Source: Dehalococcoidia bacterium
Lineage (GTDB): Bacteria; Chloroflexota; Dehalococcoidia; GIF9; UBA5629
Assembly: GCA_041653995.1 (NCBI GenBank)
Contig: JBAZEK010000001.1
Coordinates: forward strand, 1,030,613-1,094,612
Length of the DNA stretch: 64,000 nucleotides
Direction: 5' to 3'
Program-made: the position numbers and the translations under genes
The notes under the pieces: model-generated
What the model was told of the DNA's origin: nothing
Databases searched by the model: none
Seen by the model: only the letters and a program-made list of their open reading frames with translations
Part shown: one piece after another, positions 1 through 64,000 of the stretch
How the letters are laid out: the number at the start of each line of letters is the position of its first letter
How positions within the stretch are numbered: position 1 is the first letter of the stretch

Positions 1-60
1 CCCGCAGGTGGCAACGGTTCTGCCGAATATGATGCGCAACTGAACAGGAGGACGCAAACA

Positions 61-876
61 ATGGATACTTCGACTGACGAGCTGTTATTCGAGTGTGACA
101 ACGGGATTGGGGTTATCACTCTCAACCGGCCGGAAAGGAGAAATGCGATCACCTCAACGATGGGTGAAAGCTTTGTTAAAGTATTGGAACAGGCCAGAAA
201 AAGGGATGATATCAAGGTACTGATCATCACTGGCAGCGGCGAAGGCTTCTGCGCCGGCGCCGATGCTGCCAGCCGTCTCAAAGAACGGATAGGAGACGGC
301 GGTTACAAAGCGCTGGAGAAATCCCGCTCGGAGCTTCTGGAACCCGGCATGATAGTAATGCCCCACGCGCTTATGGACCTCGGTAAACCCGTAATTGCCG
401 CTGTTAACGGTGTCGCTGCCGCCTCGGGCCTTTCTCTGGCGCTGTTGTGTGACTTTCGCATAGCTTCAGAAAAAGCCAGGTTTGTCGCTTCATGGGTAAG
501 GATAGGGTTGATGCCGGACGCAGGCGCAAGCTACTGGCTGCCAAGGATAGTGGGGGTTGATAATGCTCTGAAGCTATTTTATACTGGTGAAGCGATTGAT
601 GCGGCCGAGGCAAAGAGGATAAACCTTGTTACACAGGTTGTTCCGCATGAAGAGCTCATGAGTACAGCCATGGACTTTGCAGGCAAAATAGCCAGTATGC
701 CCTCGGTGTCGATTGAGTTGACCCACCGTACGGTTTACCGTTTATTCAACGAGGAGTTGGCGAGGCAGCTGTTTAATGAAAACCTGGCAATGAACATCTG
801 CTTTAACACGGAAGATTTCAGAGAAGGTACAAAGGCTTTTCTCGAGAAGCGAAAGCCCGTATTTAAAGGCATCTAG
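61..876 (+). CDS. enoyl-CoA hydratase/isomerase (crotonase) family protein
   Basis: 271-aa ORF with crotonase motifs (ITLNRPERRNA, GSGEGFCAGAD, AAVNGVAAASG, FREGTKAFLEKRKP). AGGAGG lies upstream of the ATG. Confidence 0.85.
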   Translation: MDTSTDELLFECDNGIGVITLNRPERRNAITSTMGESFVKVLEQARKRDDIKVLIITGSGEGFCAGADAASRLKERIGDGGYKALEKSRSELLEPGMIVMPHALMDLGKPVIAAVNGVAAASGLSLALLCDFRIASEKARFVASWVRIGLMPDAGASYWLPRIVGVDNALKLFYTGEAIDAAEAKRINLVTQVVPHEELMSTAMDFAGKIASMPSVSIELTHRTVYRLFNEELARQLFNENLAMNICFNTEDFREGTKAFLEKRKPVFKGI

Positions 877-906
877 TCAATCAAAGAATCTAGAAGGAGT
901 GCTACA

Positions 907-2271
907 GTGAAGAAAATCAGGATCGGGGCGGGTTCGGGTTACGCGCCTTCCAAGACGGGTGAAGCACTGAGGCTCGTGCTGGAAGGGAATTTAAATTACA
1001 TCTGCTTCGACCAGCTGGCCGAGCTAACCATGTCCATCATGTCCAAGAACCAGCAGAAGGATCCCTCCAAGGGTTACCTTACCCAGCACATCGACGGTAT
1101 GAAACAGGTACTGCCTGAAGCTCACAAGAGGGGCGTTAAAATCATCACCAACGGCGGTGGCGTCAATCCCGAGGCGGCGGCTGACCAGATACTCAAAATA
1201 GCCTCCGATAATAACATCAAAGGTTTGAAAGTTGCCGTGATCAAAGGCGACAATATAGCAGGCAGGATCGACGAGCTGCTCAAGAAAGGATGGAAGTTCA
1301 CCAACCTGGAGACAGGCGAGGACGATATCAGCCGGATAAAAGACAATATCCTGATCGCCAATGCTTACATCGGCTCCGACTCCATTGTCGAAGCACTGGA
1401 GGCCGGCGCTGACGTGGTTGTGGCTGGCAGATGTTCTGATAGCGCGCTTTTCGTTGCCCCAATGATGCACGAGTTCGGATGGAAGTTTGAAGACACATAC
1501 TGGCCACGCATAGGCGCTGCCATTACCATCGGCCACACGCTGGAATGCGCCGATTTCGTCACGGGAGTGGCCAGCCCGGTGTGGGAACATGTACCCAAGC
1601 CGAACGAGATCGTCTATCCGCTGGCCGAGGTATCCGAGGACGGGACGGCCATACTGGAGATGCCGTCATCGGGAGGCGGCCTGCTCAACGAATGGACCGT
1701 CAAAAGCCAGCTCGTTTACGAGGTGCATGATCCTAAAAACTATATTATGCCCGACGGCGTGGCCGATATGACGGCGGTAAAGGTGGAGGACCTGGGCAAC
1801 AACAGGGTGAAGCTGAGCAATATGACCGGCAAGCGCAGGCCGGACACCCTCAAGGTGATCATCGGGTATCCGGGTGGGTTCATAGCGGAGACCATGAACT
1901 ACATATCGGCGCCTAAAGCCCTGACCAAGGCCAGAAGAGTGGAGGAACTGGGCTGGAAGAACCTTACCAAATACGGCATGAAGCGCGAGGATGTGGACGT
2001 ACAGATCGATTACGTCGGCTTGAATTCGATACTCAAGTCCATAGTCCCCCTGCCGGACGAAGACAGTATCAACGAACTCTGCCTGCGTATAGCGGCCAGG
2101 GGTAAAAATCCTCTCGAGGCGGGCATGATAGCCGTGTCTTTCCTGGACATGTCGCCGGTTGGTTTCACTGTATCGGTCCCTTCCAAGCCGAGAAGCTATA
2201 TATCCCTGTGGCCGACGCTGATACCGCGCGAAGAAGTCCCAACGAGTTTTATTATGAAGAGGCTGGAATAA
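907..2271 (+). CDS. AtuA-like (DUF1446) family protein, large part
   Basis: 454-aa ORF with GTG start after GAAGGAG. N-terminus 'IRIGAGSGYA' and length resemble DUF1446/AtuA proteins. Assignment is from memory, not searched. Confidence 0.6.
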   Translation: MKKIRIGAGSGYAPSKTGEALRLVLEGNLNYICFDQLAELTMSIMSKNQQKDPSKGYLTQHIDGMKQVLPEAHKRGVKIITNGGGVNPEAAADQILKIASDNNIKGLKVAVIKGDNIAGRIDELLKKGWKFTNLETGEDDISRIKDNILIANAYIGSDSIVEALEAGADVVVAGRCSDSALFVAPMMHEFGWKFEDTYWPRIGAAITIGHTLECADFVTGVASPVWEHVPKPNEIVYPLAEVSEDGTAILEMPSSGGGLLNEWTVKSQLVYEVHDPKNYIMPDGVADMTAVKVEDLGNNRVKLSNMTGKRRPDTLKVIIGYPGGFIAETMNYISAPKALTKARRVEELGWKNLTKYGMKREDVDVQIDYVGLNSILKSIVPLPDEDSINELCLRIAARGKNPLEAGMIAVSFLDMSPVGFTVSVPSKPRSYISLWPTLIPREEVPTSFIMKRLE

Positions 2272-2273
2272 AA

Positions 2274-2624
2274 ATGAGCAAGAAAGTGTTGATTAAAGAG
2301 CTGGCCTATGTCCGCAGCGGCGATAAAGGCGATATCTCCAACGTGGGGATAATGGCGTTCAATAAAGAGAACTACGAGATCATTAAAAAGCAGGTTACGC
2401 CTCAGAAGGTCAAGGACCATTACAAAGAGCTGGTCAAAGGCGAAGTCAAGGTATACGAGATGCCCAATATCGACGCTCTGCAGGTGGTCATGTACAGAGC
2501 CCTGGGAGGCGGCGCTACCTCTACACTCAGGTTCGATGAGACGGGAAAAGCCATGTGCCTGGGCATGCTATTCATGCCGGTCGAGGTGCCGGACGGATTC
2601 AAGCCGGCCAAACCTCCCATGTAA
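2274..2624 (+). CDS. small AtuA C-terminal-like protein
   Basis: ATG at 2274, 3 nt after the upstream stop and in frame with track ORF 2208..2624. 'VRSGDKGDISNVG' resembles the ~100-aa C-terminal module that is fused in many AtuA proteins. Confidence 0.5.
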   Translation: MSKKVLIKELAYVRSGDKGDISNVGIMAFNKENYEIIKKQVTPQKVKDHYKELVKGEVKVYEMPNIDALQVVMYRALGGGATSTLRFDETGKAMCLGMLFMPVEVPDGFKPAKPPM

Positions 2625-2671
2625 AATGTGTTATAAAAGGTCCAGCGCTTTCGTGCCGGCCATTCCGACTG

Positions 2672-3040
2672 CTATACGCCAGCCAGCCACTCCAGCAATC
2701 CGAATACCAGAACGCAGGCGATAAAATCTATACAGATACCGAAGCCTATTGCCTTGGTCACGCCGCCCTTACGTTTAACGGCGAAAACGACCAATACTAT
2801 TATTGCTATTCCGACCAGCCCAAGAGCTATAACGAAAAATGTATTTGCCAGAACTGACACCCCCGCCATTCCGGTGGCATTGCCGAGCACTTGTGAAGCA
2901 ATAGCAAGCAGGAGCGCCAGACATGGTGGAATTATTGTTGCGGGTATAGCCAGTCTGGCGGGACCAACCAGTTTCTCTTTTGGCCGGATCACCCATGCAA
3001 GAACGATGGCAGCAATGGTCAGCGGGATGGTCAATAACAT
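2672..3040 (-). CDS. small integral membrane protein
   Basis: Internal ATG at 3040 preceded by GGAGGA. About 4 hydrophobic helices. Downstream of the XRE gene in the same orientation. Confidence 0.5.
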   Translation of the reverse strand: MLLTIPLTIAAIVLAWVIRPKEKLVGPARLAIPATIIPPCLALLLAIASQVLGNATGMAGVSVLANTFFVIALGLVGIAIIVLVVFAVKRKGGVTKAIGFGICIDFIACVLVFGLLEWLAGV

Positions 3041-3098
3041 AATGAATTCTCCTCCACTTTTTGGTTTTCTGTCAGAATGTAATTTAGCACGCCTTCCG

Positions 3099-3302
3099 CT
3101 ATCCCTCTTTATCATTCAGAATAAAGATATCTTCGATGGCAGCTCCCAGCGCGCGAGAAATTCCATAAGCCAGCTTGAGCGATGGATTATATTTGCCTTG
3201 CTCGAGAAAGATAATGGTCTCGCGCCGCACCCCCACCATCTCCGCCAGCTTCTCCTGGGTCAGGCCGAGGCGGGCGCGATATTCTTTCATCCTTGTTTTC
3301 AT
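3099..3302 (-). CDS. XRE-family helix-turn-helix transcriptional regulator (short, YozG-like)
   Basis: 67 aa with '[29 protein letters not shown]' HTH. 4-nt ATGA overlap with the upstream membrane ORF. Confidence 0.85.
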
Positions 3303-3919
3303 GACTGTTCAACGGCACTGAAACTTGCACATAATCCCTTGCTATAGATTACCAGGCATCCCAGCAGGCTTAATGCCAGCACCGCCGGCGCCACCAGCAG
3401 CCCGAGTATAAAGAAGAAAGCATCCTCGAAGCCGAACCAGACGCTGACCAGATTATGCAGGACGATGGCCAGCGCGATTGTGCTGAGACAGAGCCCGGCT
3501 GTAATCAGGCATATCCTGAGCCATCTTGCCGCTTTCTCACCCAGGCAGGGACGGACACGGTCATAGTAATAATAGCCGATGACATAGACGAAGCCCACGA
3601 CCACGAGTTGTCCGCTGATGATCAGCTCTTTGGGAGTATTCTTGAAGACATTGAACCTGAACAGCAATATCAGCACTATGCTGGCAATAAAGAAAAATAT
3701 TCCGGTCAGGCGCATTGCACCTGTGAGATTATCGCGAACCCGTTCATCGATGACGGGCATCCGGCCGTGACGGATGAGCGACCACAATTCACGATGCCCC
3801 AGCAGCAAAATACCGGCTATCAGCGCTATCACTACGTACAGGTTCTCTCTGGAAAGCATCAGCATCAATGCCAGCAAACTGACAGCGGCATAGGCTATTA
3901 GTATCCATCTTGCTTTCAC
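3299..3919 (-). CDS. multi-pass membrane protein (DUF2178-like partner of short XRE regulators)
   Basis: 206 aa with several TM helices, translationally coupled to the XRE gene. The paralogous pair at 23503..24129 has the same organisation. Confidence 0.55.
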
Positions 3920-4357
3920 CGCATTTCCTCCCTATGTTAGAAATATTTAACGTTAGATATATATAACATATCACGTTCAAAAAGACCTGTCAAGGATTCC
4001 CACAGAAGCATGATGCAATTAAGCGCAGGTCACTGAGAAGAGTTACTTCGAAAAGCGGAGAGGGTTGATGACAGTCCGAGATAATTTACGCTTTGGTGGG
4101 GCATTGTGGACAGTTCCCGAACTCCTGTTTGAGAGCAAAAAGCTTATTTCGGTGCTGCAGCAATTGCTCACTGAAGGCTAACATGACCTTGTTTCCTTCC
4201 CTCCGACAACCACTTGCTCCTCGCCGGGATAAAACCTTTTCGTTTTGCTAAGCAAGACGCTCGAGATTATAAAGGCAGACCACTGACAGAAATCAAACTT
4301 GACAATTTATACCGGAGAAAGCATCTTCAATGTAGATACTATTGAAGGAGGCTTGGA

Positions 4358-4600
4358 TTGAAAGCTCGTATACAGAAATGGGGAAATAGTCTTGCTTTGC
4401 GTATCCCCAAGTCTTTTGCTTCAGAAGCAGGTTTGCAAAGAGAAACCTCTATTGAAATTTCACTATCAGAGGGAAAGCTCATAATAACACCATTGGCTAA
4501 TCCGAAATTTACTCTTAAACAGCTATTGGCAAAGGTTAATAAAGAGAATTTGCATCATGAGACGGATACTGGCCCCGCCGCAGGTAACGAAGCATGGTAA
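4358..4600 (+). CDS. mazE: AbrB/SpoVT-fold antitoxin MazE
   Basis: 80 aa with 'IQKWGNSLALRIPKSFA' looped-hinge-helix motif. TTG start after GAAGGAGG. Overlaps the toxin ORF. Confidence 0.75.
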   Translation: MKARIQKWGNSLALRIPKSFASEAGLQRETSIEISLSEGKLIITPLANPKFTLKQLLAKVNKENLHHETDTGPAAGNEAW

Positions 4601-4940
4601 GCGCTTCACCTATATTCCAAGATGCGGAGACATAGTGTGGATAACCTTAAATCCTCAAGCAGGACATGAACAATCAGGACGCCGCCCCGCCCTGGTAGTT
4701 TCACCTGTTAGTTATAATGATAAGACAGGGTTGGCCGTCCTTTGTCCCATCAGCAGCATTGTCAAGGGCTACCCTTTCGAAGTACTACTTCCAGAAGGAT
4801 CACCAGTGGCGGGGGCAATCTTATCTGACCAGGTAAAAAGCATGGATTGGCGTATTAGAAATGCAGTACTATTATGCACACTGCCTGCCGGAAATATCTC
4901 TGAGGTGCTCTTAAAACTGAACACCTTGTTATCACACTAA
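4557..4940 (+). CDS. mazF: MazF/PemK-family endoribonuclease toxin
   Basis: 'YIPRCGDIVWITLNPQAGHEQSGRRPALVVS...LAVLCPISS' is typical of MazF/PemK. Start is uncertain: ATG 4557 overlaps mazE by 44 nt. Confidence 0.8.
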   Translation: MRRILAPPQVTKHGKRFTYIPRCGDIVWITLNPQAGHEQSGRRPALVVSPVSYNDKTGLAVLCPISSIVKGYPFEVLLPEGSPVAGAILSDQVKSMDWRIRNAVLLCTLPAGNISEVLLKLNTLLSH

Positions 4941-5137
4941 ACAAATGCAATAAGGTCGTAGCCGGGTTGCGACTTGGACTACTTTACGATACGGCCTAAC
5001 AACTCTATACCGTTCGCAATATGAGTGTACATGCATAATAAAGTCAGCTTTAAATTCTGACACGCCGGCTTGACTGTGCCTTAATTTTCCCTTAATATTT
5101 CGCTCAACCATGACGTGAGGTTTAGGAGGATTGAAAT

Positions 5138-7201
5138 ATGGTGACAATGCTGAGGCTCTGCATAGCCCTGATTATCATTATCGCATTGGTCCTGCCAGGA
5201 ACAGGTTGTATTAAATTGGGCAAACTGCCGGGAAAACAGGCCGCGGAAAATAAGACTGCAGCATCAGGCGTCACGGCCGGGGGAACTGCCGGACAGTCAG
5301 GATCACAGGCGCCGGACACGGCGGGCAATCAGCCCGGTCAGGGCGGACAACCGGGCGCCCAACCCTCCGGCCAGGAGGCACAGGTCATTACCGGCGGTGG
5401 TGGAGTTGCCGTTGCCAACTGGATCGGCACCTGGCAATGCGGCAACTTTAAAATGTATCTGAACCAGGCAGGTGACCGGGTAACTGGGTGGTACGAGTAC
5501 GAAAACAGCGACATCGAAGGCACTGCTACCGGCAACACTCTCACCGGTACCTGGACTGTATCAGGTGTTAAATATGGTTTTCAGATTGTTCAGTCCTCTG
5601 ACGGCAAATCCTTTTCCGGCCGTTATAACCAGGGAACTTCAAGCAATCAAGGTGGATCATGGTCATGCACAAGGATAAGCACGGCCATGCCCACTGCAAA
5701 ATCATCAGGAGAAAATTCCCAGGTAATCACCCAGGGAGGAGGCGTGGCCGTTGCCAACTGGATCGGCACCTGGCAGTGCGGCAACAATAAAATGTACTTG
5801 GACCAATCAGGAAATCAGGTGACCGGGTGGTTCGATTCTGAAAATAGCGATATTGAGGGCTTTGCCACAGGCAATACACTTGTGGGTACCTGGACCAAGG
5901 GCGGAGTCAAATATGATTTCCAACTGGATCAGTCGTCTGACGGTAAATCATTTGCCGGACATTTTCGCCAGGGATCATCAGGCGCATGGACGGGAGAATG
6001 GTTCTGTATACGCACCAGCAGCGCCAGACCTCCGGCGAAACCAGCCACATCATATCCCCCCTCAGCCATACAGACTGCAAGCTGGACAGGTACATGGGAA
6101 TGCAATAATTATAAAATGTACCTGACCCAGACAGGCAGCAAGGTGACCGGCTGGACTGAACTGGATAATGGTGACATCGAAGGCTATGCAACCGGTAACA
6201 CAATTGTCGGCACCTGGACACTCTCCGGAATTGAATATGATATTCAGCTAAACCAGTCATCCGACGGCAAATCCTTTACAGGCCATTACCGTCAGGGTTC
6301 ATCAGGCAATTGGGCAGGAAGCTGGCCCTGCACTTTTATAACCAACGCACAGCCTCTGCCAAAGTCCGCAGTTCGATCTCAGCCTGCACCGACAGCACCC
6401 CCCACAAGCTGGACCGGCACATGGCAGTGCGGCCAGAAACAAATATGGCTACTTCAGACGGGCAGCCAGGTCATTGGCTGGTATGATGAACAGAGCGGTG
6501 ATATTCAGGGCTATGTCACAGGAAATACACTGGTAGGAACCTGGGCGGACGCCTCGGGTGAAAAAGATATTCAGCTGTCCATGTCCGCAGACGGGAATGC
6601 TTTTTCGGGTCATTACCGCACCAGCCCTTCAGCAAGCTGGATCAGCCACTTCTCCTGCACGAAAAAAAGCGCGGAATTACCCGCACCCAAAGTAACATTT
6701 GATATACAGCCCGTAAGTATTACCAGGGGGATGTCCGCGCAGTTATCCTGGAGCACTATACTGGCTACTTCTGTAGATATTAAACCGGACATAGGTCCCT
6801 GTGGCGCTAATGGCAAAATAAATGTCAAGCCCGACGCAGACATCTCATATACATTGAGCGCGAGCAACCCATTTGGCGGATCTAAAGTAACAGTTCCCCT
6901 AAAGGTAACATCGCCGAACTGGAGCGGGGAATGGGACTGCGGAAGCTTTGGGCATATGATACTCACCCAATCCGGCAACCAGGTTAACGGAATATATACA
7001 TACCAGGGCGGTAAAATCAGTGGCTATGTTAACGGGAATAAGCTTGCAGGAACGTGGTCTGAGGACCCGACCCATAAAGCTCCTGATGATGCGGGTGGTT
7101 GCGAATTCACCCAGTCAGCAGATGGTCTTTCCTTTACCGGTTATTATGACTACGGGTTTTCAGGCGCCGTGAGTCCCTGGAACGGGAAAAGGATTAGATA
7201 G
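5138..7201 (+). CDS. secreted lipoprotein with five ~105-aa Trp/Cys-containing repeats plus one Ig-like domain
   Basis: 687 aa with lipobox 'LPGTGC'. Repeats start W(I/T/S)G(T/E)W(Q/E/D)C and end (W/F)xC. AGGAGG upstream of the ATG. Confidence 0.8.
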   Translation: MVTMLRLCIALIIIIALVLPGTGCIKLGKLPGKQAAENKTAASGVTAGGTAGQSGSQAPDTAGNQPGQGGQPGAQPSGQEAQVITGGGGVAVANWIGTWQCGNFKMYLNQAGDRVTGWYEYENSDIEGTATGNTLTGTWTVSGVKYGFQIVQSSDGKSFSGRYNQGTSSNQGGSWSCTRISTAMPTAKSSGENSQVITQGGGVAVANWIGTWQCGNNKMYLDQSGNQVTGWFDSENSDIEGFATGNTLVGTWTKGGVKYDFQLDQSSDGKSFAGHFRQGSSGAWTGEWFCIRTSSARPPAKPATSYPPSAIQTASWTGTWECNNYKMYLTQTGSKVTGWTELDNGDIEGYATGNTIVGTWTLSGIEYDIQLNQSSDGKSFTGHYRQGSSGNWAGSWPCTFITNAQPLPKSAVRSQPAPTAPPTSWTGTWQCGQKQIWLLQTGSQVIGWYDEQSGDIQGYVTGNTLVGTWADASGEKDIQLSMSADGNAFSGHYRTSPSASWISHFSCTKKSAELPAPKVTFDIQPVSITRGMSAQLSWSTILATSVDIKPDIGPCGANGKINVKPDADISYTLSASNPFGGSKVTVPLKVTSPNWSGEWDCGSFGHMILTQSGNQVNGIYTYQGGKISGYVNGNKLAGTWSEDPTHKAPDDAGGCEFTQSADGLSFTGYYDYGFSGAVSPWNGKRIR

Positions 7202-7331
7202 GAGCATTATTGGTTTATGGTAAGTATTTTGGCTTCTATATTTAGTGCCAAATAACCAATATCCCATTGAATACCAGTCCATGCTAAAAAGAGATAAGTG
7301 GTGGTAGTATTACCTGGGGGCAGGTCATTTT

Positions 7332-7407
7332 TGGTGGACCTGGGGAGATTCGAACTCCCGACCTCCTGAATGCAAATCAGGCGCTCTCCCAATTGAGCTA
7401 CAGGCCC
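7332..7407 (-). tRNA. tRNA-Ala (anticodon UGC), CCA encoded
   Basis: Reverse complement GGGCCTGTAGCTCAATTGGGAGAGCGCCTGATTTGCATTCAGGAGGTCGGGAGTTCGAATCTCCCCAGGTCCACCA folds as a cloverleaf. G3:U70 is present; anticodon loop is TTTGCAT. Confidence 0.9.
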
Positions 7408-7468
7408 GCAAGACTACATATTATACTAAATCCGCTTCTGTTTGCTAAACGCCAGTGCGGCGATATAG

Positions 7469-8026
7469 CTATTTCTTGCCTTTGGCTGGTTTAGATGGAC
7501 GCGGCTCCGGTGAGCCCATCCAGCGCTCGTAGTGCACGCGCTCCGGCTTGAACCTGTCCTCCATGCGCGGCCTCTCGTCCGGATAGCCTACGGAAACGAG
7601 GGCGATCGGCACTATCCTGGTCGGCATGTTGAGCAGTTTCCTCATACCGTTCATCCTTTCCACCACCGGATAGACGCCGACCCACACCGCCCCCAGTCCC
7701 AGATCATGTGCGGCCAGCAGGATGTTCTGCGTGGCCGCCGAGCAGTCCAGCACACCCCTGCCTCTGGTCAGCTCGAGGCCGCTGTCGTTACACACCAGTA
7801 TGGCAAGCGCGGCTTCCTTGAGCATATGCGCGTGCGGATGAAAGGTCGGCACCTGTACGAGCGTCTTGCGCTCGGTGATGACCACGAAATGCCACGGCTG
7901 CTCATTGGCTGCCGAAGGGGCTGCCATCCCGGCCCGCAGGAGTTGCTCGACAACTTCCGCCGGCACGCGGTTATCCGTATATTTCCTGATGCTTCTGCGC
8001 GTCATGATTGATTCAAATGTTTCCAT
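7469..8026 (-). CDS. nitroreductase family protein
   Basis: 185 aa with 'RRSIRKYTD...AAPSAANEQPWHFVV' FMN-nitroreductase N-terminal signature. Confidence 0.85.
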   Translation of the reverse strand: METFESIMTRRSIRKYTDNRVPAEVVEQLLRAGMAAPSAANEQPWHFVVITERKTLVQVPTFHPHAHMLKEAALAILVCNDSGLELTRGRGVLDCSAATQNILLAAHDLGLGAVWVGVYPVVERMNGMRKLLNMPTRIVPIALVSVGYPDERPRMEDRFKPERVHYERWMGSPEPRPSKPAKGKK

Positions 8027-8050
8027 CGGTTCACCTCGTAAGCGCCGGAT

Positions 8051-9532
8051 CTATATACGCCGCCTGACCCTGGCAATCCAGCGCCCGATTAAAACGATCA
8101 GTGTAATGACTACCGCCGCCAGAACATAAGGCCAGATCATCTCGTAAAGCGGTGTGGGCGGCGGTTGCCTGTATCCGGTTAAATTCACCTTGAGCCTGTT
8201 GTCCAGTCCGCCGGCTATATGGAAAGTAGTCGCAGTCCTCTTGCCTTCTTTCTCGACAACTATCTTATATGTGCCGTAGAAGCCGCGCATTCTGGCGATG
8301 CCGTCATCACCCGTGTACACATCGCCGCGCGACCACCATTTATCACGGATAAGAGTCAGCAGGCGGTTATAGGCCGGCTTTTTCGTCATATCCATCCGCA
8401 ACAGCCCGGCCGGCGCCCCCTGCCAGGCGCCACTATCCGACAGGTCCCACCAGGTTATGGCCTGCACGGACGGGTGGCTGAAGAGCAGTATGTAGAACTT
8501 CTCCGCGTAATCAGCCTGCTCGTTCTCGCCTGCAGGTGTGGACGGCCACTCGGACGGCTGCTCCTGGGACGATATGCCCGTCCTGGGCTTGCCGCTCAAC
8601 ACGGTCACTTCGGTGAAATGAATGGGGGCATCGAAATCCTTGAACCGCTCGCAGGTATCCCAGACTTGGTATAAAGGCCAGTTGCCGCGGTGCATATGCG
8701 ATTGTATGCCTATGGCATCGAATTTACCCTTCTGCCTGACGATCCCCTGGAGCAGATCGCTATAATCCTGGTCGGTGCGAAAATCGTTGATTATGAGCGT
8801 CGACGTCGGGCAGGCCGACCTGGCCCAGCCCAGCGCATCCGCGCAGACCGTCACAGGTGTACGCTGGGACATCCACTTGCCCACCCGGGTGCTCACCTGC
8901 GCGCTCATGGTCGGCTCATTCACAACATCCCAATAATCGATCGTTCCGCAGAATTCACCGGCAATCTCCTTGACCCGCTTCTCCTGCGCTTTTTGCATAT
9001 CATCGGGCCCGACGGGCGCCCAGCCGGGCACCGATTCAGCCCAGATCAGAGGATGTCCCTTTACCGTGATACCCCTTTTCTCACACCATTCCGCAACCAT
9101 CTCGAGCATAATGGCTGATGACTGGCCCTGCTGCTCTTCATAGCTATCCCAGTAAAAAGGCGCGGTGCCGTAATTGAAAAAAGCGCTCAATGCTTCAGCC
9201 CAGTCCTGGTTGACTGCGGTGGGCCCGTTCTCGGCCAGCGGCGCCAGGCCGGTTCCGAAAAGGAAGTCATGGCTCTGCTGCTCGTAGTATACGCGCGCGC
9301 CCCTCACAGGAACGTTGTTCTCGTCCAGCACCTGTATAACGCCATCCCCCTTGCGTATCTTCTCGATACGGTCGCCGGCGCTCTGCATAATGAACCACTC
9401 AAATATCCCATTGTAAGCCTGAATGATGACATTGCCCGCGCTGACCCCAGGCGCCTGGCAGGCCGCCGCAGGCACAAGCAAAGAGACAACCACAATGGTC
9501 AGCGTCGCTATATAAAAACATCTTCTGTTCAT
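8051..9532 (-). CDS. glycoside hydrolase family 10-like (xylanase-like), membrane anchored
   Basis: 'YWDVVNEP' (acid/base Glu) and 'IHFTEVTV' (nucleophile Glu) motifs. N-terminal signal/anchor from the internal Met 'MNRRCFYIATLTIVVV'. C-terminal TM helix. Confidence 0.55.
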   Translation of the reverse strand: MNRRCFYIATLTIVVVSLLVPAAACQAPGVSAGNVIIQAYNGIFEWFIMQSAGDRIEKIRKGDGVIQVLDENNVPVRGARVYYEQQSHDFLFGTGLAPLAENGPTAVNQDWAEALSAFFNYGTAPFYWDSYEEQQGQSSAIMLEMVAEWCEKRGITVKGHPLIWAESVPGWAPVGPDDMQKAQEKRVKEIAGEFCGTIDYWDVVNEPTMSAQVSTRVGKWMSQRTPVTVCADALGWARSACPTSTLIINDFRTDQDYSDLLQGIVRQKGKFDAIGIQSHMHRGNWPLYQVWDTCERFKDFDAPIHFTEVTVLSGKPRTGISSQEQPSEWPSTPAGENEQADYAEKFYILLFSHPSVQAITWWDLSDSGAWQGAPAGLLRMDMTKKPAYNRLLTLIRDKWWSRGDVYTGDDGIARMRGFYGTYKIVVEKEGKRTATTFHIAGGLDNRLKVNLTGYRQPPPTPLYEMIWPYVLAAVVITLIVLIGRWIARVRRRI

Positions 9533-9637
9533 TTCCAACCCTGTCAACGAAAATACTTTATCTATTTTAGCACAGCATCCAATCTGTCTATACCGGCCTG
9601 CAGCCGCGAATGCCATTAACCCGACCGATAGTATTTT

Positions 9638-9666
9638 TTGACTATTGTTATAAACATCAATATAAT
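9638..9666 (+). promoter_or_regulatory. sigma-70-type promoter TTGACT-17 nt-TATAAT
   Basis: TTGACT at 9638-9643, a 17-nt spacer, then TATAAT at 9661-9666, about 20 nt upstream of the ArsR-family ORF. Confidence 0.6.
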
Positions 9667-9684
9667 ATATGATAATATGAGTAT

Positions 9685-10050
9685 ATGGTAATATATTCAG
9701 GGAGTAATCATTTGGCTGAATTGAAATTGGACCGGGTCACGCTGTATGAGTTTCATGCTCAGTTCTGCAAGACGCTGGCTGACGCCAATCGTTTGCTGAT
9801 CATCGCAGAACTTGTCGGTGGAGAGAAGTCTGTGACCGATCTGGCGCACAATCTGGGCCTCGGTCAGTCCAATGTGTCGAAGCACCTGGCGCTGATGAGG
9901 GAGCGCGGACTGGTGGAAACCAGGCGTGACGGCGCGTCCATCTACTACTCACTGTCGGACCCCAGAATCTTTAAGGCTATTGAACTGCTGGTGCAGGTTC
10001 AAACCGAACAGGTTGCCAGAAGGCATAGCCTTGCGCAGCACAGCCGCTGA
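9685..10050 (+). CDS. ArsR/SmtB-family transcriptional regulator
   Basis: 'FCKTLADANRLLIIAELVGGEKSVTDLAHNLGLGQSNVSKHLALMRERGLV' winged-HTH signature. Confidence 0.85.
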   Translation: MVIYSGSNHLAELKLDRVTLYEFHAQFCKTLADANRLLIIAELVGGEKSVTDLAHNLGLGQSNVSKHLALMRERGLVETRRDGASIYYSLSDPRIFKAIELLVQVQTEQVARRHSLAQHSR

Positions 10051-10116
10051 CGCCGTACGGCGTAGTATCAGCTATGAACGTTGGATTTTAATCAAAAGTT
10101 AAGGAGGCTATTCGAA

Positions 10117-10596
10117 ATGGATAACCAGGCAGACGGGGTGACCATAATAGTAATGAGTGGCGACATGGATAAGATAATAGCTGCGTTCAATATCTCCATT
10201 GGCGCCGCAGCTCTGGGCAAAGAAGCTAATATGTTTTTCACATTCTGGGGCATCAAGGCCATTCAGAAGGGCAACCTGACCGGAGACAGTTTCTTCGGCA
10301 AGATGATGGGGCTTCTGAACCGCGGCGGCATTGATCGCATCGGCCCCTCCCGCTTCAACTTCTGGGGCATGGGGAAATGGATGTTCAACCAGATGATGAA
10401 AATGCATAAGATCACACCCATAGCCGAGCTGCGTCAAACCGCCATCGACCTGGGAGTCAAGCTTCTACCCTGCCAGATGAGTATGGAAGTAATGGAAATC
10501 AAAAAAGAGGATCTCATCGACGAGGCCCAGCCTGCCTGCGGTGTGGCCACCATGCTGGAAATGGCCTACCGCTCCAAGGCGACCCTCTTTATTTAA
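10117..10596 (+). CDS. DsrE/DsrF-like family protein
   Basis: ATG 10117 preceded by AAGGAGG. 'VTIIVMSGDMDKIIAAFNISIGAAALG...FFTFWG' resembles DsrE-family (DrsE_2) proteins. Sits beside TusA. Confidence 0.6.
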   Translation: MDNQADGVTIIVMSGDMDKIIAAFNISIGAAALGKEANMFFTFWGIKAIQKGNLTGDSFFGKMMGLLNRGGIDRIGPSRFNFWGMGKWMFNQMMKMHKITPIAELRQTAIDLGVKLLPCQMSMEVMEIKKEDLIDEAQPACGVATMLEMAYRSKATLFI

Positions 10597-10606
10597 GGAG
10601 CATATT

Positions 10607-11059
10607 ATGTCAGTAGAAAATGAAGTAGTAATGACGCTTAACCTGGAAGGTCTCCTCTGTCCCATCCCGGTAGTTAAAGTCAGCAAAGCAATGCAGGACC
10701 TTCCCGTCGGGGGCGTGCTGGAAGCGACGGCCACCGACCCGGGCGTGCTTGCCGACATCCCCGCCTGGGCGCGCACCACCGGCAACGAGGTCATCAAGAT
10801 CGAACGAGAAGGCAAGCTGGTCAAATTTCAGATCCGAAGATTGAAATATTATACCCGCCATGATCGATCTATCGTTGGCTGTTCTCCTGGTCTCGTTGGC
10901 CGTTGCCCTGGCAGGCGTGGCGGTATGGATTTACCAGCTCTTCTCCAGGCCGAGCGCGTGCGATCCATCGCCCGGCAAGGGTTCGGACAAGCTGGGAGTA
11001 CTGTATGCCTTTACACTTGGCATGCTGCCGTGGAAGAAGGAAAGCGCCGGCCTGCATAA
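10607..11059 (+). CDS. TusA/SirA-family sulfur carrier (domain in first ~80 aa; ORF lacks a nearby stop)
   Basis: 'LNLEGLLCPIPVVKVSKAM' CPxP motif with AAGGAG upstream. The frame continues 200 nt into the next gene with a Gly/Arg-rich tail. Confidence 0.65.
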   Translation: MSVENEVVMTLNLEGLLCPIPVVKVSKAMQDLPVGGVLEATATDPGVLADIPAWARTTGNEVIKIEREGKLVKFQIRRLKYYTRHDRSIVGCSPGLVGRCPGRRGGMDLPALLQAERVRSIARQGFGQAGSTVCLYTWHAAVEEGKRRPA

Positions 11060-11504
11060 AATAGTCTATCTAAGGGGTATCTGCTTTCACATCGGCATTT
11101 TCGCCGGTATAGTGGCGCTAATACTTAGTATCTTCGGCATAGCGGCCGGCAGCACGTTGAACCTGGTGCTGAGCATACTGATGTGGATCGGCGCCGTTGC
11201 AGGCGTTACAGCAATAATATCACGCGCAACCGAAGCCAACCTGAGGGGGATCAGCCGCCCCGACGATTACATCTCGCCCGCGTTGATCACGCTCTTTATG
11301 TCCATGGGCGCGCTGCACGCCATGAACCTCGTCGATACCGTGTATTTTTATGCTGCCGCCAGCGTGCTGTGCCTTTACCTCCCCTGGAGCAAGGTCCGGC
11401 ACTGCGTTTACTTCTTCTTCATGCGCGGTAAGATCGGCGCGATGATGGGCCATCGAGGTCTGCTGGGCACGACGCAACGACAGACGAGGAAAGGAACACC
11501 ATGA
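10860..11504 (+). CDS. NarI/HdrE/DsrM-like polytopic membrane protein
   Basis: 214 aa with 5-6 TM helices. Position immediately before an HdrD/DsrK-like gene, with a 4-nt ATGA overlap at 11501. Confidence 0.5.
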   Translation: MIDLSLAVLLVSLAVALAGVAVWIYQLFSRPSACDPSPGKGSDKLGVLYAFTLGMLPWKKESAGLHKIVYLRGICFHIGIFAGIVALILSIFGIAAGSTLNLVLSILMWIGAVAGVTAIISRATEANLRGISRPDDYISPALITLFMSMGALHAMNLVDTVYFYAAASVLCLYLPWSKVRHCVYFFFMRGKIGAMMGHRGLLGTTQRQTRKGTP

Positions 11505-12790
11505 GCGACAACGACACAGCCACATTAACACCGGCGAATCCGGCATCTACGGACGCCGATATGCTTGATAAGCAGCTGACCAGAGAGGTTGAAGCTGCGC
11601 TGGGCGGCTGCGTACGCTGCGGCCTCTGCGCCGAGTCCTGCCATTACTACTCCGCCCAGCCTCAACTTCAGAATATGCCCGTCTACCGGGGTGAGGCCGT
11701 GAGAAAATTTTTCCGCCAGGCCGGCAGCCGGGCGAAGGGATTATTTCATCGGCCTGCAAAGGCGAAAACCGATGTATCGTCCCTTGACACGCTGGCGGAT
11801 ATGGCCTTCGGCAAGTGCACCCTTTGCCGCCGCTGCACGGTGAACTGCCCTGTGGGAGTGGATACGGCGGCGCTCATGCGTACCGCACGCGCCATCGCCA
11901 CGGCCTCCGGCAAAGCGCCGGAGATACTGGTCCAGCTCGCCGATGCGGCCATCAGCCGCGGGGAGAACATGGAGCTCTTTCGCGATATGTTGCTGGACCG
12001 TTTCAAAGAGCTTGAGGTCGAGACACGCAACAAGATCAATGATCCCGCTTTTTCGATTCCCGTGGGTAAAAAAGGCGCCGATATGCTGTTCGTAGGCCTC
12101 TCGGGCGAGCACAGCATAGTGCCCCCCGCCATATTGTTTCATTACGCCGGGGCAAACTGGACACTCAGCCTGTTTGAGGCGTCCAATTATGGCTCATTCC
12201 TGGGCGACAGCGAGAGATCGAAAAAAATAGCTCAACGCATAATCGACGAAGCCGGAGACCTTGGTGTGAAAGAGGTTGTGATCGGCGAGTGCGGCCACGC
12301 ATATACGGTGCTGCGCTGGGAGGCGCCCAAGTGGTTCAAAAAAGCGCTGCCGTTTCGTGTCAGGAGCCTGATAGAGGTGCTGGCCGAGTGGATACAGAGC
12401 GGGCGGCTGATCCTCAATCCCGAGGCCAATCCCGATCCTGTCACATATCATGATTCCTGCAACCTGGGCCGCAACGGCGGCCTTCTGGAGGAGCCACGCG
12501 TTGTGCTGCGCGCTGCAGTCAAGGATTTCCGCGAGATGTACCCCAACAGGGAGGAAAGCTATTGCTGCGGAGGAGGCAGCGGCATGGTGGCCGTTTCCGA
12601 ATGGGAAGAACGGCGCATGCTGGCGGGCTTGCCTAAAGCCAGGCAGATCAAGGCCACCGGCGCTAAAATCGTTGTCGCTTCCTGCGACAACTGCCGTATC
12701 CAGCTTGGCGAGCTCAACGAGCGCTACAACCTGGGCATCAAAGTGACCGGCCTGGCCGACCTGGTTGTGAACGCCGTCGTCAAAAAATAG
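11501..12790 (+). CDS. HdrD/DsrK-like (Fe-S)-binding oxidoreductase with CCG domains
   Basis: Two ferredoxin-type motifs (CVRCGLCAESC, CTLCRRCTVNCP) and cysteine-rich CCG-type motifs (HDSCNLGR, YCCGGGSG, SCDNC). Confidence 0.75.
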   Translation: MSDNDTATLTPANPASTDADMLDKQLTREVEAALGGCVRCGLCAESCHYYSAQPQLQNMPVYRGEAVRKFFRQAGSRAKGLFHRPAKAKTDVSSLDTLADMAFGKCTLCRRCTVNCPVGVDTAALMRTARAIATASGKAPEILVQLADAAISRGENMELFRDMLLDRFKELEVETRNKINDPAFSIPVGKKGADMLFVGLSGEHSIVPPAILFHYAGANWTLSLFEASNYGSFLGDSERSKKIAQRIIDEAGDLGVKEVVIGECGHAYTVLRWEAPKWFKKALPFRVRSLIEVLAEWIQSGRLILNPEANPDPVTYHDSCNLGRNGGLLEEPRVVLRAAVKDFREMYPNREESYCCGGGSGMVAVSEWEERRMLAGLPKARQIKATGAKIVVASCDNCRIQLGELNERYNLGIKVTGLADLVVNAVVKK

Positions 12791-12834
12791 TTCCAGTGGG
12801 CCTTTTCTCTCCCTGCATTGCCGGCGCTTATTAG

Positions 12835-12920
12835 TCATTGCGAGGAACGTAGTGACGAAGCAATCCTGTACGTGATTGCGTATACACAAGATTGCCACGC
12901 TTCGCTCGCAATGACGAGGA
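12835..12920. repeat. REP-like palindromic intergenic element, copy 1
   Basis: 'tcattgcgaggaacgtagtgacgaagcaatc...gattgccacgcttcgctcgcaatga'. Terminal inverted repeat cattgcgag/ctcgcaatg and inner gcaatc/gattgc. Translates as the FARNDE-type pseudo-ORF. Confidence 0.7.
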
Positions 12921-12988
12921 GAGAAACGCTGGCAACGACGTCTCGGCAAATACACCTCTTAACAGCGCCGTATGTTATCATTTGAGAC

Positions 12989-13720
12989 GTGGAATCCATT
13001 CCCCTCCTCAAGTACCTTGTGGAAGCCGGAATCGGCGCCAGGCGCCAGGTAGTAGCCGCCATCAAGATCGGCCGCGTATCAGTCAACGGGAAGCAGGCCG
13101 AGAGCTATACCATGCCGGTCTATCCGCAGGCGGACAGGATCACCTTCGACGGTAAACCCGTCGCGTTCCACAGCCGTGCCAGAATCGTCCTTATGCTGCA
13201 CAAACCGCTGAACCTGCTGACTACCACTAGCGACGACCGCGGCAGGCAGACTGTGCTCGATATCCTCCCAGCCGAGTACCGCGGACTGGGCCTGTATCCT
13301 GTGGGAAGACTGGACCACGATACCACCGGGCTGCTACTTCTGACCAATGACGGCAACCTTACCTACCGCCTGACGCATCCCCGCTTCGAGCTGGGCAAGG
13401 AATACTTTGTGCACATAGAAGGTACGCTGAGCCGGCAGGAAAAAGAGCTGCTGGAAAAAGGCGTGATGCTGGACGACGGCATCACAGCGCCCGCCGGAGT
13501 GAAGGAGATCGGCTACGAGCCGCCCTACAATTACAGCATCACCATCCACGAAGGGCGCAACCGCCAGGTCAGGCGCATGTTCGCCCATCTCGGATATACC
13601 GTCAAATCCTTAAAACGTGTCAGGATGGGGAATCTCCGGCTGGGCGACCTGGCTGAAGGAAGCTTCAGAAGACTCTCTGCACAGGAGATCGCATCGGCCC
13701 TGCGCCAGCACAAACAATAG
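12989..13720 (+). CDS. pseudouridine synthase, RsuA/RluB family
   Basis: N-terminal S4 domain and catalytic 'GRLDHDTTGLLLLTNDG'. GTG start. Confidence 0.85.
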   Translation: MESIPLLKYLVEAGIGARRQVVAAIKIGRVSVNGKQAESYTMPVYPQADRITFDGKPVAFHSRARIVLMLHKPLNLLTTTSDDRGRQTVLDILPAEYRGLGLYPVGRLDHDTTGLLLLTNDGNLTYRLTHPRFELGKEYFVHIEGTLSRQEKELLEKGVMLDDGITAPAGVKEIGYEPPYNYSITIHEGRNRQVRRMFAHLGYTVKSLKRVRMGNLRLGDLAEGSFRRLSAQEIASALRQHKQ

Positions 13721-13837
13721 CACGCTCGAGTTCATAATCATTGACGGGTAAGTCAATGATGTGCAGCCGTTGCCCTGTTGGTGTACAATATGCAGGGTTT
13801 TGCTCGCAACTAATTAAAATAAGGAGTGTGATTCAAT

Positions 13838-14779
13838 ATGGGTGACAGGCTAAAGGGCAAGGTAGCAATCGTTACGGGTTCCGGACGCGGCATCGGCCGT
13901 GCCGAGGCCATGGCGCTGGCCGCTGAGGGCGCCAAGGTTGTTGTCAACGACCTCGGCGCAGCTTCAGACGGCTCCGGCAAATCGGCCAGCCCGGCGGAGG
14001 AAGTCTGCCAGGAGATCAAGAAGCTGGGCGGCGAGGCCGTACCCAATTTTGATTCTGTGGCCACCTGGGCCGGCGGCGAGAATATCGTAAAGACCGCTAT
14101 CGATAAATTCGGCCGCATCGACATCCTGGTCAATAACGCGGGCATCCTGCGCGACCGCATGCTCTTCAACATGAGCGAGGACGAGTGGGATATTATTCTC
14201 AAAATACATCTATATGGCCATTTTTACTGTGCCAGGGCTGCTTCTCCCTATATGCGCCAGCAGCGCTGGGGGCGCATCATCAACACCTCATCCATCGCCG
14301 GCCTGGGCAATATGGGCCAGACCAACTACAGCGCAGCCAAAGAGGGCATCGTCGGATTCACCCGCTCGGCGGCTCTGGATCTGGGCAAATACGGCATAAC
14401 CTGCAATGCCATCCGTCCCAATGCAGCCACGCGCATGACGGTTACACCCGAGCTCAAGGCCGCCTGGGAGAAGAGGGCCGCAGCGGCGGGCATCACCGAT
14501 AAGGCGCAGTTCGAGGCCATGATCAGCCAGATGTTCGCCTCCAAACCTGAGAATATCGCCCCTGTAGTGGTTTTCCTCTGCACGGACGAGGCTGCCAACA
14601 TCAACGGCAGGACCCTCTTTATCAACCTCAACCAGGTCGGCCTGTATTCAGAGCCTGCCCTGATCAAGGAGATCAATAAGGCCGAAGGCTTCTGGTCTGT
14701 TGATGAACTGGTCAAAGAGATCCCGGGCAAGCTGACCGGCGACCTGGTGAATCCGGCGCCGCCTCAGCCGGCCAAATAA
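13838..14779 (+). CDS. short-chain dehydrogenase/reductase (SDR)
   Basis: 'GKVAIVTGSGRGIGRA' Rossmann motif, 'NNAG', and 'YSAAKEG' catalytic YxxxK. Confidence 0.85.
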   Translation: MGDRLKGKVAIVTGSGRGIGRAEAMALAAEGAKVVVNDLGAASDGSGKSASPAEEVCQEIKKLGGEAVPNFDSVATWAGGENIVKTAIDKFGRIDILVNNAGILRDRMLFNMSEDEWDIILKIHLYGHFYCARAASPYMRQQRWGRIINTSSIAGLGNMGQTNYSAAKEGIVGFTRSAALDLGKYGITCNAIRPNAATRMTVTPELKAAWEKRAAAAGITDKAQFEAMISQMFASKPENIAPVVVFLCTDEAANINGRTLFINLNQVGLYSEPALIKEINKAEGFWSVDELVKEIPGKLTGDLVNPAPPQPAK

Positions 14780-14878
14780 ACCGCTCAAACAGATAAGCTA
14801 AACAGAAGGGCATCACCCTAAAAGATGCCCTTCTGTTATAATCTCCTTTAACAAGCGCCGGCAGGCTTCAATCAGAGG

Positions 14879-16351
14879 TTGAAAATGACTGATTTCATCG
14901 TGCAGGACAGCCGACGTCAGCTCTGGATCGTCATAAGCGTGGCATTTGCAGCGTTTATGGCGGCGCTGGATACCTATATTGTCAACGTGGCCCTGCCCAC
15001 CATAGCGTCGGATTTCAATGCCAGCCCCACCGATGCGGCGCTCATCACGCTTTCATATCTGCTGGTCATCACCAGCACCCTGCTTATCTTCGGTAAGATC
15101 GGGGAGAGGACAGGCTTCAAAGTCGTGTTTGTCGCCGGATTCGCCCTGTTCGCCGTCGGCTCTTTCCTGAGTGGACTGGCTCCCACGCTGTACCTGCTCT
15201 CAGGCGCGCGCTGCATACAGGGATTTGGCGCCGCCATGCTTTACGCCGTGGGGATGGCCATGATAATCAGGTACATACCGCCGGGCAAGCGCGGCTGGGC
15301 TTTCGGCATCACCTCGACCGGGGCCGGTATGGGCGTGATTATAGGCGCGCCCATGGGCGGCTTTATCACGCAGTACCTGGACTGGCACTGGATATTCTGG
15401 TTCAACGTGCCGGTCGGTATCGCCGCCGTCATCGTGGCGCTGAAGGTGATGCCCAACGACCGCGTCCGCCGCAAAAAGGGCGTCAAACTTCCCCCCTTCG
15501 ATATCGCCGGCGCCCTGATGAGCTTTTTCGCGCTGGCGCTCCTTGTGGGAGCTATAAACCGGGGCCAGCAGTTCGGCTGGGACCACTGGGGCATCTGGGG
15601 CTCATTCACTCTCTCCGCCATACTTTTCATAGCGTTCGTACTGTGGGAGAAGAGGTGCCGCGATCCCCTGCTCGACATGTCCCTTTTCAAGTTCGCCAGC
15701 TTCGGCTTCGGATCGTTCGCCGCACTGGCCGCATGGAGTATGTACTCCGGAGGCAACTTCCTCTTCCCCTTCTACCTGACCATGATCCAGGGCCTTTCAT
15801 CCAGCATGATCGGCTCCATCTTCCTTATCAGCTCCGTTGTATATATCGCCACCAGCCTTTACATGGGACGGCTGTCCGACCGGATCGGCAGGCGGGTGCT
15901 ATGCTGCGCCGGCATGATCTCGGCCTGCGCGGCGCTGATTTTCCTGGCGCTGACGATGGGCCTGCCCTCCCTCATTCCCATGATGGTTTATCTGGCATGG
16001 GTCGGCGTATCCATGGGCACATTCGTCTCACCCAATAACAGCCTTATGCTCGGATCCATACCGACAGATAACCAGGGCGAAGCGTCGGCGGCGTCCAGGG
16101 CCATGCAAAACCTGGGCATGGTGCTGGGCGTGGCTATCTTTGAGACCGTGTTCTCGGCCTTCATACCATCCGCCGACCTGGGCTCCGAGCAGGCCGTTGC
16201 AGGTGTGCCCACAAACGTGCTTGTGATGGGCTTCAGCGCCGCATGTTTCGTGGGCGCCGCCATGTGCGTTTTATCCCTCATCCTATCCTGGCTGGCCAAA
16301 GAAGACAGTGCGGCTGCAACGGGCGAAAAGCCCGGGCCCATAGCGATTTAG
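14879..16351 (+). CDS. MFS transporter, DHA2 (EmrB/QacA-like, ~14 TMS)
   Basis: 490 aa. 'LDTYIVNVALPTIASDF' and 'GKIGERTGFK' motifs are typical of DHA2. Start is TTG 14879 or ATG 14885. Confidence 0.8.
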   Translation: MKMTDFIVQDSRRQLWIVISVAFAAFMAALDTYIVNVALPTIASDFNASPTDAALITLSYLLVITSTLLIFGKIGERTGFKVVFVAGFALFAVGSFLSGLAPTLYLLSGARCIQGFGAAMLYAVGMAMIIRYIPPGKRGWAFGITSTGAGMGVIIGAPMGGFITQYLDWHWIFWFNVPVGIAAVIVALKVMPNDRVRRKKGVKLPPFDIAGALMSFFALALLVGAINRGQQFGWDHWGIWGSFTLSAILFIAFVLWEKRCRDPLLDMSLFKFASFGFGSFAALAAWSMYSGGNFLFPFYLTMIQGLSSSMIGSIFLISSVVYIATSLYMGRLSDRIGRRVLCCAGMISACAALIFLALTMGLPSLIPMMVYLAWVGVSMGTFVSPNNSLMLGSIPTDNQGEASAASRAMQNLGMVLGVAIFETVFSAFIPSADLGSEQAVAGVPTNVLVMGFSAACFVGAAMCVLSLILSWLAKEDSAAATGEKPGPIAI

Positions 16352-16378
16352 CGTACCTTTATACAGAGGTTACTTTCG

Positions 16379-16873
16379 ATGCAGGGCTATGAGATAAGAC
16401 GGGTACGGGAGGCGGACCGCAGCACCGTGGTGAGCATCTTCAACTACTTCGTTGAGAACAGCTTCGCTGCCTACCCCGATAAAAAAGTGGGGCCGGAGAT
16501 CTTCGACCTGCTTAAAAATATGAGCAGGGCGGGGGTTTTTTATGTGGCGGAAACGGCAGACAAAGAGGTGATAGGCTTCGCCCTGCTGAGACATCACCAG
16601 GTTGCAGAGGCGTTCAAGCGTGCCGGCGAGATCACCTATTTCATTCTGCCCGGGCACGAACGCAGGGGCCTGGGCTCCCGCTTTATGGAGACCATTATTA
16701 TTGATGCCAGGGCTGCAGGTGTGGAAACGCTACTGGCCAATATATCATCGCTCAACGAGGTGAGCCTAAATTTCCACCTCAAGCACGGATTCAAAGAGTG
16801 CGGAAGCTTCCAGCGCATCGGGCAGAAGTTCGGCCGGGATTTCGACGTCGTCTGGATGCAGAAATTCCTGTAG
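16379..16873 (+). CDS. GNAT-family N-acetyltransferase
   Basis: 164 aa with 'HERRGLGSRFME' acetyl-CoA binding-type motif. Overall resembles phosphinothricin-acetyltransferase-like GNATs. Confidence 0.75.
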   Translation: MQGYEIRRVREADRSTVVSIFNYFVENSFAAYPDKKVGPEIFDLLKNMSRAGVFYVAETADKEVIGFALLRHHQVAEAFKRAGEITYFILPGHERRGLGSRFMETIIIDARAAGVETLLANISSLNEVSLNFHLKHGFKECGSFQRIGQKFGRDFDVVWMQKFL

Positions 16874-16886
16874 GCCGGCGCACGCG

Positions 16887-16972
16887 TCATTACGAGGAAC
16901 GCAGTGACGAAGCAATCTTGTGCCGTCATGCGCGTGAACAGGATTGCCGCGCCCTCCGGGCTCGCAATGACC
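16887..16972. repeat. REP-like palindromic intergenic element, copy 2
   Basis: 'tcattacgaggaacgcagtgacgaagcaatc...gattgccgcgccctccgggctcgcaatga'. The left half differs from copy 1 at only 2-3 positions. Lies between convergent genes. Confidence 0.7.
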
Positions 16973-16990
16973 AATGATGATTAATACTTA

Positions 16991-18259
16991 CTACTTCGAG
17001 CGGAAATCGAAAGGCCCGATTTTAAATTCGTACTGATCTGAGTCCGGCGCCGGTATCCAATCCTGGCCGTCGCCCTGGTCGAACTCATAGTACCCCGGCA
17101 GCCTGTCGGGCCATTCAGCCAGCTCAACCGGCACCGAGAGCTGCTGATCCCCTCTCTGTATAGACAGTGTGACTTTATCCCCCGGCTTCTTGCCGTTGAA
17201 ATAAGAAAGGATATCGTTCACTTTAGCTACAGGTGTATCATCAACCGCCAGGATAATGTCGCCACCCGCCGCAGGCTCGTTTTGTTTATTCCTGCCGCTC
17301 TCCACCAACCCGGCCCTGTCCGCAGGGCTGCCGGTTATAACGCCGACGATGTACACGCCCTTCGTCGCCTTGAGATCCAGCTTGTCCTCCAGGTCTCGGC
17401 TGACGGGCATGCCCTCGATGCCGAGCCAGGGGGCCCTGATGGTGCTGCCCTTGATCAGCTCAGGCAGTACTTTTTTAGCGGTATTGATAGGTACGGCAAA
17501 TCCCACCCCGTTGGCTGTGGCCTCTATAGCAGTATTGATACCGACTACTTCGCCTTTCGAATTGAGCAGCGGGCCGCCGGAATTGCCGGGATTGATTGCG
17601 GCGTCCGTCTGTATGATATCCGTTATATTGCGGCTGTTGGAATTTGGTATGGACCTGCCCGTGCCGCTGATGATGCCGATGGTGATAGAGCCCTGCAGAC
17701 CGTAGGGCGAACCAAGGGCCAACGCCATCTGGCCGGGTTTGACCTCGCTGGAATCTGCCATCACCAGGTATGTCAGGTTCGGCACTTTGGAAGCATCCAC
17801 CTGCAGCAGGGCTACATCGTTATTGAGGTCTGCTCCGATGACCTTTCCCTGGAGCTCGCTGCCGTCGCTGAGCACGATCTTGACGGTGGAAGCCCTGTCC
17901 ACCACGTGGTTATTGGTGAGAATATGGCCTTCCGTATCGATGATGAAGCCCGATCCCTGCCCCCTCATATTGGGTATATCCAGGCCGAAGGGGCCGAGCA
18001 ATTTAGAGGCGATCGTTGTCTCGGATTCCACCTGCACCACGGCCGGTATGCACTTTTCATACAGCGAAACAACCGTGTCTTCATCGTAGAGCGGCGTCAC
18101 CTGCACCGTCGCCGATGAGGAGGGAAGGTTGATGGACTTCTGCTCCGTGGAAACGGATCCCGCGCTGCAGCCGGTAAGCAGGAGCGCAGCAATTAAAAGG
18201 GCAGCGGCCGGCGTTCCGATCATGCTGCGCCGTCCACTGCAAATTTTTAATAAAGACAT
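16991..18259 (-). CDS. HtrA/DegP-type trypsin-like serine protease with PDZ domain
   Basis: 'GSGFIIDTEGHILTNNHVV', 'DVALLQV' and 'GNSGGPL' catalytic triad motifs, a C-terminal PDZ, and a lipoprotein-type signal. Confidence 0.9.
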   Translation of the reverse strand: MSLLKICSGRRSMIGTPAAALLIAALLLTGCSAGSVSTEQKSINLPSSSATVQVTPLYDEDTVVSLYEKCIPAVVQVESETTIASKLLGPFGLDIPNMRGQGSGFIIDTEGHILTNNHVVDRASTVKIVLSDGSELQGKVIGADLNNDVALLQVDASKVPNLTYLVMADSSEVKPGQMALALGSPYGLQGSITIGIISGTGRSIPNSNSRNITDIIQTDAAINPGNSGGPLLNSKGEVVGINTAIEATANGVGFAVPINTAKKVLPELIKGSTIRAPWLGIEGMPVSRDLEDKLDLKATKGVYIVGVITGSPADRAGLVESGRNKQNEPAAGGDIILAVDDTPVAKVNDILSYFNGKKPGDKVTLSIQRGDQQLSVPVELAEWPDRLPGYYEFDQGDGQDWIPAPDSDQYEFKIGPFDFRSK

Positions 18260-18294
18260 TTATAACCTCCCGGTATTCGATATCCGTAGTGAGA

Positions 18295-19104
18295 TCAAAG
18301 GTTCTGCGGCCCGAAGAATATCTCGTAGTAGTACATGTTGCCCGCCTCCGGCTCCGTGATACGCTCAACGCGGCCCTGCTCGAGGTCGACCAGCGCCAGC
18401 CAGGTTTTCCCATCGAGCTGCACCGATACGATGGCCTGTGCCGCGGCGGGCGTAACTTTCAGAATGGAGCCTCCGATAACGGACATATTGGAGACGGAGG
18501 AAAAAATAGGGAAGACCCTGTCCACACTTCCACCCCTGTCCATGACACTTTTCATCCTCTCATCCGCAGCGGCGATTTTTATCGCGCCTTCACGCTCATC
18601 CTGGGCCAGCTCCGGCATAAAAAGCCCCTCGTAGCGCCGTGCGCTTACCACCGTTTTGACGTTTATATCCACATCGGCTTCGATTAAATCCCCCATACAT
18701 CGCCCGCAGATGACGCTGGCCATACCGTCCCTCACATCCACGCGCATTATGATGATCTCCCCCGTGCCGTTGAGGCGCTGCTGTATGCCGGGATCCCTTT
18801 TGACCACGTCCGCAGCGACAACCGAGGGCGAGGGGGCGGCCAGATAAAAGGCCAGCGATAGCACGGCGGCCACAACGAAGATGGCCAGGCCGCTGGCGGC
18901 GGCCATCCTCCAGGACGGCGCGCGCAGCCAGTTCAGCCAGCCCTTAAAGATGTTCCCCGGCGATTCCAGGCTTCCGCCCGCTGCCAGAGCTTTCGCATAG
19001 GCACCCTGCAGCAGCACCTTTCGCAGGCTGCTTTTGTGTCCCGCTACCATCAGGTCGGGCAGATCAGTGCTTTCCAGCATCCTGATAAGCGCTTCTTTTT
19101 TCAT
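18295..19104 (-). CDS. single-pass membrane protein, putative anti-sigma factor
   Basis: 269 aa with one TM helix ('MAAASGLAIFVVAAVLSLAFYLA'), immediately downstream of the ECF sigma gene. Function is inferred from position only. Confidence 0.4.
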   Translation of the reverse strand: MKKEALIRMLESTDLPDLMVAGHKSSLRKVLLQGAYAKALAAGGSLESPGNIFKGWLNWLRAPSWRMAAASGLAIFVVAAVLSLAFYLAAPSPSVVAADVVKRDPGIQQRLNGTGEIIIMRVDVRDGMASVICGRCMGDLIEADVDINVKTVVSARRYEGLFMPELAQDEREGAIKIAAADERMKSVMDRGGSVDRVFPIFSSVSNMSVIGGSILKVTPAAAQAIVSVQLDGKTWLALVDLEQGRVERITEPEAGNMYYYEIFFGPQNL

Positions 19105-19156
19105 AATCCTATGCTTCCGTCCAATAATATAATGTGTTTTAACATAAAAAGTTGCA

Positions 19157-19750
19157 TCACTTCATTTGTTCGCGGAGCTTTTCGACCCCCCTGTGCAGCA
19201 GCGACTTGATTGTTCCCTCTTTCTTGCCCAGTATCTTCACCATCTCGCGTATCTTCTTTTTTTCGAAGAACTTCAGGGCTATGACCTCCTGATAAATAAA
19301 GGGCAGCTCGGAGATCTTTTTGTGCAGTGTAATGAATTCCTCGTGCCGGCTCAGCTCCTCCTCCGCCTCGCTTATCTCGTCGCTGTAATCACCGGTGTCC
19401 GCCAGGTCGGCGATGGATTCGATGCTGGATATCCTCCTTCCCCCCTCCCTGCGGTAATGGTCATTAACCTCATTGCTGGCGATACGGTAAAGCCAGGCCG
19501 CGAAGGGCACGTCCCGCCAGCGATACTTTTTAATCTGCGCAAAGGCTTTGAGAAAGGTTATCGATGTTATGTCAAGTGCTAACTGAACACTGGCAGTTCG
19601 TTTCAAAGCATAGTTGAAGATGCGCCGGTAGTAGATTTCGTACAGTTCTCCGAAGGCTTCCGGGCTGTGCTGGGCGCGCTTCACCAGCTCCTTTTCCGCT
19701 TGCAACTGGTCCGGCGAAAGCGAAGTATCAGACGTCATATGATCAGGCAT
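19157..19750 (-). CDS. ECF-type RNA polymerase sigma-70 family factor
   Basis: Region 2 ('FGELYEIYYRRIFNYALKR', 'DVPFAAWLYRIASN') and region 4 HTH ('IREMVKILGKKEGTIKSLLHRG'). Confidence 0.85.
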   Translation of the reverse strand: MPDHMTSDTSLSPDQLQAEKELVKRAQHSPEAFGELYEIYYRRIFNYALKRTASVQLALDITSITFLKAFAQIKKYRWRDVPFAAWLYRIASNEVNDHYRREGGRRISSIESIADLADTGDYSDEISEAEEELSRHEEFITLHKKISELPFIYQEVIALKFFEKKKIREMVKILGKKEGTIKSLLHRGVEKLREQMK

Positions 19751-19881
19751 GTAACACAGTTTAACTCATAACGTAATGGATGCAAAAAGGTTGCATGCGT
19801 AAAACAGGCTGCAACGATATTGGTAATTGTGGCAGGCAACATGCACGGCCTGTATGCGAACTGACGGGCAGCGCGATCCGG

Positions 19882-20559
19882 CTACTGGTTCTTGAAACCC
19901 CAGCGCCAGATGACTGCCGCCAGGATGCCGCCTATGAGGGGCGCAACCCAGAAGAGCCAGAGCTGCGACAGTGCCTCTCCGCCAACTACCAGCGCGGGCC
20001 CAAAGCTGCGCGCCGGATTAACAGAGGTCCCTGTGATGGGTATCCCCACCAGGTGGATAAGCACCAGCGAGAGACCGATGGCCAGCCCGGCAAAGCCCGC
20101 CGGGGCATTTTTGCTGATGGATCCGAAGATAACGAAAAGGAAGAGGGCGGTCAGCACGATTTCAGCCACGAAACAGGATAACAGGTTGAACTGGCCGGGA
20201 GATAGAGCGCCGTATCCGTTCTGGCCCAGGCCGTTAACCGCCAGTGAGTATTCGGGCATACCGCTGGCTATCAGCCACAGCAGCAGGGCAGCCAGCACAC
20301 CGCCCACACACTGGAATATCACGTAAAAAATGGTGTCTTTCCAGCCCAGCCTTCCGGCAACCAGCATGGCCACGGATATGGCCGGATTAATATGGCAGCC
20401 TGATATGTTGCCGATGGCGTACACCATCGCCAGCACGGTCAGACCGAAGGCGAAGGAGATGCCCATGAAGCCGATATACTTGCCGGCGATAACGGCGCTG
20501 CCGCATCCTATCAGCACCAGCGCAAATGTGCCTATCAGTTCCGCCCAGTACTTTTTCAC
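19882..20559 (-). CDS. aqpZ: aquaporin Z / MIP-family channel
   Basis: Two NPA boxes ('GCHINPAISVA', 'GTSVNPARSFGP') and 6 TM helices. Confidence 0.9.
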   Translation of the reverse strand: MKKYWAELIGTFALVLIGCGSAVIAGKYIGFMGISFAFGLTVLAMVYAIGNISGCHINPAISVAMLVAGRLGWKDTIFYVIFQCVGGVLAALLLWLIASGMPEYSLAVNGLGQNGYGALSPGQFNLLSCFVAEIVLTALFLFVIFGSISKNAPAGFAGLAIGLSLVLIHLVGIPITGTSVNPARSFGPALVVGGEALSQLWLFWVAPLIGGILAAVIWRWGFKNQ

Positions 20560-20592
20560 TTCCCGTTTACCTCCTTTCCCGGATTATTCGAT

Positions 20593-21294
20593 CTACTTTT
20601 TCAGCGAATCAAGCGCATTCTGCCAGGCAAGCACGGTCGCATAGGCTGTATTCTTATTAAATGCGATATACAGGTCGACCTTGTGCACAAAGGCCACCGC
20701 TTCGATCTCAGCCGGATCCACGCCCGCCTGCTTGGCCACCAACGCCACATCGGCGCCCGTGCCCAGCCAGAGGTCTGCTTCTCCCGCCACCAGCTTCTTC
20801 AGGCCATCGGCGGTTGAATCGACATAAGCGAAATTGATGCATCCCTGCTGAGCCAGCTTCTGCTGGCCCGCTTCATCTTTAACAACGGCAATGCATTTAA
20901 CGGTCCTGGCCTCATCGATACTGCTAACTCTGACATTCGAGCCCTTCCTGGCATAGAGCCAGTTCTCGTAAGAGCCTATAGGACCCACCCACATGAAAAG
21001 GTTTTCCCTTTCCGACGTCCTGGCCATGGAATAAAGCGCGGTATCGGGTTCCGCAAGCACGACCTCGTAGGCCTGTGACCACGGCAACACCTCGATGGTG
21101 ATGTTCTCGCCCAGCTTGTTGATTACACCTTTGACCGCCTCGGTGGATGAACCGACCAGGTTGCCGCCGGCATCGGTGTAATTGAAAGGAGGATATTCCT
21201 CCGTCATAACGCGCAGTTTAGCGGGCTGCGCCGGCGTTGTGCATGCAGTGACAAGCAGTATTACTGCTATAAGAGCAAAACAAAGTCTCTTCAT
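20593..21294 (-). CDS. periplasmic solute-binding protein (family 3 / amino-acid-type), lipoprotein
   Basis: Signal peptide 'MKRLCFALIAVILLVTAC' from the internal Met. 'EEYPPFNY' motif is typical of SBP_bac_3. Confidence 0.65.
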   Translation of the reverse strand: MKRLCFALIAVILLVTACTTPAQPAKLRVMTEEYPPFNYTDAGGNLVGSSTEAVKGVINKLGENITIEVLPWSQAYEVVLAEPDTALYSMARTSERENLFMWVGPIGSYENWLYARKGSNVRVSSIDEARTVKCIAVVKDEAGQQKLAQQGCINFAYVDSTADGLKKLVAGEADLWLGTGADVALVAKQAGVDPAEIEAVAFVHKVDLYIAFNKNTAYATVLAWQNALDSLKK

Positions 21295-21558
21295 ATCTCC
21301 TACCTCAGTGGTTTTTAACAAGATTATACTCCAGATTCGGCAATGTCAATAGGTGAATGGTACTGGACCAAACACTGGGACAAGATGAAAATCGAGATCG
21401 AGGCGGCGCAGCAATACGAGAGCCGTGAATCGCCTGCTTAATCATTCAGACAGGTCAGTCCGCCTTTGTGTGAATCTGATGCAATTTGGTAGCCCTGCAC
21501 AACGGAGCTATAATGCAATTCAGACCCGAGTATAGTGTCGCTGGAGGTTCTGTCTAAT

Positions 21559-22032
21559 ATGAACTTCAAATTTATTCCGGCATTGCTCTTAATGATACTG
21601 GTTTTATCCGGCTGCGCTTCCGGCACAGCTGATTCCAACACCCCACCAACTCCCACCCCGTCAGATAACTCAACTTCAGCGCCTTCGGACAAGGCGCCGC
21701 GCATCAGCATCGAAGAGCTGTTGCAGAAGATGAACAGCGGATCGGATATCCTCATTGTCGATGCCAGGAGGGATGTGGAAGAACAATTCAAGATAGCGCA
21801 TATCAAGGGCGCCATTGCGGTTCCTCCCGATAAAATCACGGCGGGACAATGGACGCCGCCGCCTGATCTAAACAGAGAAATAGTCATCTACTGCTCCTGT
21901 CCCAACGATGGGACAAGCGCCAGCGCTGTGCTTGTACTGGTTAGTAAAGGTTACACCAACGTCAGGGCATTGAAGGGCGGCTGGAACGCCTGGCAGGCAG
22001 CCGGATACCCTGTGGAATCCGGTACCGATTAG
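21559..22032 (+). CDS. rhodanese-domain lipoprotein
   Basis: ATG 21559 after GGAGG. Lipobox 'LSGC'. 'ILIVDARRDVEEQFKIAHIKGA...IVIYCSCPNDGTSA' rhodanese active-site loop. Confidence 0.8.
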   Translation: MNFKFIPALLLMILVLSGCASGTADSNTPPTPTPSDNSTSAPSDKAPRISIEELLQKMNSGSDILIVDARRDVEEQFKIAHIKGAIAVPPDKITAGQWTPPPDLNREIVIYCSCPNDGTSASAVLVLVSKGYTNVRALKGGWNAWQAAGYPVESGTD

Positions 22033-22053
22033 GGAGTTTACTTCCGGCTCATT

Positions 22054-23361
22054 TTACTCAGGCGTAATCTCAGAGATATAGGAAACGCCGGCAACAGCAC
22101 GTTTGATGCGGGTTGTATCCAGAAGGTGACGCATATCCACAAACTCACCGGCGCGCGCGATCCTTCTGATTTCTCCGTCCAGATCCAGGGCATAATCCCA
22201 CTGCATATTTTCAAAGACCACACCGTGGTTATGCAGCAGCATCATCTTCTTATCGCCGACATTGGCCGGGTGCATATAGAACGCGTTCTCCAGTGCTGAT
22301 TTCGACAGGTGGGACAGGTCGGCCGTCAGGTCCAGCCCCAGTCCGAAGCTGATCATGGTCCGGCCGGGCAGCTTCGGCTCCAGATTAATGTCCATCCATT
22401 TCTCTATATTTTCAGGATCCGTAATCAGTCCTTTGTTGGCCGGGGCGTGTTTTTTGATGGGGGAGATTTTGACGCCGGAGCTGAAAAGCACGTCCAGGTC
22501 GGCTATCATGGCCACGCTCACCAGGCCACGATTAATCACCTGCCGCTCCCGGGCTATATCGAAAACGGCTTCGTACAGCTCGCTGAGGGTAATCGCTTTG
22601 CTGCCAGCGTCGTCACCTACCAGCATGATATCGTTAAATTCACCATGCAAAGCCAGATTGAGACCGGTGTGGATCATGACCTCGCCTGTATCTTTTTGAG
22701 GGATGAGAAAATCGGGTGTGTCGTTTCCGTCGGTGGGCAGCCAGACCATGGTGCCTCCGCTGGTCATCATTTCGCCCAGCAGCGGCAGGCAGTCTTCAAG
22801 GCTACCGCCCAACGCCCCCAGGCCGATGGAATACTCCGCCTCGGAGAAACGCCTCTGCCGTATATCGCCTGATTCCAGGGTGGCATTCATTACTTTGCTC
22901 AGATCGCCCACGGTCTTCAGAGTGGCGGGGCGATCGGTAACGTGGAAGACGTGAAAGCTGGTATCCTTTCTGTGGTAACAGGGAAGGCTTCCCCAGTCCT
23001 TTTCGGAGCGTCTCATATCCTTCAGCATGGAGCTGTGGTTGACGGCTTCGTCCACCGTAGAATAGGTGGGGAACATGCCTTCCATACCCGCCATCTTCAA
23101 GACCTGGGCCGGGTATTCCGTAATTCCACACAGGGAGAGATGCCCTTTTCTGCCGGCCAGTTTTTTATGTATGGAGAGAAGGAGCCTGATGCCCCCGCTG
23201 CTCAAATACAGCGCGCCGGACATATCGAGCACCAGATAGTGATCGTCCTCCGTTACAAGGAACTCAAGCTCTTTGCCCAGGCCGGCGGCCTCAAAGGCGC
23301 CCAGCCTGCCCTCCAGAGCCACCACCAGGATGCCGTTTCTGCGTTCCGATTTAATGCTCAC
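22054..23361 (-). CDS. STAS-domain protein fused to a ~320-aa unrecognised C-terminal domain
   Basis: N-terminal ~105 aa look like an anti-sigma-factor antagonist ('ILVVALEGRLGAFEAAGLGKEL...LVLDMSGALYLSSGGIRLLLS'). I do not recognise the remainder. Confidence 0.7.
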   Translation of the reverse strand: MSIKSERRNGILVVALEGRLGAFEAAGLGKELEFLVTEDDHYLVLDMSGALYLSSGGIRLLLSIHKKLAGRKGHLSLCGITEYPAQVLKMAGMEGMFPTYSTVDEAVNHSSMLKDMRRSEKDWGSLPCYHRKDTSFHVFHVTDRPATLKTVGDLSKVMNATLESGDIRQRRFSEAEYSIGLGALGGSLEDCLPLLGEMMTSGGTMVWLPTDGNDTPDFLIPQKDTGEVMIHTGLNLALHGEFNDIMLVGDDAGSKAITLSELYEAVFDIARERQVINRGLVSVAMIADLDVLFSSGVKISPIKKHAPANKGLITDPENIEKWMDINLEPKLPGRTMISFGLGLDLTADLSHLSKSALENAFYMHPANVGDKKMMLLHNHGVVFENMQWDYALDLDGEIRRIARAGEFVDMRHLLDTTRIKRAVAGVSYISEITPE

Positions 23362-23502
23362 AACGATTCAATTTAATTAATAAGCCGGAGTATGTCAACA
23401 GACAGCAGTCCGAATAAAGACGGTACACAACCGGTAATACACTTGACAGAATGTATAGTATGCTTTACAATTAGTATAATAAACTATATAGGAGACGTTG
23501 TA

Positions 23503-23883
23503 ATGCAAGTAAGCAGATTCCGAGTCTACAGGGCGATTATAGCCGCCGGGCTGGCCGTTGCCGTGGCGATTGCGATCGCCACCGATATCCCCTTAATCGC
23601 GCTGGTCGCGGTTGTCGTTGCTATCGCGCTTGCCATAGTTCTGGAACGCCGCAACAAAGAGATCGTGCGGGATGAGCGGATCCAGCAGATCGGCGGGAGG
23701 GCCGCCACTGCATCTTTCAACAGCGTGATTATACTGGCGGCTGTGGCCGCGCTGGGCGCTGCCCTTTTCCGCAATCAATTGCCTGAAAATATTGTATTCG
23801 TCGGCAACATCATGGGCTATTTCGTCTGCATCGCCATAATACTGCACCTGTGCTTTTACGCATATTTCAGCCGCAAGCTTTAG
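23503..23883 (+). CDS. multi-pass membrane protein (DUF2178-like)
   Basis: ATG 23503 after AGGAGA. 4 TM helices. Followed 9 nt later by a short XRE gene; paralogous organisation to 3099..3919. Confidence 0.55.
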   Translation: MQVSRFRVYRAIIAAGLAVAVAIAIATDIPLIALVAVVVAIALAIVLERRNKEIVRDERIQQIGGRAATASFNSVIILAAVAALGAALFRNQLPENIVFVGNIMGYFVCIAIILHLCFYAYFSRKL

Positions 23884-23892
23884 GGTGTAAAT

Positions 23893-24129
23893 ATGAAAAA
23901 CAGGTTAAAGGTATTCCGGGCCATGCACGACCTCACACAGGAGGCGCTGGCCGATCGATTGCGCGTGACCAGGCAGACGGTCATATCCATCGAAAACGGC
24001 AAATACGACCCTTCCCTGCCGCTTGCCTTCCGTATCGCCAATCTTTTTAACGTGAAAATCGAGGACGTCTTCTTCTACGAAGGTGGTCCGGGTGAGTTCC
24101 ACGGCTATCCACCCAGGTCTGAAAAATGA
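23893..24129 (+). CDS. XRE-family HTH regulator (short, YozG-like)
   Basis: 'LTQEALADRLRVTRQTVISIENGKYDPSLPLAFRIANLF'. Confidence 0.85.
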   Translation: MKNRLKVFRAMHDLTQEALADRLRVTRQTVISIENGKYDPSLPLAFRIANLFNVKIEDVFFYEGGPGEFHGYPPRSEK

Positions 24130-24148
24130 AGCCGCCGCAAAGAAGCAG

Positions 24149-24538
24149 TCATGCCTTCCCAAAAGCGCCCTGGAGTATCAGTAGAGCCGAAATTGTAAAA
24201 ATAACCGGACAAAGTCTATATGGAATAAAATCGATTTGGGCGCCTGTAAACAGCGACAGCACTGCCATCGCTATCAGCATGACCGCTGCTGATACAAACA
24301 CAACTTTCCGTGATTTCAGATTACTGTAGTTGAGTGCTGCAACGAGAATTACCAACCCTCCCAGGAATAAGAGCGTCAGGCCTTCATTTATCCATTCCAT
24401 CAAAACTATTCTTGTATTGTCGACTGAAATGGCGCCGAATCCATCGACAACCGAATCAGTGGGAATCAAGTGAGCAATACCCCATAAGATACACAGTGCG
24501 CCACCGATTATAACCAATACTTTCCTGGCCATCTTCAC
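24149..24538 (-). CDS. small integral membrane protein (4 TM)
   Basis: 129-aa hydrophobic ORF, convergent with the XRE gene. Confidence 0.5.
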   Translation of the reverse strand: MKMARKVLVIIGGALCILWGIAHLIPTDSVVDGFGAISVDNTRIVLMEWINEGLTLLFLGGLVILVAALNYSNLKSRKVVFVSAAVMLIAMAVLSLFTGAQIDFIPYRLCPVIFTISALLILQGAFGKA

Positions 24539-24642
24539 ACTCCTTCAATTTGTTACCGCACCATCCAGTTCAGGCAGCTGCCCAATCAATTACAATAGTA
24601 TCCCATCCGACCTCCCATAGTCATCACGCCATTTTCATTTCA

Positions 24643-24666
24643 GTAATCTCACGACTGTTTCTTAAA
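24643..24666. repeat. 24-nt direct repeat, left copy, flanking TA cassette
   Basis: 'gtaatctcacgactgtttcttaaa' recurs at 25312-25335 with 1 mismatch. Confidence 0.8.
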
Positions 24667-24701
24667 TATGGTATGATAATATGTAATACCAGGAGGTCAT
24701 A

Positions 24702-24944
24702 ATGGGCAAGGAAAAGATAGCGATCACTATTGATGGGCAGCTTGTCAGCGAACTTGACGGGCTGGTGGGTAAAAACGTCTTTCAGAGCCGCAGCCAGGCT
24801 ATTCAGGAAGCTGTCCATGAAAAACTTATGCGAATCAGAAAGACCCGCCTGGCGGAAGAGTGCGCCAAACTTAATCCTTCATTTGAAAGAGCCCTCTCCG
24901 AGGACGGATTTGAAGGGGATATTAAACAGTGGCCGGAATACTGA
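24702..24944 (+). CDS. ribbon-helix-helix (CopG/MazE-like) antitoxin
   Basis: 'KIAITIDGQLVSELDGLV...SRSQAIQEAVHEKL' RHH pattern. AGGAGG upstream. Overlaps the toxin ORF by 16 nt. Confidence 0.75.
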   Translation: MGKEKIAITIDGQLVSELDGLVGKNVFQSRSQAIQEAVHEKLMRIRKTRLAEECAKLNPSFERALSEDGFEGDIKQWPEY

Positions 24945-25264
24945 GGGGAGAGATCCGCTGGGCGGACTTAAGCCCAACTCGGGGACATGAACAAACGGGT
25001 TTGCGCCCCGTGCTCGTTGTCAGTCACGACGTTTTCAATGAACGCTCGGGCACCGCTATTGTAGTCGCAATCACGAGTCAGCTGCAGCAGGCTGGTTTTC
25101 CACTTGTCCTGGAGTTGAAAACGGGAGGCCTTCCCAAGCGTTCATGGGCAAAAATCAGCCAGATCAGGACCGTTTCAACTGAAAGGCTGGGCAATAAAGT
25201 CGGTAGATTATCCCACGAAGAGCTGGCAAAAATCATCGATGGTCTGAACGAAATCGTTGCATAA
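24929..25264 (+). CDS. MazF/PemK-family toxin
   Basis: 'RGEIRWADLSPTRGHEQTGLRPVLVVSHDVFN...AIVVAITS'. GTG start. Confidence 0.8.
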   Translation: MAGILRGEIRWADLSPTRGHEQTGLRPVLVVSHDVFNERSGTAIVVAITSQLQQAGFPLVLELKTGGLPKRSWAKISQIRTVSTERLGNKVGRLSHEELAKIIDGLNEIVA

Positions 25265-25311
25265 ATATACGCCGGGCAGCTTCGAGAAAAACATACTGCA
25301 TTATTATTTAG

Positions 25312-25335
25312 GTAATCTCACGACTGCTTCTTAAA
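25312..25335. repeat. 24-nt direct repeat, right copy
   Basis: 'gtaatctcacgactgcttcttaaa', 23/24 identical to 24643-24666. Confidence 0.8.
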
Positions 25336-25368
25336 CAGGCATGCAACCTGCATCACCAACCTGCCGGG

Positions 25369-25397
25369 TTGAATTCACCGGTCACTGGTGATAGTAT
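25369..25397 (+). promoter_or_regulatory. candidate promoter TTGAAT-17 nt-TAGTAT
   Basis: Hexamers at 25369-25374 and 25392-25397. The spacer contains the small inverted repeat tcacc...ggtga. Confidence 0.4.
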
Positions 25398-25430
25398 TTC
25401 CAACATAATACGCATAAAGGAGGACTATTG

Positions 25431-25484
25431 ATGCTTGCCATTTTAATAACTGCGGATATTACATCCCTTGAGGTTTCAGGCTAG
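25431..25484 (+). CDS. 17-aa mini-ORF (MLAILITADITSLEVSG)
   Basis: AAAGGAGG lies 6 nt upstream of the ATG. Bracketed by the candidate promoter and an intrinsic terminator. No homology claim. Confidence 0.3.
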   Translation: MLAILITADITSLEVSG

Positions 25485-25517
25485 ATACCATATCATCGTT
25501 TAACCGATAGATTGCCG

Positions 25518-25543
25518 GTCGTTCCGCAGGGAACGGCTTTTTT
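25518..25543 (+). terminator. intrinsic terminator
   Basis: Stem cgttcc/ggaacg (extendable) with loop gcag, followed by TTTTTT at 25538-25543. Confidence 0.6.
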
Positions 25544-25654
25544 GTTCTTCTCCTGATCAGGAAGTAAGGCTTAATTACGCACGGGGTGTGAGTCCGTGGA
25601 TTATTCGACATTGAATAATGTCCTGATTAACTTACTTTCGAAAAGGAGCAAGAA

Positions 25655-26764
25655 TTGAATATAGCTTCAAACCATTCACGAACACCCAACCTCCAGGATA
25701 TAGGGTGGAATTCGTTTTTTCAGAAGAGCTACCGGGCGTTGCAAATCCCGGACACCATGCCTGCCAGAGTCATCACCGAACTCAAGGATGCTTTTCAGGT
25801 TTACACTGAATGCGGGGAATTGACTGCCGCGGTTTCAGGCAGGATGAGACACTTCGCTGAAAGTGAAGAACGATATCCGGCCGTCGGCGACTGGGTTGTC
25901 ATCAAACGGCTGAATAACGAACGGAAAGCGGTAATCCATGCCGTACTGCCGAGAAAGAGCAAATTCTCCAGGAAAGTTGCCGGGGAACGTACCGAAGAGC
26001 AGATTGTCTCGGCTAACATAGACACCGTTTTCATTGTCAGCGCTATGGACGGCGGCAGGAACTTCAATCTCCGGCGGATTGAGCGATATCTCACACTTGC
26101 CTGGAGCAGCGGCGCCACCCCGGTAGTTGTCCTCAATAAAGTCGACCTGTGCACGGATATCGATACGCCCGTTCACGAAGTCGAGACTGTCGCTCCGGGC
26201 ATATCCATTCACCCGGTCAGCGCCCGTGAGAAAATCGGTCTGGATGCGCTCACAGCTTACCTGGGAAGAGGAAAAACGACTGCTTTTCTGGGCTCCTCGG
26301 GCGTGGGCAAATCCGCACTGATCAATGCGCTGCTCGGCGTGGAGAGACAGAAGACGGGAGAGGTCCGGGGAGACGACCGCATGGGCAGGCACACCACGAC
26401 CAGACGCGAACTGATCATCCTTCCCGGCGGCGGCATGGTGATTGATACGCCGGGTATGAGGGAAATCCAGATGTGGGCCGGAGAAGAGGACCTGCAGGCG
26501 GCATTTCAAGATATCGAGATGCTGGCCGGACAATGCCGCTTCAGCGATTGCAGTCACAACACGGAATCCGGCTGCGCCGTAAAAGCAGCAATCGCCAGGG
26601 GCGCTCTTGACCCATCCAGGCTGGAGAGCTTCAGGAAACTGCAGAGGGAAATAGATTACCTTGCATACAGGGAAGAGCATGGTACACGCCTGTACGAAAA
26701 GCTCAGATGGAAGAAAGTAGCTAAGCTGGTGAAAGAAATAAAGCATAATCCCAAGAATCGTTAA
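25655..26764 (+). CDS. rsgA: ribosome small-subunit-dependent GTPase A
   Basis: Circularly permuted GTPase: 'VVLNKVDL' (G4) precedes 'GSSGVGKSALINAL' (G1). C-terminal zinc knuckle 'CRFSDCSHNTESGCAV'. TTG start after AAGGAG. Confidence 0.9.
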   Translation: MNIASNHSRTPNLQDIGWNSFFQKSYRALQIPDTMPARVITELKDAFQVYTECGELTAAVSGRMRHFAESEERYPAVGDWVVIKRLNNERKAVIHAVLPRKSKFSRKVAGERTEEQIVSANIDTVFIVSAMDGGRNFNLRRIERYLTLAWSSGATPVVVLNKVDLCTDIDTPVHEVETVAPGISIHPVSAREKIGLDALTAYLGRGKTTAFLGSSGVGKSALINALLGVERQKTGEVRGDDRMGRHTTTRRELIILPGGGMVIDTPGMREIQMWAGEEDLQAAFQDIEMLAGQCRFSDCSHNTESGCAVKAAIARGALDPSRLESFRKLQREIDYLAYREEHGTRLYEKLRWKKVAKLVKEIKHNPKNR

Positions 26765-26831
26765 CCGGCTGCAGACGTTTGAACCAATAGTCTCCCTCGC
26801 ATCATTCTTGATCGCAGGGGGGCTATCAGTT

Positions 26832-26871
26832 TTGACCATTTGATTAATAATTGCTACAGTTATTGATATCA
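26832..26871 (+). promoter_or_regulatory. candidate promoter (TTGACC-17-TACAGT) overlapped by an AT-rich inverted repeat (possible Fur/PerR box)
   Basis: 'tgattaataattg' (26841-53) and 'cagttattgatatca' (26857-71) are imperfect inverted copies, directly upstream of the Fur-family gene. Confidence 0.35.
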
Positions 26872-26886
26872 GGATGTATTACTAAT

Positions 26887-29545
<2,659 letters not shown>

Positions 29546-29561
29546 TACCATAAACGCTTTT

Positions 29562-29600
29562 CTGTGATTCAAAGGTAACAATGTTACCTTTGAATCACAG
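29562..29600. terminator. perfect 18-bp stem hairpin downstream of katG
   Basis: 'ctgtgattcaaaggtaac'-aat-'gttacctttgaatcacag'. No T-tract follows, so terminator function is inferred. Confidence 0.45.
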
Positions 29601-29661
29601 TAGCAATCCATTATGAACCCGCAGGCAGGGCAGAATGACTATGCTATGATAGATACTCACA

Positions 29662-30966
29662 ATGGTCTATTTCGAAATAATCATCATTATCTTTTTGACT
29701 ATGCTCAACGGCTTGCTCGCCATGTCCGAGCTTGCTATTGTCTCTTCACGTAAAAGCCGTCTTGAACAGATGATGAAAAACGGGGACAAGGGGGCGCGTT
29801 CAGCTCTCCGGCTCCTCGAGAATCCCAGCCGGTTCCTTTCAACCGTCCAGATAGGCATCACTCTTATCGGCCTGATCGCCGGTGCATTTAGTGGAGCAAC
29901 GATCGGACACCGCCTTGGGCTTTGGCTGGATTCCTTTCCAGTGATCTCACCATATGGTGACATACTGGGTATAGGTGTTACGGTTATAGCCATTACGTAT
30001 TTATCTGTGATAATAGGTGAACTCGTCCCAAAGCGGATTGCCTTTGCCCAACCTGAGAGGATTGCTGCTTCCATTGCCAGGCCAATGCAGGTGCTCTCGC
30101 TCATATTCACGCCTGCGGTCTGGTTGCTTCACGTATCAACCGAAGGAGTGTTGCGTGTATTCCACATGTCGGCAAACAGGGAAACAAGCATCACTGAAGA
30201 TGAGGTCAAATCACTCATCACCGAAGGGACAAGAGCGGGTGTCTTTGCTCCGCAAGAAAAGGAGATGATCGATGGTGTACTCAGGCTGGCAGACCGCCCG
30301 GTAAGAGCAATCATGACACCGCATTCCAAGATAATCTGGTTGGACTTACAATCAGATCGGGATACTATACTCAAGATACTGGAGACCAACCGCTTTTCCC
30401 GTGTTTTAGTCTGTGATGGAACTCTGGATAAGCCGATTGGCGTTGTGAATGCTAAAGACCTTCTGCCAAAAGCCATGACTTGCGCTGATATTAATCTGGC
30501 TGATTTGATTACACCTTTGCTTTATGTTCCTGAAAACACATCTATCCTTATACTTCTCAATCAATTCAAGAAAGAAAAGGTGCATGTGGCCGCCGTAATC
30601 GACGAATACGGCATGACTAAAGGGCTGGTCACGCTCACCGATGTAATCGAAGCAGTCGCTGGAGATTTGCCGGAACTTGGCGAAGATATGACTCCTGAGA
30701 TTACCCAAAGAGATGACGGATCGTGGCTGATCGACGGCATGCTGCCGACGGATGAATTGGAATCCATCACCGGCATCAGCGTGGGGAAAAGTATGAAGAT
30801 CCTTGCCGGATTCGTAATGGAACAGCTTGGACATATACCGGCAGCAGGTGAGAGCTTCATCTATGGGAGCTATCGGTTTGAAGTGGTGGACATGGACGGC
30901 AACCGTATCGACAAGGTACTCATCCAAAACATTCAAAACGCTGCTGAAGCTCAAAGCTCGGATTAG
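29662..30966 (+). CDS. CNNM/TlyC-family protein (DUF21-CBS pair-CorC_HlyC)
   Basis: 434 aa. N-terminal 4-TM DUF21 ('LAMSELAIVSSRKSRL'), CBS region, and C-terminal transporter-associated domain. Confidence 0.85.
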   Translation: MVYFEIIIIIFLTMLNGLLAMSELAIVSSRKSRLEQMMKNGDKGARSALRLLENPSRFLSTVQIGITLIGLIAGAFSGATIGHRLGLWLDSFPVISPYGDILGIGVTVIAITYLSVIIGELVPKRIAFAQPERIAASIARPMQVLSLIFTPAVWLLHVSTEGVLRVFHMSANRETSITEDEVKSLITEGTRAGVFAPQEKEMIDGVLRLADRPVRAIMTPHSKIIWLDLQSDRDTILKILETNRFSRVLVCDGTLDKPIGVVNAKDLLPKAMTCADINLADLITPLLYVPENTSILILLNQFKKEKVHVAAVIDEYGMTKGLVTLTDVIEAVAGDLPELGEDMTPEITQRDDGSWLIDGMLPTDELESITGISVGKSMKILAGFVMEQLGHIPAAGESFIYGSYRFEVVDMDGNRIDKVLIQNIQNAAEAQSSD

Positions 30967-31005
30967 CAATCATTATCTTTGGCTTTGCCGCTCCCTTTGA
31001 CGCTC

Positions 31006-31029
31006 GCCCGCCCGGTTGCGGGCCGTTTT
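31006..31029 (+). terminator. possible intrinsic terminator
   Basis: gcccgc-ccggtt-gcgggc followed by cgTTTTg. Confidence 0.35.
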
Positions 31030-31038
31030 GATCTGGGT

Positions 31039-31275
31039 TTACATGATGTAGGGCGTGCGGCAGCATTTAAGTGCAACACGATGAGAACATATGGTGGGCG
31101 ATACTGGATTTGAACCAGTGACCCCCTGTGTGTAAGACAGGTAAAAACCTTTAATTGACTGGAGCTTATTGATAATCTCTAGGGAAGCCTTACGTTGTCC
31201 TGAAAGAATCATGCTCAAATAGCTTTTACTGATACCTAATTCTTTGGCTAATTGACTCTGTGTTAACTTTTTCAT
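31039..31275 (-). CDS. HTH protein = putative N-terminal fragment of the split integrase (Int-N)
   Basis: ATG 31275 abuts the xis-like stop. HTH 'LTQSQLAKELGISKSYLSMILSG'. Residues 49-61 are encoded by the att/tRNA copy and the last 17 aa by host flank. Confidence 0.6.
   Translation of the reverse strand: MKKLTQSQLAKELGISKSYLSMILSGQRKASLEIINKLQSIKGFYLSYTQGVTGSNPVSPTICSHRVALKCCRTPYIM
31092..31142. repeat. att site (distal copy): 3' 51 nt of tRNA-Val(UAC) without the 5' half
   Basis: 'tggtgggcgatactggatttgaaccagtgaccccctgtgtgtaagacaggt' is identical to 43144-43194. Confidence 0.95.
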
Positions 31276-31530
31276 TTATTTCACCCGCCTTTTTATATCC
31301 TTTAAGCCTGCGTTTCCAATTATCGGTAAATATTGGTACGACTTCTTCTGTCTTCCTTTTGCACTAAAGTTCCCCTGTGGTTTTCTCACAAAATGACAGT
31401 CTACCTCATCAATAAGCCATCTCCGTCCAATGTAGAGTGCATTAATCCGTCCCTCTGACAAAAGCTTACGAACCCGTCTCTCAGATATACCAAGCCTTTC
31501 TGCTGCCTGTGGAACCGTAAGTAGTTTCAT
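31276..31530 (-). CDS. excisionase-family DNA-binding protein (Xis-like)
   Basis: 'LLTVPQAAERLGISERRVRKLLSEGRINALYIGRRWLI' is the typical excisionase/MerR-type HTH_17 pattern. Confidence 0.7.
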   Translation of the reverse strand: MKLLTVPQAAERLGISERRVRKLLSEGRINALYIGRRWLIDEVDCHFVRKPQGNFSAKGRQKKSYQYLPIIGNAGLKDIKRRVK

Positions 31531-31706
31531 TCAATTACCTTCTATCATTTTAATATTATACCGTTATCGGAATAATGTCAAGTATAATTACAAGCTAAAA
31601 TATCTTTTCTTTTTGCCGCATTTTTCCATAATACTCCGCAGAATTTTTTCAAATCGTATTTAAATTAAGTTTTAAAAGTTCAAGAATGAGGGTTTATAAT
31701 ATGCAT

Positions 31707-31817
31707 ATAAACTGGAAGCATATGGAAGGAAGCACGATAGAAAGTTAGAACGTAAGCAAGCGAGTAAGCAAGAAGGAAAGCAGGCGAGCAGGGAAGCTAT
31801 GTTGCTTTCCTTTTTTT
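31707..31817 (+). ncRNA. candidate ~110-nt purine-rich small RNA or leader ending in an intrinsic terminator
   Basis: TATAAT at 31695-31700. Five GGA motifs. 8-bp stem ggaaagca/tgctttcc (31775-82 / 31803-10) followed by T7. Confidence 0.3.
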
Positions 31818-31841
31818 AATTTTTTGATTCGGAGGTACGAA

Positions 31842-32057
31842 ATGACTGAAAACAAGGTCAAGGAAATTAGATTGAGCAAATGCATGAATCAGAGAGAACT
31901 GGCAGAGAGAGCTCATATCTGTCAAACAGCTATTTCAGACATTGAAAGGGGGGTAAGACTACCATGGAAAGCAGCGTCTGAAAAGCTTGCTATTGCATTG
32001 GGTGTCACAATCGAGGAATTATTCCCAAACAATCTTAGGGGAGGTAAAAATTGCTAA
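31842..32057 (+). CDS. Cro/CI-type XRE HTH regulator
   Basis: ATG 31842 after GGAGG. 'MNQRELAERAHICQTAISDIERGVRLP'. Divergent from xis-int. Confidence 0.75.
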   Translation: MTENKVKEIRLSKCMNQRELAERAHICQTAISDIERGVRLPWKAASEKLAIALGVTIEELFPNNLRGGKNC

Positions 32058-32398
32058 ACAAAAATAGAACGTCTTTAAAGCTGGGAAACAAGAAAGTAGG
32101 CTACTTTGAAGGTGATAAATTCATCAAACCCGTAATCGGCTCAAAGCATCTGCTGAAATTTCCTTACCAAGCTTGGGCAATTGATGCCAAAGTATTTGAC
32201 GATGAAATTAAACCTAACGCCAATTATTTTATTGTAAGAGATAGGGAGTCGGGGCTTGAATATAGTTGTACGGTAAAGGACTTCGACAATTTAAAGCGAA
32301 CCATTAACAGAGGGTATGGTAAGCAGTACAGTCTATCTCTAAAACATTGGAAAATAGCAGCTATGGAAGACGCTGAAGCTTCCAGTAACGCAACATAG
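32051..32398 (+). CDS. hypothetical protein
   Basis: 115-aa ORF with TTG start after GGAGG, overlapping the cro-like stop by 7 nt. No recognisable motifs. Confidence 0.5.
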   Translation: MLNKNRTSLKLGNKKVGYFEGDKFIKPVIGSKHLLKFPYQAWAIDAKVFDDEIKPNANYFIVRDRESGLEYSCTVKDFDNLKRTINRGYGKQYSLSLKHWKIAAMEDAEASSNAT

Positions 32399-32579
32399 AG
32401 TAGTGCAGCACCCGTTTTAGTAGTTGGAGGTGCTGTGTAAAAATGGTATTAGACAGAAGGAAAAGGCTGATGGAGGAGGGTATGACTCGCCATGATATTT
32501 CAGGAGCCTACTTATTTAATCAATTCAAGTGAGTTGTAATAGATGGTCATACCTATTCGATGGTCTTAAGGAGGAAAAT

Positions 32580-33026
32580 ATGATTCAGGGCATAGAAAAT
32601 TATATAAATTTAACAGATACCAAGAATGAATGGGCAAAATTTCTAAATGGCTTTGAATGGCATTGGTTCTTTACTCTCACATTTGATAAAAAGGTAAGTG
32701 ATGACTTGGCATACAAGCAATTCTTTAGGTGGAAGAATTGGATAAAGAGTTCAGTAGGACACAGAATTTTCTATCTAATTATTCCTGAGCGTCCCAAGTA
32801 TAAGGGAGATAATACTCATATTCATGGATTTCTTAATGGTGTTGAAAATGAGAAACCCTACATATGGAGAAGGAAATGGGAGGCAATGGCAGGCTTTTCT
32901 CGGATTCAACCCTATGATAGTTCAAGGGGTGCAAGCTATTATCTAGCGGATAAAATTGTATTTAAAGAAGAGGATATTTATCATAGCAAAGACCTAAATA
33001 TGATAAAGATAAATACACTCAATTAA
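32580..33026 (+). CDS. HUH-superfamily rolling-circle replication initiator (Rep)-like protein
   Basis: ATG 32580 after AAGGAGG. Motif I 'FFTLTF', motif II 'THIHGFL' (HUH), motif III 'YYLADK'. Confidence 0.55.
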   Translation: MIQGIENYINLTDTKNEWAKFLNGFEWHWFFTLTFDKKVSDDLAYKQFFRWKNWIKSSVGHRIFYLIIPERPKYKGDNTHIHGFLNGVENEKPYIWRRKWEAMAGFSRIQPYDSSRGASYYLADKIVFKEEDIYHSKDLNMIKINTLN

Positions 33027-33117
33027 ATCCATTATATATATCAATATGATTATTACTACAAACATCAATATTTATTTCTTTTACTTTTACTTTTCCTTAT
33101 GCCCCTTTTTTATTTTT

Positions 33118-33172
33118 GCCCCAAATATGAATTAAATATAAATATCTACAATTAATTGCATAAAATTGGGGC
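33118..33172. other. hairpin (7-bp GC-rich stem, 41-nt AT-rich loop): candidate replication origin
   Basis: gccccaa (33118-24) pairs with ttggggc (33166-72). The loop holds 'taaatataaatatctacaa' (33133-51), which recurs at 34198-34216. Confidence 0.35.
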
Positions 33173-33231
33173 ATAGGGAAAAAATCACATATAAAATTCA
33201 AATAGAAAGTCAGGAGGAATCAGTAAGTAAA

Positions 33232-33858
33232 ATGAGTACAATAATTTCAAAACCTACGACAATTCAAATTAGCATGCTTGGGACACATGCCTTTTGTGAA
33301 TATAGGATATATCTTGAGCTTGTTATGGGTTTTAAAGCACGAGGTACACCAGAAATGCTTGAAGGCACAAAAGCACACTCAAGGATAAATACGATGGCTT
33401 TCTTAACGAGAGATTCAAATATTAGCATTGAGGATGCGTTGCTCCAAGCAGAGTCAGACGGAAGAGAAATAACAAAAAGGAACGTACGGGTAACAGGTAA
33501 GATACTACGTGGGAATATCGATGAAATTCACATTGGGCCAAAAGAAATTACGATTATAGATGATAAAAAATGGGCAGAGCATTATCCATCATATAAAAAT
33601 CAAGTCTTTGGCTATTGCCTTGCGTTTAAAGAACAATACAACCCAAAGCAGCCGATATACGGTGCCATAAAGAATTATCAGTCTGGAAAGGAAGTCTGGA
33701 AAAAACAATTTTCAGTTTTGGAAGAGGAATATATAAACGGCATTGTTCAAAGAATACTGGGGATAATTCGTGAGGATATCACTCCAAAACCCATTGGTGT
33801 TAGAGAAGTATGCTGGCAATGTGGATTTAAAAATTACTGCAATGTAAGGACACGATAG
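33232..33858 (+). CDS. Cas4-like PD-(D/E)XK nuclease with 4-Cys cluster
   Basis: N-terminal Cys 'HAFCEYRIYLE', 'IDEIH', 'IIDDKK', 'NQVFGY' (QxxxY), C-terminal 'CWQCGFKNYC' (C-x2-C-x5-C). AGGAGG upstream of ATG 33232. Confidence 0.6.
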   Translation: MSTIISKPTTIQISMLGTHAFCEYRIYLELVMGFKARGTPEMLEGTKAHSRINTMAFLTRDSNISIEDALLQAESDGREITKRNVRVTGKILRGNIDEIHIGPKEITIIDDKKWAEHYPSYKNQVFGYCLAFKEQYNPKQPIYGAIKNYQSGKEVWKKQFSVLEEEYINGIVQRILGIIREDITPKPIGVREVCWQCGFKNYCNVRTR

Positions 33859-33895
33859 CAAAATGGTGGAAAAAGGAAAAAGAAGAAACTAACTA

Positions 33896-34159
33896 CTATA
33901 CTGCCTTGAAACCCACAATAAAGTAATTTGATTTATCAAATATAAGTCTTATCTTGTGTTCTGAATTATCCTTGCCGGCCAGGGCAATTAAGAATGATAG
34001 CTTCTTTGGATTAGTAACTGTCTTAGAAATTGGACGATGGACAATAAAACCCTCAAGTTCAATCTTCACATATCTACAGCCAGTCTTCGGATATGGCAAA
34101 TCCTTCTCTTCCACAATATCTATATATTTGCATATGGCTGAATTTGTCCTTCTTGGCAT
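33896..34159 (-). CDS. hypothetical protein
   Basis: 87-aa ORF on the opposite strand, with purine-rich SD (AAGGGAAGAAAGGAA) upstream of the ATG. Confidence 0.4.
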   Translation of the reverse strand: MPRRTNSAICKYIDIVEEKDLPYPKTGCRYVKIELEGFIVHRPISKTVTNPKKLSFLIALAGKDNSEHKIRLIFDKSNYFIVGFKAV

Positions 34160-34503
34160 ATTTATTTCCTTTCTTCCCTTTTCCGCTAAATTTAAACTAA
34201 ATATAAATATCTACAAATTATTATATTAAATCCACAACCAAATTTGAATATGAATGCCACAGATAAATGGCGGAAAAGAAAAAGAGTCTTAGAGATATTA
34301 TTATTTTGTATTATTTTCTTTAATAGTCAGATAGCAAGTGTGGCTAAGGGCAATTTTACCTTTAAAAATATTGAATCTGGTTGTCATTTGTCTAGTGCTT
34401 TAAAAATAGAAAACCTTCACGTGTGAGAAATGCCAGTAGCACGTGTATTAGAAGCGGCATTTTAAATAAAATCTTAGCCCAAAGTCATAGCAAATATAGA
34501 TTG

Positions 34504-34532
34504 TTGCATGCGTCCTTTTAATACGATAGAAT
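34504..34532 (+). promoter_or_regulatory. promoter TTGCAT-17 nt-TAGAAT (copy A)
   Basis: Both hexamers and the spacing are conserved in the duplicated unit at 40413-40441. Confidence 0.5.
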
Positions 34533-34558
34533 ACGGTCAATGTAGTGAGGCTGGGGAG

Positions 34559-36502
34559 ATGAAATATTTACTTGCTTGTTTCATAGCACTATTCGTTATA
34601 TCAGCCTGTGCATCTCAAGTCCATGTTGGTGACCAAGCTCCAAACTTCACACTGACAGATATAAATGGTAAACGTATTAGTCTGCAAGATTTTCGTGGCA
34701 AGCAGGTTGTTCTTTATCTTTGGTTTTTATATTGTCCTGAATGTACAGAAGACCTTGCTGAGATTCAAGAGTTGAATAATAATAGTGACGAAAGAGTCAT
34801 TAAGTTCCTAACCATTAACCCAGAAAATTCATCAAAAGACGTTGCGGATTTTTTCACTAAAAATGGATATAGTTTCCCAGTTTTGTTTGATTTAGATGGA
34901 AGTATTTACAAGCAATATAATTTACGACCTCGGTCTGCACCCTACACAATAATTATTGCTCCTGATGGAAAGATTAACAATATTACAGTGGGGAATCTTC
35001 ATTATCAAGGTGGTTTAAAACGGTTAATTGGAGATAACGTAACATCCTTCAGTCCAAGTGCACAAACTCAAAAGACTCCAATAATTATCGTACCCAGTTT
35101 ACAATCTCATGGTGTCGATGAACTTGCTTATGTATCTAGCGAAACGAACACGAACTCTATATATGTCGTGAATGCAAACGGGGAATATATTGCTAACTCA
35201 TCTGGAAAAATGGATGCATTATACCATGTTAGTTGGTCGCCAAACGGAGATAAGATTATTTTTGAAGTGGTTAAAGATATCAATATAGACCAGAGAAATA
35301 TGACCCTTATTTCTTCGTCTGATATTTATTCTCTTGATATTAAAGACCATGAAGAGCGTAGACTTACTTCAAATTATCCGTATAGCAATTGTTCTCCCAC
35401 ATGGATTGAAGACGATAAAATCGTATTTTATTCAACAAGGGGAAGTTCGTATGGCAGTTTTTTACAAAATATATACATCATGAACGCAGACGGAAGTAAT
35501 CAGATAAATTTAACTAATTGTGCAGAGAATGTACCTATGGTATTAGAACCAATATTATCGCCTGACCACTTGTCTGCAGCATATATTACGGGTAAGTTAT
35601 TCGATGAAGATATATATGTGATAAACCTAGTGAATGGAAATAAATTTGAAATAGGCCATAATCCAACATTTGCACCCTGGACTTGGTGGTCTCCAAACAG
35701 TAAACAGATAGCGTATATATCTGCCTCTCTAAACGGGGGGCCTGAATCATTTTATCTCTACGATGTCGAAAAACAGAAACCGATAAAATACTATGATAGC
35801 CCTCAATCTTATTCTATTATGGAAATAGCATGGTCGCCAGACAGTAACAAAGTCGCTATTTTTGAAAAACCGCAGAGCTTGTATGTTTTAGATTGTCTGA
35901 GTTCCAAGTTTACAAAACTTGATGGGATATGTGACTGGGTAGTAGAGATGAAATGGATACCTAATAACCAACAAATAGCCATTATTGGTGACAGGTTTAC
36001 AAACAGAAACTTGTATGTAATTGATATTGGTGAGCAGAGTAAGCATAAAATCAATCCAGAGGGAACGGCAGTCGAGTCGTATCGATGGTCAACTGATAAT
36101 ACAAGAATCATTTATTGCTTAGATGATGGATATCTTTACACAACTTTCCTACCCAACTTAAATACCATAAAACTAATGCAACTTAATAAAAATACGATAA
36201 AAGGGTTAGCTTTGTCACCAGACGGTTTATTAATCGCTGTTGCTCTGAGTGACGATACTCTAACTGTAATTTCATTAAACAATAACAAGGTGTGCTTGTT
36301 AACTAATGATTATTACAATATTGGAGCAATTTCTTGGTCGCAAAACAGTAACATACTTGCATTTGAATACGGAACTTTATGGGATAGTCCGTTTGTATGC
36401 AGTAACATTCAAATCATCAATTTCGAAAACGAGGAACAGTTCATTAAATTAGATAAACCAATCTCAGGACGCTCTCCAATTTGGGCGAGAAAGGAAAAAT
36501 AA
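34559..36502 (+). CDS. lipoprotein: TlpA/ResA-like thioredoxin domain (CPEC) fused to TolB-like beta-propeller
   Basis: Signal 'MKYLLACFIALFVISAC'. 'VGDQAPNFTLTDINGKRISLQDFRGKQVVLYLWFLYCPEC'. Then >=8 PD40-like blades ('SWSPNGDKIIFE', 'WWSPNSKQIAYIS', 'AWSPDSNKVAIF', 'ALSPDGLLIAVA'). Confidence 0.75.
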   Translation: MKYLLACFIALFVISACASQVHVGDQAPNFTLTDINGKRISLQDFRGKQVVLYLWFLYCPECTEDLAEIQELNNNSDERVIKFLTINPENSSKDVADFFTKNGYSFPVLFDLDGSIYKQYNLRPRSAPYTIIIAPDGKINNITVGNLHYQGGLKRLIGDNVTSFSPSAQTQKTPIIIVPSLQSHGVDELAYVSSETNTNSIYVVNANGEYIANSSGKMDALYHVSWSPNGDKIIFEVVKDINIDQRNMTLISSSDIYSLDIKDHEERRLTSNYPYSNCSPTWIEDDKIVFYSTRGSSYGSFLQNIYIMNADGSNQINLTNCAENVPMVLEPILSPDHLSAAYITGKLFDEDIYVINLVNGNKFEIGHNPTFAPWTWWSPNSKQIAYISASLNGGPESFYLYDVEKQKPIKYYDSPQSYSIMEIAWSPDSNKVAIFEKPQSLYVLDCLSSKFTKLDGICDWVVEMKWIPNNQQIAIIGDRFTNRNLYVIDIGEQSKHKINPEGTAVESYRWSTDNTRIIYCLDDGYLYTTFLPNLNTIKLMQLNKNTIKGLALSPDGLLIAVALSDDTLTVISLNNNKVCLLTNDYYNIGAISWSQNSNILAFEYGTLWDSPFVCSNIQIINFENEEQFIKLDKPISGRSPIWARKEK

Positions 36503-36527
36503 GAAATTTCAAAAATGGAGACTGAAT

Positions 36528-36824
36528 ATGACTGGCGAATTGGGAAATTTTGTTATCGTCATGGGATTACCCTGTTTAGGAGCGCTGTTAATAGCTTTTT
36601 GTTCATTACCAACCGATAAATGGACAATAAAACACACTTTTATGTTGGTGGGAACTTCACTAATTTTTATTAGCTTTATTTTGCAAGCATATCAGATTAT
36701 TGATAAATACCCTGATAAAAATGAATATATATTTGGATGGTGGATTGTCGGTTTAGCTACCGTTATCATGGCTATAATAGGGCAAATTATTAGAATCAGA
36801 TACGGTAAAAGTTGGTTCCAATAG
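36528..36824 (+). CDS. small membrane protein (3 TM)
   Basis: 98-aa hydrophobic ORF, 26 nt after the upstream stop. Confidence 0.5.
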   Translation: MTGELGNFVIVMGLPCLGALLIAFCSLPTDKWTIKHTFMLVGTSLIFISFILQAYQIIDKYPDKNEYIFGWWIVGLATVIMAIIGQIIRIRYGKSWFQ

Positions 36825-36920
36825 GATAATAAAATAGTGGGAAAGGAAAGAGAAGGAAATTTAATTAGCTATCTATATTTAAGATAAGAGTGACTTATAG
36901 AACTTCATTGAGGTTGGGAG

Positions 36921-37451
36921 ATGCAACAACAGTATCAATGCCCTAATTGTAGGTATCCAGTTGCTTATGGGAATAATTTCTGTGGACATTGTAGACAACA
37001 ACTAATCTGGCAACAATTAATGCCACCTTCACCACCAGTACACCATCAGCAAACACCACAAGGCATTATTGGGAAATCACACGAGCAAAACACTTCTGGA
37101 CAAGGTGGTCAATCAATAATACCCGATGAAAAGCGTATTAAACTTCCAAAACTCAATATTCGTTTCGACTTTGAGTTGTTTCAAGCAATTGAGGACAATG
37201 ACCGTAAACTGGCTGAACAGCTCAAAGCAAAATATGGGGATGATGTTTATAATTCCAATTTTTATAACCTGCTTAGTATCGAAGACGCTAACTCAGTAGA
37301 CTCACTTCATCTTAAACTAGTATCAGTTGAAAAAATGAATTTCAATGATATTTTATGCGAAAGTATCAAAATAGAGACTGAAAAAGTACGCAAAAGGATA
37401 GAGGAGCTTGAGAATATAAAAAATTTACGCAACGGGATTGAGGAAGTGTAA
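36921..37451 (+). CDS. zinc-ribbon protein with Pro-rich linker and helical C-terminus
   Basis: 'MQQQYQCPNCRYPVAYGNNFCGHCRQQLIW'. Head is homologous to the host ORFs at 57880(-) and 58107(+). No TM helix. Confidence 0.65.
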   Translation: MQQQYQCPNCRYPVAYGNNFCGHCRQQLIWQQLMPPSPPVHHQQTPQGIIGKSHEQNTSGQGGQSIIPDEKRIKLPKLNIRFDFELFQAIEDNDRKLAEQLKAKYGDDVYNSNFYNLLSIEDANSVDSLHLKLVSVEKMNFNDILCESIKIETEKVRKRIEELENIKNLRNGIEEV

Positions 37452-37511
37452 GGAACTGACTAAACCCCTGAAACTGGCAGCTCGAGTAAGAAAAATGGCG
37501 GGAAAGAAAAT

Positions 37512-39368
37512 TTGATTTATATGTTATGGGATGATACGTATCGTAAAGATGCAGCGGAGTATGAAATCTATCTGCGTATGCATCATAAAGAAAAAAACGA
37601 TTACGAGAAGCTTTTATCTAATCTTGAACGTGAGTGGTCAGAAAAATCAGTTAAAGAAGAAAACTACATATCGCTTAAAAAGGAATACACAGCGAAACTA
37701 CAGGAAACAAAGAAGTACATTTCAAAGCTGAAATTCCAGATTACAGCACTCATTAAAAAATGTAATAAAGACATAGATAAAATCGATAGCCAAATTGAAC
37801 AAATTAAATTGCGGCACAAAGTTGGTGAATATTCAGAGGAGAAACTCAAAGAACTATTATCACCATCTGAAACAGAAAGAAGGCAATTTGAATCCTTAAT
37901 AATCGAACTGAAACGCATACATGGCTTGAAATATATACCTAAACCAACTACCGATGATGTTGTATCAGAAACAGAACCGAGTCAGCCTAGAAGGTCTCCT
38001 ATCCCAACGTCATCTACTTCTATTTCAACAGCTGAAGAGCAAGCCCCCGAAATATCAGCACCAATGAGTTTTGAAGAACCGCCTCCTATTTTGGTACCTG
38101 CTGTATTTAAAAAGTCTTCACCTGTAAGAGTAAAGAAGAGTCTGTGGATTATGGCTTCGATTACTATGTTTGTAATATTAATTCTCTGTTTTGTTATTTG
38201 GAATATAGAAGTGCATAAAAAGGTAATCCCTCAGATTGGAGACCAAGCTCCAAACTTCTCTCTCCCAGATATGAATGGTAAAACGGTTAACCTTCAGGAC
38301 TTTCACGGAAAGGGTGTTGTTCTTTACCTTTGGGACACATCATGTCCTTACTGCAAAAATGACCTTAGCTGGATAAATGAATTAAATGGCTGCACCTATG
38401 ACGAAGCAATAATATTTTTAACTATTAATATCTCAGATTCACGTGGAACAGCTATTAAATATTTTGAGGAAAATGGATATAGTATTCCCGTTTTAAATGA
38501 TATGCGTGGGACGGTTATTAAGCAGTATGTAAAGTACACCTTAGGCCATACGTATCCAGATACTATTCTTATTGGTTCAAATGGCCAGATTCGTAATGTA
38601 AAAGTCGGGCCCTTCCAAAGCAAGACTGAATTAAAAACATTTATAGAATCAGGTTTAACCCCCCGTTGGGATAATACTCCTCCACAAATTTATGATATTA
38701 ATCTTTCTAAGGCCTCTATTTTGAGTTGGAAAACGGATGAGGAAACACATAGTAATATACAAGGGTTTCGTAATAGTGTCGGAGGTGCTGGAGTCACTCT
38801 TGGTGAAAATTGGACAAGATATCATAGCGTAAATGAAACAGTTTGCACTAATGGCTACTATGACCAAATTCAAATCAACTCGTATGACCGCTGCGGTAAT
38901 TCTGCTTCAAAAGTTTTTACACTGCCCAACTGCATAAATTTAGGTTGTAGAGCTCCTGATTTCACAGCAACTTCAACTAATAATCAGGATATAACGCTGT
39001 CCGCAGTACCTAGCAAAATGACTCTACTTCACTTCTGGCTACTCGGATGTGGTGCATGTGAAAAGGAACTTCCATTAATCCAAAAACTATATTATGAGCG
39101 TCCTAGAGAAGAACTTGAGATATTGGCTGTGAATGTTAGAGGTGACATATACAGCATAAATGACTTCGTTACTGCAAATGGTTATAGATTAATTATTTTA
39201 CTAGATACAGAAGGCATAATAGATGCCGCCTATCATAATCCAAGGTTCCCCACAACCTTTTTATTGGATTGCAATAAGGTAATTATTAACAAGCATGACG
39301 GTGCCTTTCAAAATTATGAAGAAATCGTTGATTTTGTAGGTCAGTATCCAAAACTTCCTGGTAAATAG
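37512..39368 (+). CDS. coiled-coil / TM / thioredoxin (CPYC) / Fn3-like / thioredoxin (CGAC) protein
   Basis: 618 aa. TM 'LWIMASITMFVILILCFVIW'. 'IGDQAPNFSLPDMNGKTVNLQDFHGKGVVLYLWDTSCPYC', 'ILSWKTDEETHS', 'CRAPDFTATS...LLHFWLLGCGAC'. Start uncertain (TTG 37512, ATG 37521, or frameshifted ATG 37495). Confidence 0.7.
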   Translation: MIYMLWDDTYRKDAAEYEIYLRMHHKEKNDYEKLLSNLEREWSEKSVKEENYISLKKEYTAKLQETKKYISKLKFQITALIKKCNKDIDKIDSQIEQIKLRHKVGEYSEEKLKELLSPSETERRQFESLIIELKRIHGLKYIPKPTTDDVVSETEPSQPRRSPIPTSSTSISTAEEQAPEISAPMSFEEPPPILVPAVFKKSSPVRVKKSLWIMASITMFVILILCFVIWNIEVHKKVIPQIGDQAPNFSLPDMNGKTVNLQDFHGKGVVLYLWDTSCPYCKNDLSWINELNGCTYDEAIIFLTINISDSRGTAIKYFEENGYSIPVLNDMRGTVIKQYVKYTLGHTYPDTILIGSNGQIRNVKVGPFQSKTELKTFIESGLTPRWDNTPPQIYDINLSKASILSWKTDEETHSNIQGFRNSVGGAGVTLGENWTRYHSVNETVCTNGYYDQIQINSYDRCGNSASKVFTLPNCINLGCRAPDFTATSTNNQDITLSAVPSKMTLLHFWLLGCGACEKELPLIQKLYYERPREELEILAVNVRGDIYSINDFVTANGYRLIILLDTEGIIDAAYHNPRFPTTFLLDCNKVIINKHDGAFQNYEEIVDFVGQYPKLPGK

Positions 39369-39441
39369 ATAATTTCTTGATATTAAGAAATCGAGGTGTA
39401 CTGGTCTGAACCCCTGAAACTGGACAGCTTGAGTAAGAAAA

Positions 39442-39951
39442 ATGGCGGAAAAAGAAATGCAACAGGAGGAGCATCCCCTAAATATGGGGAAGCTACTTGT
39501 GAATTTCCAATCACTTGAGATAGCTCTCCGTCTATTTCTTTATAATGATGAAATTGCCTCTAGAGTTTCATCTCCTCAGGCGGTAAACCTAAATGCTATG
39601 AATGCGGGGGATATAGTAGCTGAAAATGCGTTCACAAACTATGATAGTCTAAGTCAACTCATTGATAAATATAATAACCATCCCAACATCATATCGACAG
39701 GTCTAACCATTGATAAGACTTTAGTGGACATACGTGATGCAATAGCTCATGGAAGAGTCGCTGGAGTCACTCCTTTGCTTGTGCCTCCTTTAAAACTAAT
39801 GAAGTTTGATAAACCAAAGAACAAAAGTGTGAAAGTAACATTTAGCGTTTTATTGACAAGGGAATGGTTCATTCTAGAGATGGCTAAGGTTCAAGATGCA
39901 GTTTTTAAAGTCTTTCAAGCTATCCAAATAATACAGAGTGCTAAGACATAA
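39442..39951 (+). CDS. hypothetical protein with RxxxxH (HEPN-like) motif
   Basis: 169 aa, predicted helical. 'VDIRDAIAHGRV' matches the Rx4-6H HEPN signature. Motif-level evidence only. Confidence 0.45.
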   Translation: MAEKEMQQEEHPLNMGKLLVNFQSLEIALRLFLYNDEIASRVSSPQAVNLNAMNAGDIVAENAFTNYDSLSQLIDKYNNHPNIISTGLTIDKTLVDIRDAIAHGRVAGVTPLLVPPLKLMKFDKPKNKSVKVTFSVLLTREWFILEMAKVQDAVFKVFQAIQIIQSAKT

Positions 39952-40412
39952 GTGGTGCCCTCTGAAATCGCTCTGAGGGGCTGAAATCAGGGTGTTGCAT
40001 ATTGAACATGACGGATTCCACCTGTCATTACTATTCCAGCTTAATTAGAGCCTTTAAAGTATTAAACAGTAAAGGTAATAACTCTACTTCCTTTCCCTTA
40101 AGCCCCTTTATTATTTCTTCGCCTAAGTTTCCGTTCAAGTGAATTATGTCGCTTTTAAGACCAACAAACGCTGGTACACCATAAACACGTTTACGTTCAA
40201 GCCAATTATGTCGTTTTGCATATATTATTTCCAGCTTAAATTAACTACAGAAAAATGGGGCAAAAAGAGAAAAAGGGGAATTATATATCAATTTATTGTC
40301 AATAATCTTTGAAATACTATTACTTCATCTGAGAGAGATGCCAGCAGCTAAGTGTAACGGCATTGAATTTTAAATAACTTCTCAGCCCAAAGTGGTAACG
40401 CATATAGGTCTA

Positions 40413-40441
40413 TTGCATAAGTATTGTTCATATAATAGAAT
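40413..40441 (+). promoter_or_regulatory. promoter TTGCAT-17 nt-TAGAAT (copy B)
   Basis: Same hexamers and spacing as 34504-34532. Followed by an identical 5' UTR and signal-peptide coding sequence. Confidence 0.5.
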
Positions 40442-40467
40442 ACGGTCAATGTAGTGAGGCTGGGGAG

Positions 40468-41880
40468 ATGAAATATTTACTTGCTTGTTTCATAGCACTA
40501 TTCGTTATATCAGCCTGCACACCAAATAACTCAATAAACAACGTTGAGACATTCCCAAAAATCGGAGATAAGATACCGAATATCTCATGGACTACTATCA
40601 ATGGCGAAAAGATTGATTTAAATCAGTTTAAAGGCAGTTGGGTGCTACTATGCTATTGGTGCTCTTGCCCTGTACATAGGAATGACATACTGACTATTCA
40701 TAATGTTTATGATTCATTATATGATAAGAATCTCGATGTCATTGTAATTAATGATACTTATGCTCAGATAGAATTAGAGGCATTTGGAAAACAAAACAAT
40801 GTACCGTTTTATTTAATTGAAGATAATCAAAAAACAATTGATAAACTTGTACCATTTGGCAACAGGCCAATATATCTCTTAATTGATGGGAGTGGGGATT
40901 TACATGCTATCGAAATAGGTACATTTCGCTCTGGCGAAAATAGCGTTAACAATGTAATCAATTTCCTTGATGATGTGATTAAGGTAAGAATCGATAATAT
41001 TACAGTCACTAATATTACTTCAAATAGGGCAACTGTGAGATGGAAAACAGATAAGGCAGTACCGTGTTGGTTGGAAATTCACCCCCAAGGTGACCCAATC
41101 GGAAAGTGCATCGGCAAGACAAATCCAAATACATTTCATGAATTGATATTAAACTGTAATCCCAACACAGCTTACACTTTTAACGTAGCTGCTAGTGGAT
41201 TAGATAATTCTTTAATTAACGATGCAAGCAATCGTAGTAGTGAATTTTCATTTCAAACATTACCAAATTGGGTTACTTCTTTATATGAGGTTGACTCTAC
41301 TAAACCAAAAATATCGAATGTTAAAGTTTCTATAATTACAGATACGAGTGCAGAGTTATATTGGGAAACTGATGTGGAAGCTCAAGTCACCGCTACAATC
41401 TGTAAATATATATCCAGTACTGATGCGCCCTTAAACTCCCAGAAAATTGATTTTATAGAAGACATATATTTTACAAAGAAACATAGCTTTACAATTAGCT
41501 CTCTTGAGCCAAGACGATTATATGACGTTGGTTTAAATGCCAAAGATAGAATGGGAAGGGTTGCCGATTACAGTGTCGAATTTTTAACACAACCTTCAAA
41601 TTATACTCACGGAGCGAAGATATCCAATATATCTTTATATGACATCACGGACAGGAGTGCTAAATTAAAATGGTCAACTGACAAGTCAGTATGGAGTTCA
41701 GCCTGCTATAAATATGAGTGCTCTTCTGGGGACATCAACACTGAGCATTCATATACACTATCCTATGGTCTGGAACCCGATACAGAATACTGGGTGCAAA
41801 TTCTAGCACATGGGGAATCGGTATCTGATGTATTCAACTTCAGAACATTAAAGACAACAGATAAGGTAGATATGAAATGA
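40468..41880 (+). CDS. lipoprotein: degenerate thioredoxin-like domain (WCSCP) plus three Fn3-like domains
   Basis: Identical signal 'MKYLLACFIALFVISAC'. 'IGDKIPNISWTTINGEKIDLNQFKGSWVLLCYWCSCP'. Fn3-like starts 'ITSNRATVRWKTDK', 'ITDTSAELYWETDV', 'ITDRSAKLKWSTDK'. Confidence 0.7.
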   Translation: MKYLLACFIALFVISACTPNNSINNVETFPKIGDKIPNISWTTINGEKIDLNQFKGSWVLLCYWCSCPVHRNDILTIHNVYDSLYDKNLDVIVINDTYAQIELEAFGKQNNVPFYLIEDNQKTIDKLVPFGNRPIYLLIDGSGDLHAIEIGTFRSGENSVNNVINFLDDVIKVRIDNITVTNITSNRATVRWKTDKAVPCWLEIHPQGDPIGKCIGKTNPNTFHELILNCNPNTAYTFNVAASGLDNSLINDASNRSSEFSFQTLPNWVTSLYEVDSTKPKISNVKVSIITDTSAELYWETDVEAQVTATICKYISSTDAPLNSQKIDFIEDIYFTKKHSFTISSLEPRRLYDVGLNAKDRMGRVADYSVEFLTQPSNYTHGAKISNISLYDITDRSAKLKWSTDKSVWSSACYKYECSSGDINTEHSYTLSYGLEPDTEYWVQILAHGESVSDVFNFRTLKTTDKVDMK

Positions 41881-41907
41881 AAGAAAATCAAAAGGGAGGT
41901 AAAGAAG

Positions 41908-42084
41908 ATGGTAGCAAATAAGAAGAAGTATTATGCAGGGGAATCAGCTAAAGTCTCTGGCAAATACAACGAATGCAGATTGGGCACAGGCAAAACAGGA
42001 GTAACAGCAAATGTCAAGAAGGGGGATACACTCCCACCACATAAAATAGGAGCTCATTGGGAGTTATCAAGAAAATCTAAATAA
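41908..42084 (+). CDS. small YjzC-like protein (58 aa)
   Basis: Not in the track (<60 aa). AAGGGAGG lies 8 nt upstream. 'GESAKVSGKYNE...VKKGDTLPPHKIGAHWEL' resembles the YjzC family pattern (from memory). Confidence 0.5.
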   Translation: MVANKKKYYAGESAKVSGKYNECRLGTGKTGVTANVKKGDTLPPHKIGAHWELSRKSK

Positions 42085-42316
42085 TATAGACATATTTAAG
42101 AAAGTGGTGACTTATAAAACTTCATGCTGTCCTGAAAGCTGAATGACCGAGTATATCTTTGCACCATAATAAAGTTCAGCCAAGGCACCGTTAAAATGTA
42201 CTACAGAATTGTTCTAAAGGGCCAAAATGGGGTATATAATATAGGGCATGACAGATTCTTCCTGCCTGAGCTTTTCAAGCTTAATTATTGAACAAATAAC
42301 TATGAAATCCTGATTG

Positions 42317-43081
42317 CTAACGAGGTAACTGATTTGAGCCGTTCACATCTTTGTAGACTTGAAGAGCATCCTCAAAGGATAAAGATTTTGAATACCTTTC
42401 AACCATAGAAATGCTTTCCCAACCGCCTAGATTTTGCACAATACGAGTGGATAACCCAGACTTAATATTGTGAATACAAAACCCTCTTCTATAGCTATGG
42501 GCGTTGGACTTAATGCCAGTTTCTTTAGACAATCGTTTAAGCATAGTTTTAATGCCAGCTCTTGATATTTCAAAACTATCATGCTCATCAAACCACTTTC
42601 CGATAACACCATTACCAGCTAAAGCCTTACGATACTTGTTACCCTTGCCCAGAATGGTTACTGTACCTTCACCCCAGTCAAAGTCTTTAGCGTGCACATT
42701 AGCACATTCACTCAGCCTTACTCCTGAGTACCATAAGAAACTAATTAATGCTCTATCACGTTCACAATGACAATGATTTATCAGAACTTCTAATTGTTCT
42801 TTTGATACCGCAGGCAATAGCTTCTTTTGAATTTTTGGGCTAGGAACTTTGTCAATAACCTTGTCGTGAATATAGCTATTGCTGTATAGCCATGAAATGA
42901 GAGTTTTGAGAGCTTGATAGAATCTTGCTTTGCCATTATGACAGGTAAGTGATTTTAGATAAGCATTAACTCCATCTGGACTTAGGGGATAACCAATAAA
43001 ATGAGTTAAAGTATATTCGTAAAATTCAATAGTTCGCTTACTACAACCATCGGGGCGAGAAGAAATAAACTTCTCCAACAA
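42317..43081 (-). CDS. tyrosine recombinase, C-terminal part of split integrase (Int-C)
   Basis: Catalytic residues in 'GVRLSE' (R), 'HSYRRGF' (HxxR) and 'MVERY' (Y). No ATG or SD (track start is TTG) and first Met codon is at residue 180. The frame stays open upstream through attR. Confidence 0.85.
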   Translation of the reverse strand: MLEKFISSRPDGCSKRTIEFYEYTLTHFIGYPLSPDGVNAYLKSLTCHNGKARFYQALKTLISWLYSNSYIHDKVIDKVPSPKIQKKLLPAVSKEQLEVLINHCHCERDRALISFLWYSGVRLSECANVHAKDFDWGEGTVTILGKGNKYRKALAGNGVIGKWFDEHDSFEISRAGIKTMLKRLSKETGIKSNAHSYRRGFCIHNIKSGLSTRIVQNLGGWESISMVERYSKSLSFEDALQVYKDVNGSNQLPR

Positions 43082-43143
43082 TTCTTTTGTGAACTTTTTG
43101 TAGCTAACTTGTGAATATTGTGAAATTGAGCTGTAGTTTTCTT

Positions 43144-43219
43144 TGGTGGGCGATACTGGATTTGAACCAGTGACCCCCTGTGTGTAAGACAGGTGCTCTA
43201 ACCGCTGAGCTAATCGCCC
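43144..43219 (-). tRNA. tRNA-Val (anticodon UAC), CCA encoded; integration target
   Basis: GGGCGATTAGCTCAGCGGTTAGAGCACCTGTCTTACACACAGGGGGTCACTGGTTCAAATCCAGTATCGCCCACCA. Anticodon loop CTTACAC. The 3' 51 nt form attR. Confidence 0.9.
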
Positions 43220-43226
43220 TGGGGAG

Positions 43227-43302
43227 TGGCACGCCTGGTGGGGCTTGAACCCACGGCCTCAGCCTCCGCAGGGCTGCGCTCTATCCACTGAGCTACAGGC
43301 GC
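43227..43302 (-). tRNA. tRNA-Arg (anticodon GCG), CCA encoded
   Basis: GCGCCTGTAGCTCAGTGGATAGAGCGCAGCCCTGCGGAGGCTGAGGCCGTGGGTTCAAGCCCCACCAGGCGTGCCA. Anticodon loop CTGCGGA. G1:U72 pair. Confidence 0.75.
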
Positions 43303-43308
43303 ATAAAA

Positions 43309-43397
43309 TGGTGCCGAAGGTGGGAGTTGAACCCACACATCCGTTACGGATACTACGCCCTGAACGTAGCGCGTCTGCCATTCCGCCACTTCGGCCC
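43309..43397 (-). tRNA. tRNA-Leu (anticodon CAG), long variable arm, CCA encoded
   Basis: GGGCCGAAGTGGCGGAATGGCAGACGCGCTACGTTCAGGGCGTAGTATCCGTAACGGATGTGTGGGTTCAACTCCCACCTTCGGCACCA. Confidence 0.9.
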
Positions 43398-43470
43398 TGG
43401 GCAGCACAGGATTTGAACCTGTGACCCCTTGCGTGTGAAGCAAGTGCTCTAACCGCTGAGCTAGCCGCCC
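43398..43470 (-). tRNA. tRNA-Val (anticodon CAC), CCA not encoded
   Basis: GGGCGGCTAGCTCAGCGGTTAGAGCACTTGCTTCACACGCAAGGGGTCACAGGTTCAAATCCTGTGCTGCCCA. Its discriminator base directly abuts the 5' end of tRNA-Leu. Confidence 0.9.
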
Positions 43471-43605
43471 TCTAACGCTATATTTTATTCTTTAACAAGG
43501 TTTAAAAGCAAGGCGAACCGCCCCGTACAATCATAGTTCATCAGGATTTATAAGCCCGCGCTGTGGACATCCCTCTACTCCAATGCATATAATTCAACTA
43601 CACCC

Positions 43606-44448
43606 ATGTTATCTTTTAAGCCGCTTGAAGCCGGCCCATCATCGCTGCTGAGTGTCCTCATCCTGCTTGCCGTGCTGGCTGTGGCCTGTGCATCACCCCT
43701 GCCGTCGCAACCGACGCCGGGCGACGATAATTCTCAACCCACGGCTGAGCCGGCGCAGATACCGGCTGCTCCTCCACCGGAACCGGCTGAATCCGAGAAC
43801 GTCTCCACAACAGTTGCCACTCCGGGATCGCCCGTCCGGATAAAGCTTATCCACTACAGGGGCACGCTCAGCAGGATCGGTTGCTGCAATCCGGGACTTT
43901 ACGAGAGAGATGAATTCGTTGTCATCCAGAATGTCGGAGATACGTATGTCGATATCGTCGACTGGCGTCTGACCAATATTACCAGGGGCTATCCCACTTT
44001 CATATTCCCGTCGCACTTCCCCTGCGTCCCCTACGAGCTGCCGCCGCCGGACCCGACCGAGGAAATAATATCGACCGAAAGCTATTACTCCTTGACCAAG
44101 AACCCGGCGCAGTCCGAGATCTACAGGTTCACGACAAATCCCCAGCAGTCCAAACCGACCAATGTGCCCAACAGTGAAATAGACTGGGCTTCATGCACGC
44201 CGGTGGAACCGCTGGACGAGACGCCCATGCAGCCGATAGCGGGCGAACAGGGAGTGCCGCCGCAGTGCATCCTCTACCCCGGTCAAACGATACTGGTATT
44301 CACAGATGAAATTCACTGCCAGACCGGAGGCTTCTCCTTCAACTGGGGACTGGGCAATATCTGGAACAACGTGACCGCCGATACGGCCGCGCTGTATAAC
44401 GCCCGCGGCGAAGAGGTATCGCGCAGGAGCTACCTTGTCGGCAGATAG
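43606..44448 (+). CDS. secreted protein, possibly lamin-tail-domain (LTD)-like
   Basis: Signal/lipobox 'LAVACASP'. 'DEFVVIQNVGDTYVDIVDWRLTN' and 'AALYNARGEEVSRRSY' resemble LTD strands. Weak, from memory. Confidence 0.35.
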   Translation: MLSFKPLEAGPSSLLSVLILLAVLAVACASPLPSQPTPGDDNSQPTAEPAQIPAAPPPEPAESENVSTTVATPGSPVRIKLIHYRGTLSRIGCCNPGLYERDEFVVIQNVGDTYVDIVDWRLTNITRGYPTFIFPSHFPCVPYELPPPDPTEEIISTESYYSLTKNPAQSEIYRFTTNPQQSKPTNVPNSEIDWASCTPVEPLDETPMQPIAGEQGVPPQCILYPGQTILVFTDEIHCQTGGFSFNWGLGNIWNNVTADTAALYNARGEEVSRRSYLVGR

Positions 44449-44586
44449 CGGCATGTTTTTCTCCCCGAATTATTAAGTTTATTGATTTATTTAATACCTG
44501 TGTATATAATCAAGAAAATGGTTAAACATAGTCCGCCGGAAATACGTTTTCTCTATGGATAGTTATGGATGTGATGGAGAGATGAA

Positions 44587-45612
44587 ATGCAGCAATGGAT
44601 AAGATGCACCAGATGCGGCGCCAATAATGCTCCCGGACAGAAATTCTGTAACGCATGCGGTACACCCCTGCCGACCGTCTGCCCCAATTGCGGAACCCCG
44701 GCAGGTCCCGGCAGCACTTTCTGCGCCAGGTGCGGCATGACATTCAGCGGTATGCCCCAGCAGACCGGATATTACCCTCCGCAGCAGCCGGGATATCCTC
44801 AGCAACCTGGCTATCCGCAGCAACCGGCATATCCGCAACAGCCGGGCTATCCTCAGCAACCGGGCTATCCTCAGCAACCGGGCTATCCGCAACAGCCGGG
44901 ATACCCGCAACAGCCTGGATATCCGCAGCAGCCCCCCGGCTACCCGCCTCAACAGACCGGCTATTATCCTCCGCAGCAGCCGGGTTATCCTCCACAGCCG
45001 GGATATCCGCAGCAACCGCCCGGTTATCCGCCGCAGCCGGGATATCCGCAACAGCCCGGCTATCCCCAGCAACCGGGATATCCGCCGGGCTATCCTCCGC
45101 AGCAGCCGCCACGCGGAGCGTATCCGCCGGGCGCAAGGCCACCCCAGCAAGGCGGCGGCAAAGGCATGCTCATATTGCTGCTGGTTGTTCTGATTGCCGG
45201 CCTGGCAGGCTTCGGTTACTGGGCTTACAGCCAGGGCTACCTCAAGGGCATACTTAACTTCGGCAGCGATAACACCACCACCTCCACAGGGAAACAGAAG
45301 GACACTGTGCCGCCCACCATCAGCGGCGTAGAAGTTAGCGCCAAGGCCATAAACGAAGTCGGCATTATCTGGAAGACGGACAAGCCATCCAGTTCTCAGG
45401 TGGAATGGGGTCCCAAGGGATCGTTCGGCAACAAGACGACACTACAGGATGACCCCGTGAGCGGTACCAGCATCGGTGTCACCGATCACGGGGTTATCGT
45501 CAAGGGATTAACGGCAAATACTGAATACCAGTACCGTGTGTTATCACATACCGACGGCAACGTTGACGCCGTATCCGCCACCAATACTTTCACGACACCT
45601 TCGGCAGATTAA
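44587..45612 (+). CDS. double zinc-ribbon / PGYPQQ-repeat / TM / Fn3-like domain protein
   Basis: '[19 protein letters not shown]...[19 protein letters not shown]', 132-aa Pro/Gln/Tyr repeat, TM '[21 protein letters not shown]', and C-terminal '[16 protein letters not shown]...TEYQYRV'. Confidence 0.8.
44755..45150. repeat. 18-nt tandem repeat (P-G-Y-P-Q-Q) coding region
   Basis: About 20 degenerate copies of 'ccgggctatcctcagcaa'. This generates the long spurious ORFs in other frames and on the other strand. Confidence 0.9.
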
Positions 45613-45644
45613 CCCTCCTTTTCGCTGCGTTTACAGATTTTCTA

Positions 45645-46529
45645 ATGTATCAATCAACAGTACCCTGCCCTAAATGCGGCGCGCAGAACCTGCGGGGACA
45701 GTGGGTATGCGCGTACTGCGGAAATACGCTTGTCGTTTATTGTCCATCCTGCCATACCGGCAACGCCATCGACAGCCAGTATTGCCACGCCTGCCATGCA
45801 GTTCTCGCGTATACCGGCGTTCCGCCGGCTCAACCACAGTATCAACCCCAACCCCAGCAGCCTCAACCATATCCGCAGTACCCGCAATATCCTCCCGGGC
45901 AAACTGACCAGGGCCAGTACCCTCCGCAGTATCCACCCTACCCTCCACCCGGTTATCCACCACAGCAACCACCCTACCCGGACTACCAGGCCGGATACGG
46001 CCAGCCCGGCGATTATAAACCATACTCGGTTCACGGCGGCGAAGCCTACGCCGGAGGCGGGCTGGACGGCCTGATCGACAGGCTCAAAGAGTTCGTGCGC
46101 AATACCAATCCCATTCTCCTCTCTTCGCTGGTGGTGCTGGTAGTCGGTCTGACCATCTTCCTCATCCTGGCCTTCCAGTTCGGCTGGATCAAGACGGGTT
46201 CGGCGCCCAAAGTAGAAACAGTTAAAGATACCACAGCTCCTGTGATAACTTATTTAACTTATGAGCCCGGTGAAAATAGAAGCATTATAATAATTTGGGC
46301 AACCAATGAGCCAGCAAGTACGCGGGTCGAGTGGGGTATCGCACCTGTTTTCAACCAATTCACACTTATAGAAAACGATCCCCAAGTTGGCCAAGGTACA
46401 CTTTCACATAGGGTAACATTGACTAACCTGCTACCAAACACCAGCTATATTTACCGCGCAATATCATATGACAAAGCAGGGAACAAATGCATGAGTCCTA
46501 CTATGCCATTCCAAACTACGAACTACTAG
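45645..46529 (+). CDS. double zinc-ribbon / PQ-rich / TM / Fn3-like domain protein (paralogous architecture)
   Basis: 'CPKCGAQNLRGQWVCAYCG...CPSCHTGNAIDSQYCHACH', PQY-rich linker, TM 'ILLSSLVVLVVGLTIFLILAF', and 'IIIWATNEPASTRVEWG...TSYIYRA'. Confidence 0.8.
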   Translation: MYQSTVPCPKCGAQNLRGQWVCAYCGNTLVVYCPSCHTGNAIDSQYCHACHAVLAYTGVPPAQPQYQPQPQQPQPYPQYPQYPPGQTDQGQYPPQYPPYPPPGYPPQQPPYPDYQAGYGQPGDYKPYSVHGGEAYAGGGLDGLIDRLKEFVRNTNPILLSSLVVLVVGLTIFLILAFQFGWIKTGSAPKVETVKDTTAPVITYLTYEPGENRSIIIIWATNEPASTRVEWGIAPVFNQFTLIENDPQVGQGTLSHRVTLTNLLPNTSYIYRAISYDKAGNKCMSPTMPFQTTNY

Positions 46530-46632
46530 TAGAAACGCACCCTGCCTCAAAGCCCGCGTAACATCCGACACCGATCATACATTGCTCCGGGCCCGCATTG
46601 GACATACAATATTAAGCATTTAAGGGATTATC

Positions 46633-46917
46633 ATGCAGCAAAACTTTCTCTGTCCCATCTGCTGGCAAGAAAATACGGCCGGCAGCACGGTGTGCAGCCA
46701 CTGCCACTCACAACTCGGCGTTCTGGGCGCCGTCAATTCCAATTGCCCCCATCCCGGCTGCCGATGGCCGCGCGTACCCTACGACCGCTTCTGCGGCAAC
46801 TGCGGAAGCCCTCTGCAACCCATCTGCCCTAACTGCGGCAACAACATCTCCAGGGACTCGAGATACTGCCCCAAATGCAGCTTTTTCTGCGGCGGGGGCC
46901 GGGAAGGATTAAAATAA
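46633..46917 (+). CDS. stand-alone multi zinc-ribbon protein
   Basis: 94 aa with repeated CxxC pairs ('CPICW...CSHCH', 'CPHPGC...CGNCG', 'CPNCG...CPKC'). Confidence 0.65.
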   Translation: MQQNFLCPICWQENTAGSTVCSHCHSQLGVLGAVNSNCPHPGCRWPRVPYDRFCGNCGSPLQPICPNCGNNISRDSRYCPKCSFFCGGGREGLK

Positions 46918-46942
46918 TCATATAGCACTGCTGGAGAAGTAT

Positions 46943-47263
46943 ATGGCTGATATCCTTGACGAAGCTCAATCGTTATTACAGTGCAAGACCTGCCCCTGGT
47001 ATAAGAACTGCGTCCTGCCTGTCCGCGTGACGGAGCTCGACCTGAAAAAGCAACTCGGCTCGAATATATCTTTCTCCACGCCTCCCGGCATGGAGGACCT
47101 GGGTCTCAACCAGTTGCTGGGGGGTCTGGCTTCAGCCGCCGAAAATTCGATGCTGGAAGGCTGCCCGGTTTTCATCGATAGACTGCGCTCCAATCCCAAT
47201 CTGGCCCTGCGCATTAAAAAGGTCATGCAGGAGTGGTCGGACGAAAGCGGCGACCAGCAATAG
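46943..47263 (+). CDS. hypothetical protein
   Basis: 106-aa ORF ending 4 nt before xth. Contains a 'CKTCPWYKNC' motif. Confidence 0.5.
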   Translation: MADILDEAQSLLQCKTCPWYKNCVLPVRVTELDLKKQLGSNISFSTPPGMEDLGLNQLLGGLASAAENSMLEGCPVFIDRLRSNPNLALRIKKVMQEWSDESGDQQ

Positions 47264-47266
47264 CTG

Positions 47267-48130
47267 ATGAGCGATCAGATCAAGCTTATCTCCTGGAACG
47301 TGGTCAGCATGCGAAACATGCTGGATAAGGCCAACCTGGCGCCGGACGGACAACCACATTTGCCCTTTCTCGACTGGTTGAAACGGGAATCGCCCGACGT
47401 TGTCTGTTTCCAGGAAACGAAGCTGCAGCAGTCCCAGCTCCCTCCCGCCCTCGAAAACCCGGCCGGCTACTTCACGCTCTGGAATTTCGCAGAGAAGAAG
47501 GGCTACAGCGGTGTGGCCACATTCAGCCGTAATAAGCCTCTTTCCCACAGCAGCGGGCTGGGGATAGAAAGGTTCGACAGCGAGGGCAGGGTGCTGATGA
47601 CCGAACACCCCGGATTCAAACTCTTCAACATCTATTTTCCCAAGGCCTATTCGCCAAAGGAGGTGGCCACAGCCCGCAAAGAGGGCGCAGGAAATGCCGA
47701 TAAAATGGCGGAACGGCTGCCCTTCAAGCTGGCCTTTTACGATGCGCTGCTGGAACACGTGGACCGATTATCGGAGCGGGGCGAAAAAATTGTTATCTGC
47801 GGCGACTTCAATGTAGCCCATACCGAGATAGACCTTGCCCGTCCCAGGGAAAACCGCGAGACCTCCGGATTCCTGCCCGAGGAACGCGCATGGATGGATA
47901 AGCTGATCGACCATGGGTACGTCGACACCTTCCGCCATATCTATAAGGACGCCGGGCATTACACCTGGTGGAGCTACCGCTTCAAAGCACGGGAAAAAGA
48001 TATCGGTTGGCGTCTCGACTATTTCTTTATCTCACGCAATCTGACCGAATCGCTGACCGGCGCATTCATCCTCAAAAACGTGCTGGGATCGGACCACTGC
48101 CCGGTGGGCATAACGTTGAAAATAGGCTGA
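47267..48130 (+). CDS. xth: exodeoxyribonuclease III
   Basis: 'ISWNV', 'DVVCFQETK', 'GYSGVA', 'VICGDFNVAH', 'WRLDYFF' and 'GSDHCPV' EEP-family motifs. Confidence 0.9.
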   Translation: MSDQIKLISWNVVSMRNMLDKANLAPDGQPHLPFLDWLKRESPDVVCFQETKLQQSQLPPALENPAGYFTLWNFAEKKGYSGVATFSRNKPLSHSSGLGIERFDSEGRVLMTEHPGFKLFNIYFPKAYSPKEVATARKEGAGNADKMAERLPFKLAFYDALLEHVDRLSERGEKIVICGDFNVAHTEIDLARPRENRETSGFLPEERAWMDKLIDHGYVDTFRHIYKDAGHYTWWSYRFKAREKDIGWRLDYFFISRNLTESLTGAFILKNVLGSDHCPVGITLKIG

Positions 48131-48153
48131 GCAGGCCTTAATATAAAGGGTAT

Positions 48154-48453
48154 ATGATCGACGCCCTGCACGAACTGAAAAACAATATAGCGCGCGTAGA
48201 GCAGAGCCATCCCCACCTGGGCAACGACCTTTCATCCACATGCGACAGGGCCATCACGGAACTGCAGGAGATCCACCGACGGCAGCGCATGGCCGGGACG
48301 AGGGATAGCGCTGAAGCCGCGCCGCGGACAACCGGGACCAATCCCCTTTCGCAGATGATCGATAAGACAGGCGCCTGTATCATAAGCGGACTGGACAGGA
48401 TGGGCGACGCCATCATATTTCTCTTCGTAAAGATCGGCAGGGTATTCAGTTAG
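48154..48453 (+). CDS. hypothetical protein
   Basis: 99-aa ORF with no recognisable motif. Confidence 0.4.
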   Translation: MIDALHELKNNIARVEQSHPHLGNDLSSTCDRAITELQEIHRRQRMAGTRDSAEAAPRTTGTNPLSQMIDKTGACIISGLDRMGDAIIFLFVKIGRVFS

Positions 48454-48498
48454 ACGCCTGATTTCAATACAAAGCGGCTTCTCTGTTAAGATATTTGC

Positions 48499-49443
48499 AT
48501 GAAAAAAACGCAGCGCATCGCTGTGATAGGCGCCGGCGCCGTGGGAAGCTATTACGGGGGACGTCTGGCCGAGGCCGGACATGATGTCCGATTCCTGGTC
48601 AGGCGTGATTACCATACCGTCAGGTCGTCCGGCCTGAATGTAACCAGTCCGGACGGGGATTTCCTGCTGGCACGTCCTTTTACAGCTGCAGACAGCACGG
48701 AGATAGGTACGGTGGACTGGGTGATCTGCGCGCTCAAGTCAACCTCCATTCATGCCGCACACAAGCTGGTCCAGCCCTGCGTGGGCGCCGACACCCGCAT
48801 ACTGGTGCTGATGAACGGCCTGGGATTGGAGGACCATTTCGCCGGGTGGTTCGGCCAAGAACGCATATTCGGAGGCCTGGCCTTTACCTGTATCAACAGA
48901 GGCAAGCCCGGTAACGTGCATCACCTGGCATACGGAACGGTTACACTGGGACACTACAAAAACGATCAAGGCGAGATCGACAAAGCCCTTGCGCTGTGGT
49001 CGGGCAGCAAAACCAGCGTTGTCTCAGCGTCCTCGCTTTTGAAGGCCCGCTGGGAGAAGCTTTGCTGGAATATACCTTTCAGCGGCCTGTGCGTGGCCGG
49101 CGGAGGTATCACGACCGACCGCATCATGGCGGACGAAGGACTGCGCGCCGCTGCAAAGGCATTGATGCAGGAAGTCATATGCGCGGGAAACGCCGACCTG
49201 GCATATCACGGCGAAAAATCCGACATCGACCGCAATACAATAATAAATAGTCTGTTTCAGAAGACTTCCACCATGGGAGCATATAAGCCGAGCACCATGA
49301 TCGATTTCGTGGAGGGCAAGGCTATGGAGGTCGACGCCATCTTCGCTGAGCCGCTACGGCGCGCCCGTGAACTCAAGGTCCCCACCCACCGCCTTGCGCT
49401 GCTTACAACCCTGCTGAGATCCCTCAACCACGGCCGGCAATAG
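48499..49443 (+). CDS. panE: 2-dehydropantoate 2-reductase (ApbA/PanE family)
   Basis: 'IAVIGAGAVGSYYGGRLAEAGHDV' Rossmann motif, 'KSTS' and 'WEKLCWN' family motifs. Confidence 0.8.
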   Translation: MKKTQRIAVIGAGAVGSYYGGRLAEAGHDVRFLVRRDYHTVRSSGLNVTSPDGDFLLARPFTAADSTEIGTVDWVICALKSTSIHAAHKLVQPCVGADTRILVLMNGLGLEDHFAGWFGQERIFGGLAFTCINRGKPGNVHHLAYGTVTLGHYKNDQGEIDKALALWSGSKTSVVSASSLLKARWEKLCWNIPFSGLCVAGGGITTDRIMADEGLRAAAKALMQEVICAGNADLAYHGEKSDIDRNTIINSLFQKTSTMGAYKPSTMIDFVEGKAMEVDAIFAEPLRRARELKVPTHRLALLTTLLRSLNHGRQ

Positions 49444-49455
49444 GGCCCGAGGCCG

Positions 49456-49866
49456 CTACGGTACCGTTATGCCCGATTCCCCTGAGATAGGCACGTATCT
49501 GAATGGACCGCTGTAATCCAGACCCTCCATGCCCATTTTAATATCGTTTACATCCCATATCGAGCTGATGATCCAGACCACCGCCACCTGTTTGCTGGCG
49601 GTAAGCTTTATTAGTATGGGGGCGAAGTCCTTTGTTCCCTGTTTATAGTACTCGATGGGGCCTATCTCGTAACCCTCAGCGACGGATCGCTGCTTCATCG
49701 CGGCCAGCGAGCTCCTTCCGGTCTCATTATCGAGGACCAGGAAAGAGGCATAACTTTTGGATGGATCATAGGTGAAGCCCTGTTCCGGCAACAACGAACA
49801 TGCAAGACACGGCAACGCAAGCAGGACGAGAGCCGCCAGGGTAGCAAGAAGCAGTTTCAGACGCAT
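49456..49866 (-). CDS. lipoprotein, function unknown
   Basis: Internal ATG 49866 gives the signal 'MRLKLLLATLAALVLLALPCLAC'. The longer track ORF's N-terminal extension is antisense to a better + strand gene. Confidence 0.55.
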   Translation of the reverse strand: MRLKLLLATLAALVLLALPCLACSLLPEQGFTYDPSKSYASFLVLDNETGRSSLAAMKQRSVAEGYEIGPIEYYKQGTKDFAPILIKLTASKQVAVVWIISSIWDVNDIKMGMEGLDYSGPFRYVPISGESGITVP

Positions 49867-49950
49867 CTTTTTAATTTCCTTACCGGTATTCCGTATATTA
49901 TACAAAATGGCAGGCCTGGACGCCCAATTCGATGTATAATCGTCAGTAAT

Positions 49951-50160
49951 ATGAAAAGGGTCTACCACAACGATAAAATAACGGTTTTCTGGGATTCGGA
50001 GAAGTGTATACATTCCGGCAACTGCTTCTCCAACCTGCCCGAGGTTTTTAAACCGATGAGGCGTCCCTGGGTGGATATCAATGCCGCCGAAGCGGCGACT
50101 ATTAAAAGCGCCATAGACAAATGCCCATCGGGCGCGCTTACCTGTGAACTGCATAAATAG
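49951..50160 (+). CDS. small divergent 4Fe-4S mono-cluster protein (YjdI-like)
   Basis: 69 aa: 'ITVFWDSEKCIHSGNCFSNLPEVF...IDKCPSGAL'. Confidence 0.65.
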   Translation: MKRVYHNDKITVFWDSEKCIHSGNCFSNLPEVFKPMRRPWVDINAAEAATIKSAIDKCPSGALTCELHK

Positions 50161-50252
50161 CGGGTGACTGTCGTTAGGGACATTGGGGGCATGACTAAAT
50201 ACCTATTGATACCGGAATATCTGCTGTTATAATAAGCAGTTGGAGGTGATCT

Positions 50253-50900
50253 ATGGGAATCCAGAATGCGGGACAGGTGCTCGGTGTCGTATGCCTGGGT
50301 CTGGCATCCCTGGCAGCATTTCTCATGGTGCCGGCGCGCGAACTGAGCATACGGGAGAGGATCGGCATACATACGTTTTACTGGGCTTTTGCCGTCTACG
50401 CAGCCTGGACCATATTCTTCATGTCGGCAGACCAGGGCTGGGAAAGATATTTTTATACCTGCATACCGTTGATGCTGGGATTGATCCTCAGCCTGTTGTC
50501 CGAGCTGCAGTCCAAACAGCCGCCCATCAATATAAACGATGCCCGTCTCAAAAAGATCGCCGTCCGGACGTGGCAAAGGCTGCCTAATCACGTGAAAAGA
50601 GGGCTGCAGAGCACCGTCATGAATATACAGGAGGTCCCGGAGTGGGACGAGCTGGACGAGGAATATTCCAGGGATTCCACGGCCAGGGCAGCGCGCTGGT
50701 ATACCATCCTGCCCCTGCCGACCAGAGGTATAATACACGTATCGGAAAGCGACTGCCGAAACCTGCAGGACCAGGCTGTAGCGGCAGCCCTGGCACGCGA
50801 GTTAGGCATGGCATATCAATCCACCAAAACCCCCTTCGACAGCAACGCCATCGAAAAAGCCGGCGACGAGCTGCCTGTTAAATGGAAGTTCACTAAATAG
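50253..50900 (+). CDS. membrane protein with soluble C-terminal domain, function unknown
   Basis: 215 aa with 3 N-terminal TM helices. Confidence 0.5.
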   Translation: MGIQNAGQVLGVVCLGLASLAAFLMVPARELSIRERIGIHTFYWAFAVYAAWTIFFMSADQGWERYFYTCIPLMLGLILSLLSELQSKQPPININDARLKKIAVRTWQRLPNHVKRGLQSTVMNIQEVPEWDELDEEYSRDSTARAARWYTILPLPTRGIIHVSESDCRNLQDQAVAAALARELGMAYQSTKTPFDSNAIEKAGDELPVKWKFTK

Positions 50901-50990
50901 GTCCGGCCTGTTGCATTCGTCTCATATCAACCGTATCATGGTGACGGTTCACTATCTATGCCCGCGGGGAACTGAGGAGGAGAACAGTAT

Positions 50991-52187
50991 ATGCTGAGCA
51001 AAAGCAGGACCTCTGTCAGGGCCGTCGATGTCGACGATGTGCTTTCCGAGTGGCGTTCCAGGGCGGTCACGGTTTTAACTTACGTGGTTCTGATAGTGGC
51101 GCTGCCGGCATTTGCGATTTCAGCGTTCTCCATGTACGCGTCAAAATCCTGGGCCGCGTTTGTCGTGATGAGCGCGGCTTACCTGGGGATGATCGCGCTT
51201 GCCTTATTAAAAAAGATCGATTTCAGGTTGCGGGCCTGGGTGCTGATCACACTGGGCTATATGATGGCCGCGGTCAATTTATGGTATTTCGGGTCCGCGG
51301 GTTCCGCGCGCGTTTATCTCCTGGCATTACCCATTTTGGGATTCATTCTAATCGGTACGCGCACCGGATGGGTCACCACCGCCTTCAGCGCCCTGCTCTA
51401 CGCTGTTTTCTGCCTTCTTGACTATTACGCAATCCTCTCGCCCCGCTTATTGCCTCTCGATAGATTTGATTTGTTGAACTGGGTTACGACTGGTTTTACT
51501 ATGATGATGCTGCTGGTTATCATCGTGATCCTGCTGATACGCATGTACCGTTTCCTGATCAACACCCTGAGGAAAGAGCGTGTCCTTTCGGCCGAGCTGG
51601 AACAGACCTACGACGCGACTCTGGAGGGCTGGGCTACTGCACTGGAATATCGCGACCTTGAAACGGCCGGACACTGTCACCGCGTCAGCGCAATAACCAA
51701 AAGGCTGGCGGAGGCCGACGGCACGGGAGCGCTCGATATAATGGACGTCCATCGCGGCTCCCTTCTGCACGACGTCGGCAAAATGGGCATACCGGACAGC
51801 GTCCTGCTCAAGCCGGGCAAGCTCACCGATGAGGAATTCAAGCAGATGCAGCAGCATACAACCTATGCGTATGAACTGTTGTCCCATATACCCTATCTCA
51901 AACATGCGCTGGATATACCTTACTGCCACCACGAGAAATGGGATGGCAGCGGCTATCCGCGCGGGTTGAAGGGCACGGATATCCCCCTTTCGGCCCGCAT
52001 CTTCTCGGTGGTCGACGTCTACGATGCCCTCATCTCGGACCGCCCATACCGCAAAGCCTGGCAGGAAGAGAAGGCGATCGAATATATAAAAGAGAGATCG
52101 GGCAAAGATTTCGACCCGGCCGTGGTCCAGGCGTTTGTAAAGCTGGCCGAAGAGGAAACCGATTCGCTTTCCAGCAGCGAAGAATGA
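50991..52187 (+). CDS. membrane-anchored HD-GYP domain phosphodiesterase
   Basis: 5-6 TM helices, then 'HCHRVS', 'LLHDVGKMGIPDSVLLKPGKLT' and 'HHEKWDGSGYPRGL'. Confidence 0.85.
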   Translation: MLSKSRTSVRAVDVDDVLSEWRSRAVTVLTYVVLIVALPAFAISAFSMYASKSWAAFVVMSAAYLGMIALALLKKIDFRLRAWVLITLGYMMAAVNLWYFGSAGSARVYLLALPILGFILIGTRTGWVTTAFSALLYAVFCLLDYYAILSPRLLPLDRFDLLNWVTTGFTMMMLLVIIVILLIRMYRFLINTLRKERVLSAELEQTYDATLEGWATALEYRDLETAGHCHRVSAITKRLAEADGTGALDIMDVHRGSLLHDVGKMGIPDSVLLKPGKLTDEEFKQMQQHTTYAYELLSHIPYLKHALDIPYCHHEKWDGSGYPRGLKGTDIPLSARIFSVVDVYDALISDRPYRKAWQEEKAIEYIKERSGKDFDPAVVQAFVKLAEEETDSLSSSEE

Positions 52188-52350
52188 CAGACCATAGCAA
52201 ACCCGAGGCTATGTCGCTTCAAGCTGTTATGAAAATCCTTCTCAAGAATAATTAATCAGCCCGCTACTGAATTAGGTATGCCTACGTATTTATCAGGCGG
52301 CGCTAAGATTGTATACTTTCCACTCACTACAATGGAGGAGAAAGTATACA

Positions 52351-53187
52351 ATGATAAAAATAATCTGCGACAGCACCGGAGACATTCCCGAGGAAATAAG
52401 AAAGCAGTACGACATCACCATCGTGCCGCTTAACGTGCAATTCGGCACCGACAGCTATCAGGACGGCGTGAACCTTACTGGAACTCAGTTCTATAAGATG
52501 CTGGTGGAGGGCAAGGTGCATCCCACCACATCCCAGCCCGCGCCCGGCGTGTTTGCCGAGGCATATGAGAAGCTGGCCAAACAAACGGATGAAATACTGG
52601 TGCTGACCATATCGGCCGGCATCAGCGGCACCTACGACAGCGCCATGCAGGCCAAACAACTTGTGGACAGCAAGCTTAAAATCGAGGTCATCGATAGCAA
52701 GTGGACCTGCGCCGGGCTGCTGCTGCCCACACTCAAAGCTGCCAGGGCGGTTGAAAAGGGCATGAAGATGGCGGAGATCACCAGTATGATAAAGGATATC
52801 CTGCCTAAGATCCGTGTCTACATGATTTTCGACACCCTGGAATACCTGAGGAAAGGCGGCCGCATCGGCCGGGCCAAGGCGCTGCTGGGGGGTATGCTCA
52901 AACTGAACCCGGTTTTGACGCTCAAGGACGGTGTAATCCACCCGGTGACTCAAGCTCGCGGCCGTGCCAAAGCCGTAGATCTATTGGTTGACCTGATTAA
53001 AAAGACCGGTAATCCTGACGAAATCGTGGTGGAAGATGCCACCACACCGGATGAGCTCGAAGACCTGGCCAAACGTATAGGCTCCGCCATCCCCAACGCC
53101 AAAATAATCCGCACCAAGGTTGGCCCCACTATCGGCGTCCACGCCGGTCCGAGGATTATGGTCGCCGGCGCAATAGCCACCGTCTGA
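52351..53187 (+). CDS. DegV-family fatty-acid-binding protein
   Basis: ATG 52351 after GGAGGAG. 'IKIICDSTGDIP', 'TSQPAPG' and 'SAGISGTY' DegV motifs. Confidence 0.85.
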   Translation: MIKIICDSTGDIPEEIRKQYDITIVPLNVQFGTDSYQDGVNLTGTQFYKMLVEGKVHPTTSQPAPGVFAEAYEKLAKQTDEILVLTISAGISGTYDSAMQAKQLVDSKLKIEVIDSKWTCAGLLLPTLKAARAVEKGMKMAEITSMIKDILPKIRVYMIFDTLEYLRKGGRIGRAKALLGGMLKLNPVLTLKDGVIHPVTQARGRAKAVDLLVDLIKKTGNPDEIVVEDATTPDELEDLAKRIGSAIPNAKIIRTKVGPTIGVHAGPRIMVAGAIATV

Positions 53188-53234
53188 TCCTCCTCTCCAT
53201 CAGTCAGACTACTGGAACCTGTGAAGAATCCCGA

Positions 53235-53284
53235 TGTGAGCCGGGTGCGGTCTATGTCGTTATCCGGCTCACAGGTTTTTTTTG
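53235..53284 (+). terminator. intrinsic terminator
   Basis: 10-bp stem tgtgagccgg/ccggctcaca followed by a T8 tract. Confidence 0.7.
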
Positions 53285-53479
53285 CTTTCAGCCCTTCCGC
53301 CGCCTGCAATCGATCCCATTTCAGCAGTGTTTCGGATCAACCCTGTATTAACCCAGTACCTAAGTCATAGTACCATAGTAGTATTGCTAATTTGAATATA
53401 CTGAGGTTATATATATGACATATGTATATGAGGTCGGATGTGAGGGTCCCCTTCAAATCAAACTTATATACATGCAAGG

Positions 53480-55312
53480 GTGAGGGTGAAACCGAATAGA
53501 TATGAAAAAGATCGATCTTTAAGTGAGGCATGGGCCGGCATCGACCGCGAGAGCTGTGATCAGCTGTTCAAATCGATATTTTTGAATTCCCCCATAGGTA
53601 AATACGTTGGGCAGAACGGCAAGTTCGTGCTCTTTAATCCTGCCTTTGAAAAGATCACCGGTCATAAGAAAGACGATCTCAGGGACATGCGCCATTTGAG
53701 CCTGGTCGTCCCGGCCGACAGGGAGCTCGTCAGAAGGAATGCCGTGCGCATGCTTAAAGGTTTGCGCAAAACACCCTACCGGTTCAGGGTATGTACGCGC
53801 ACGGGCGAGGTGCGCTGGATAATCGAGACAGTCGTGCCCATCGTGTACCGGGGCCGGCGCGCCGTCCTGGGCAATTCCACGGACATCACCAGCCAGAAAA
53901 ACCTGGGGGAGTCGTTTAAGGCAAGCGAGGAAAAATACCGCGCGCTGGTGGAGAATATCAACGACGTTTTATTCACGCTGGACACCAGGAAGACTATAAC
54001 TTATATAAGTCCGGTCGTAGAGCGCGTCACCAGCTATAAAGTTAAGGAATTGCTGGGACAACCCTTTACCTCATATGTACATCCGGATGACCTGCCGGGC
54101 CTGCTGGGCAGCTACAAACGCCTGCTGTCGGGGATAGTGGAGCCATGGGAATTCCGCCTGAAGGACAGGGACGGTGAAACCAGATTCGTGCGTTCCTCCA
54201 GCCGCCCGATCTACCGGGAAAAACGCATCGTGGGGGTTTCCGGCCTGATAACCGATATAACCGAGCACAGGAAAGCTGAGGACGAGCTTGTGAGATCCAA
54301 GAACCTGTTGCAGAACGTGATAGACGCCACTCCCGACTGGATGTGCGTCAAAGATTTCGAGCATAAATACATATTAGTCAACAAGAGCTTTGCTCAGGCT
54401 CAGCACCTTTCACCCCGGGATATGATAGGCAGGCCGGATACCGACTTCTTCGCGGAAGAGCTATGCGTGGGTAATCCGGGAAAAGGCATCGCGGGATTTC
54501 ACCATGACGACATGCAGGCCTTTCAGGGCCTCCTCGTGCAGAATCCCGGGACCGTTGTAACCTGGGCCGATAGCTCACAACATATTTACGATATATACAA
54601 TATCCCGTTGAGGGACAACTCGGGAAATGTGTACGCCGCCCTCACGTACAGCCGCGACTCCACAGAGAGACAGAAGGCGGAGGAAGAGCGCGAGGCATCC
54701 ATCAACGCCCTACAGAGGACTTTGCGGGCCCTGGTGGATACCATGGTCAAGGTGGTGGAGATGCGAGACCCATATACCGCCGAACACCAGCACCGGGTGG
54801 CCGACCTGGCGGGCGCCATTGCCAGGGAAATGAAGATGGATGAGCTGCGGATCGAACACCTGGTGATGGCGGCCAAAATCCACGATATCGGCAAGATGTA
54901 TGTGCCGTCGGATATACTCAGCAAGCCCGGCAAACTGACCGACACCGAACTGGACCTGATCAAGACGCATACCCTCGGCAGCTATTCCATACTGCGGGAC
55001 ATCGAGTTCTCCCGTCCCATCGCCTTAATGGTCCTGCAGCACCATGAAAGGCTGGACGGTTCCGGTTACCCCCGGGGATCGACGGGCAAAGAGATGCTGA
55101 CGGAGTCCAAGATACTGGCTGTGGCCGATGTGGTGGAAGCCATGTCGTCGCACCGCCCCTACAGAGCGGCGCTGGGTATAGATAAAGCCCTGAATGAAAT
55201 ATCAAAGAATCAAGGCAGGCTGTACGATCCCGAAGTTGTCGACGTCTGCCTGATGCTGTTTAAAGAGAAAGGATTTAAATTCGAGGACAGGTTCGTCTAC
55301 AGGGACCTGTAG
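53480..55312 (+). CDS. multi-PAS sensor with C-terminal HD-GYP domain
   Basis: Three PAS-like segments ('FEKITGHKKDDL', 'VERVTSYKVKEL', 'NKSFAQAQHLSPRDM'), then 'HQHRVA', 'KIHDIGKMYVPSDILSKPGKLT' and 'HHERLDGSGYPRG'. GTG start is uncertain. Confidence 0.8.
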   Translation: MRVKPNRYEKDRSLSEAWAGIDRESCDQLFKSIFLNSPIGKYVGQNGKFVLFNPAFEKITGHKKDDLRDMRHLSLVVPADRELVRRNAVRMLKGLRKTPYRFRVCTRTGEVRWIIETVVPIVYRGRRAVLGNSTDITSQKNLGESFKASEEKYRALVENINDVLFTLDTRKTITYISPVVERVTSYKVKELLGQPFTSYVHPDDLPGLLGSYKRLLSGIVEPWEFRLKDRDGETRFVRSSSRPIYREKRIVGVSGLITDITEHRKAEDELVRSKNLLQNVIDATPDWMCVKDFEHKYILVNKSFAQAQHLSPRDMIGRPDTDFFAEELCVGNPGKGIAGFHHDDMQAFQGLLVQNPGTVVTWADSSQHIYDIYNIPLRDNSGNVYAALTYSRDSTERQKAEEEREASINALQRTLRALVDTMVKVVEMRDPYTAEHQHRVADLAGAIAREMKMDELRIEHLVMAAKIHDIGKMYVPSDILSKPGKLTDTELDLIKTHTLGSYSILRDIEFSRPIALMVLQHHERLDGSGYPRGSTGKEMLTESKILAVADVVEAMSSHRPYRAALGIDKALNEISKNQGRLYDPEVVDVCLMLFKEKGFKFEDRFVYRDL

Positions 55313-55453
55313 CTACCGCCTGCCGATATCACCGCCATCTTTCTAAACCACTTTGCTTTCCTCTACGTTTTAATATTTGATCAATATTTGAGCTGTATAC
55401 TGTTTATGTAAACAGCTTAAGATGGTCAATTATAGTGCGCAGGACGTAGATAA

Positions 55454-55651
55454 ATGCTGAAGAATTTGTACTGCCCCAGGTGCATGGCGCGGGTTATGTG
55501 CGGTGAGAGATTCTGTGGGAATTGCGGTGCAAACCTTGTATGGGCGGTGCGGCCGGCACAGTCAGGTGTGCCTGTGACGCCCATCAGCAAGGATATCTCC
55601 AGATTACTGGCAGACTTCGAGAAGCATATTAAATACAGCCATTCCAACTGA
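55454..55651 (+). CDS. small zinc-ribbon protein
   Basis: 65 aa: 'YCPRCMARVMCGERFCGNCGANLVW'. Confidence 0.5.
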   Translation: MLKNLYCPRCMARVMCGERFCGNCGANLVWAVRPAQSGVPVTPISKDISRLLADFEKHIKYSHSN

Positions 55652-55751
55652 AGTAATACACCGCCCGTTTAAGTTTAAGAGTTGCATAATAAGGAAGCGC
55701 TGACCGGGTCGATGCGATCAGCGCTTCCCTGTTTTATAAGACGTCAGGCTG

Positions 55752-56180
55752 CTACGGCATGGGCGGCGGGGGTGGCATGGTGCCGGGGAAGGGGCCGGGG
55801 AACGGGCCGGGGAACGGAGCGGGCCGCGGCGCCGGGTATGAACGATACGGGTAGTTATACCAGGGTGTGCCGTAGGAGTAGGTCCGGTAATAGATAACGG
55901 TGGGTTGATAGGCCGGCTGCGCAGAAGTTACATACGTATTCTGCTGCCGCAGTTTGGCCTGGGCTTCAGCCAGCGATTGCTGGGTAGTATTCAGTTGCTG
56001 CTGGGTTGAAGACAACTGCTGCTGTGTAGAGTTCAGCGAGTTGTTGAGTGAGTTCACCTGGCCTTGCAGGGCCATGTACTGCTCGCTGCTTATACCAGTG
56101 GAAATGCAACCCGCAGACATCACCGTCATCAGCAATACGACTGATAGAACCGCGATAATTGCTGTCTTTTTCATTTTCAC
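55752..56180 (-). CDS. lipoprotein with Gln-rich coiled coil and Pro-rich tail
   Basis: Signal 'AIIAVLSVVLLMTVMSAGC'. 'LNSTQQQLSSTQQQLNTTQQSLAEAQAKL'. GGAGG upstream. Confidence 0.6.
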   Translation of the reverse strand: MKMKKTAIIAVLSVVLLMTVMSAGCISTGISSEQYMALQGQVNSLNNSLNSTQQQLSSTQQQLNTTQQSLAEAQAKLRQQNTYVTSAQPAYQPTVIYYRTYSYGTPWYNYPYRSYPAPRPAPFPGPFPGPFPGTMPPPPPMP

Positions 56181-56281
56181 CTCCTTTTTCTTAGCATAAA
56201 GGAGGTGAACTCAGTATGCTTGACGGCAATCTGACAAGTTACTGATATCAGGCTAACAAATTATCGATCGAGGCTGAATTG

Positions 56282-57880
56282 TCACGGGGTTACGCTCACG
56301 GTGACCGTGGCGTTATCAGTCCCGTAGCTGTTGATGGCGGTCAAGGTAAAGCTGGTGGTTTCAGCCGGCGATACAGCCTGCGTGTATTTCGAGGCTGGAA
56401 CGCCGATGCCCTGGTCAATAATGTATAAAGTAGCGCCATTCACATTCCAGGAAAGGTTGGATGTCCCGCCCTGAGAAATGCCGGTAGGCGTGGCCGTGAA
56501 AGATCTTATTATCGGCGCAGTGCCGTCGGTTAAAACGCCTACCGCAACCGTGACTTCCTTCTTTACGGAGCCGAACGTGTTGACCGCGGTCAGCTCATAA
56601 GTGGTGGAAGCGGTCGGTATCACCTTCGTCCAGCCGGAAGACGGTACGCTGCCGACATTCGGGCTGATAGAGACTGTCCTGGCCGCATCGACCGTCCAAT
56701 TGAGTGTCACCTCCTCCCCCAGCATGATCGAATTGTTGCTTACGGAGAAGGTTTTAATCCGGGGCGGGTCTTTGGTCAGCGCCGGACCGGTGCTCAGGCT
56801 GGAAGCATCCACGCTGATAGTGACCGTCCTGGTTACCGAGCCGTAGTCGCTGTCGGCCCTCAATGTATATACTGCGGTCTCGGAGGGCGTTATTCTGACC
56901 GTACCCTTTAAGGCCACGCCGCCGATGCCCGGACTGATATTAATCGATTTCGCGCCGATGATATCCCATGCCAGCGTCGCTTCGTCGCCGGCTTTAATCG
57001 AGGACGGGCTGGCGCTGAAGATCGTGATGATGGGCGTCTTGGATGTGCTTACCTCCAGCGCGGCTGAAGCGGTTGTATTGCCGTTGATATTGGCCGCCGT
57101 CAGCACATAGCGGGTGGTCGCTCCCGGGGAAACGACTTTCGATCCGGTCGAAGATACGGTTCCCACCTCCGGCTGGATGGAAACCGATGTTGCGCCGGAG
57201 ACGTTCCAGGATAAAGTGGACGTCTGCCCCACATAGATACCGCCAGGGCTGGCAACAAAGCTGTTGACCGTCGGCGGCTTGCCGGTGACCTCAACGGTTA
57301 TCTCCCTGCTCACAGAGCCGCCGAAACGGCTATCGGCGGTCAGCTTATAGGTAGTGGTTTCATCCGGCGACATTTTCTTTGTTCCGCTGAAAGACACCGT
57401 CCCTATGCCGGGGCTGATGGAGACGGCGGTTGCCTCGCCGACATCCCACTGTAAAGTCACCTCCTGGCCGGATATAATCGTAGATGAACTGGCCTCGAAA
57501 GCTGTAATAACCGGCGGCGCAAACAGTTTTTCAATATCTCCCTTCAAAGCAACGCCCGTGACGATAAGCGCTGTAACAACAAGCAAGGCAGAGGCTATAG
57601 CAATAGTCTTTGTCCGGTTATCTTTTATCCGCTGCAGCAGTTTCGATACGACGCTATTATTCGGCGGTTGTTCCTGTCCCTGCGAATCCTGACCCGCCCA
57701 TTGATTACCTTCCTGCGACTGATACCATTGCTGCTGCTGATCATGCCGGGAATCGTATGACTGGGACTGGCCCTGCGTCTGGGATCCCTGCCAGTTGAGG
57801 ACGGTTTTGCAGTATGAGCACTGCGCCTGTCCGTAGACGACAGGTGTGTTGCAGTAGGGGCAGTAATACATTTGCTGCAT
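56282..57880 (-). CDS. zinc-ribbon / Gln-rich / TM / 5x Ig-like repeat surface protein
   Basis: 'MQQMYYCPYCNTPVVYGQAQCSYCKTVLNW', TM 'IAIASALLVVTALIVTGVAL', and five ~80-aa repeats with core 'TLSWNVSGATSVSI.P..G.V...G...V.P..TT.Y.LTA'. Confidence 0.85.
   Translation of the reverse strand: MQQMYYCPYCNTPVVYGQAQCSYCKTVLNWQGSQTQGQSQSYDSRHDQQQQWYQSQEGNQWAGQDSQGQEQPPNNSVVSKLLQRIKDNRTKTIAIASALLVVTALIVTGVALKGDIEKLFAPPVITAFEASSSTIISGQEVTLQWDVGEATAVSISPGIGTVSFSGTKKMSPDETTTYKLTADSRFGGSVSREITVEVTGKPPTVNSFVASPGGIYVGQTSTLSWNVSGATSVSIQPEVGTVSSTGSKVVSPGATTRYVLTAANINGNTTASAALEVSTSKTPIITIFSASPSSIKAGDEATLAWDIIGAKSINISPGIGGVALKGTVRITPSETAVYTLRADSDYGSVTRTVTISVDASSLSTGPALTKDPPRIKTFSVSNNSIMLGEEVTLNWTVDAARTVSISPNVGSVPSSGWTKVIPTASTTYELTAVNTFGSVKKEVTVAVGVLTDGTAPIIRSFTATPTGISQGGTSNLSWNVNGATLYIIDQGIGVPASKYTQAVSPAETTSFTLTAINSYGTDNATVTVSVTP
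56285..57517. repeat. five tandem ~240-nt coding repeats (Ig-like domain)
   Basis: Periodic protein motif as described for the CDS. Confidence 0.8.
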
Positions 57881-58106
57881 GATATATTTTTACTTCCGTC
57901 ACAGAGGTAAGTCAAGCTGTATAAATAGTCCGGTGTGCCGGGATTGTTCGATCTTCTCCCTGTGGTTGACGAAGCTTAGCATAATGCATAGTCCGGGCCG
58001 GGTCAACTCATTCTCAGATAAGGACGCCATTGCTTTCGTGCCCTTAATAAATCCTTTATAATTTGCACATAAACTATTACATATATGACAAAAGTGAAGA
58101 TTTGTT

Positions 58107-60068
58107 ATGCAGCAAATGTACTCTTGTCCAAACTGTAGAGCGCTTATTCAGTATGGACAGCCGTATTGCAGCAACTGCGGTATGACCTTTAATTGGCCTC
58201 CTCCACAACCGCCTCCTTACCCATACCCCAACCAGCAATATATGTACGGCAATCAGGGGGCTATGCCGCCCGGGAAAAGCTCGATGGGCGGTTTTGTCTG
58301 GTTTATTGTGATATTGCTGATCGTCGGCGGAGCGATCGGCGGCTTCTATTACGCTACGAACGGAGATGTCTTGAAATGGTTCACCCCACCCTCCGTAACA
58401 TCCTTCGACGCCAGTCCCAAGTCCATCACGTCGGGAGGGACGGCAACATTAAACTGGGCCGTCATGGGGGCTCAATCGGTCTCCATCAGCCCCGACATCG
58501 GGACCGTGTCATCCAGCGGTTCGCAGGCTGTGAATCCTGATAAAACGACCGAGTACACACTGACCGCCTCCAATTTATCCGGCTCCTCCCGCGCCTGGGC
58601 CACCGTTACAGTTACAGCTCCGAGCAAGCCGGCCATCAGCAGCTTCAGTTCCAATCCGGGCACTATCACCGCCGGGCAGTCGGCCACATTATCATGGAAT
58701 GTTACGGGGGCAACCTCGGTTTCCATCAGTCCCGCTGTCGGCAACGTATCATCGAGCGGCTCAAAGACAGTGACACCCACCGAGACAACCAGCTACACGA
58801 TCACCGCCGTCAACGACGCCGGCTCGTCTACAACAACAGCCAAAGTTACGGTGAATCCGTCCGGACCACCGACGATCGCCAGTTTTACAGCCAGCCCGGC
58901 CTCTATCACCTCAGGCGGGAGTTCGACGCTGTCCTGGACCGTCAGCGGCGCAACCTCTGTTACCATTAACCAGGGTGTGGGCACAGTATCGACTTCCGGA
59001 ACCAGGTCGGTATCGCCCTCCACCACAACCACCTACACCCTTACAGCCGGCAACAGCCTGGGCAGCTCCACCGCGACGGCCGCTGTCACGGTCACGGCGG
59101 CAGGCATACCCGTCATAACCATATTCACCGCCAGCCCGTCGCCGATTACCGCAGGGGACAATATGACACTGTCGTGGACCGTAACGGGGGCGACAACGAT
59201 CAATATCTTGCCAGGTGTCGGAACAGTATCGGCAACAGGAACGCGCACTCTGATCCCCGCTGCGACCACCACCTATACGCTAACCGCCACCAACACTAAC
59301 GGCCCGGCGACCGCGACAGCGACGGTGACGGTGGCTTCGGAAGGCCCACCGGTAATCAGCTCGTTTTACCCATCTCCCGTCACCGTTACCTCCGGATCGT
59401 CTTCGACACTGCACTGGACTGTTGCGGATGCGACGGAGGTATCCATTACCCCCGGCATCGGCGTCGTATCTGCCACCGGATTAGAGACGGTAACGCCTTT
59501 ATCCACAACCACCTATGTATTAACCGCCTTTAACAGCCACGGCACAATCACGGCGACGACCGCTGTCACAGTGGCCCCGGCAGGCTATCCCGCGATCAGC
59601 TTCTTCAATGCCGTCCCGGCCTCGGTCGCGTCGGGACAATCGACAACGTTATCATGGACCGTCACTGGGGCGAGCACGGTCTCCATCAACCAGGGCATAG
59701 GCGCCGTTTCGGCCTCGGGTTCCAGGACAATAACTCCCGCCGCCACCACCACATACACAATTACCGCAACCAACGGCTCCGGCTCTGTTGCTGCTTCAGC
59801 TACGGTAACCGTAACGACAACCTCAGGTACGCCTCCGGTAATAGATTCTTTCGGAGCTTCGCCCACTACCATCTCGCCCGGAGGATCATCGCTGCTGAAC
59901 TGGTCCATAACGGGAGCAACTTCCATCTCAATCGAACCCGATATAGGCGAGCCATCATCGTGGGGCTATCAGGACGTATATCCCACGGAGACCACGACTT
60001 ATACCCTGACCGCCTTCAACAGCGCGGGTTCGGATACAGCCACAGTGACCGTGACGGTAACTCCCTGA
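58107..60068 (+). CDS. zinc-ribbon / Pro-rich / TM / 7x Ig-like repeat surface protein
   Basis: 'MQQMYSCPNCRALIQYGQPYCSNCGMTFNW', TM 'FVWFIVILLIVGGAIGGFYY', and seven 80-aa repeats of the same family. Confidence 0.85.
   Translation: MQQMYSCPNCRALIQYGQPYCSNCGMTFNWPPPQPPPYPYPNQQYMYGNQGAMPPGKSSMGGFVWFIVILLIVGGAIGGFYYATNGDVLKWFTPPSVTSFDASPKSITSGGTATLNWAVMGAQSVSISPDIGTVSSSGSQAVNPDKTTEYTLTASNLSGSSRAWATVTVTAPSKPAISSFSSNPGTITAGQSATLSWNVTGATSVSISPAVGNVSSSGSKTVTPTETTSYTITAVNDAGSSTTTAKVTVNPSGPPTIASFTASPASITSGGSSTLSWTVSGATSVTINQGVGTVSTSGTRSVSPSTTTTYTLTAGNSLGSSTATAAVTVTAAGIPVITIFTASPSPITAGDNMTLSWTVTGATTINILPGVGTVSATGTRTLIPAATTTYTLTATNTNGPATATATVTVASEGPPVISSFYPSPVTVTSGSSSTLHWTVADATEVSITPGIGVVSATGLETVTPLSTTTYVLTAFNSHGTITATTAVTVAPAGYPAISFFNAVPASVASGQSTTLSWTVTGASTVSINQGIGAVSASGSRTITPAATTTYTITATNGSGSVAASATVTVTTTSGTPPVIDSFGASPTTISPGGSSLLNWSITGATSISIEPDIGEPSSWGYQDVYPTETTTYTLTAFNSAGSDTATVTVTVTP
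58386..60065. repeat. seven tandem 240-nt coding repeats (Ig-like domain)
   Basis: 560 aa / 7 = 80-aa period. Each unit contains 'S.L.W.V.GA..V.I..G.G.VS..G...V.P...TTY.LTA.N'. Confidence 0.85.
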
Positions 60069-60379
60069 CGTTTTGAACCTGCAATACGTTTGCGTTCAAC
60101 TAAAAACCGGTATAGCTATAGCGAACCAATCATTACAGGGAATCGCTATAATCCGGTGCACTTATACAGCGATGGAACCCGGCAATAACCGGATGCTACT
60201 TCTTCTTGGCTGTGCCCTTTTTAGCTTTGGTCGGCTTACCCTTTGTCTTCGGCGGATTGTGAGCAGCGCACGTCTTGCACATAATATCCTCCTCGCCTTG
60301 AAGCTGTCTCCTTACTTCCGATAATAGTTATTCCGTTTAAAGCTGTCAAATTAAAAGGCATACATACTTAAAAGGTCGA

Positions 60380-61465
60380 TCAAGGGGTGCATGTGATGGT
60401 AAAACTCGCCTGGTTCGACATCATCGGCAACGGGGTAAGGATGCTCACCCTTTCCCAGTACGTGACATTGGAGGCCACATAGATCATCCAGCTCGTTGAT
60501 ACGGTCTTGGTGCCGGCCGCGCTGAAGACGAGGGTCTCCACCGGGCCTGTCGCGCCGTCGATACGCTCCCATCTATATGTTACCGTGCAGGGCCCGTCGA
60601 CAGTGATATCAGCGGACGTGGTAACAGTTTTCGGGCACGGGCCGGTATAGTTGGACGGATTTGCCGTAGCTACAGCGCTTGTCACCTTGGGAGGACCCGA
60701 CCAGCCGCCTCCACCGGGCGGAGTTGCGGGAGGCGGTGTTATCGGTACCGGCGTCCCTACCACAAATGTTCCGACCTGGACTGTTTTTGTAGCTGTCCCA
60801 CCACAGCCGGTGGCTGTCAGTACATAGGTTGTAGAAGTTGTCGGATAAACCACGCGTGAGCCCGGTGACCCCACTTCACCGAAGCCGCCGGGTGAAAGAA
60901 CAACAGAATTCACCAGTTCCCCCGACGTTCCGTTGGTTACCGGACCCCATTCCAGTGTAACCGCCTTGCCGGATTCAACAAAACCGGGATTCGCCTCAAA
61001 ATGGGAAAAAATAGGTGCTCCGGGACATCCGGCGGGCGAGGGTTGCTGCGGTTGGCCCGGTTGCGATGGCTGTTGCGGCTGGCCCGGTTGCGACGGTTGC
61101 TGCGGCGTCCCTGTTCCTGCCACTTCAACCATAACCTCGCGTCTGAGCACAGTGCTGCCTATATCTATCATAAGAGCATAGACGGTGGATTCGGACGGGC
61201 ATACCTGCTTCTGGCCGGAGGCATTCACCGGTTGGCCTTGCAGTTCCACTCCAAAGAAACCTTCGCCCTGAATACTCCAGTTCAGATTAACGCATTCTCC
61301 CGGCTGAATAGTGTTTCTGTCCGTTGTGAAAACTATTTGCGGTTCCCCGGGGGGCTGAGCGCCCTGCGGCGTGCCCGGAGCAACTTCACTTCCTCCCCGG
61401 CATGTGCAGCTGACAGTGGCCAGCATGATCGCAATAAGCACTACAGCAAATACACTTCTACACAT
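60380..61465 (-). CDS. lipoprotein with two Ig-like domains of the same family, PQQPSQPGQ linker and distinct C-terminal domain
   Basis: Signal 'VVLIAIMLATVSCTC'. 'VNLNWSIQGEGFFGVEL...STVYALM' and 'VTLEWGPV...TSTTYVLTA'. Confidence 0.75.
   Translation of the reverse strand: MCRSVFAVVLIAIMLATVSCTCRGGSEVAPGTPQGAQPPGEPQIVFTTDRNTIQPGECVNLNWSIQGEGFFGVELQGQPVNASGQKQVCPSESTVYALMIDIGSTVLRREVMVEVAGTGTPQQPSQPGQPQQPSQPGQPQQPSPAGCPGAPIFSHFEANPGFVESGKAVTLEWGPVTNGTSGELVNSVVLSPGGFGEVGSPGSRVVYPTTSTTYVLTATGCGGTATKTVQVGTFVVGTPVPITPPPATPPGGGGWSGPPKVTSAVATANPSNYTGPCPKTVTTSADITVDGPCTVTYRWERIDGATGPVETLVFSAAGTKTVSTSWMIYVASNVTYWERVSILTPLPMMSNQASFTITCTP
61041..61105. repeat. 27-nt tandem repeat (2.4 copies) encoding PQQPSQPGQ
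   Basis: 'ggttgctgcggttggcccggttgcgat' / 'ggctgttgcggctggcccggttgcgac' / 'ggttgctgcgg'. Confidence 0.85.
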
Positions 61466-61683
61466 TTCAAAACCTCCTCAGTATCATAGCAGTGTGCTGA
61501 GTCCCGACAATACAAACCCGTTAAGGACATATTAAAAGAAATCCCTGGAATCGGCAATCAAGACGATGGTCCCGGCTGATAGAACGTATGATCGGCCTGC
61601 TGACCGCCGGGATTGATTAATGCCGGAGGCAAGATCCCGTTATTGACACCGGGACACATCAGAATCTACAATACTTATCTGAA

Positions 61684-62109
61684 ATGCCGATTGCTTCTTA
61701 TACGCATACCATTGCCACTGTGCTGGGCTTTATTTGCGCGATAGTCTGCGCCGCCCTCATGCTGAACTTGAAGACGGATGAGCAGAGGCTTAAAAGGGCG
61801 CGCATCGCACGTCGCATAGCGCCTGTAACCTGGGTCGCCTTTATCGCGCTTATTATCAGCGGAATCTTTCTGGCCCTGGACAAGAATGACCTCAATGTCT
61901 ATGTATTGGGAGCGAAGCACCTGCTGGTGTTAATACTGCTGGTCGACGCCCTGCTGATTCACTTCCGCTATTTCCCGCGATTTTTCAAACAGATCGGATC
62001 ACCCGAGTTCGCTAAAACATACACGGTGATGCGCCGCATCGGCGCACTGTCCGTTTCCTGCTGGATCATCATCCTTGTGCTTTCGGTCCTGCTTGACCGT
62101 TTGACTTAG
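61684..62109 (+). CDS. integral membrane protein (4 TM), function unknown
   Basis: 141-aa hydrophobic ORF. Confidence 0.5.
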   Translation: MPIASYTHTIATVLGFICAIVCAALMLNLKTDEQRLKRARIARRIAPVTWVAFIALIISGIFLALDKNDLNVYVLGAKHLLVLILLVDALLIHFRYFPRFFKQIGSPEFAKTYTVMRRIGALSVSCWIIILVLSVLLDRLT

Positions 62110-62151
62110 GCTCTTGTTCCCATTTCCTGCGCAAAGACTATAATATCAGCT

Positions 62152-62439
62152 ATGAAAGGCGCCTGGTACGTTTATATAGTCGAGTGCAGTGAGGGTACCC
62201 TTTACACAGGCATCACTAACAATATTGATAAGCGTATAAGGGATCACAATGCAGGGATCGGTTCCAGGTACACCAAAGGGAGGAGGCCTGTTAAATTGCT
62301 CGGGAAGTGGGATTGTGCCGACAAATCACATGCAGCTAAAATGGAGTATAAAATAAAGCGCCTTTCCAGATCAGATAAACTGAGGGCAATCATGGGAATG
62401 GTAAAATCAAAAGGAGAAGGGGAACTTGATCAACGTTAA
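62152..62439 (+). CDS. GIY-YIG nuclease-family protein (UPF0213-like)
   Basis: 'WYVYIVECSEGTLYTGITNNIDKRIRDHN'. Confidence 0.8.
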   Translation: MKGAWYVYIVECSEGTLYTGITNNIDKRIRDHNAGIGSRYTKGRRPVKLLGKWDCADKSHAAKMEYKIKRLSRSDKLRAIMGMVKSKGEGELDQR

Positions 62440-63448
62440 GACTGTTCTGTGTATTATATTGGCTGGATTGGCAACCATTTTATGCGGTTGCATTCCTGCG
62501 GTGGTGGTATCCGATATCCCGGCCCGCAACTGGGTAATGAGCGTCGTGACCAACGAAAACTCAGCCTGGACCAGAGGAGCGCAGCTGTTCGCCGACCTGG
62601 TCAAACAACGCAGCGGCGGCCGGATTCAGATAACAGTTCATCCCGATGCCGGGCTGGCGGGCGGCAACCAGGTGAACGAACTGACCATGCTGCGGGACGG
62701 CAACATTAATTTCACCTATCACTCCAATTTGCTTTATTCCAATCTCGACCAATCGTTCGCGGCCATTTCCATGCCGTGGTTGTTCACGGACTATGCGCAG
62801 GTCGATGCGGCGCTGTCAGGTGCGGCCGGCAGCGAGCTGTTGAAGGAGACGGAAGCCTACGGCATAGTCGGCCTGGCCTACGGCGAGAACGGTTTTCGCC
62901 AGTTGACCAACAGCAAGCTCGCGGTACGTGGACCCGACGACATGCACGGTTTGAAGATCCGTATCCCCGATGTAGGGCTATATAACTCGATTTACACAGA
63001 ACTGGGCGCCACCCCCATAATAATGAACTTCCCCGAGGTTACCGGCGCACTCAAGCAGGGACAAATCGACGGCCAGGAGAATCCCGTGGACATTATTGTG
63101 TCCTCCCGGCTCTACGAGGTACAGAACCATATTACCGTCTGGAACTACTCCTACGACGCCCTTATCCTGGGAATGAACAAGAAGGACTGGGACGGTTTAC
63201 CCGCCGCTGCACAGAATATTATCAGGCAGGCGGCAATCGAAGCTTCACAGGAACAGGTAAAGCTGTCTCGCGATGCCGCCCGGACGAAGTTGAGCCTGTT
63301 GCGTGATAAGGGCATGGCTGTAACCGAACTGACACCGGACCAGGTTAAAGCATTTCGGACTGCGACAGAACCGGTATATGCGGAATGGTCGGGTAAGATC
63401 GAACCCCATATTCAAAAGTTATGGGAGATCAGGAGCCTGTCCCAGTAG
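62426..63448 (+). CDS. TRAP-transporter solute-binding protein (DctP family), lipoprotein
   Basis: Signal 'CIILAGLATILCGC'. Overall DctP-like pattern ('ISMPWLF', 'GLKIRIP', 'GQIDGQENP'). No adjacent DctQ/M genes. Confidence 0.75.
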   Translation: MINVKTVLCIILAGLATILCGCIPAVVVSDIPARNWVMSVVTNENSAWTRGAQLFADLVKQRSGGRIQITVHPDAGLAGGNQVNELTMLRDGNINFTYHSNLLYSNLDQSFAAISMPWLFTDYAQVDAALSGAAGSELLKETEAYGIVGLAYGENGFRQLTNSKLAVRGPDDMHGLKIRIPDVGLYNSIYTELGATPIIMNFPEVTGALKQGQIDGQENPVDIIVSSRLYEVQNHITVWNYSYDALILGMNKKDWDGLPAAAQNIIRQAAIEASQEQVKLSRDAARTKLSLLRDKGMAVTELTPDQVKAFRTATEPVYAEWSGKIEPHIQKLWEIRSLSQ

Positions 63449-63612
63449 CCGCAAGCTACACGGATCGTTTCAACGCTATCATATGGCAGCCATCTGCCGG
63501 CACTATCTGATATTGACCGATATTAATCAGACTTATACAATGTAACTTAACGAACACTTACTTTTTCCACTATCAATAAACGCAGATCAGTCTTGCAATA
63601 TAGGAGGCAGCA

Positions 63613-64000
63613 GTGAAAAAAAACATAGCATCTCAGATATTGGTGGCGATTCTTACTCTGGCTTTATTGTTTGTATCTGCGCCCGTCGTCGCTGATTCCG
63701 GTCTCACCAGCGGGTTTGTAAAAATCAAGGACTGGGATGAGACACATGAAGCCTTCAGTTTTTCATCGGGACAAGTTGCCTGGGGCAGCGGCGACTTCTT
63801 TATTTCACCCAGAGGGATCCATGTTTTTGAATCTCCCGGCATCATCGATATGGGTTTGGTATATCTTGACGATGTAGGCGAGGCGCCGGCAGCGGGATAT
63901 GTGGAGATGGCTGCGCCGGTTGATGGTCATACATATGTTGTGCGCTCCAATGGAAAGTACGGTAAATTCTATCTCGAGGAGACCTATGATTGGCTGACCC
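63613..64000 (+). CDS. secreted protein, 5' partial (continues past window end)
   Basis: GTG after AGGAGG. Signal 'ILVAILTLALLFVSAPVVADS'. The frame is open to base 64000. Not in the track because no stop is reached. Confidence 0.5.
   Translation, partial: MKKNIASQILVAILTLALLFVSAPVVADSGLTSGFVKIKDWDETHEAFSFSSGQVAWGSGDFFISPRGIHVFESPGIIDMGLVYLDDVGEAPAAGYVEMAAPVDGHTYVVRSNGKYGKFYLEETYDWLT

What the first reader, a model, noticed from the sequence alone, without database searches (positions are those of the whole stretch)
31092..43194. 12-kb AT-rich integrative element inserted in tRNA-Val(UAC)
A perfect 51-nt direct repeat (31092-31142 = 43144-43194) corresponds to the tRNA from the 5' arm of the anticodon stem to the CCA end. 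The right copy is part of an intact tRNA and the left copy is an orphan 3' fragment. The DNA in between is visibly AT-rich (hand count ~35% versus ~60% GC in sampled lines). It carries recombination (xis, int), regulation (cro-like), replication (HUH Rep) and nuclease (Cas4-like) genes plus cargo. I recognise no capsid, portal, terminase or conjugation genes, so it looks like an integrated rolling-circle plasmid-like element rather than a prophage or ICE.
Basis: seen in the sequence. Interest (0 to 1): 0.7.

Follow-up and report, generated by a model that had tools for sequence, protein, structure and literature searches.

The report
Bacterial mobile element that splits its integrase
A 12-kb plasmid-like mobile element sits in a valine tRNA gene of a Dehalococcoidia bacterium, and inserting there cut its own integrase gene in two, an arrangement a 2021 review describes as found only in archaea.

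Summary
A perfect 51-nt repeat (31092-31142 = 43144-43194) is the 3' part of an intact tRNA-Val(UAC). It brackets 12,052 bp of 36% GC DNA in a 54% GC Dehalococcoidia genome. A related metagenome contig (L191) has the same flanks joined across a single core copy, so it is the empty site.

The cargo is three paralogous exported thioredoxin-fold proteins. No phage structural family matches any ORF, and no Walker-A motif occurs in any frame. "Integrated rolling-circle plasmid-like element" is therefore supported.

The 78-aa HTH ORF at the left end and the integrase at the right end both read through the tRNA core in the same frame. Joined, as in the circle, they form one 336-aa HTH-linker-integrase gene that contains attP.

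Relatives confirm this. One metagenome contig carries the unsplit gene. In 13 of 14 related Dehalococcoidia loci, spanning at least seven different tRNA cores plus one non-tRNA core, the two halves rejoin in frame. Int(C) has no start codon of its own.

This matches the layout of archaeal SSV-type "suicidal" integrases, but the protein is Xer-like and the host is a bacterium.

The parts
31092..31142 (.). attL core: the displaced, orphan 3' fragment of tRNA-Val(UAC), 51 nt
   Evidence: It is an exact copy of 43144-43194. ARAGORN calls no tRNA here.
31039..31275 (-). Int(N): a 78-aa ORF with the HTH_3 domain (aa 1-45), then 17 aa encoded by the att core, then a 16-aa tail read from host DNA
   Evidence: Pfam HTH_3 at E 1.2e-10. 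It reads through the core in the same frame as Int(C). Databases hold it as P0273, 'helix-turn-helix transcriptional regulator [Dehalococcoidia bacterium]'.
31276..31530 (-). xis-like excisionase-family HTH_17 protein (84 aa). Its stop codon abuts the Int(N) start codon.
   Evidence: Pfam HTH_17 at E 2.8e-10 and PHROG excisionase families. The same xis-then-int order is seen in L002 and other relatives.
31531..31823 (.). Divergent intergenic region between xis-int(N) and the cro-like gene; putative switch region
   Evidence: Promoter-like hexamers face both ways, at 31581-31553 (-) and 31671-31700 (+). These are consensus matches only.
31824..32057 (+). cro/cI-like HTH_3 regulator (77 aa)
   Evidence: Pfam HTH_3 at E 5.9e-10; PHROG repressor families.
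32051..32398 (+). ORF of 115 aa, unknown function
   Evidence: No Pfam, PHROG, PADLOC or PDB match.
32580..33026 (+). Minimal HUH rolling-circle Rep (148 aa from the ATG; the ORF opens at GTG 32529)
   Evidence: PF23343 at 28.0 bits (cut-off 27.8), and 39 of 40 relatives match. Motifs I (TLTF), II (HxH) and III (YYLxK) are conserved. The AF2 model has pLDDT 88.7. The best, though weak, PDB fold matches are circovirus and parvovirus Rep nuclease domains.
33166..33858 (+). Stand-alone Cas4-family PD-(D/E)xK nuclease with four Cys (probable start near 33232)
   Evidence: PADLOC Cas4 at E 9.6e-15 over the full length. Pfam Cas_Cas4 and PDDEXK_1. The gene is called as 208 aa in L210.
33896..34159 (-). 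ORF of 87 aa, unknown function
   Evidence: No family match.
34508..36502 (+). Cargo 1: lipoprotein with a TlpA-like thioredoxin domain (CPEC) and a beta-propeller
   Evidence: AhpC-TSA at E 1e-24, Redoxin, and PD40/WD40-type propeller hits. The lipobox 'VISAC' is visible in the sequence.
36528..36824 (+). Small hydrophobic membrane protein (98 aa)
   Evidence: The sequence is hydrophobic. No family match.
36921..37451 (+). Zinc-ribbon protein (176 aa)
   Evidence: Weak DZR/zinc-ribbon hits.
37512..39368 (+). Cargo 2: coiled coil, transmembrane segment and two thioredoxin domains (CPYC, CGAC)
   Evidence: AhpC-TSA at E 3.8e-38 over two stretches. It is paralogous to cargo 1 (43% identity).
39442..39951 (+). 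ORF of 169 aa, unknown function
   Evidence: No significant match.
40468..41880 (+). Cargo 3: lipoprotein with a thioredoxin-like domain and FN3 domains
   Evidence: AhpC-TSA at E 1.6e-12 and fn3 at E 7.6e-13. Its signal-peptide DNA is 92% identical to that of cargo 1 (D4).
41908..42084 (+). Small ORF of 58 aa (weak YjzC-like; phrog_3202)
42317..43143 (-). Int(C): the core-binding and catalytic domains of a Xer-like tyrosine recombinase. The frame is open upstream into the att core. There is no ATG, and the first start-like codon is TTG at 43081, inside the first conserved helix.
   Evidence: Phage_integrase at E 3.3e-21. The translation is open through the tRNA. R204, K228, H277, R280, W303 and Y312 are invariant in the family alignment. 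Start-codon census.
43144..43194 (.). attR core, forming the 3' part of the regenerated tRNA
43144..43219 (-). Intact tRNA-Val(UAC), the integration target
   Evidence: ARAGORN; Rfam 74.2 bits.

Best explanation
This is a 12,052-bp integrative element without virion or conjugation genes. It is best read as the integrated form of a small rolling-circle replicon, in a Dehalococcoidia (Chloroflexota) chromosome. In the circular form, one operon encodes a xis-like protein followed by a 336-aa integrase. The integrase has an N-terminal Cro/CI-type HTH domain, a ~30-aa linker, and Xer-like core-binding and catalytic domains. The linker's coding DNA is the attP core, a copy of the 3' 51 nt of tRNA-Val(UAC). 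Recombination with the chromosomal tRNA regenerates the tRNA and cuts the integrase gene in two. The crossover point is inferred to be in the anticodon stem-loop. Int(N) stays under its promoter at the left end as a 78-aa HTH protein with a new tail. Int(C) ends up 12 kb away, directly downstream of the tRNA operon, without a promoter or start codon of its own. The integrated copy therefore cannot make full-length integrase. Excision would need integrase supplied in trans or residual Int(C) activity (inferred). Shown here: the repeat, the empty site, the shared reading frame, the unsplit relative, the family-wide pattern and the domain identities. Inferred: rolling-circle replication by the 148-aa HUH Rep using host helicase and polymerase, a replication or recombination role for Cas4, a host-benefit or surface role for the three exported thioredoxin-fold proteins, and the route of cell-to-cell transfer (unknown).
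For: Repeat, tRNA and GC. Empty site in L191.

Same frame through both core copies, giving one 336-aa ORF on joining.

Unsplit homologue: P0012/L002 is 324 aa, carries HTH_3 plus Phage_integrase, and is preceded by an overlapping xis-like gene. Inside its ORF lies a 44-nt tRNA-Glu 5'-half sequence identical to the att core of the integrated relative L011.

Family-wide pattern: in 36 further loci Int(C) starts about 15-100 nt after a tRNA gene. In 13 of 14 loci that hold both ends, joining across a 22-58-nt exact repeat restores a 316-363-aa ORF. The cores come from at least seven different tRNA halves, read sense or antisense, plus one non-tRNA core.

No start codon for Int(C): 34 of 37 loci have no in-frame ATG between the upstream stop and 20 aa into the core-binding domain.

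All 108 Int(N) homologues in the 5.8-billion-protein database are 60-119-aa stand-alone HTH proteins.

The AF2 model of P0012 shows the attP-encoded segment (aa 40-72) without secondary structure at pLDDT 30-36, between folded domains.

Host: the family's close relatives are almost all in Dehalococcoidia/Chloroflexota MAGs. The window's own Rep and Int(N) are named as Dehalococcoidia MAG proteins. Bacterial host genes are present, including HtrA and an HD-GYP c-di-GMP phosphodiesterase.

Rep, Cas4 and absence of structural genes. IMG/VR holds no close integrase relative.
Against: No circular junction (attP) of this particular element was found. All 48 metagenome contigs with the exact core carry an intact tRNA, and the other assemblies of the element are integrated.

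Unsplit genes are rare: one clean case (P0012) and one frameshifted case (L038).

Int(C) holds a complete Xer-like core-binding plus catalytic unit (it aligns to P. abyssi XerA residues 13-264). A TTG at 43081 could in principle start a truncated but active enzyme.

The low pLDDT of the linker may partly reflect a shallow alignment there.

Replication by Rep, any activity of the element and its transfer route are untested.
Confidence: 0.8

Rival explanations
1. The HTH ORF and the integrase are two independent genes. The integrase is a complete small Xer-like enzyme that starts at TTG 43081 (or at a start inside the tRNA-derived stretch), and the shared reading frame across the att core is coincidence.
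For: Int(C) contains whole core-binding and catalytic domains. Gene callers do-300-aa products for many relatives. Small integrases without an arm-binding domain exist; Brujita gp33 (5vfz) is among the PDB hits.
Against: P0012 is a single 324-aa HTH-integrase ORF. The frames match and stay open in 13 of 14 loci plus the window, across at least seven unrelated tRNA cores and one non-tRNA core. My rough estimate of the chance expectation is about 0.03 per locus, from one frame in three times the probability of about 33 stop-free codons in AT-rich DNA. Thirty-four of 37 loci have no in-frame ATG. The TTG at 43081 cuts into the conserved FTxELLEKF helix and has no visible Shine-Dalgarno sequence.
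Confidence: 0.05
2. The element is an integrated provirus, either a filamentous (inovirus-like) or a membrane-enveloped pleomorphic virus. Its virion proteins would be hidden among the exported and lipoproteins and the small membrane protein.
For: The Rep family PF23343 is the one used by inoviruses and plectroviruses. IMG/VR relatives of this Rep (~30% identity) sit next to a Zot morphogenesis ATPase. The element has three large exported proteins and a 98-aa membrane protein.
Against: There is no Zot/pI ATPase and no Walker-A motif in any frame. No PHROG structural family matches. The large proteins are bona fide thioredoxin-fold (AhpC/TSA E 1e-12 to 1e-38) with CxxC motifs. The integrase family is absent from IMG/VR. 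Thirteen related elements carry no structural genes.
Confidence: 0.06
3. The element is an integrative mobilizable element. The HUH protein acts as a relaxase at an oriT rather than as a replication initiator, and transfer depends on a helper conjugative system.
For: From general knowledge of integrative mobilizable elements, rolling-circle initiator-type proteins can serve as relaxases. The element itself has no transfer machinery.
Against: No coupling protein, T4SS gene or helper element is seen in the window (one search lists the large ORFs; one search scanned ten of them against NCBIfam). The Rep belongs to a family annotated for replication. Related elements carry AAA_25 helicase-type replication genes instead, which points to a replication module at this position.
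Confidence: 0.1
4. The element is a dead remnant that is permanently fixed and decaying.
For: The integrase gene is split. Relatives show decay: L004 and L007 are frameshifted, L209 keeps only Int fragments, and L189 is an integrase-less island at the same site.
Against: The repeats are perfect at 51 of 51 bases. Both integrase halves are intact and in frame, and the main ORFs (Rep, Cas4 and the three large cargo genes) read uninterrupted. The element is absent from a close relative whose left flank is 96% identical, so the insertion is recent.
Confidence: 0.12

Closest known systems
Archaeal SSV-type (type I, 'suicidal') integrases: SSV1, pTN3, pT26-2
   Same: attP lies inside the integrase ORF. 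Integration into a tRNA gene splits the gene into a short Int(N) and an Int(C) that carries the catalytic domain. The elements are small plasmids or viruses, and related members target many different tRNAs (PMC7253208, PMC8371274).
   Different: The host is bacterial (Dehalococcoidia). The protein matches only PF00589 and is closest to Xer-type recombinases, not the PF16795 domain that the review reports for the archaeal suicidal families, so an independent origin is likely. Int(N) is a Cro/CI-type HTH domain. An excisionase-like gene sits directly upstream. Some members use the 5' half of the tRNA read antisense.
Bacterial phages whose attP overlaps the 3' end of int: Myxococcus Mx8 IntP, and Burkholderia phi52237, phiE202 and phiK96243
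   Same: These are bacterial integrases whose ORF extends across attP, so integration changes or truncates the gene (PMC6070905, PMC4383910, PMC2920897).
   Different: There, only the C-terminal tail is exchanged, and the prophage gene keeps its start codon and its catalytic domain. Here the cut lies in the 5' third and removes the promoter, the start codon and a whole DNA-binding domain.
Integration-dependent immunity of mycobacteriophages (BPs, Brujita, cluster P)
   Same: A small Xer-like integrase without a lambda-type arm domain is combined with attP inside an HTH-protein coding sequence, so integration creates a shortened HTH protein (PMC4557955). Brujita gp33 is among the closest solved structures.
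   Different: In the phages the repressor and the integrase are separate genes, and the integrase stays intact. Here the HTH is fused to the integrase. A repressor role for Int(N) is only a hypothesis.
Low-GC genomic islands in tRNA genes of Dehalococcoides (for example the bvcA island at tRNA-Arg with a 58-bp repeat)
   Same: Same bacterial class, same island signature of tRNA 3' direct repeat, low GC and an integrase (PMC2764846).
   Different: The passages of that paper read here mention no split integrase. The cargo there is reductive dehalogenases; here it is thioredoxin-fold surface proteins.
Small rolling-circle replicons with PF23343 (ORF2/G2P) HUH initiators
   Same: The three HUH motifs and the family match.
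   Different: The protein is a minimal 148-aa nuclease domain only. It is combined with a stand-alone Cas4 and a tRNA-targeting integrase, and there is no Zot or coat genes, unlike the inovirus-like IMG/VR relatives.

Membership tests
tRNA-integrated genomic island / integrative element | An intact tRNA at one end, a displaced tRNA fragment in direct orientation at the other end, and an integrase in between | tested here: met
tRNA-integrated genomic island / integrative element | An unoccupied site in a related genome with the flanks joined across one core copy | tested here: met
   In L191 the two alignments overlap by exactly 51 nt.
tRNA-integrated genomic island / integrative element | An excised circular form (attP junction) of this element | tested here: not met
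   None is found among 48 metagenome contigs with the core or in other assemblies. Raw reads could not be searched.
Self-splitting ('suicidal', SSV-type architecture) integrase | attP lies inside the integrase ORF; the two halves flank the integrated element and rejoin in frame | tested here: met
   Window. Relatives: 13 of 14. Unsplit P0012 with an attP core identical to that of L011.
Self-splitting ('suicidal', SSV-type architecture) integrase | Int(C) carries the catalytic domain and lacks its own start codon | tested here: met
Self-splitting ('suicidal', SSV-type architecture) integrase | The split halves are inactive, so excision needs intact integrase | not testable with these tools
   This needs recombination assays.
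SSV/pTN3/pT26-2 integrase protein family (homology) | Phage_integr_3 (PF16795) domain, as the review reports for the suicidal families; archaeal host | tested here: not met
   Pfam reports only PF00589 for Int(C) at E <= 0.1. The best solved relatives are XerA and XerD. The hosts are Dehalococcoidia.
Tyrosine recombinase | The catalytic R-K-H-R-(H/W)-Y residues | tested here: met
   R204, K228, H277, R280, W303 and Y312 are invariant in 16 sequences.
HUH rolling-circle Rep (PF23343) | Motifs I, II (HUH) and III (catalytic Y), and the family score | tested here: met
   Motifs are conserved across 40 sequences. The score is 28.0 bits against a cut-off of 27.8, and 39 of 40 relatives match.
HUH rolling-circle Rep (PF23343) | HUH nuclease fold | tested here: inconclusive
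   The model has pLDDT 88.7. The top Foldseek hits are PCV2 Rep at E 5e-3 and TM 0.38-0.50, which is weak, and ribosomal protein S6-like folds score similarly.
HUH rolling-circle Rep (PF23343) | A cognate double-strand origin with a nick site | tested here: inconclusive
   Only AT-rich imperfect inverted repeats lie near rep. No origin could be assigned.
Cas4 nuclease | PD-(D/E)xK core plus four Cys for an Fe-S cluster, and a full-length profile match | tested here: met
   PADLOC Cas4 at E 9.6e-15, residues 33-225 against model positions 1-167 of 168. The sequence has one N-terminal Cys and a C-terminal CxxCx5C.
Prophage (tailed, micro-, ino- or pleolipo-like) | Capsid, portal, terminase, coat or morphogenesis ATPase genes | tested here: not met
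   No hits. No Walker-A motif.
ICE / conjugative element | T4SS, coupling protein, relaxase | tested here: not met
   None is found. A relaxase role for the HUH protein is not excluded.

The most novel reading that the evidence does not exclude
Dehalococcoidia carry a bacterial, independently evolved family of self-splitting integrases in which the split acts as a switch. Integration converts the integrase's N-terminal Cro/CI-type HTH domain into a free-standing DNA-binding protein, still transcribed with xis. That protein could act as an immunity or maintenance regulator. At the same time integration silences the catalytic half. Because the attP-encoded segment is only a disordered linker, the family can swap tRNA targets, in either orientation and using either tRNA half, simply by replacing the linker.
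Probability: 0.35. Interest if true: 0.8.

Novelty: new variant of a known kind. Interest (0 to 1): 0.68.

Why it matters
The 2021 review of archaeal tyrosine recombinases states that recombinases which disrupt their own gene occur exclusively in archaea (PMC8371274), and it builds evolutionary arguments on that. A family that is Xer-derived rather than SSV-related, found here in more than 35 Dehalococcoidia loci, would show that this architecture arose at least twice and outside hyperthermophilic archaea. That gives a second system for asking why an element would cut its own integrase.

There is also a practical consequence. Annotation pipelines label the two halves as an 'XRE-family regulator' and as an integrase, with some called ORFs starting inside the tRNA-derived sequence. 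The window's own Int(C) has no 100% match among the called proteins in the database. Such elements and their boundaries are therefore easy to miss.

Apart from the split integrase, the element is an ordinary small island.

Tried and rejected
1. Search for the circular junction or other copies using the 51-nt core in JGI metagenomes. All 48 hits were intact tRNAs, and none had a family integrase adjacent. The scan yielded the empty site but no attP.

2. The Logan contig L001 breaks inside the core and is uninformative.

3. L031 looked like a full-length unsplit gene by tblastn. It is only an open frame running through host DNA and an antisense tRNA-Gly, so it was rejected.

4. IMG/VR scan with the integrase: only 21-28% identical generic recombinases.

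5. The window's Rep, Cas4, cro and cargo are absent from about 50 loci that carry the related integrase. The family is therefore defined by its integration module, not by a shared backbone. Only L209 shares Rep and xis.

6. I tested whether the cargo was captured from neighbouring host genes. There is no similarity beyond short zinc-ribbon motifs.

7. PDB sequence searches for Rep, Cas4, the 115-aa ORF and the 169-aa ORF gave nothing significant.

8. An archaeal host was considered because of the SSV-like layout. It was rejected on host gene content and on the taxonomy of the relatives.

9. No convincing replication origin could be assigned from inverted repeats.


Full report
**Observation.** The repeat is real and exact. 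Positions 31092-31142 equal 43144-43194 (51 nt), and the neighbouring bases differ on both sides. The right copy runs from one base before the anticodon stem to the CCA end of tRNA-Val(tac) at 43144-43219 on the minus strand. This tRNA is the last gene of a Val(cac)-Leu-Arg-Val(tac) cluster. ARAGORN does not call the left copy as a tRNA, and Rfam gives it only a weak 32-bit pseudo-tRNA hit. GC is 36.1% between the repeats and 53.8% elsewhere in the window.

**Empty site.** A scan of JGI metagenomes with the 51-nt core returned 48 contigs, all with an intact tRNA-Val. In one of them, L191, the sequence matching window 29630-31142 (95.9% identity) is directly followed by the sequence matching window 43144-47440 (84.6%). 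The two alignments share exactly the 51-nt core. A second contig, L189, has the same flanks at 97% identity. It holds a different 4.36-kb island without an integrase, bounded by a 46-nt tRNA repeat. The site is a hot spot.

**Host.** The window's own Rep and left-end HTH protein are in public databases as proteins of a Dehalococcoidia bacterium MAG, on a 1.28-Mb contig. Flanking genes include HtrA, an EmrB-type transporter, KatG and an HD-GYP c-di-GMP phosphodiesterase. The host is a bacterium.

**Gene content.** From left to right the element holds the following:
- an HTH_3 ORF of 78 aa (-)
- an HTH_17 excisionase-like ORF (-)
- a cro-like HTH_3 (+)
- a 115-aa unknown
- Rep
- Cas4
- an 87-aa unknown (-)
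- three large exported proteins with AhpC/TSA-type thioredoxin domains carrying CxxC motifs. These domains are fused to a beta-propeller in the first, to a second thioredoxin domain behind a coiled coil and membrane anchor in the second, and to FN3 domains in the third.
- a small membrane protein, a zinc-ribbon protein, a 169-aa unknown and a 58-aa ORF, interspersed among the cargo genes
- a tyrosine recombinase (-)

The thioredoxin domains are paralogues of each other, and two of the cargo genes share a 92% identical signal-peptide segment.

**Rep.** An exhaustive HMMER search found 476 relatives, mostly 130-230 aa. Their alignment shows motif I (TLTF), motif II (HxH) and an invariant Tyr in YYLxK. 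Thirty-nine of 40 match PF23343, and the window protein scores 28.0 bits against a cut-off of 27.8. The AlphaFold model is confident (pLDDT 88.7). Its best PDB matches are circovirus and parvovirus Rep nuclease domains, but the scores are weak.

**Cas4.** The protein matches the full-length PADLOC model at E 1e-14.

**Absence of virion and transfer genes.** No ORF matches a phage structural family in PHROGs or Pfam. No Walker-A motif occurs in any of the six frames. That excludes terminases, Zot-type morphogenesis ATPases, conjugative ATPases and helicases.

**The split integrase.** The integrase frame does not begin near the enzyme's N-terminus. Translating upstream from 43081, it stays open through the whole att core and into the tRNA (...LSYTQGVTGSNPVSPT-KENYSS...KELLEKF...). 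It has no ATG, GTG or TTG until the TTG at 43081, which already lies inside the first conserved helix. At the other end, the 78-aa HTH ORF reads into the left core copy in the same frame (...KGFY-LSYTQGVTGSNPVSPT-ICSHRV...*). Joining the element's ends across one core, as in the circle, gives a single 336-aa ORF. It consists of an HTH domain, a linker encoded by attP, and then the core-binding and catalytic domains. The xis-like gene abuts its start codon.

**Support from relatives.** The reconstructed protein finds 447 homologues, and the named ones come from Chloroflexota and Dehalococcoidia. P0012 is a 324-aa protein with both HTH_3 and Phage_integrase domains, sitting on a metagenome contig (L002) behind an overlapping HTH_17 gene. 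Inside that ORF lies a 44-nt stretch that is the antisense 5' half of tRNA-Glu(ctc). The stretch is identical to the att core flanking the integrated relative L011. The family thus provides attP, attL and attR.

A scan of one genome per GTDB species gave 53 close loci, almost all in Dehalococcoidia, Dehalococcoidales or Chloroflexota MAGs. Beyond them only generic 21-30% identical recombinases were found.

In 36 of these loci the Int(C) match starts about 15-100 nt after a tRNA gene. The tRNAs are Val, Ala, Gly, Met and Arg in sense orientation, and Glu, Gly and Ala in antisense orientation. In 14 loci an Int(N) HTH lies on the same strand 2.4-8.3 kb away, followed by a 22-58-nt exact copy of the tRNA part. 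Joining across that repeat restores a 316-363-aa ORF in 13 of the 14.

By my rough estimate, a chance frame match with about 33 stop-free codons in AT-rich DNA has a probability near 0.03 per locus. The cores come from at least seven unrelated tRNA halves plus one non-tRNA core. Only selection on a continuous gene in the circular form explains this.

Thirty-four of 37 integrated loci have no in-frame ATG before the core-binding domain. All 108 database homologues of Int(N) are 60-119-aa stand-alone 'XRE regulators'. The AlphaFold model of P0012 shows the attP-encoded residues 40-72 without secondary structure at pLDDT 30-36, between folded domains. This is suggestive only, because the alignment is shallow in that region.

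**Related elements.** Elements with the related integrase are 2.5-8.3 kb, and the window's is the largest found. They share only the xis-int module with it. A Pfam census of 75 of their ORFs finds HTH_17, AAA_25 helicase-type replication proteins, methylases, a TIR-Shedu protein, ThyX and IS transposases. It finds no virion or conjugation genes.

The window's Rep and xis recur in L209 at 65% and 81% identity. There the element sits next to tRNA-Ala(tgc) and its integrase has decayed. The homologous tRNA-Ala site in the window (7332-7407) is empty.

More distant Rep relatives in IMG/VR (~30% identity) sit beside a Zot ATPase in inovirus-like contigs. A filamentous-provirus reading is therefore kept as a low-probability rival, and the absence of any P-loop protein argues against it.

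**Mechanism.** Shown:
- integration at the tRNA, with the tRNA regenerated
- physical separation of Int(N) from Int(C)
- continuity of the two halves in the circular form
- the same pattern across the family

Inferred:
- crossover in the anticodon stem-loop, because the identity block starts at the anticodon stem and both the 3'-half and 5'-half cores include it
- loss of integrase production after integration, so excision depends on integrase supplied in trans or on residual Int(C) activity. The same is discussed for archaeal elements (PMC8371274).
- rolling-circle replication of the episome by Rep with host enzymes
- continued expression of xis and Int(N) from the divergent promoter region 31531-31823, where only consensus promoter matches were seen

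The route of cell-to-cell transfer is unknown.

**Comparison with known systems.** The layout is that of archaeal SSV-type 'suicidal' integrases, which the 2021 review says are found exclusively in archaea. By sequence this integrase is not a member of that family. It matches only PF00589, and its closest solved relatives are P. abyssi XerA, XerD and Brujita gp33.

Bacterial precedents exist for attP overlapping the 3' end of int, in Mx8 and in Burkholderia P2-like phages. In those cases only the C-terminal tail changes. Mycobacteriophage integration-dependent immunity places attP inside a separate repressor gene. The present family combines features of both: the HTH is fused to the integrase, and integration sets it free.

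I found no paper describing this in bacteria or in Dehalococcoidia. The literature search covers only open-access full text, so a prior report cannot be excluded.

**Verdict.** The island itself is an ordinary small integrative replicon with unusual thioredoxin-fold cargo. What raises the interest is the self-splitting integrase: a bacterial, probably convergent, variant of an architecture thought to be archaeal.

Noticed in passing
L189:2081-6482 (JGI Ga0172375_10023833); corresponds to window 31092/43144: In a genome with 97% identical flanks, the same tRNA-Val(UAC) site holds a different 4.36-kb island. It is bounded by a 46-nt tRNA repeat and has no integrase. Its ORFs are 586, 207 and 438 aa. 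The site is a hot spot, and islands without an integrase persist there.
   Followed up: partly
L209:8867-17100; window 7332-7407: A relative of the window's element (Rep 65% identical, xis 81%) lies next to tRNA-Ala(tgc) in another Dehalococcoidia genome. Only fragments of its integrase are left. The homologous tRNA-Ala site in the window is unoccupied.
   Followed up: partly
L003, L010, L011, L015, L016, L034 (tRNA-Glu-ctc, tRNA-Gly-gcc): Some family members use the 5' half of the tRNA as the att core, read antisense by the integrase ORF. The element then lies upstream of the regenerated tRNA and would have to supply its promoter.
   Followed up: partly
L028:2674-16392: This appears to be a tandem array at tRNA-Met. 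The intact tRNA is at 2674-2748, a core fragment lies at 9987-10034 in front of Int(C), and a second core copy lies at 16345-16392 after Int(N).
   Followed up: no
L043:403-451 and 6366-6414: One family member has a 49-nt att core that is not a tRNA, tmRNA or any Rfam family. The two integrase halves still rejoin in frame (352 aa).
   Followed up: partly
window 44587-45612 (+): A host protein has an N-terminal double zinc ribbon, about 16 tandem 18-nt repeats encoding PQQPGY, and a C-terminal FN3/purple-acid-phosphatase-N-like domain. It lies just beyond the tRNA cluster.
   Followed up: no
window 34504-34608 and 40413-40517; 33097-33166 and 34162-34231; 37478-37511 and 39425-39458: There are internal repeats within the element. 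A 105-nt segment, 92% identical, covers the lipoprotein signal peptides of two cargo genes. Two AT-rich repeats of 70 nt and 34 nt lie upstream of genes and may be duplicated promoter or RBS regions.
   Followed up: no
window 31095-31160 (-): Rfam aligns the orphan core plus 18 nt of adjacent element DNA to the whole tRNA model at 32.4 bits (gathering score 29). The element side of attL keeps some tRNA-like sequence beyond the exact 51-nt core.
   Followed up: no
L003:1-1765: Two integrase genes of the family lie in tandem on either side of tRNA-Glu(ctc), at 1-839 and 932-1765. This suggests elements inserted on both sides of one tRNA, or a tandem array.
   Followed up: no

Follow-up and report, generated by a model that had tools for sequence, protein, structure and literature searches.

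A conserved non-coding module beside a mini-Rep gene, a possible replication origin, in a tRNA-integrated island of a Dehalococcoidia genome

Introduction

The closest solved structure to the HUH endonuclease described here is that of the mini-Rep of the rudivirus SIRV1 (ORF119; gp16 in SIRV2; PDB 2X3G), a stand-alone protein of 119 aa with a single tyrosine and no helicase. Rudiviruses also encode, in a conserved operon, a RecB/Cas4-like ssDNA nuclease, gp19 (PMC5062984, PMC3158340), and a 'flip-flop' mechanism has been proposed for SIRV1 ORF119 (PMC4187194). The element analysed here is contained in a 64-kb stretch of a Dehalococcoidia MAG (the window, meaning the whole stretch of DNA that was analysed) and resembles the rudiviruses in that a Cas4 gene follows its Rep gene, the product of which (148 aa) is likewise a stand-alone, single-tyrosine protein without a helicase. 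However, the two Reps are only 16% identical, the host is bacterial rather than crenarchaeal, and the rudivirus genome is linear and hairpin-ended, whereas the window replicon is an integrase-mobilised circular island; the 'flip-flop' mechanism therefore need not apply. A stand-alone 148-aa HUH nuclease accompanied by a solo Cas4 is an unusual module, and it links a bacterial element to a pairing of Rep and RecB/Cas4-like nuclease that has so far been discussed for archaeal rudiviruses. 'Solo-Cas4' has been reported in many Chloroflexi (PMC5704561), and the window element offers a context for it.

Origins of rolling-circle replication (RCR) in plasmids and phages, such as those of pC194, pUB110 and phiX174 or that of pMV158 with its 'bind' repeats and nick hairpin, share with the window locus a rep-adjacent cis site, short direct sub-repeats beside or inside an inverted repeat, and an AT-rich region. 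Unlike these origins, the window clade holds its core in a 'loop' of 41-62 nt, the stem is short and not present in all copies, and each element carries 2-4 copies. The window Rep belongs to the family of plectrovirus ORF2 and inovirus G2P (PF23343), but the island contains no inovirus morphogenesis genes, and typical G2P proteins are much longer than the 148-aa window Rep. In its layout, with an att site, regulators and Xis, rep, ori-like repeats, accessory genes and an integrase by a tRNA gene, as well as a 48-nt att duplication, the element is similar to ICEs and IMEs with Rep- or relaxase-driven rolling-circle replication and to phage-inducible chromosomal islands (PICIs; ori 3' of rep). 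Unlike in PICIs and ICEs, its Rep is an HUH nuclease of 148 aa and neither a primase-helicase (PICIs) nor a relaxase. IS91 and Helitrons encode a large two-tyrosine HUH transposase (with a fused helicase in Helitrons) and have ends defined by ori and ter without direct repeats, whereas the window Rep has one tyrosine and no helicase within its 148 aa, and the window cores lie 2 and 3 kb inside an element bounded by tRNA-Val.

The integrated island and its gene content

The Rep gene is located in a low-GC island of 12.05 kb, at the left edge of which the GC content drops from ~0.53 to ~0.36. This left boundary is marked by attL (31095-31142, minus strand), an exact 48-nt copy, in direct repeat, of the 3' part of tRNA-Val(tac), which Rfam scored as a tRNA fragment (32.4 bits). 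The intact tRNA-Val(tac) is found at 43144-43219 (minus strand), with its 3' 48 nt constituting attR (43147-43194), and the island integrase, a small Xer/XerA-like tyrosine recombinase of 254 aa, is encoded at 42317-43081 on the same strand (phrog_216 and phrog_1 integrase, E 1e-22; NF040815, E 1.5e-31). The 48-nt tRNA-Val duplication together with the tyrosine integrase thus indicates that integration and excision are integrase-driven. The original prediction had raised the possibility that two copies of a sequence downstream of Rep act as a nick site and a termination site in an IS91- or Helitron-like ori/ter logic; this was not sustained, as the ends of the element are the 48-nt tRNA-Val duplication and its mobility is conferred by the tyrosine integrase.

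The island encodes three HTH proteins, including an 84-aa Xis-like or regulatory HTH_17 protein (31276-31530, minus strand, divergent from the Rep operon; PF12728, E 2.8e-10) and a 71-aa XRE-type HTH regulator (31842-32057, plus strand; PF01381, E 5e-10), which opens the rightward operon. The HTH_17 gene shows 89% DNA identity to its counterpart in the related element L001, and a gene of this type immediately precedes Rep in six further cases: it is divergent in L001, L116 and the P0153 contigs (ERZ1426824 and ERZ1426834) and co-directional in L118, the P0005 contig and L119. Genes for conjugation, mobilisation or packaging were not recognised in the island. The island cargo consists of three paralogous secreted thioredoxin-fold proteins, all of which have large C-terminal domains and one of which is fused to a beta-propeller. 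Furthermore, AT-rich intergenic DNA is similar in composition throughout one element. At E <= 1, Rfam returned only tRNAs and the tRNA remnant, which ruled out a known RNA family such as a plasmid counter-transcript.

The mini-Rep and its neighbouring genes

The HMM match, the family alignment and the fold support the assignment of the ORF at 32580-33026 (plus strand) as an HUH Rep of 148 aa. All three RCR motifs that had been read from the sequence originally were found, namely motif I (WHWFFTLTF), the HUH motif H80-I-H82 (THIHGF) and the catalytic tyrosine Y121 within (AS)YYLADK. The HMM match is to an HUH Rep family, Pfam PF23343 (REP_ORF2-G2P), and not to a non-HUH family; it covers residues 29-123 with 28.0 bits (E 2.7e-6), a small margin over the gathering threshold of 27.8, and the precomputed annotation of Rep homologs gives the same family. 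Across 30 aligned homologs, H80, Y121, W27, W100 and G105 are invariant, and H82 as well as L33, T34 and F35 of motif I are present in at least 90%. K125 is invariant among the seven closest homologs, and the Yxxx[K/H] motif is found C-terminal to HUH; motif I (xxTLTx) is accompanied by an alpha/beta fold with HUH on the central strand. A helicase domain is absent, and the single conserved tyrosine places the protein in the Y1 type.

The Rep family comprises at least 476 cluster representatives and is found in Acidobacteriota, Gammaproteobacteria, Gemmatimonadota, Planctomycetota and Chloroflexota; the cultured strain Congregibacter brevis IMCC45268 (L006) also carries a member. A genome-contig scan with the Rep protein alone gave no match, tblastn with Rep against 50,697 records of phages and 72,556 of plasmids was likewise negative, and IMG/VR yielded neither a Rep relative nor a match to the DNA pattern. 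PHROGs contains no family for Rep or for the two genes that follow it.

The first of these genes (33232-33858, plus strand) encodes a 208-aa Cas4-family PD-(D/E)XK nuclease (PF01930, PF12705), which scored 31 bits against PF01930 (cutoff 22.7) and E 7.6e-14 against TIGR00372, below the equivalog cutoff. Its translation carries the four-Cys Fe-S signature, with an N-terminal cysteine (C23) and a C-terminal CxxCxxxxxC (CWQCGFKNYC), and PADLOC Cas4 models match. Cas4 follows Rep also in L037, L116 and the P0153 contigs, and no CRISPR array or further cas gene was found in the island. The second gene, ORF87 (33896-34159, minus strand), is convergent with Cas4 and encodes 87 aa to which no function can be assigned by family, as Pfam, PHROGs, NCBIfam and PADLOC gave no match; its N-terminus is kept in a truncated 38-aa ORF of L001. 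A defence-system reading of Cas4 and ORF87 was rejected because PADLOC matched the Cas4 models only.

The Rep-proximal module

The DNA downstream of Rep contains a full module (copy 1; 33091-33182, plus strand) made up of a T/C-rich left arm, an AT-rich centre and a purine-rich right arm. The left arm consists of 33091-33105 plus the proximal TGCCCCAA at 33117-33124, and the right arm of TTGGGGCA at 33166-33173, which runs on to 33182 (longer right arm, 33168-33182). The 7-bp stem of the original prediction (gccccaa, 33118-33124; ttggggc, 33166-33172), which begins 92 nt past the Rep stop codon and encloses a 41-nt loop, is present and in fact extends to 8 bp when the whole of TGCCCCAA and TTGGGGCA is paired. 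The 29-nt core (33123-33151, plus strand; PWM score 36.6) consists of two 11-nt sub-repeats, AAATATGAAT-T-AAATATAAAT, followed by ATCTACAA, the core consensus being two 11-nt sub-repeats plus ATCTRCAA; the predicted 19-mer, TAAATATAAATATCTACAA (33133-33151), is the 3' part of this core. The right half (33149-33163, plus strand) is unique to the full unit and contains a 10-bp palindrome, CAATTAATTG (33149-33158), and TTGCATAA (33156-33163).

Whether the hairpin of copy 1 stands out from chance depends on how it is assessed. Shuffling the 205-nt intergenic region 2000 times never produced a GC-rich 7-bp inverted repeat, and the island as a whole has one at only two loci. The arms are strongly complementary, as folding restricted to arm-to-arm pairing gave z -5.8 (0/300 shuffles) and z -8.7 (0/500). 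The unconstrained fold of copy 1 (91 nt) was no better than shuffles (z -0.9). An intrinsic terminator was ruled out, since on both strands the stem comes after a T-run and before an A-run, its loop measures 41 nt, and the stem is absent from the output of the terminator scan.

As the most likely reading, we tentatively regard the Rep-proximal copy as the origin of the element and the second copy, described below, as a partial duplicate overlapping the ORF87 promoter, and rate this interpretation at somewhat less than an even chance. The tyrosine integrase would insert the element at tRNA-Val and later excise it as a circle, the 148-aa single-tyrosine mini-Rep and the Cas4-family nuclease would constitute the replication module, and the full module (33091-33182) would serve on the excised circle as the double-strand origin, with a putative Rep binding and nicking site. 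After excision, Rep may bind the sub-repeats, the AT-rich centre may melt or extrude between the arms, and Rep would then nick one strand and prime rolling-circle copying, while Cas4 may process the displaced 5' ssDNA. We infer the binding, the nicking with its strand and position, and the role of Cas4 from the sequence. If this interpretation is correct, the cis-acting origin is now defined for a group of tRNA-integrated Chloroflexota elements that had not been described. Several points count against it: the window offers only a 6/8 octamer match, TTGCATAA, as a nick-site lead; the unconstrained fold of copy 1 does not surpass shuffles; the 'loop' of 41-62 nt far exceeds the 8-16 nt of other clades; four of ten modules have arms without significant complementarity; the comparison comprises just four independent elements, of which L001 looks partly decayed; no excised or ssDNA form was observed; multiple direct copies would be destabilising if every one were nicked; the palindromes (AGATATCT in L001 and L116; CAATTAATTG) and the three HTH genes fit an operator equally well; and copy 2 overlaps a good promoter consensus.

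The second copy and the repeat pair

Copy 2 (34179-34277, plus strand) is a partial unit with the left arm TTTTCCGC (34179-34186), a core at 34188-34216 (PWM score 35.4) and the right arm GCGGAAAA (34270-34277). Its arms are complementary (z -3.9, 2/300 shuffles), and it has only the left arm and the core in common with copy 1; its right half, CAAATTATTATATTAAAT, matches copy 2 of L001 and not copy 1. As originally predicted, the 19-mer recurs at 34198-34216, and these are the only two matches to it in the 64 kb even at <=3 mismatches (expected 0.03). The similar T/C-rich tracts noted before both copies were also recovered, as part of a 70-nt direct repeat with 74% identity (33097-33166 and 34162-34231), within which the cores are identical at 19/19 positions and the flanks at ~65%. 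The two copies indeed bracket the Cas4-like gene and the 87-aa minus-strand ORF. Duplication of the 19-mer is in itself expected near a rep gene and opens no long-standing question. Readings of the repeats as integron attC sites, Xis arm-sites or a MITE were dropped, as an R'/R'' core-site pattern is lacking, the distance from the repeats to the att sites is 2-3 kb, and terminal inverted repeats with target duplications are absent.

On the minus strand, copy 2 overlaps a sigma-70-like promoter directed toward ORF87 (34220-34248; TTCAAA-17-TATAAT, 10/12, a consensus match only); the 19-mer begins 4 nt downstream of its -10 element, and the ORF87 start lies 39 nt beyond. The earlier suggestion that the repeats are simply duplicated promoter DNA therefore retains some merit for the right half of copy 2. 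It does not extend to L001 and L116, in which the full module is placed between convergent 3' ends (Rep followed by a reverse 77-aa gene in L001, Cas4 followed by a reverse 251-aa gene in L116) and thus has no gene to promote, so that it is not simply a promoter.

In a broader form of this idea, the modules would be promoter/operator cassettes with a core bound by the XRE protein, the HTH_17 protein or Rep acting as a repressor, and nicking would be uninvolved; copy 1 would control Cas4 rightward, and copy 2 both ORF87 leftward and the cargo rightward. We consider such a purely transcriptional role rather unlikely, if well worth weighing. It accounts for the spacing of promoter, 19-mer and ORF87 at copy 2 and for the location of copy 1 ahead of Cas4 in the window, L037 and L116, the sub-palindromes AGATATCT and CAATTAATTG would suit dimeric HTH proteins, three of which the island encodes, and most genes have the purine-rich arm motif ahead of them, in their own orientation. 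However, the -35/-10 scan of copy 1 reported no site on either strand, with no acceptable pair on the plus strand, the conservation is contiguous over ~55 nt rather than confined to two hexamers, and the core occurs only beside Rep and Cas4, being absent upstream of other operons and from the promoter region of the Rep operon itself; the convergent placement in L001 and L116 likewise argues against transcriptional control. If copy 1 is the origin, copy 2 would most likely be an additional site bound by Rep, with a part in regulation or in something akin to termination, and not a second origin.

Conservation in related elements

The same core is found on the Rep strand in three related elements (L001, L036/L037 and L116), the Reps of which are 46-68% identical. 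The original prediction had been staked on the 19-mer being conserved beside Rep genes of homologous elements, and this was confirmed in a comparison of four independent elements only. Core PWM matches are located at 33123 and 34188 in the window, at 10538 and 11081 in L001, at 5411 and 5511 in L037 and at 2063 in L116, in all cases on the Rep strand and at most ~1.2 kb downstream of rep. The remainder of these islands and 647 kb of other loci yielded no match, and the 29-nt core is confined to the Rep+Cas4 subclade among the loci scanned. Elements contain 2-4 core copies in direct orientation, with a maximum of four in L037, where c1 and c2 have an exact 15-mer in common. The cores vary between elements, as expected of sites that are read by an element-specific protein.

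Between the window and L001, DNA identity is 75.5% over a block that starts 110 nt ahead of rep and takes in the module (window 32471-33169). A GC hairpin at 32406-32435 was considered as an alternative origin and rejected, as its DNA is not conserved in L001, where homology begins at 32471. Window copy 1 and L116 copy 2 have the 16-mer ATATCTACAATTAATT in common without a mismatch, despite only 46% identity between the two Reps, and L001 copy 1 departs from it at one position. The right half CAATTAATT..ATAAAAT is present in only one copy per element (window c1, L001 c1 and L116 c2). In 6 of 10 modules the arms pair better than shuffled arms do, and they do so with differing sequences (GCCCC/GGGGC, CCGC/GCGG, GCCGA/TCGGC and CTTCTTGGC/GCCAAGAAG), and complementarity was non-significant in the other four (L037 c1, c3 and c4; L116 c1). 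At the level of DNA comparison, these data support the downstream sequence as a conserved, Rep-linked non-coding element.

Conservation of this kind could also reflect recent common ancestry, with copy 2 being a leftover of segmental duplication or gene conversion that has no present function. That only four elements are known, that L001 looks partly decayed, with integrase remnants, and that intergenic DNA is compositionally alike within an element would suit such a residue. We nevertheless deem it improbable: the core is identical at 19/19 positions amid flanks of ~65% identity, it is kept where the Reps are 46-56% identical and the surrounding non-coding DNA is unalignable, and it always has the same strand and placement with respect to Rep.

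What lies between the cores varies from element to element: the window has Cas4 and ORF87, L001 a 77-aa membrane ORF and the truncated ORF87, L037 only Cas4, and the P0153 contigs an additional 97-aa ORF. Such variation would be compatible with an ori/ter cassette, in which Rep cleaves both cores, releases the Cas4+ORF87 segment (~1.07 kb) as an ssDNA circle and reinserts it at a resident core. Both cores lie on one strand as direct repeats, and ~105 nt after the Rep stop codon are repeated after the Cas4 stop codon in L037 and partly in L116, as expected of a one-site circle inserting at another. However, the breakpoints between the window and L001 do not fall at the cores, the one on the left being ~40 nt past core 1 and the one on the right within ORF87, and ordinary homologous recombination between ~100-nt repeats explains such an arrangement as well. 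Neither a free cassette circle nor the cassette in a different context was found, copy 2 is without the right half seen in copy 1, and the defining features of IS91 and Helitrons are absent; we therefore attach little credence to cassette release. An RCR replicon with two active nick sites in the same orientation would, moreover, be split. It is just as doubtful that all cores are Rep cleavage and joining sites through which the mini-Rep cuts out and inserts small gene cassettes as ssDNA circles, which would amount to an HUH-driven counterpart of integron cassette exchange inside an integrase-mobilised island and would account for the variable content between the cores.

Hairpins in other clades of the Rep family

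In other clades of the Rep family, the octamer TTGCTTGA is positioned at the apex of a GC hairpin 19-202 nt downstream of rep in 12 non-redundant loci (15 if near-identical duplicates are counted). Per-locus constrained folding against shuffles gave z <= -1.9 in 9 of the 12. The 5' arms are just 31% identical, so the stems of these hairpins covary; RNAalifold recovered only 4 invariant pairs from the gapless hairpin alignment, as the stems are shifted against one another by bulges. In still other clades, covarying hairpins are found on the upstream side of rep. Loops measure 8-16 nt in the other clades versus 41-62 nt in the window clade. In the window, TTGCATAA matches TTGCTTGA at 6/8 positions and is not conserved, the equivalent sequence being TTGAATAA in L001 and CGGCATAA in L037; we accordingly do not regard the window loop as homologous to the octamer of the family and keep the match as a weak lead. 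The TTGCTTGA loop (..CCTTGTA..) resembles CTTGATA, the nick-site core of the pC194/phiX174 group, a likeness that serves as a lead only. As a conserved octamer loop in covarying hairpins of many family members, TTGCTTGA provides a nick-site prediction for this Rep family.

Integrative element and cargo

The GC content drops to ~0.34-0.40 across 31-43 kb of the window, compared with ~0.45-0.60 (mostly >0.5) in the flanks, and 48 nt from the 3' part of tRNA-Val(tac), duplicated exactly, mark both borders of this low-GC island (31095-31142 and 43147-43194). A Xer-like tyrosine integrase of 254 aa (42317-43081) adjoins the intact tRNA, and the opposite end has three HTH genes, one Xis-like (HTH_17) and two of the XRE type. 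Based on the tRNA-Val duplication, the tyrosine integrase and the Xis-like gene, the region is therefore a 12.05-kb integrative element, mobile by its integrase and not by rolling-circle transposition. The analogy to IS91- or Helitron-like systems, which the original prediction had raised as one possibility for a repeated 19-mer near a rep gene, fails in two features that define them: the architecture of the transposase and the ends of the element. The leftmost XRE-type ORF (31039-31275, minus strand; C-terminus ...GVTGSNPVSPT) runs through attL into the tRNA-Val remnant, and its 3' end appears to have been supplied by this attachment-site sequence.

The cargo comprises three paralogous thioredoxin-fold proteins with an AhpC/TSA-type motif (34508-36502, 37512-39368 and 40468-41880), which are predicted to be exported or membrane-anchored by signal or membrane segments and each end in a large C-terminal domain, which is a beta-propeller in the first. 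The 5' regions of the first and third genes are duplicated (34459-34608 versus 40367-40517, 105 nt at 92%), and the signal peptide MKYLLACFIALFVISAC is identical in both proteins. The island of the related element L001 adjoins tRNA-Ala, with the tRNA on the Xis side, opposite to the window. Lacking an intact integrase and retaining remnants only, it looks like a decaying copy; two tandem remnants (16302-16393 and 16932-17023) resemble window positions 42101-42167, the 3' end of the integrase gene and beyond.

HUH endonuclease and adjacent genes

Reading of window positions 31800-35000 bore out the predicted Rep-like ORF (32580-33026, 148 aa) with the motifs WHWFFTLTF, THIHGF and ASYYLADK; its protein has an identical counterpart, annotated as hypothetical, in a Dehalococcoidia MAG. 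The proposed HUH identity was upheld by PF23343 (REP_ORF2-G2P), with a narrow margin of 28.0 bits over the gathering threshold of 27.8. With a cutoff of E <= 1e-3, an exhaustive HMMER scan recovered 476 cluster representatives, most of which are 130-170 aa long. In a 30-sequence alignment, W27, H80, W100, G105 and Y121 are invariant, and the motif I LTF (L33, T34, F35), E70 and H82 are nearly invariant. The nuclease domain of PCV2 Rep ranked first in Foldseek, and among PDB sequences the family profile matched SIRV1 ORF119 (E 0.0015), a dimeric stand-alone Rep of the superfamily II type (PMC4187194). The Pfam match, the invariant residues and the Foldseek and PDB matches therefore identify an HUH mini-Rep that has a single catalytic tyrosine and lacks a helicase domain. 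No PHROG family matches this protein, and tblastn of the Rep against phage, plasmid and IMG/VR collections gave zero matches.

Structurally, the nearest counterpart of the window Rep is the rudiviral mini-Rep, and its HUH family is Pfam-defined. The pairing of Rep with Cas4 is conserved in the window, L037, L116 and the P0153 contigs, which are four related elements or sets of contigs. It parallels the rudiviral Rep and gp17-19 operon, which includes a RecB/Cas4-like nuclease (PMC5062984, PMC3158340), and may explain part of the 'solo-Cas4' described for Chloroflexi (PMC5704561). Integrative elements that carry a rep gene with origin-like repeats beside it are already a known kind of system; the module of mini-Rep, Cas4, AT-rich clamped core and extra partial copies was unmatched in the phage, plasmid, IMG/VR and PHROG resources searched.

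Just upstream of Rep, a conserved stretch has the capacity to encode a short peptide (window 32445-32534, MVLDRRKRLMEEGMTRHDISGAYLFNQFK; L001 ~9895-9950; L037 ~3815-3870), with the motif (M/L)T(R/I)H(D/H)ISG common to all three; candidate roles for the stretch are leader peptide, small protein or regulatory RNA target.

Repeat modules

The 19-mer TAAATATAAATATCTACAA occurs twice as predicted (33133-33151 and 34198-34216), on either side of a Cas4-family gene (33232-33858) and ORF87, which encodes 87 aa on the minus strand (33896-34159); allowing <=3 mismatches, the 64-kb window contains no further match (expected 0.03). The similarity noted around both copies extends over 70 nt as a direct repeat with 74% identity (33097-33166 versus 34162-34231). 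The predicted hairpin stem is present 92 nt past the rep stop, but comprises 8 bp (TGCCCCAA, 33117-33124; TTGGGGCA, 33166-33173) rather than 7 bp.

Comparison with relatives shows the 19-mer to be just one part of a longer conserved unit. The conserved 29-nt core consists of two 11-nt sub-repeats (AAATATGAAT-T and AAATATAAAT-A) followed by ATCTRCAA. On its left is T/C-rich sequence that closes with a GC pentamer; on its right the full form has, in this order, the palindrome CAATTAATTG, ATAAAAT, another GC pentamer and purine-rich sequence. Both flanks represent the ~20-nt purine-rich motif AAAAATGGCGGAAAAAGAA in opposite orientations, forming the module arms (33102-33123 and 34165-34195, minus; 33161-33186, plus). 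This motif is also found by itself in the majority of the island's intergenic regions (31607-31625, minus; 33859-33877, 34263-34281, 37491-37509, 39438-39456 and 40251-40269, plus), with at least six matches at <=3 mismatches (expected 0.03), all intergenic, all within the island and mostly in the orientation of the downstream gene, a distribution reminiscent of orientation-dependent sites of the 'stoperator' or promoter-proximal kind. An inverted pair of the motif brackets ORF87, and related copies occur in L001, L037 and L116.

Unconstrained folding of copy 1 (the full module 3' of rep) was unremarkable (z -0.9). However, its GC-rich 7-bp inverted repeat was matched in 0/2000 shuffles of the intergenic region, and pairing of its 15-bp arms (33091-33105 and 33168-33182) reached z -5.8 against arm-shuffles, a test also passed by 5/9 other modules with differing arm sequences; the architecture of an inverted repeat is therefore genuine, although its conservation is imperfect. 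The island's only other GC-rich 7-bp inverted repeat, CAGCACC-N16-GGTGCTG (32406-32435), directly follows a 115-aa ORF, lies 145 nt upstream of Rep, is not followed by a T-run and lacks DNA-level conservation in L001.

Conservation and possible function of the core

The predicted conservation of the 19-mer beside homologous Rep genes was confirmed at the level of the core, which was found at 33123 and 34188 in the window, 10538 and 11081 in L001 (Rep identity 68%), 5411 and 5511 in L037 (L036/L037 being one element, 56%) and 2063 in L116 (46%). PWM matches were always on the Rep strand, with zero others in the rest of these islands or 647 kb of other loci. Within an element the core is more conserved than its flanks (19/19 in the window; an exact 15-mer between the two L037 copies), its sequence varies from element to element, and a 16-mer is common to window copy 1 and L116 copy 2 although the Reps are only 46% identical, which together point to a site read by a protein. 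A functionless duplication is very improbable.

The right half CAATTAATT..ATAAAAT is present in exactly one copy per element; copy 2 (the partial module) shares the left arm and core with copy 1 but differs in its right half, which is conserved in L001 copy 2. We tentatively favour the full, Rep-proximal module as the origin region of an excised circular element, in which the sub-repeats would bind Rep and the AT-rich centre, clamped by the arms, would open. Copy 2 is more likely a putative secondary binding site than a second origin, because it overlaps the putative ORF87 promoter. This overlap with a minus-strand 10/12 sigma-70 consensus (34248-34220) facing ORF87, together with the position of copy 1 before the Cas4 gene, partly supports the duplicated promoter DNA originally considered. 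A purely transcriptional operator or promoter is nevertheless somewhat less likely than an origin, as the promoter scan detected no site at copy 1, conservation in the module runs uninterrupted over ~55 nt, the core is missing from all other promoter regions of the islands, and the full module lies between convergent 3' ends in L001 and L116. Rep-driven ori/ter exchange of cassettes is suggested by the content between the cores, which varies among the window, L001, L037 and the P0153 contigs, but it is hardly probable and is weakened by window/L001 breakpoints that lie away from the cores.

Hairpins in other clades of the Rep family

In 15 loci of other clades (12 without near-identical duplicates), including Gammaproteobacteria, Methylomirabilota, Gemmatimonadota and Planctomycetota, the octamer TTGCTTGA is located 19-202 nt downstream of rep. 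It forms the apex of GC-rich hairpins (L005 6545-6600, L006, L009, L010, L011, L014, L032, L072, L076, L077, L104 and L111, e.g. 2316-2355) with covarying stems that differ wholly between loci and phyla (5'-arm identity 31%); z is <= -1.9 in 9/12, and in five 0/200 shuffles were as good. The octamer is a strong candidate for the nick-site loop of the Rep family. Among its carriers is an organism in culture, Congregibacter brevis IMCC45268 (L006).

Clades differ in where the putative origin lies with respect to rep. In one acidobacterial clade (L003, L038-L048 and L052-L057; e.g. L003 5950 and 6681), TTGCTTGA precedes the Rep start by ~50 nt, immediately ahead of the ribosome-binding site, and a conserved palindrome, CAACGTAACGTTG, lies 31-71 nt past the Rep stop. 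Covarying GC hairpins are found upstream of rep in L007, L051 and L102 (~60-100 nt) and in the L080-L115 marine-sediment contigs, one with the conserved loop ..ATCCATCCTTGTA.. and others of the types GGTCAAAG..CTTGACC and GGGGAGAC..GTCTCCCC. The octamer and covarying hairpins beside rep across clades make a Rep-adjacent cis hairpin a family trait; the window module sits in the equivalent place as a different, AT-rich version. It resembles the octamer only at TTGCATAA (33156-33163), a 6/8 match that lacks conservation in L001 and L037. In a clade of 135-aa Reps from Chloroflexia and peat metagenomes, a conserved GC-rich hairpin of variable loop sequence, GTATGGGCCCAAGGCCAGG ... CCTGGCCAGGCCCACCCATA, directly follows the Rep stop (L118 5420-5475; L002 6415-6470; L119 1783-1815) and could be either a terminator or an origin.

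Follow-up and report, generated by a model that had tools for sequence, protein, structure and literature searches.

Two genes on a small integrative island of a Dehalococcoidia genome began with closely related units of about 185 nt, termed heads here, the last 83 nt of which were identical in the two copies. The unit is most likely the standard 5' expression and export module of its family. The 83-nt identity within the island can be ascribed, with the same confidence, to a recent gene conversion between paralogs; on a longer timescale, one allele of the module would have moved between lineages. The family would comprise extracytoplasmic lipoproteins with a thioredoxin fold that are encoded on low-GC islands of Dehalococcoidia/Chloroflexota genomes. 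The proposed module consists of a promoter-like core with a conserved spacer, a leader of 26-44 nt containing GAGG, and a type II signal peptide of 17-21 codons that ends in the lipobox I-S-A-C.

The island (Table 1) lies within the window, the whole 64,000-nt stretch of DNA that was analysed, and is inserted at a tRNA-Val gene of a Dehalococcoidia metagenome-assembled genome between the two copies of a perfect 51-nt direct repeat (31092-31142 = 43144-43194). Like other tRNA-targeting genomic islands, it has an integrase beside an intact tRNA, a repeat of the tRNA 3' end at its far end, an excisionase-like gene and a deviant GC content. However, it is very small (12.1 kb) and carries Rep(ORF2/G2P)-like and Cas4-like nuclease genes with no structural or conjugation genes. 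The island also holds other repeated short 5' modules.

Table 1. Features of the island and of its two heads (positions in the window)
Feature	Position	Strand	Evidence
Integrative island, 12.1 kb, 35% GC, carrying both heads	31092-43194		GC profile against the ~54% GC host; 51-nt direct repeat; integrase, excisionase-like, HTH, Rep-like and Cas4-like genes
attL, a second copy of the 3'-terminal 51 nt of tRNA-Val(tac)	31092-31142	-	Repeat; partial Rfam tRNA match
Head A	34425-34609	+	Upstream homologous block, promoter-like core, leader and 17-codon lipoprotein signal peptide; alignment with head B
Promoter-like core, head A	34504-34532	+	TTGCAT 34504-34509, 17-nt spacer, TAGAAT 34527-34532; precedes 11 independent family genes
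Exact 83-mer of head A, probable tract of a recent gene conversion	34526-34608	+	Repeat comparison
Probable Shine-Dalgarno GAGG, 8 nt 5' of ATG	34547-34550 (copy B, 40456-40459)	+	Sequence; putative role
Gene A (P0013, winA), 647 aa	34559-36502	+	Lipoprotein signal peptide, A-type AhpC/TSA thioredoxin fold (CPEC), PD40-like beta-propeller; Pfam
Gene C, third paralog without a head	37512-39368	+	Coiled-coil, TM anchor, two AhpC/TSA domains; first thioredoxin domain 43% identical to that of A
Head B	40333-40518	+	Upstream homologous block, promoter-like core 40413-40441, leader, 17-codon signal peptide; alignment with head A
Exact 83-mer of head B, probable tract of a recent gene conversion	40435-40517	+	Repeat comparison
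Gene B (P0001, winB), 470 aa	40468-41880	+	Lipoprotein signal peptide, B-type AhpC/TSA-like fold (C-x-x-C-x-C-P-x-H), Fn3 repeats; Pfam
Tyrosine integrase adjoining attR	42317-43081	-	Pfam Phage_integrase 3.3e-21; PHROG integrase 1e-22
Intact tRNA-Val(tac) gene; attR is its 3'-terminal 51 nt (43144-43194)	43144-43219	-	ARAGORN; Rfam

The two heads are in direct orientation, 5.9 kb apart. The DNA from 34526 to 34608 was identical at 83 of 83 positions to that from 40435 to 40517, and the mismatches that close the run were G/A at its 5' end and T/C at its 3' end. These were the only two matches to the 83-mer in the window, even when 3 mismatches were allowed, and none was expected in shuffled sequence. 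The tract starts one nucleotide 5' of the -10 box and stops after the second base of the Cys codon in the lipobox, spanning TAGAAT (34527-34532 and 40436-40441), a 26-nt leader, 16 codons beginning with the ATG at 34559 (gene A) or 40468 (gene B), and 2 nt of Cys17, which is encoded by TGT in one copy and TGC in the other. The -10 block and ATATCAGCCTG, two motifs that almost all of the family has kept, adjoin the ends of the tract. On the 5' side, 34425-34525 and 40333-40434 were identical at 72 of 100 positions (z = 24 against shuffles), and similarity between the copies was undetectable further 5' of this block. On the 3' side, the similarity of the heads stopped at the lipobox Cys codon, beyond which the mature regions of A and B had ~47% DNA identity and 24-26% protein identity (first 150 residues). 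A run of 83 identical bases would occur by chance with a probability of about 1e-13 at 70% identity. The sequence-only reading had described an 83-nt identity covering the -10 box, the 5' UTR and the first 16 codons with two bases of the Cys codon, a diverged upstream region of ~100 nt, and a TTGCAT-17-TAGAAT core kept in both copies; all of this was borne out, the core being located at 34504-34532 and 40413-40441.

Promoters of the sigma-70 type have -35 and -10 hexamers near TTGACA and TATAAT, separated by a spacer of 16-18 nt. TTGCAT-17-TAGAAT, which agrees with this consensus at 8 of 12 positions, is predicted from its conservation and sequence to act as a promoter. The score was under the threshold of the generic scan, so the site was unlisted there, and that scan gave no enrichment of promoter-like sites in the AT-rich island. 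The pattern TTG[C/T]AT-N16-18-TA[G/A/T]AAT was present at a fixed distance 5' of 11 independent related genes from other metagenomes, non-thioredoxin passengers included, and two further modules (those of L005 and of P0005 in L017) had kept only the part from the -10 box to the ATG. The invariant positions in alignment A4 were T13, T14, G15, A17 and T18 together with A35, T36, A37, A39, A40 and T41, and the promoter spacer was also conserved. The R1 sequence model had 13 matches in 174 kb of sequence (E 5e-20 to 3e-5), each directly 5' of a gene; it matched head A at 34498-34561 with 54 bits and head B at 40402-40470 with 59 bits.

Within the leader, GAGG appears likelier to be the Shine-Dalgarno sequence than the GGGGAG that abuts the ATG. 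The GAG of this element, inside TGAGG, was invariant across the 10-module alignment. An in-frame ATG at 34508, the start used by the ORF list, was present in copy A only. A search of Rfam over 31000-43500 (E <= 1) returned only tRNAs and weak matches overlapping them, with no leader or riboswitch family. The folding energy of the leader and signal-peptide RNA was -18.7 kcal/mol, the shuffle mean being -19.6 (z = 0.29). A pairing of AGGCTG in the leader with CAGCCT at the lipobox was not supported, as this RNA had no excess structure and folded no better than shuffles.

The lipobox profile PROSITE PS51257 calls for a Lys or Arg among residues 1-7, a hydrophobic core free of charged residues, and [LVI][ASTVI][GAS]C with the Cys at positions 15-35. 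The signal peptide of A and B, MKYLLACFIALFVISAC, has K2, no D, E, R or K in residues 7-12, and I14-S15-A16-C17, in keeping with this rule, and the same layout was found in all the short and long heads. Both proteins are thus predicted to be exported and processed as lipoproteins.

Judged from their sequences, A and B are deep paralogs that share an N-terminal thioredoxin fold of the AhpC/TSA type (~26% identity), followed by a beta-propeller in A and three Fn3 domains in B. Only AhpC-TSA, Redoxin, Fn3 and beta-propeller families were matched in Pfam by the two proteins, the AhpC-TSA and Redoxin matches at 1e-12 to 1e-38. The two had been described earlier as different cargo genes, which holds for their mature parts, a beta-propeller as against 3 Fn3; they are not unrelated, since the thioredoxin folds of the AhpC/TSA type with which they start are homologous. 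In the B-type proteins, a conserved C-Y-W-C-x-C-P-x-H cluster replaces the CxxC. Gene B has eleven homologs (P0002-P0012, 34-56% identity), and a scan of genome contigs with the B-family alignment returned the P0004 locus only, plus two unrelated Cycloclasticus redoxins. For gene A, a full-length ortholog was not found, and the thioredoxin part alone matched P0014-P0018 at 47-63%. The relationship of A to gene C extends to the DNA, where 34626-34777 and 38236-38387 form a repeat with 70% identity.

About 10 independent heads in all were available for comparison, and these represented two alleles, a short one, MKYLLACFIALFVISAC, and a long one, MG[NS]K..YLL... A search of homologous elements for the head in front of other passengers, a check proposed by the sequence-only reading, located the short allele 5' of four different passengers (A, B, P0010 and P0015) in three or more elements. 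The signal-peptide DNA of these four was 94-98% identical, as compared with 67-75% against the long heads. Moreover, the short allele was joined to both A-type and B-type thioredoxin passengers, the nearest relatives of which carry the homologous long allele. The mature domains formed two groups, one with A, P0015 and P0017 and the other with B, P0010, P0006, P0004, P0002 and P0008, with 20-32% identity between groups. In neighbour-joining trees of the heads, the bootstrap value was 100% for the short/long split and 0% for the A/B split, whereas in trees of the mature domains it was 100% for the A/B split and 0% for the short/long split. The 110 nt 5' of the -35 box grouped by element and not by passenger; the score was 37 for A with B and 36-42 for L002 with two L017 modules, against a null of 8.4 +/- 1.4. 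In L017, the promoter and leader were also found 5' of non-thioredoxin passengers, among them a small ORF and the genes of a TM protein and of a TPR lipoprotein.

When the short head was sought as an exact pattern, viral contigs (three scans) and genome contigs gave nothing, and metagenome contigs gave only the L003 contig that was already known. A protein search with a concatenate of the four head peptides gave 42 word-sharing candidates, none of them at E <= 10. Derivation of the short head from the long one by loss of an upstream ATG was plausible under one alignment, but another alignment placed the gap differently and the derivation is not claimed.

The source is a metagenome-assembled genome and related short-read contigs break near the head, L005 starting 60 nt 5' of the ATG and L013-L015 starting 17-210 nt 5' of the -35 box, as might be expected if reads of one copy had been collapsed onto the other or had corrected it during polishing. 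Such an artefact is nevertheless extremely improbable. An independent ENA MEGAHIT contig, assembled with k = 141 (> 83), was identical across the island and contained both 83-mers, so the observation, which the sequence-only reading had made conditional on sound assembly, does not stem from the assembly. In addition, both head-passenger junctions recurred in other metagenomes, the short head with an A-type passenger in L005 and with a B-type passenger in L002 and L003. Finally, the 83-nt tract is shorter than a typical read and would consequently be phased by its unique flanks.

Several observations argue for gene conversion, 1) the tract is far more similar than its flanks, 2) the phylogenies of tract and flank conflict, and 3) other lineages show variation at these positions. 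Over the stretch between the -10 box and the ATG, identity was 75-84% among short heads from separate elements and 59-72% for short against long heads, as compared with 100% within the island. Because the short leaders are only 75-84% identical between elements, the perfect identity within the island would reflect recent gene conversion and not constraint.

The opposite case, in which strong purifying selection acts on every one of the 83 positions, for example to preserve a regulatory fold of the RNA, a protein or sRNA site or translation initiation, with no recent recombination, is very unlikely. It draws on the 94-98% identity of short-head signal-peptide DNA across elements, the only changes between elements being one non-synonymous substitution each in L002 and L005, with zero synonymous changes outside the Cys codon, the third base of which follows the passenger. 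Almost every head has also kept the -10 and lipobox blocks, and the promoter spacer was conserved as well. The lack of synonymous substitutions hints at a very recent spread of the short head or at extra constraint, although it is not significant at ~12 synonymous sites. However, the leaders of short heads differ by 16-25% between elements as against 0% in the island, and a leader so tolerant of change means that constraint cannot account for the 83-nt identity. The corresponding positions vary freely in long heads, neither Rfam nor the folding z-score gave any sign of a structured RNA, and selection would leave the conflict between head and passenger trees unexplained.

Under gene conversion, a recent non-reciprocal homologous recombination between the A and B copies, presumably of the RecA type, would have produced the 83-nt identity. 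The homogenising DNA could instead have come from a third element; the pattern scans of metagenome and genome contigs found no outgroup island with an unconverted copy. On a longer timescale, the short allele would have moved between the A-type and B-type lineages, and the promoter and leader onto other passengers. Since the thioredoxin fold is shared and the whole family has such a head, the event would be the replacement of a head allele among paralogs and not a fusion to foreign cargo. The earlier proposal of a head recombined onto passengers is supported by the heads at other loci and by the tree conflict, but only in this form, not as grafting onto unrelated cargo. A and B would then have common transcription signals, translation initiation and Sec/Lgt/Lsp targeting, and co-expression and anchoring at the cell surface would therefore be expected.

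There is little likelihood that the heads were moved by a dedicated cassette or site-specific system, either the island tyrosine recombinase acting at sites in the heads or template switching driven by Rep, in the manner of integrons or the Mycoplasma vsa, vsp and vpma loci. The island does encode a tyrosine recombinase and a Rep-like protein, the 3' junction fell at the same nucleotide of the Cys codon in 4 of 4 short-head genes, the island holds other repeated 5' modules, and the L017 promoter and leader stand before unrelated passengers. The shared 3' boundary is more simply explained because homology ends where the passengers start. Moreover, repeat analysis of the island revealed no inverted repeats or attC-like palindromes at the heads or gene boundaries, the integrase adjoins a classical tRNA att site with its 51-nt repeat, and the upstream similarity fades gradually (72%) with no sharp site. 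[quoted passage not shown] In contrast, the island copies are direct repeats, each with its own promoter core, there are no silent promoter-less copies and no inverted sites were found; the heads gave no sign of phase variation. Integrons, which have promoter-less cassettes with attC-like imperfect palindromes at their ends and an IntI next to attI, differ in these features and in that the island integrase adjoins a tRNA att site. Likewise, a DGR, an integron and an inversion switch were rejected, as no reverse transcriptase, attC-like palindromes or inverted sites were seen. Of the two routes named in the sequence-only reading, gene conversion or cassette shuffling, the evidence thus favors the former.

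The pattern is already known in Borrelia and Mycoplasma lipoprotein families and reveals no new mechanism. For the erp genes of the Borrelia burgdorferi cp32 prophages, evolutionary analyses concluded that recombination had placed one promoter, leader and localisation sequence in front of diverse external parts (PMC10016077); the name Elp, for OspE/F-like leader peptide, is used in PMC12242104. These genes, also described by their 'upstream homology box', resemble the present ones in being lipoprotein genes of mobile elements with a conserved leader peptide and conserved promoter DNA (promoter/operator DNA in Borrelia) in front of differing mature parts. The likeness is one of analogy and not of membership, with no sequence relationship, Pfam giving only the families named above. 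Furthermore, a monoderm Chloroflexota takes the place of a spirochaete as host, and a tRNA-integrated island of 12 kb that of a 32-kb plasmid prophage, and every lipoprotein passenger with the signal peptide keeps a thioredoxin fold just past the lipobox. The vpma genes of Mycoplasma agalactiae, vsp of M. bovis and vsa of M. pulmonis have conserved 5' untranslated and signal-peptide regions with a tyrosine recombinase gene nearby (PMC2268961), two features that they share with the island. As in the TlpA, ResA and AhpC-TSA lipoproteins, the thioredoxin fold is predicted to be exported behind a lipoprotein or TM anchor, and gene A keeps the CxxC (CPEC); the fusion to Fn3 or a PD40 beta-propeller and the occurrence as multi-paralog cargo on low-GC islands set the present family apart.

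The island provides a clear sequence-level case of a promoter, leader and signal peptide evolving in concert outside those pathogens, on a mobile element of an uncultured Dehalococcoidia, and it flags a recurrent low-GC family of predicted exported thioredoxin-fold lipoproteins in Chloroflexota. A bolder proposal, to which only a slight chance is given, is that the head is a portable capture-and-display module of low-GC Chloroflexota islands, with the -10/spacer and lipobox blocks serving as recombination anchors, perhaps aided by the island. If so, thioredoxin folds, Fn3 domains, beta-propellers, TPR proteins and others would have been placed repeatedly under one co-regulated promoter and lipid anchor, a built-in means of diversifying the cell surface in a monoderm environmental bacterium. 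The conserved promoter-like and leader motif, in a phylum with poorly known expression signals, could help to recognise co-regulated cargo when islands are annotated and could serve in the design of tags for expression and export. A 20-nt motif, AGAAAAATGGCGGAAAAAGA, was named beside the conserved spacer and -10 block as a candidate site for the two HTH proteins of the island.

The DNA at the 5' ends of genes A and B, two lipoprotein genes of the window with different mature proteins (passengers), was identical at 83 of 83 positions when both regions were aligned. As the sequence-only reading had described, this tract took in TAGAAT, the leader (26 nt) and the first 16 signal-peptide codons with 2 nt of the next. 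The 83-mer had just these two matches in the window at ≤3 mismatches and none in 100 shuffles. A G/A mismatch limits the run on the 5' side; on the 3' side it stops at the last base of the Cys17 codon (TGT vs TGC), past which the DNA similarity was gone. The preceding 100 nt were 72/100 identical (z = 24 vs shuffles), and no similarity further upstream was detected by alignment. Despite this divergence TTGCAT-17-TAGAAT was present in both copies, as also claimed; it agreed with the sigma-70 consensus at only 8 of 12 positions and was absent from the generic promoter-scan list.

An assembly artefact, which the same reading had named as the finding that would overturn it, was ruled out. An independent ENA MEGAHIT contig of the same region (L001, k = 141) was the same as the window across the island, held both 83-mers, and differed from it only over the contig's initial 25 nt and at a host-gene PGYPQQ repeat of variable length. 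Moreover, the junction of this type of promoter and signal peptide segment (the head) with an A-type passenger was seen again in L005, and that with a B-type passenger in L002/L003, all from other samples. The window and L001 begin to diverge at the PGYPQQ-coding repeat, which is probably length-polymorphic or difficult to assemble. On the attL side of the island L001 stops ~95 nt beyond the att repeat, and short-read contigs of related loci (L005, L013, L014, L015) often end within 17-210 nt of a head -35 box, consistent with the head and island being repeated or variable in those communities.

The heads sit in a 35%-GC stretch of a 54%-GC genome, a Dehalococcoidia MAG according to the source names. 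The stretch is flanked by a perfect 51-nt direct repeat corresponding to the 3' portion of tRNA-Val(tac). A tyrosine integrase adjoins the intact tRNA-Val(tac), and at the opposite end lie two HTH_3 regulators together with excisionase-like HTH_17, Rep(ORF2/G2P)-like and Cas4/PD-(D/E)XK-like genes. The stretch is a 12.1-kb integrative island in tRNA-Val(tac), with no structural or conjugation genes among its genes.

Features of the window and of related loci (window coordinates unless a contig is named)
Feature	Position	Strand	Description
Island	31092-43194		attL 31092-31142; attR 43144-43194
83-nt tract, gene A	34526-34608		
83-nt tract, gene B	40435-40517		
Gene A (P0013)	34559-36502	+	cargo; lipoprotein, AhpC/TSA thioredoxin fold with CPEC, then PD40-like beta-propeller
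Gene B (P0001)	40468-41880	+	cargo; lipoprotein, AhpC/TSA-like fold, then Fn3 repeats
Gene C	37512-39368	+	cargo; coiled coil, TM anchor, two AhpC/TSA domains
Small TM protein			cargo
Zinc-ribbon protein			cargo
169-aa protein			cargo; no assigned function
AGAAAAATGGCGGAAAAAGA motif	33857-33876, 34261-34280, 37489-37508, 39436-39455, 40249-40268	+	in or near intergenic DNA
AGAAAAATGGCGGAAAAAGA motif	L017:2783-2799		further occurrence
ATGGCGG module	37460-37511		precedes gene C
ATGGCGG module	39406-39458		precedes 169-aa ORF
Intergenic direct repeat	33097-33166, 34162-34231		74% identical
Intergenic direct repeat	36875-36908, 42092-42125		85% identical
Intergenic direct repeat	39990-40047, 42230-42287		71% identical
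tRNA cluster	43144-43470	-	right end of island; Val(tac)-Arg(gcg)-Leu(cag)-Val(cac)
PGYPQQ-coding repeat	44754-45075		host gene; tandem 18-nt units
67-nt host repeat	12834-12900, 16886-16952		78% identical
FHA/ABC protein	L006:429-2855; L017:11517-12736		also on P0016 contig

The passengers A and B are paralogs. Both matched AhpC-TSA (Pfam); their identity is 32% across residues 1-148, signal peptide counted, and about 26% (24-26%, varying with the alignment) across the first 150 residues of the mature proteins; the thioredoxin domain of A is nearer to that of gene C (43%). For B, 11 homologs with 34-56% identity were found, and in this lineage (gene B and P0002-P0012) a near-invariant C62-Y-W-C65-x-C67-P-x-H70 cluster replaces CxxC, which may bind a metal (Sco-like) instead of acting as a redox site. 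The protein search gave no full-length ortholog of A; its thioredoxin part alone matched P0014-P0018 (47-63%) and its propeller matched generic PD40 proteins (21-35%). Domain shuffling 3' of the thioredoxin fold is common across the family: P0012 combines a B-type thioredoxin with Fn3 and PD40, the thioredoxin domain is doubled in P0009 and P0011, and the propellers are separate genes in L004 and L006. In three related loci an FHA + ABC-ATPase + ABC2-membrane protein (~800 aa), absent from the window's island, adjoins the thioredoxin-lipoprotein cluster, possibly as a functional partner.

The head recurs as a module throughout the family. In loci of other metagenomes TTG[C/T]AT-N16-18-TA[G/A/T]AAT stood before 11 independent genes of the family; its spacer is partly conserved (AAGTnnnnTTAATGCGA). 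A sequence-only model spanning the -35 box to the ATG found 13 copies in 174 kb (window plus related loci), every one directly 5' of a gene and only two in the window; two of the 13, in L005 (cut by the contig end) and before P0005 in L017, matched from the -10 box to the ATG only. L017 carries the module before a B-type thioredoxin lipoprotein and a small ORF, before a TM protein whose C-terminal domain is unrelated, and, as core promoter only, before a TPR-repeat lipoprotein. All family members carry such a head, except that the island's third paralog, gene C, has none. Family loci are 35-40% GC patches in 47-59% GC hosts or wholly low-GC contigs, and several adjoin tRNA genes or integrases. 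The module would be expected to provide promoter activity, a ribosome-binding site and lipid modification.

Two head alleles were distinguished. The short allele (-10 box to ATG 32 nt, encoding MKYLLACFIALFVISAC) occurs on genes A and B, P0010 and P0015, and the long allele (36-44 nt, encoding MG[NS]K..Y[LF]L...) on P0017, P0006, P0004, P0002, P0008 and P0005. Signal-peptide DNA was 94-98% identical among short heads and 67-75% between short and long. The mature domains grouped otherwise, {A, P0015, P0017} at 57-73% and {B, P0010, P0006, P0004, P0002, P0008} at 43-72%, with 20-32% between groups. In neighbour-joining trees the short|long split had 100% bootstrap support and A|B 0% for heads, while for mature domains A|B had 100% and short|long 0%. 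The 110 nt 5' of the -35 box grouped by element (A with B; L002 with two L017 modules; L008, L011 and L013). This conflict, together with the upstream grouping, indicates from sequence comparison that heads were swapped between passenger lineages and duplicated within elements. The proposal of a head recombined onto different passengers was thus supported, and is refined to allele replacement (gene conversion) within one lipoprotein multigene family. No additional short heads appeared in scans of large viral, genome and metagenome contig collections, and a head-only protein search gave no matches.

Constraint on the leader does not explain the 83-nt identity, because short heads of separate elements differ by 16-25% from the -10 box to the ATG, yet those within the island at 0/32 positions, no Rfam family matches the head region, and the leader/signal-peptide RNA is no more stably folded than shuffled sequence (z = 0.29). 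The identity is instead best explained by a recent gene-conversion tract overlying an older common ancestry of the heads (72% upstream). Both tract ends coincide with blocks retained by almost every head of the family (the -10 block and the lipobox block ATATCAGCCTG), presumably the sole places where homology between diverged heads is unbroken. The third base of the Cys codon depends on the passenger type, the codon being TGT in every A-type gene and TGC in the two short-head B-type genes; the 3' limit of the tract is therefore simply the end of homology. No dedicated cassette machinery was seen in the island: both copies of the head face the same way and have separate promoter cores, there are no inverted repeats or attC-like palindromes at heads or gene ends, and the sole recombinase is the tRNA-att integrase.

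Head homogenisation is a known phenomenon, of which this is a fresh example in an unstudied lineage. Among known systems the Borrelia erp/UHB/Elp family, carried on cp32 prophages, is nearest: there, conserved promoter/operator DNA and leader peptides are recombined onto diverse mature parts (PMC10016077, PMC12242104). The Mycoplasma vpma/vsp genes likewise conserve the 5' UTR and signal peptide, but rely on a single promoter and on Xer1-type inversions around it to switch expression (PMC2268961), and neither of these was found in the island. The island genes have no sequence relationship to Borrelia erp or Mycoplasma vpma/vsp; they resemble both families in their mode of evolution without belonging to either.

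Other repeats were also observed. A 67-nt repeat in the host part of the window encloses a palindrome (GTCATTGCGAGGAACG.AGTGACGAAGCAATC) and looks like a small interspersed repeat element. The 20-nt motif AGAAAAATGGCGGAAAAAGA, which contains an ATG, has five copies at ≤3 mismatches, all of them in the island, where none are expected by chance; two lie 219-298 nt 5' of the gene A and gene B starts, ~65-145 nt before the head regions. An operator or stoperator-like site is one possibility for this motif, a recurrent gene-start module another. ATGGCGG is part of a further 5' module present in two copies, ~90% identical over ~50 nt. At gene C the frame of this module stops after six codons (MAGKKI*) and overlaps the TTG assigned as the start of C, which suggests a frameshifted or shifted start. 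With the intergenic direct repeats, the non-coding island DNA seems to be assembled from a few reused blocks.
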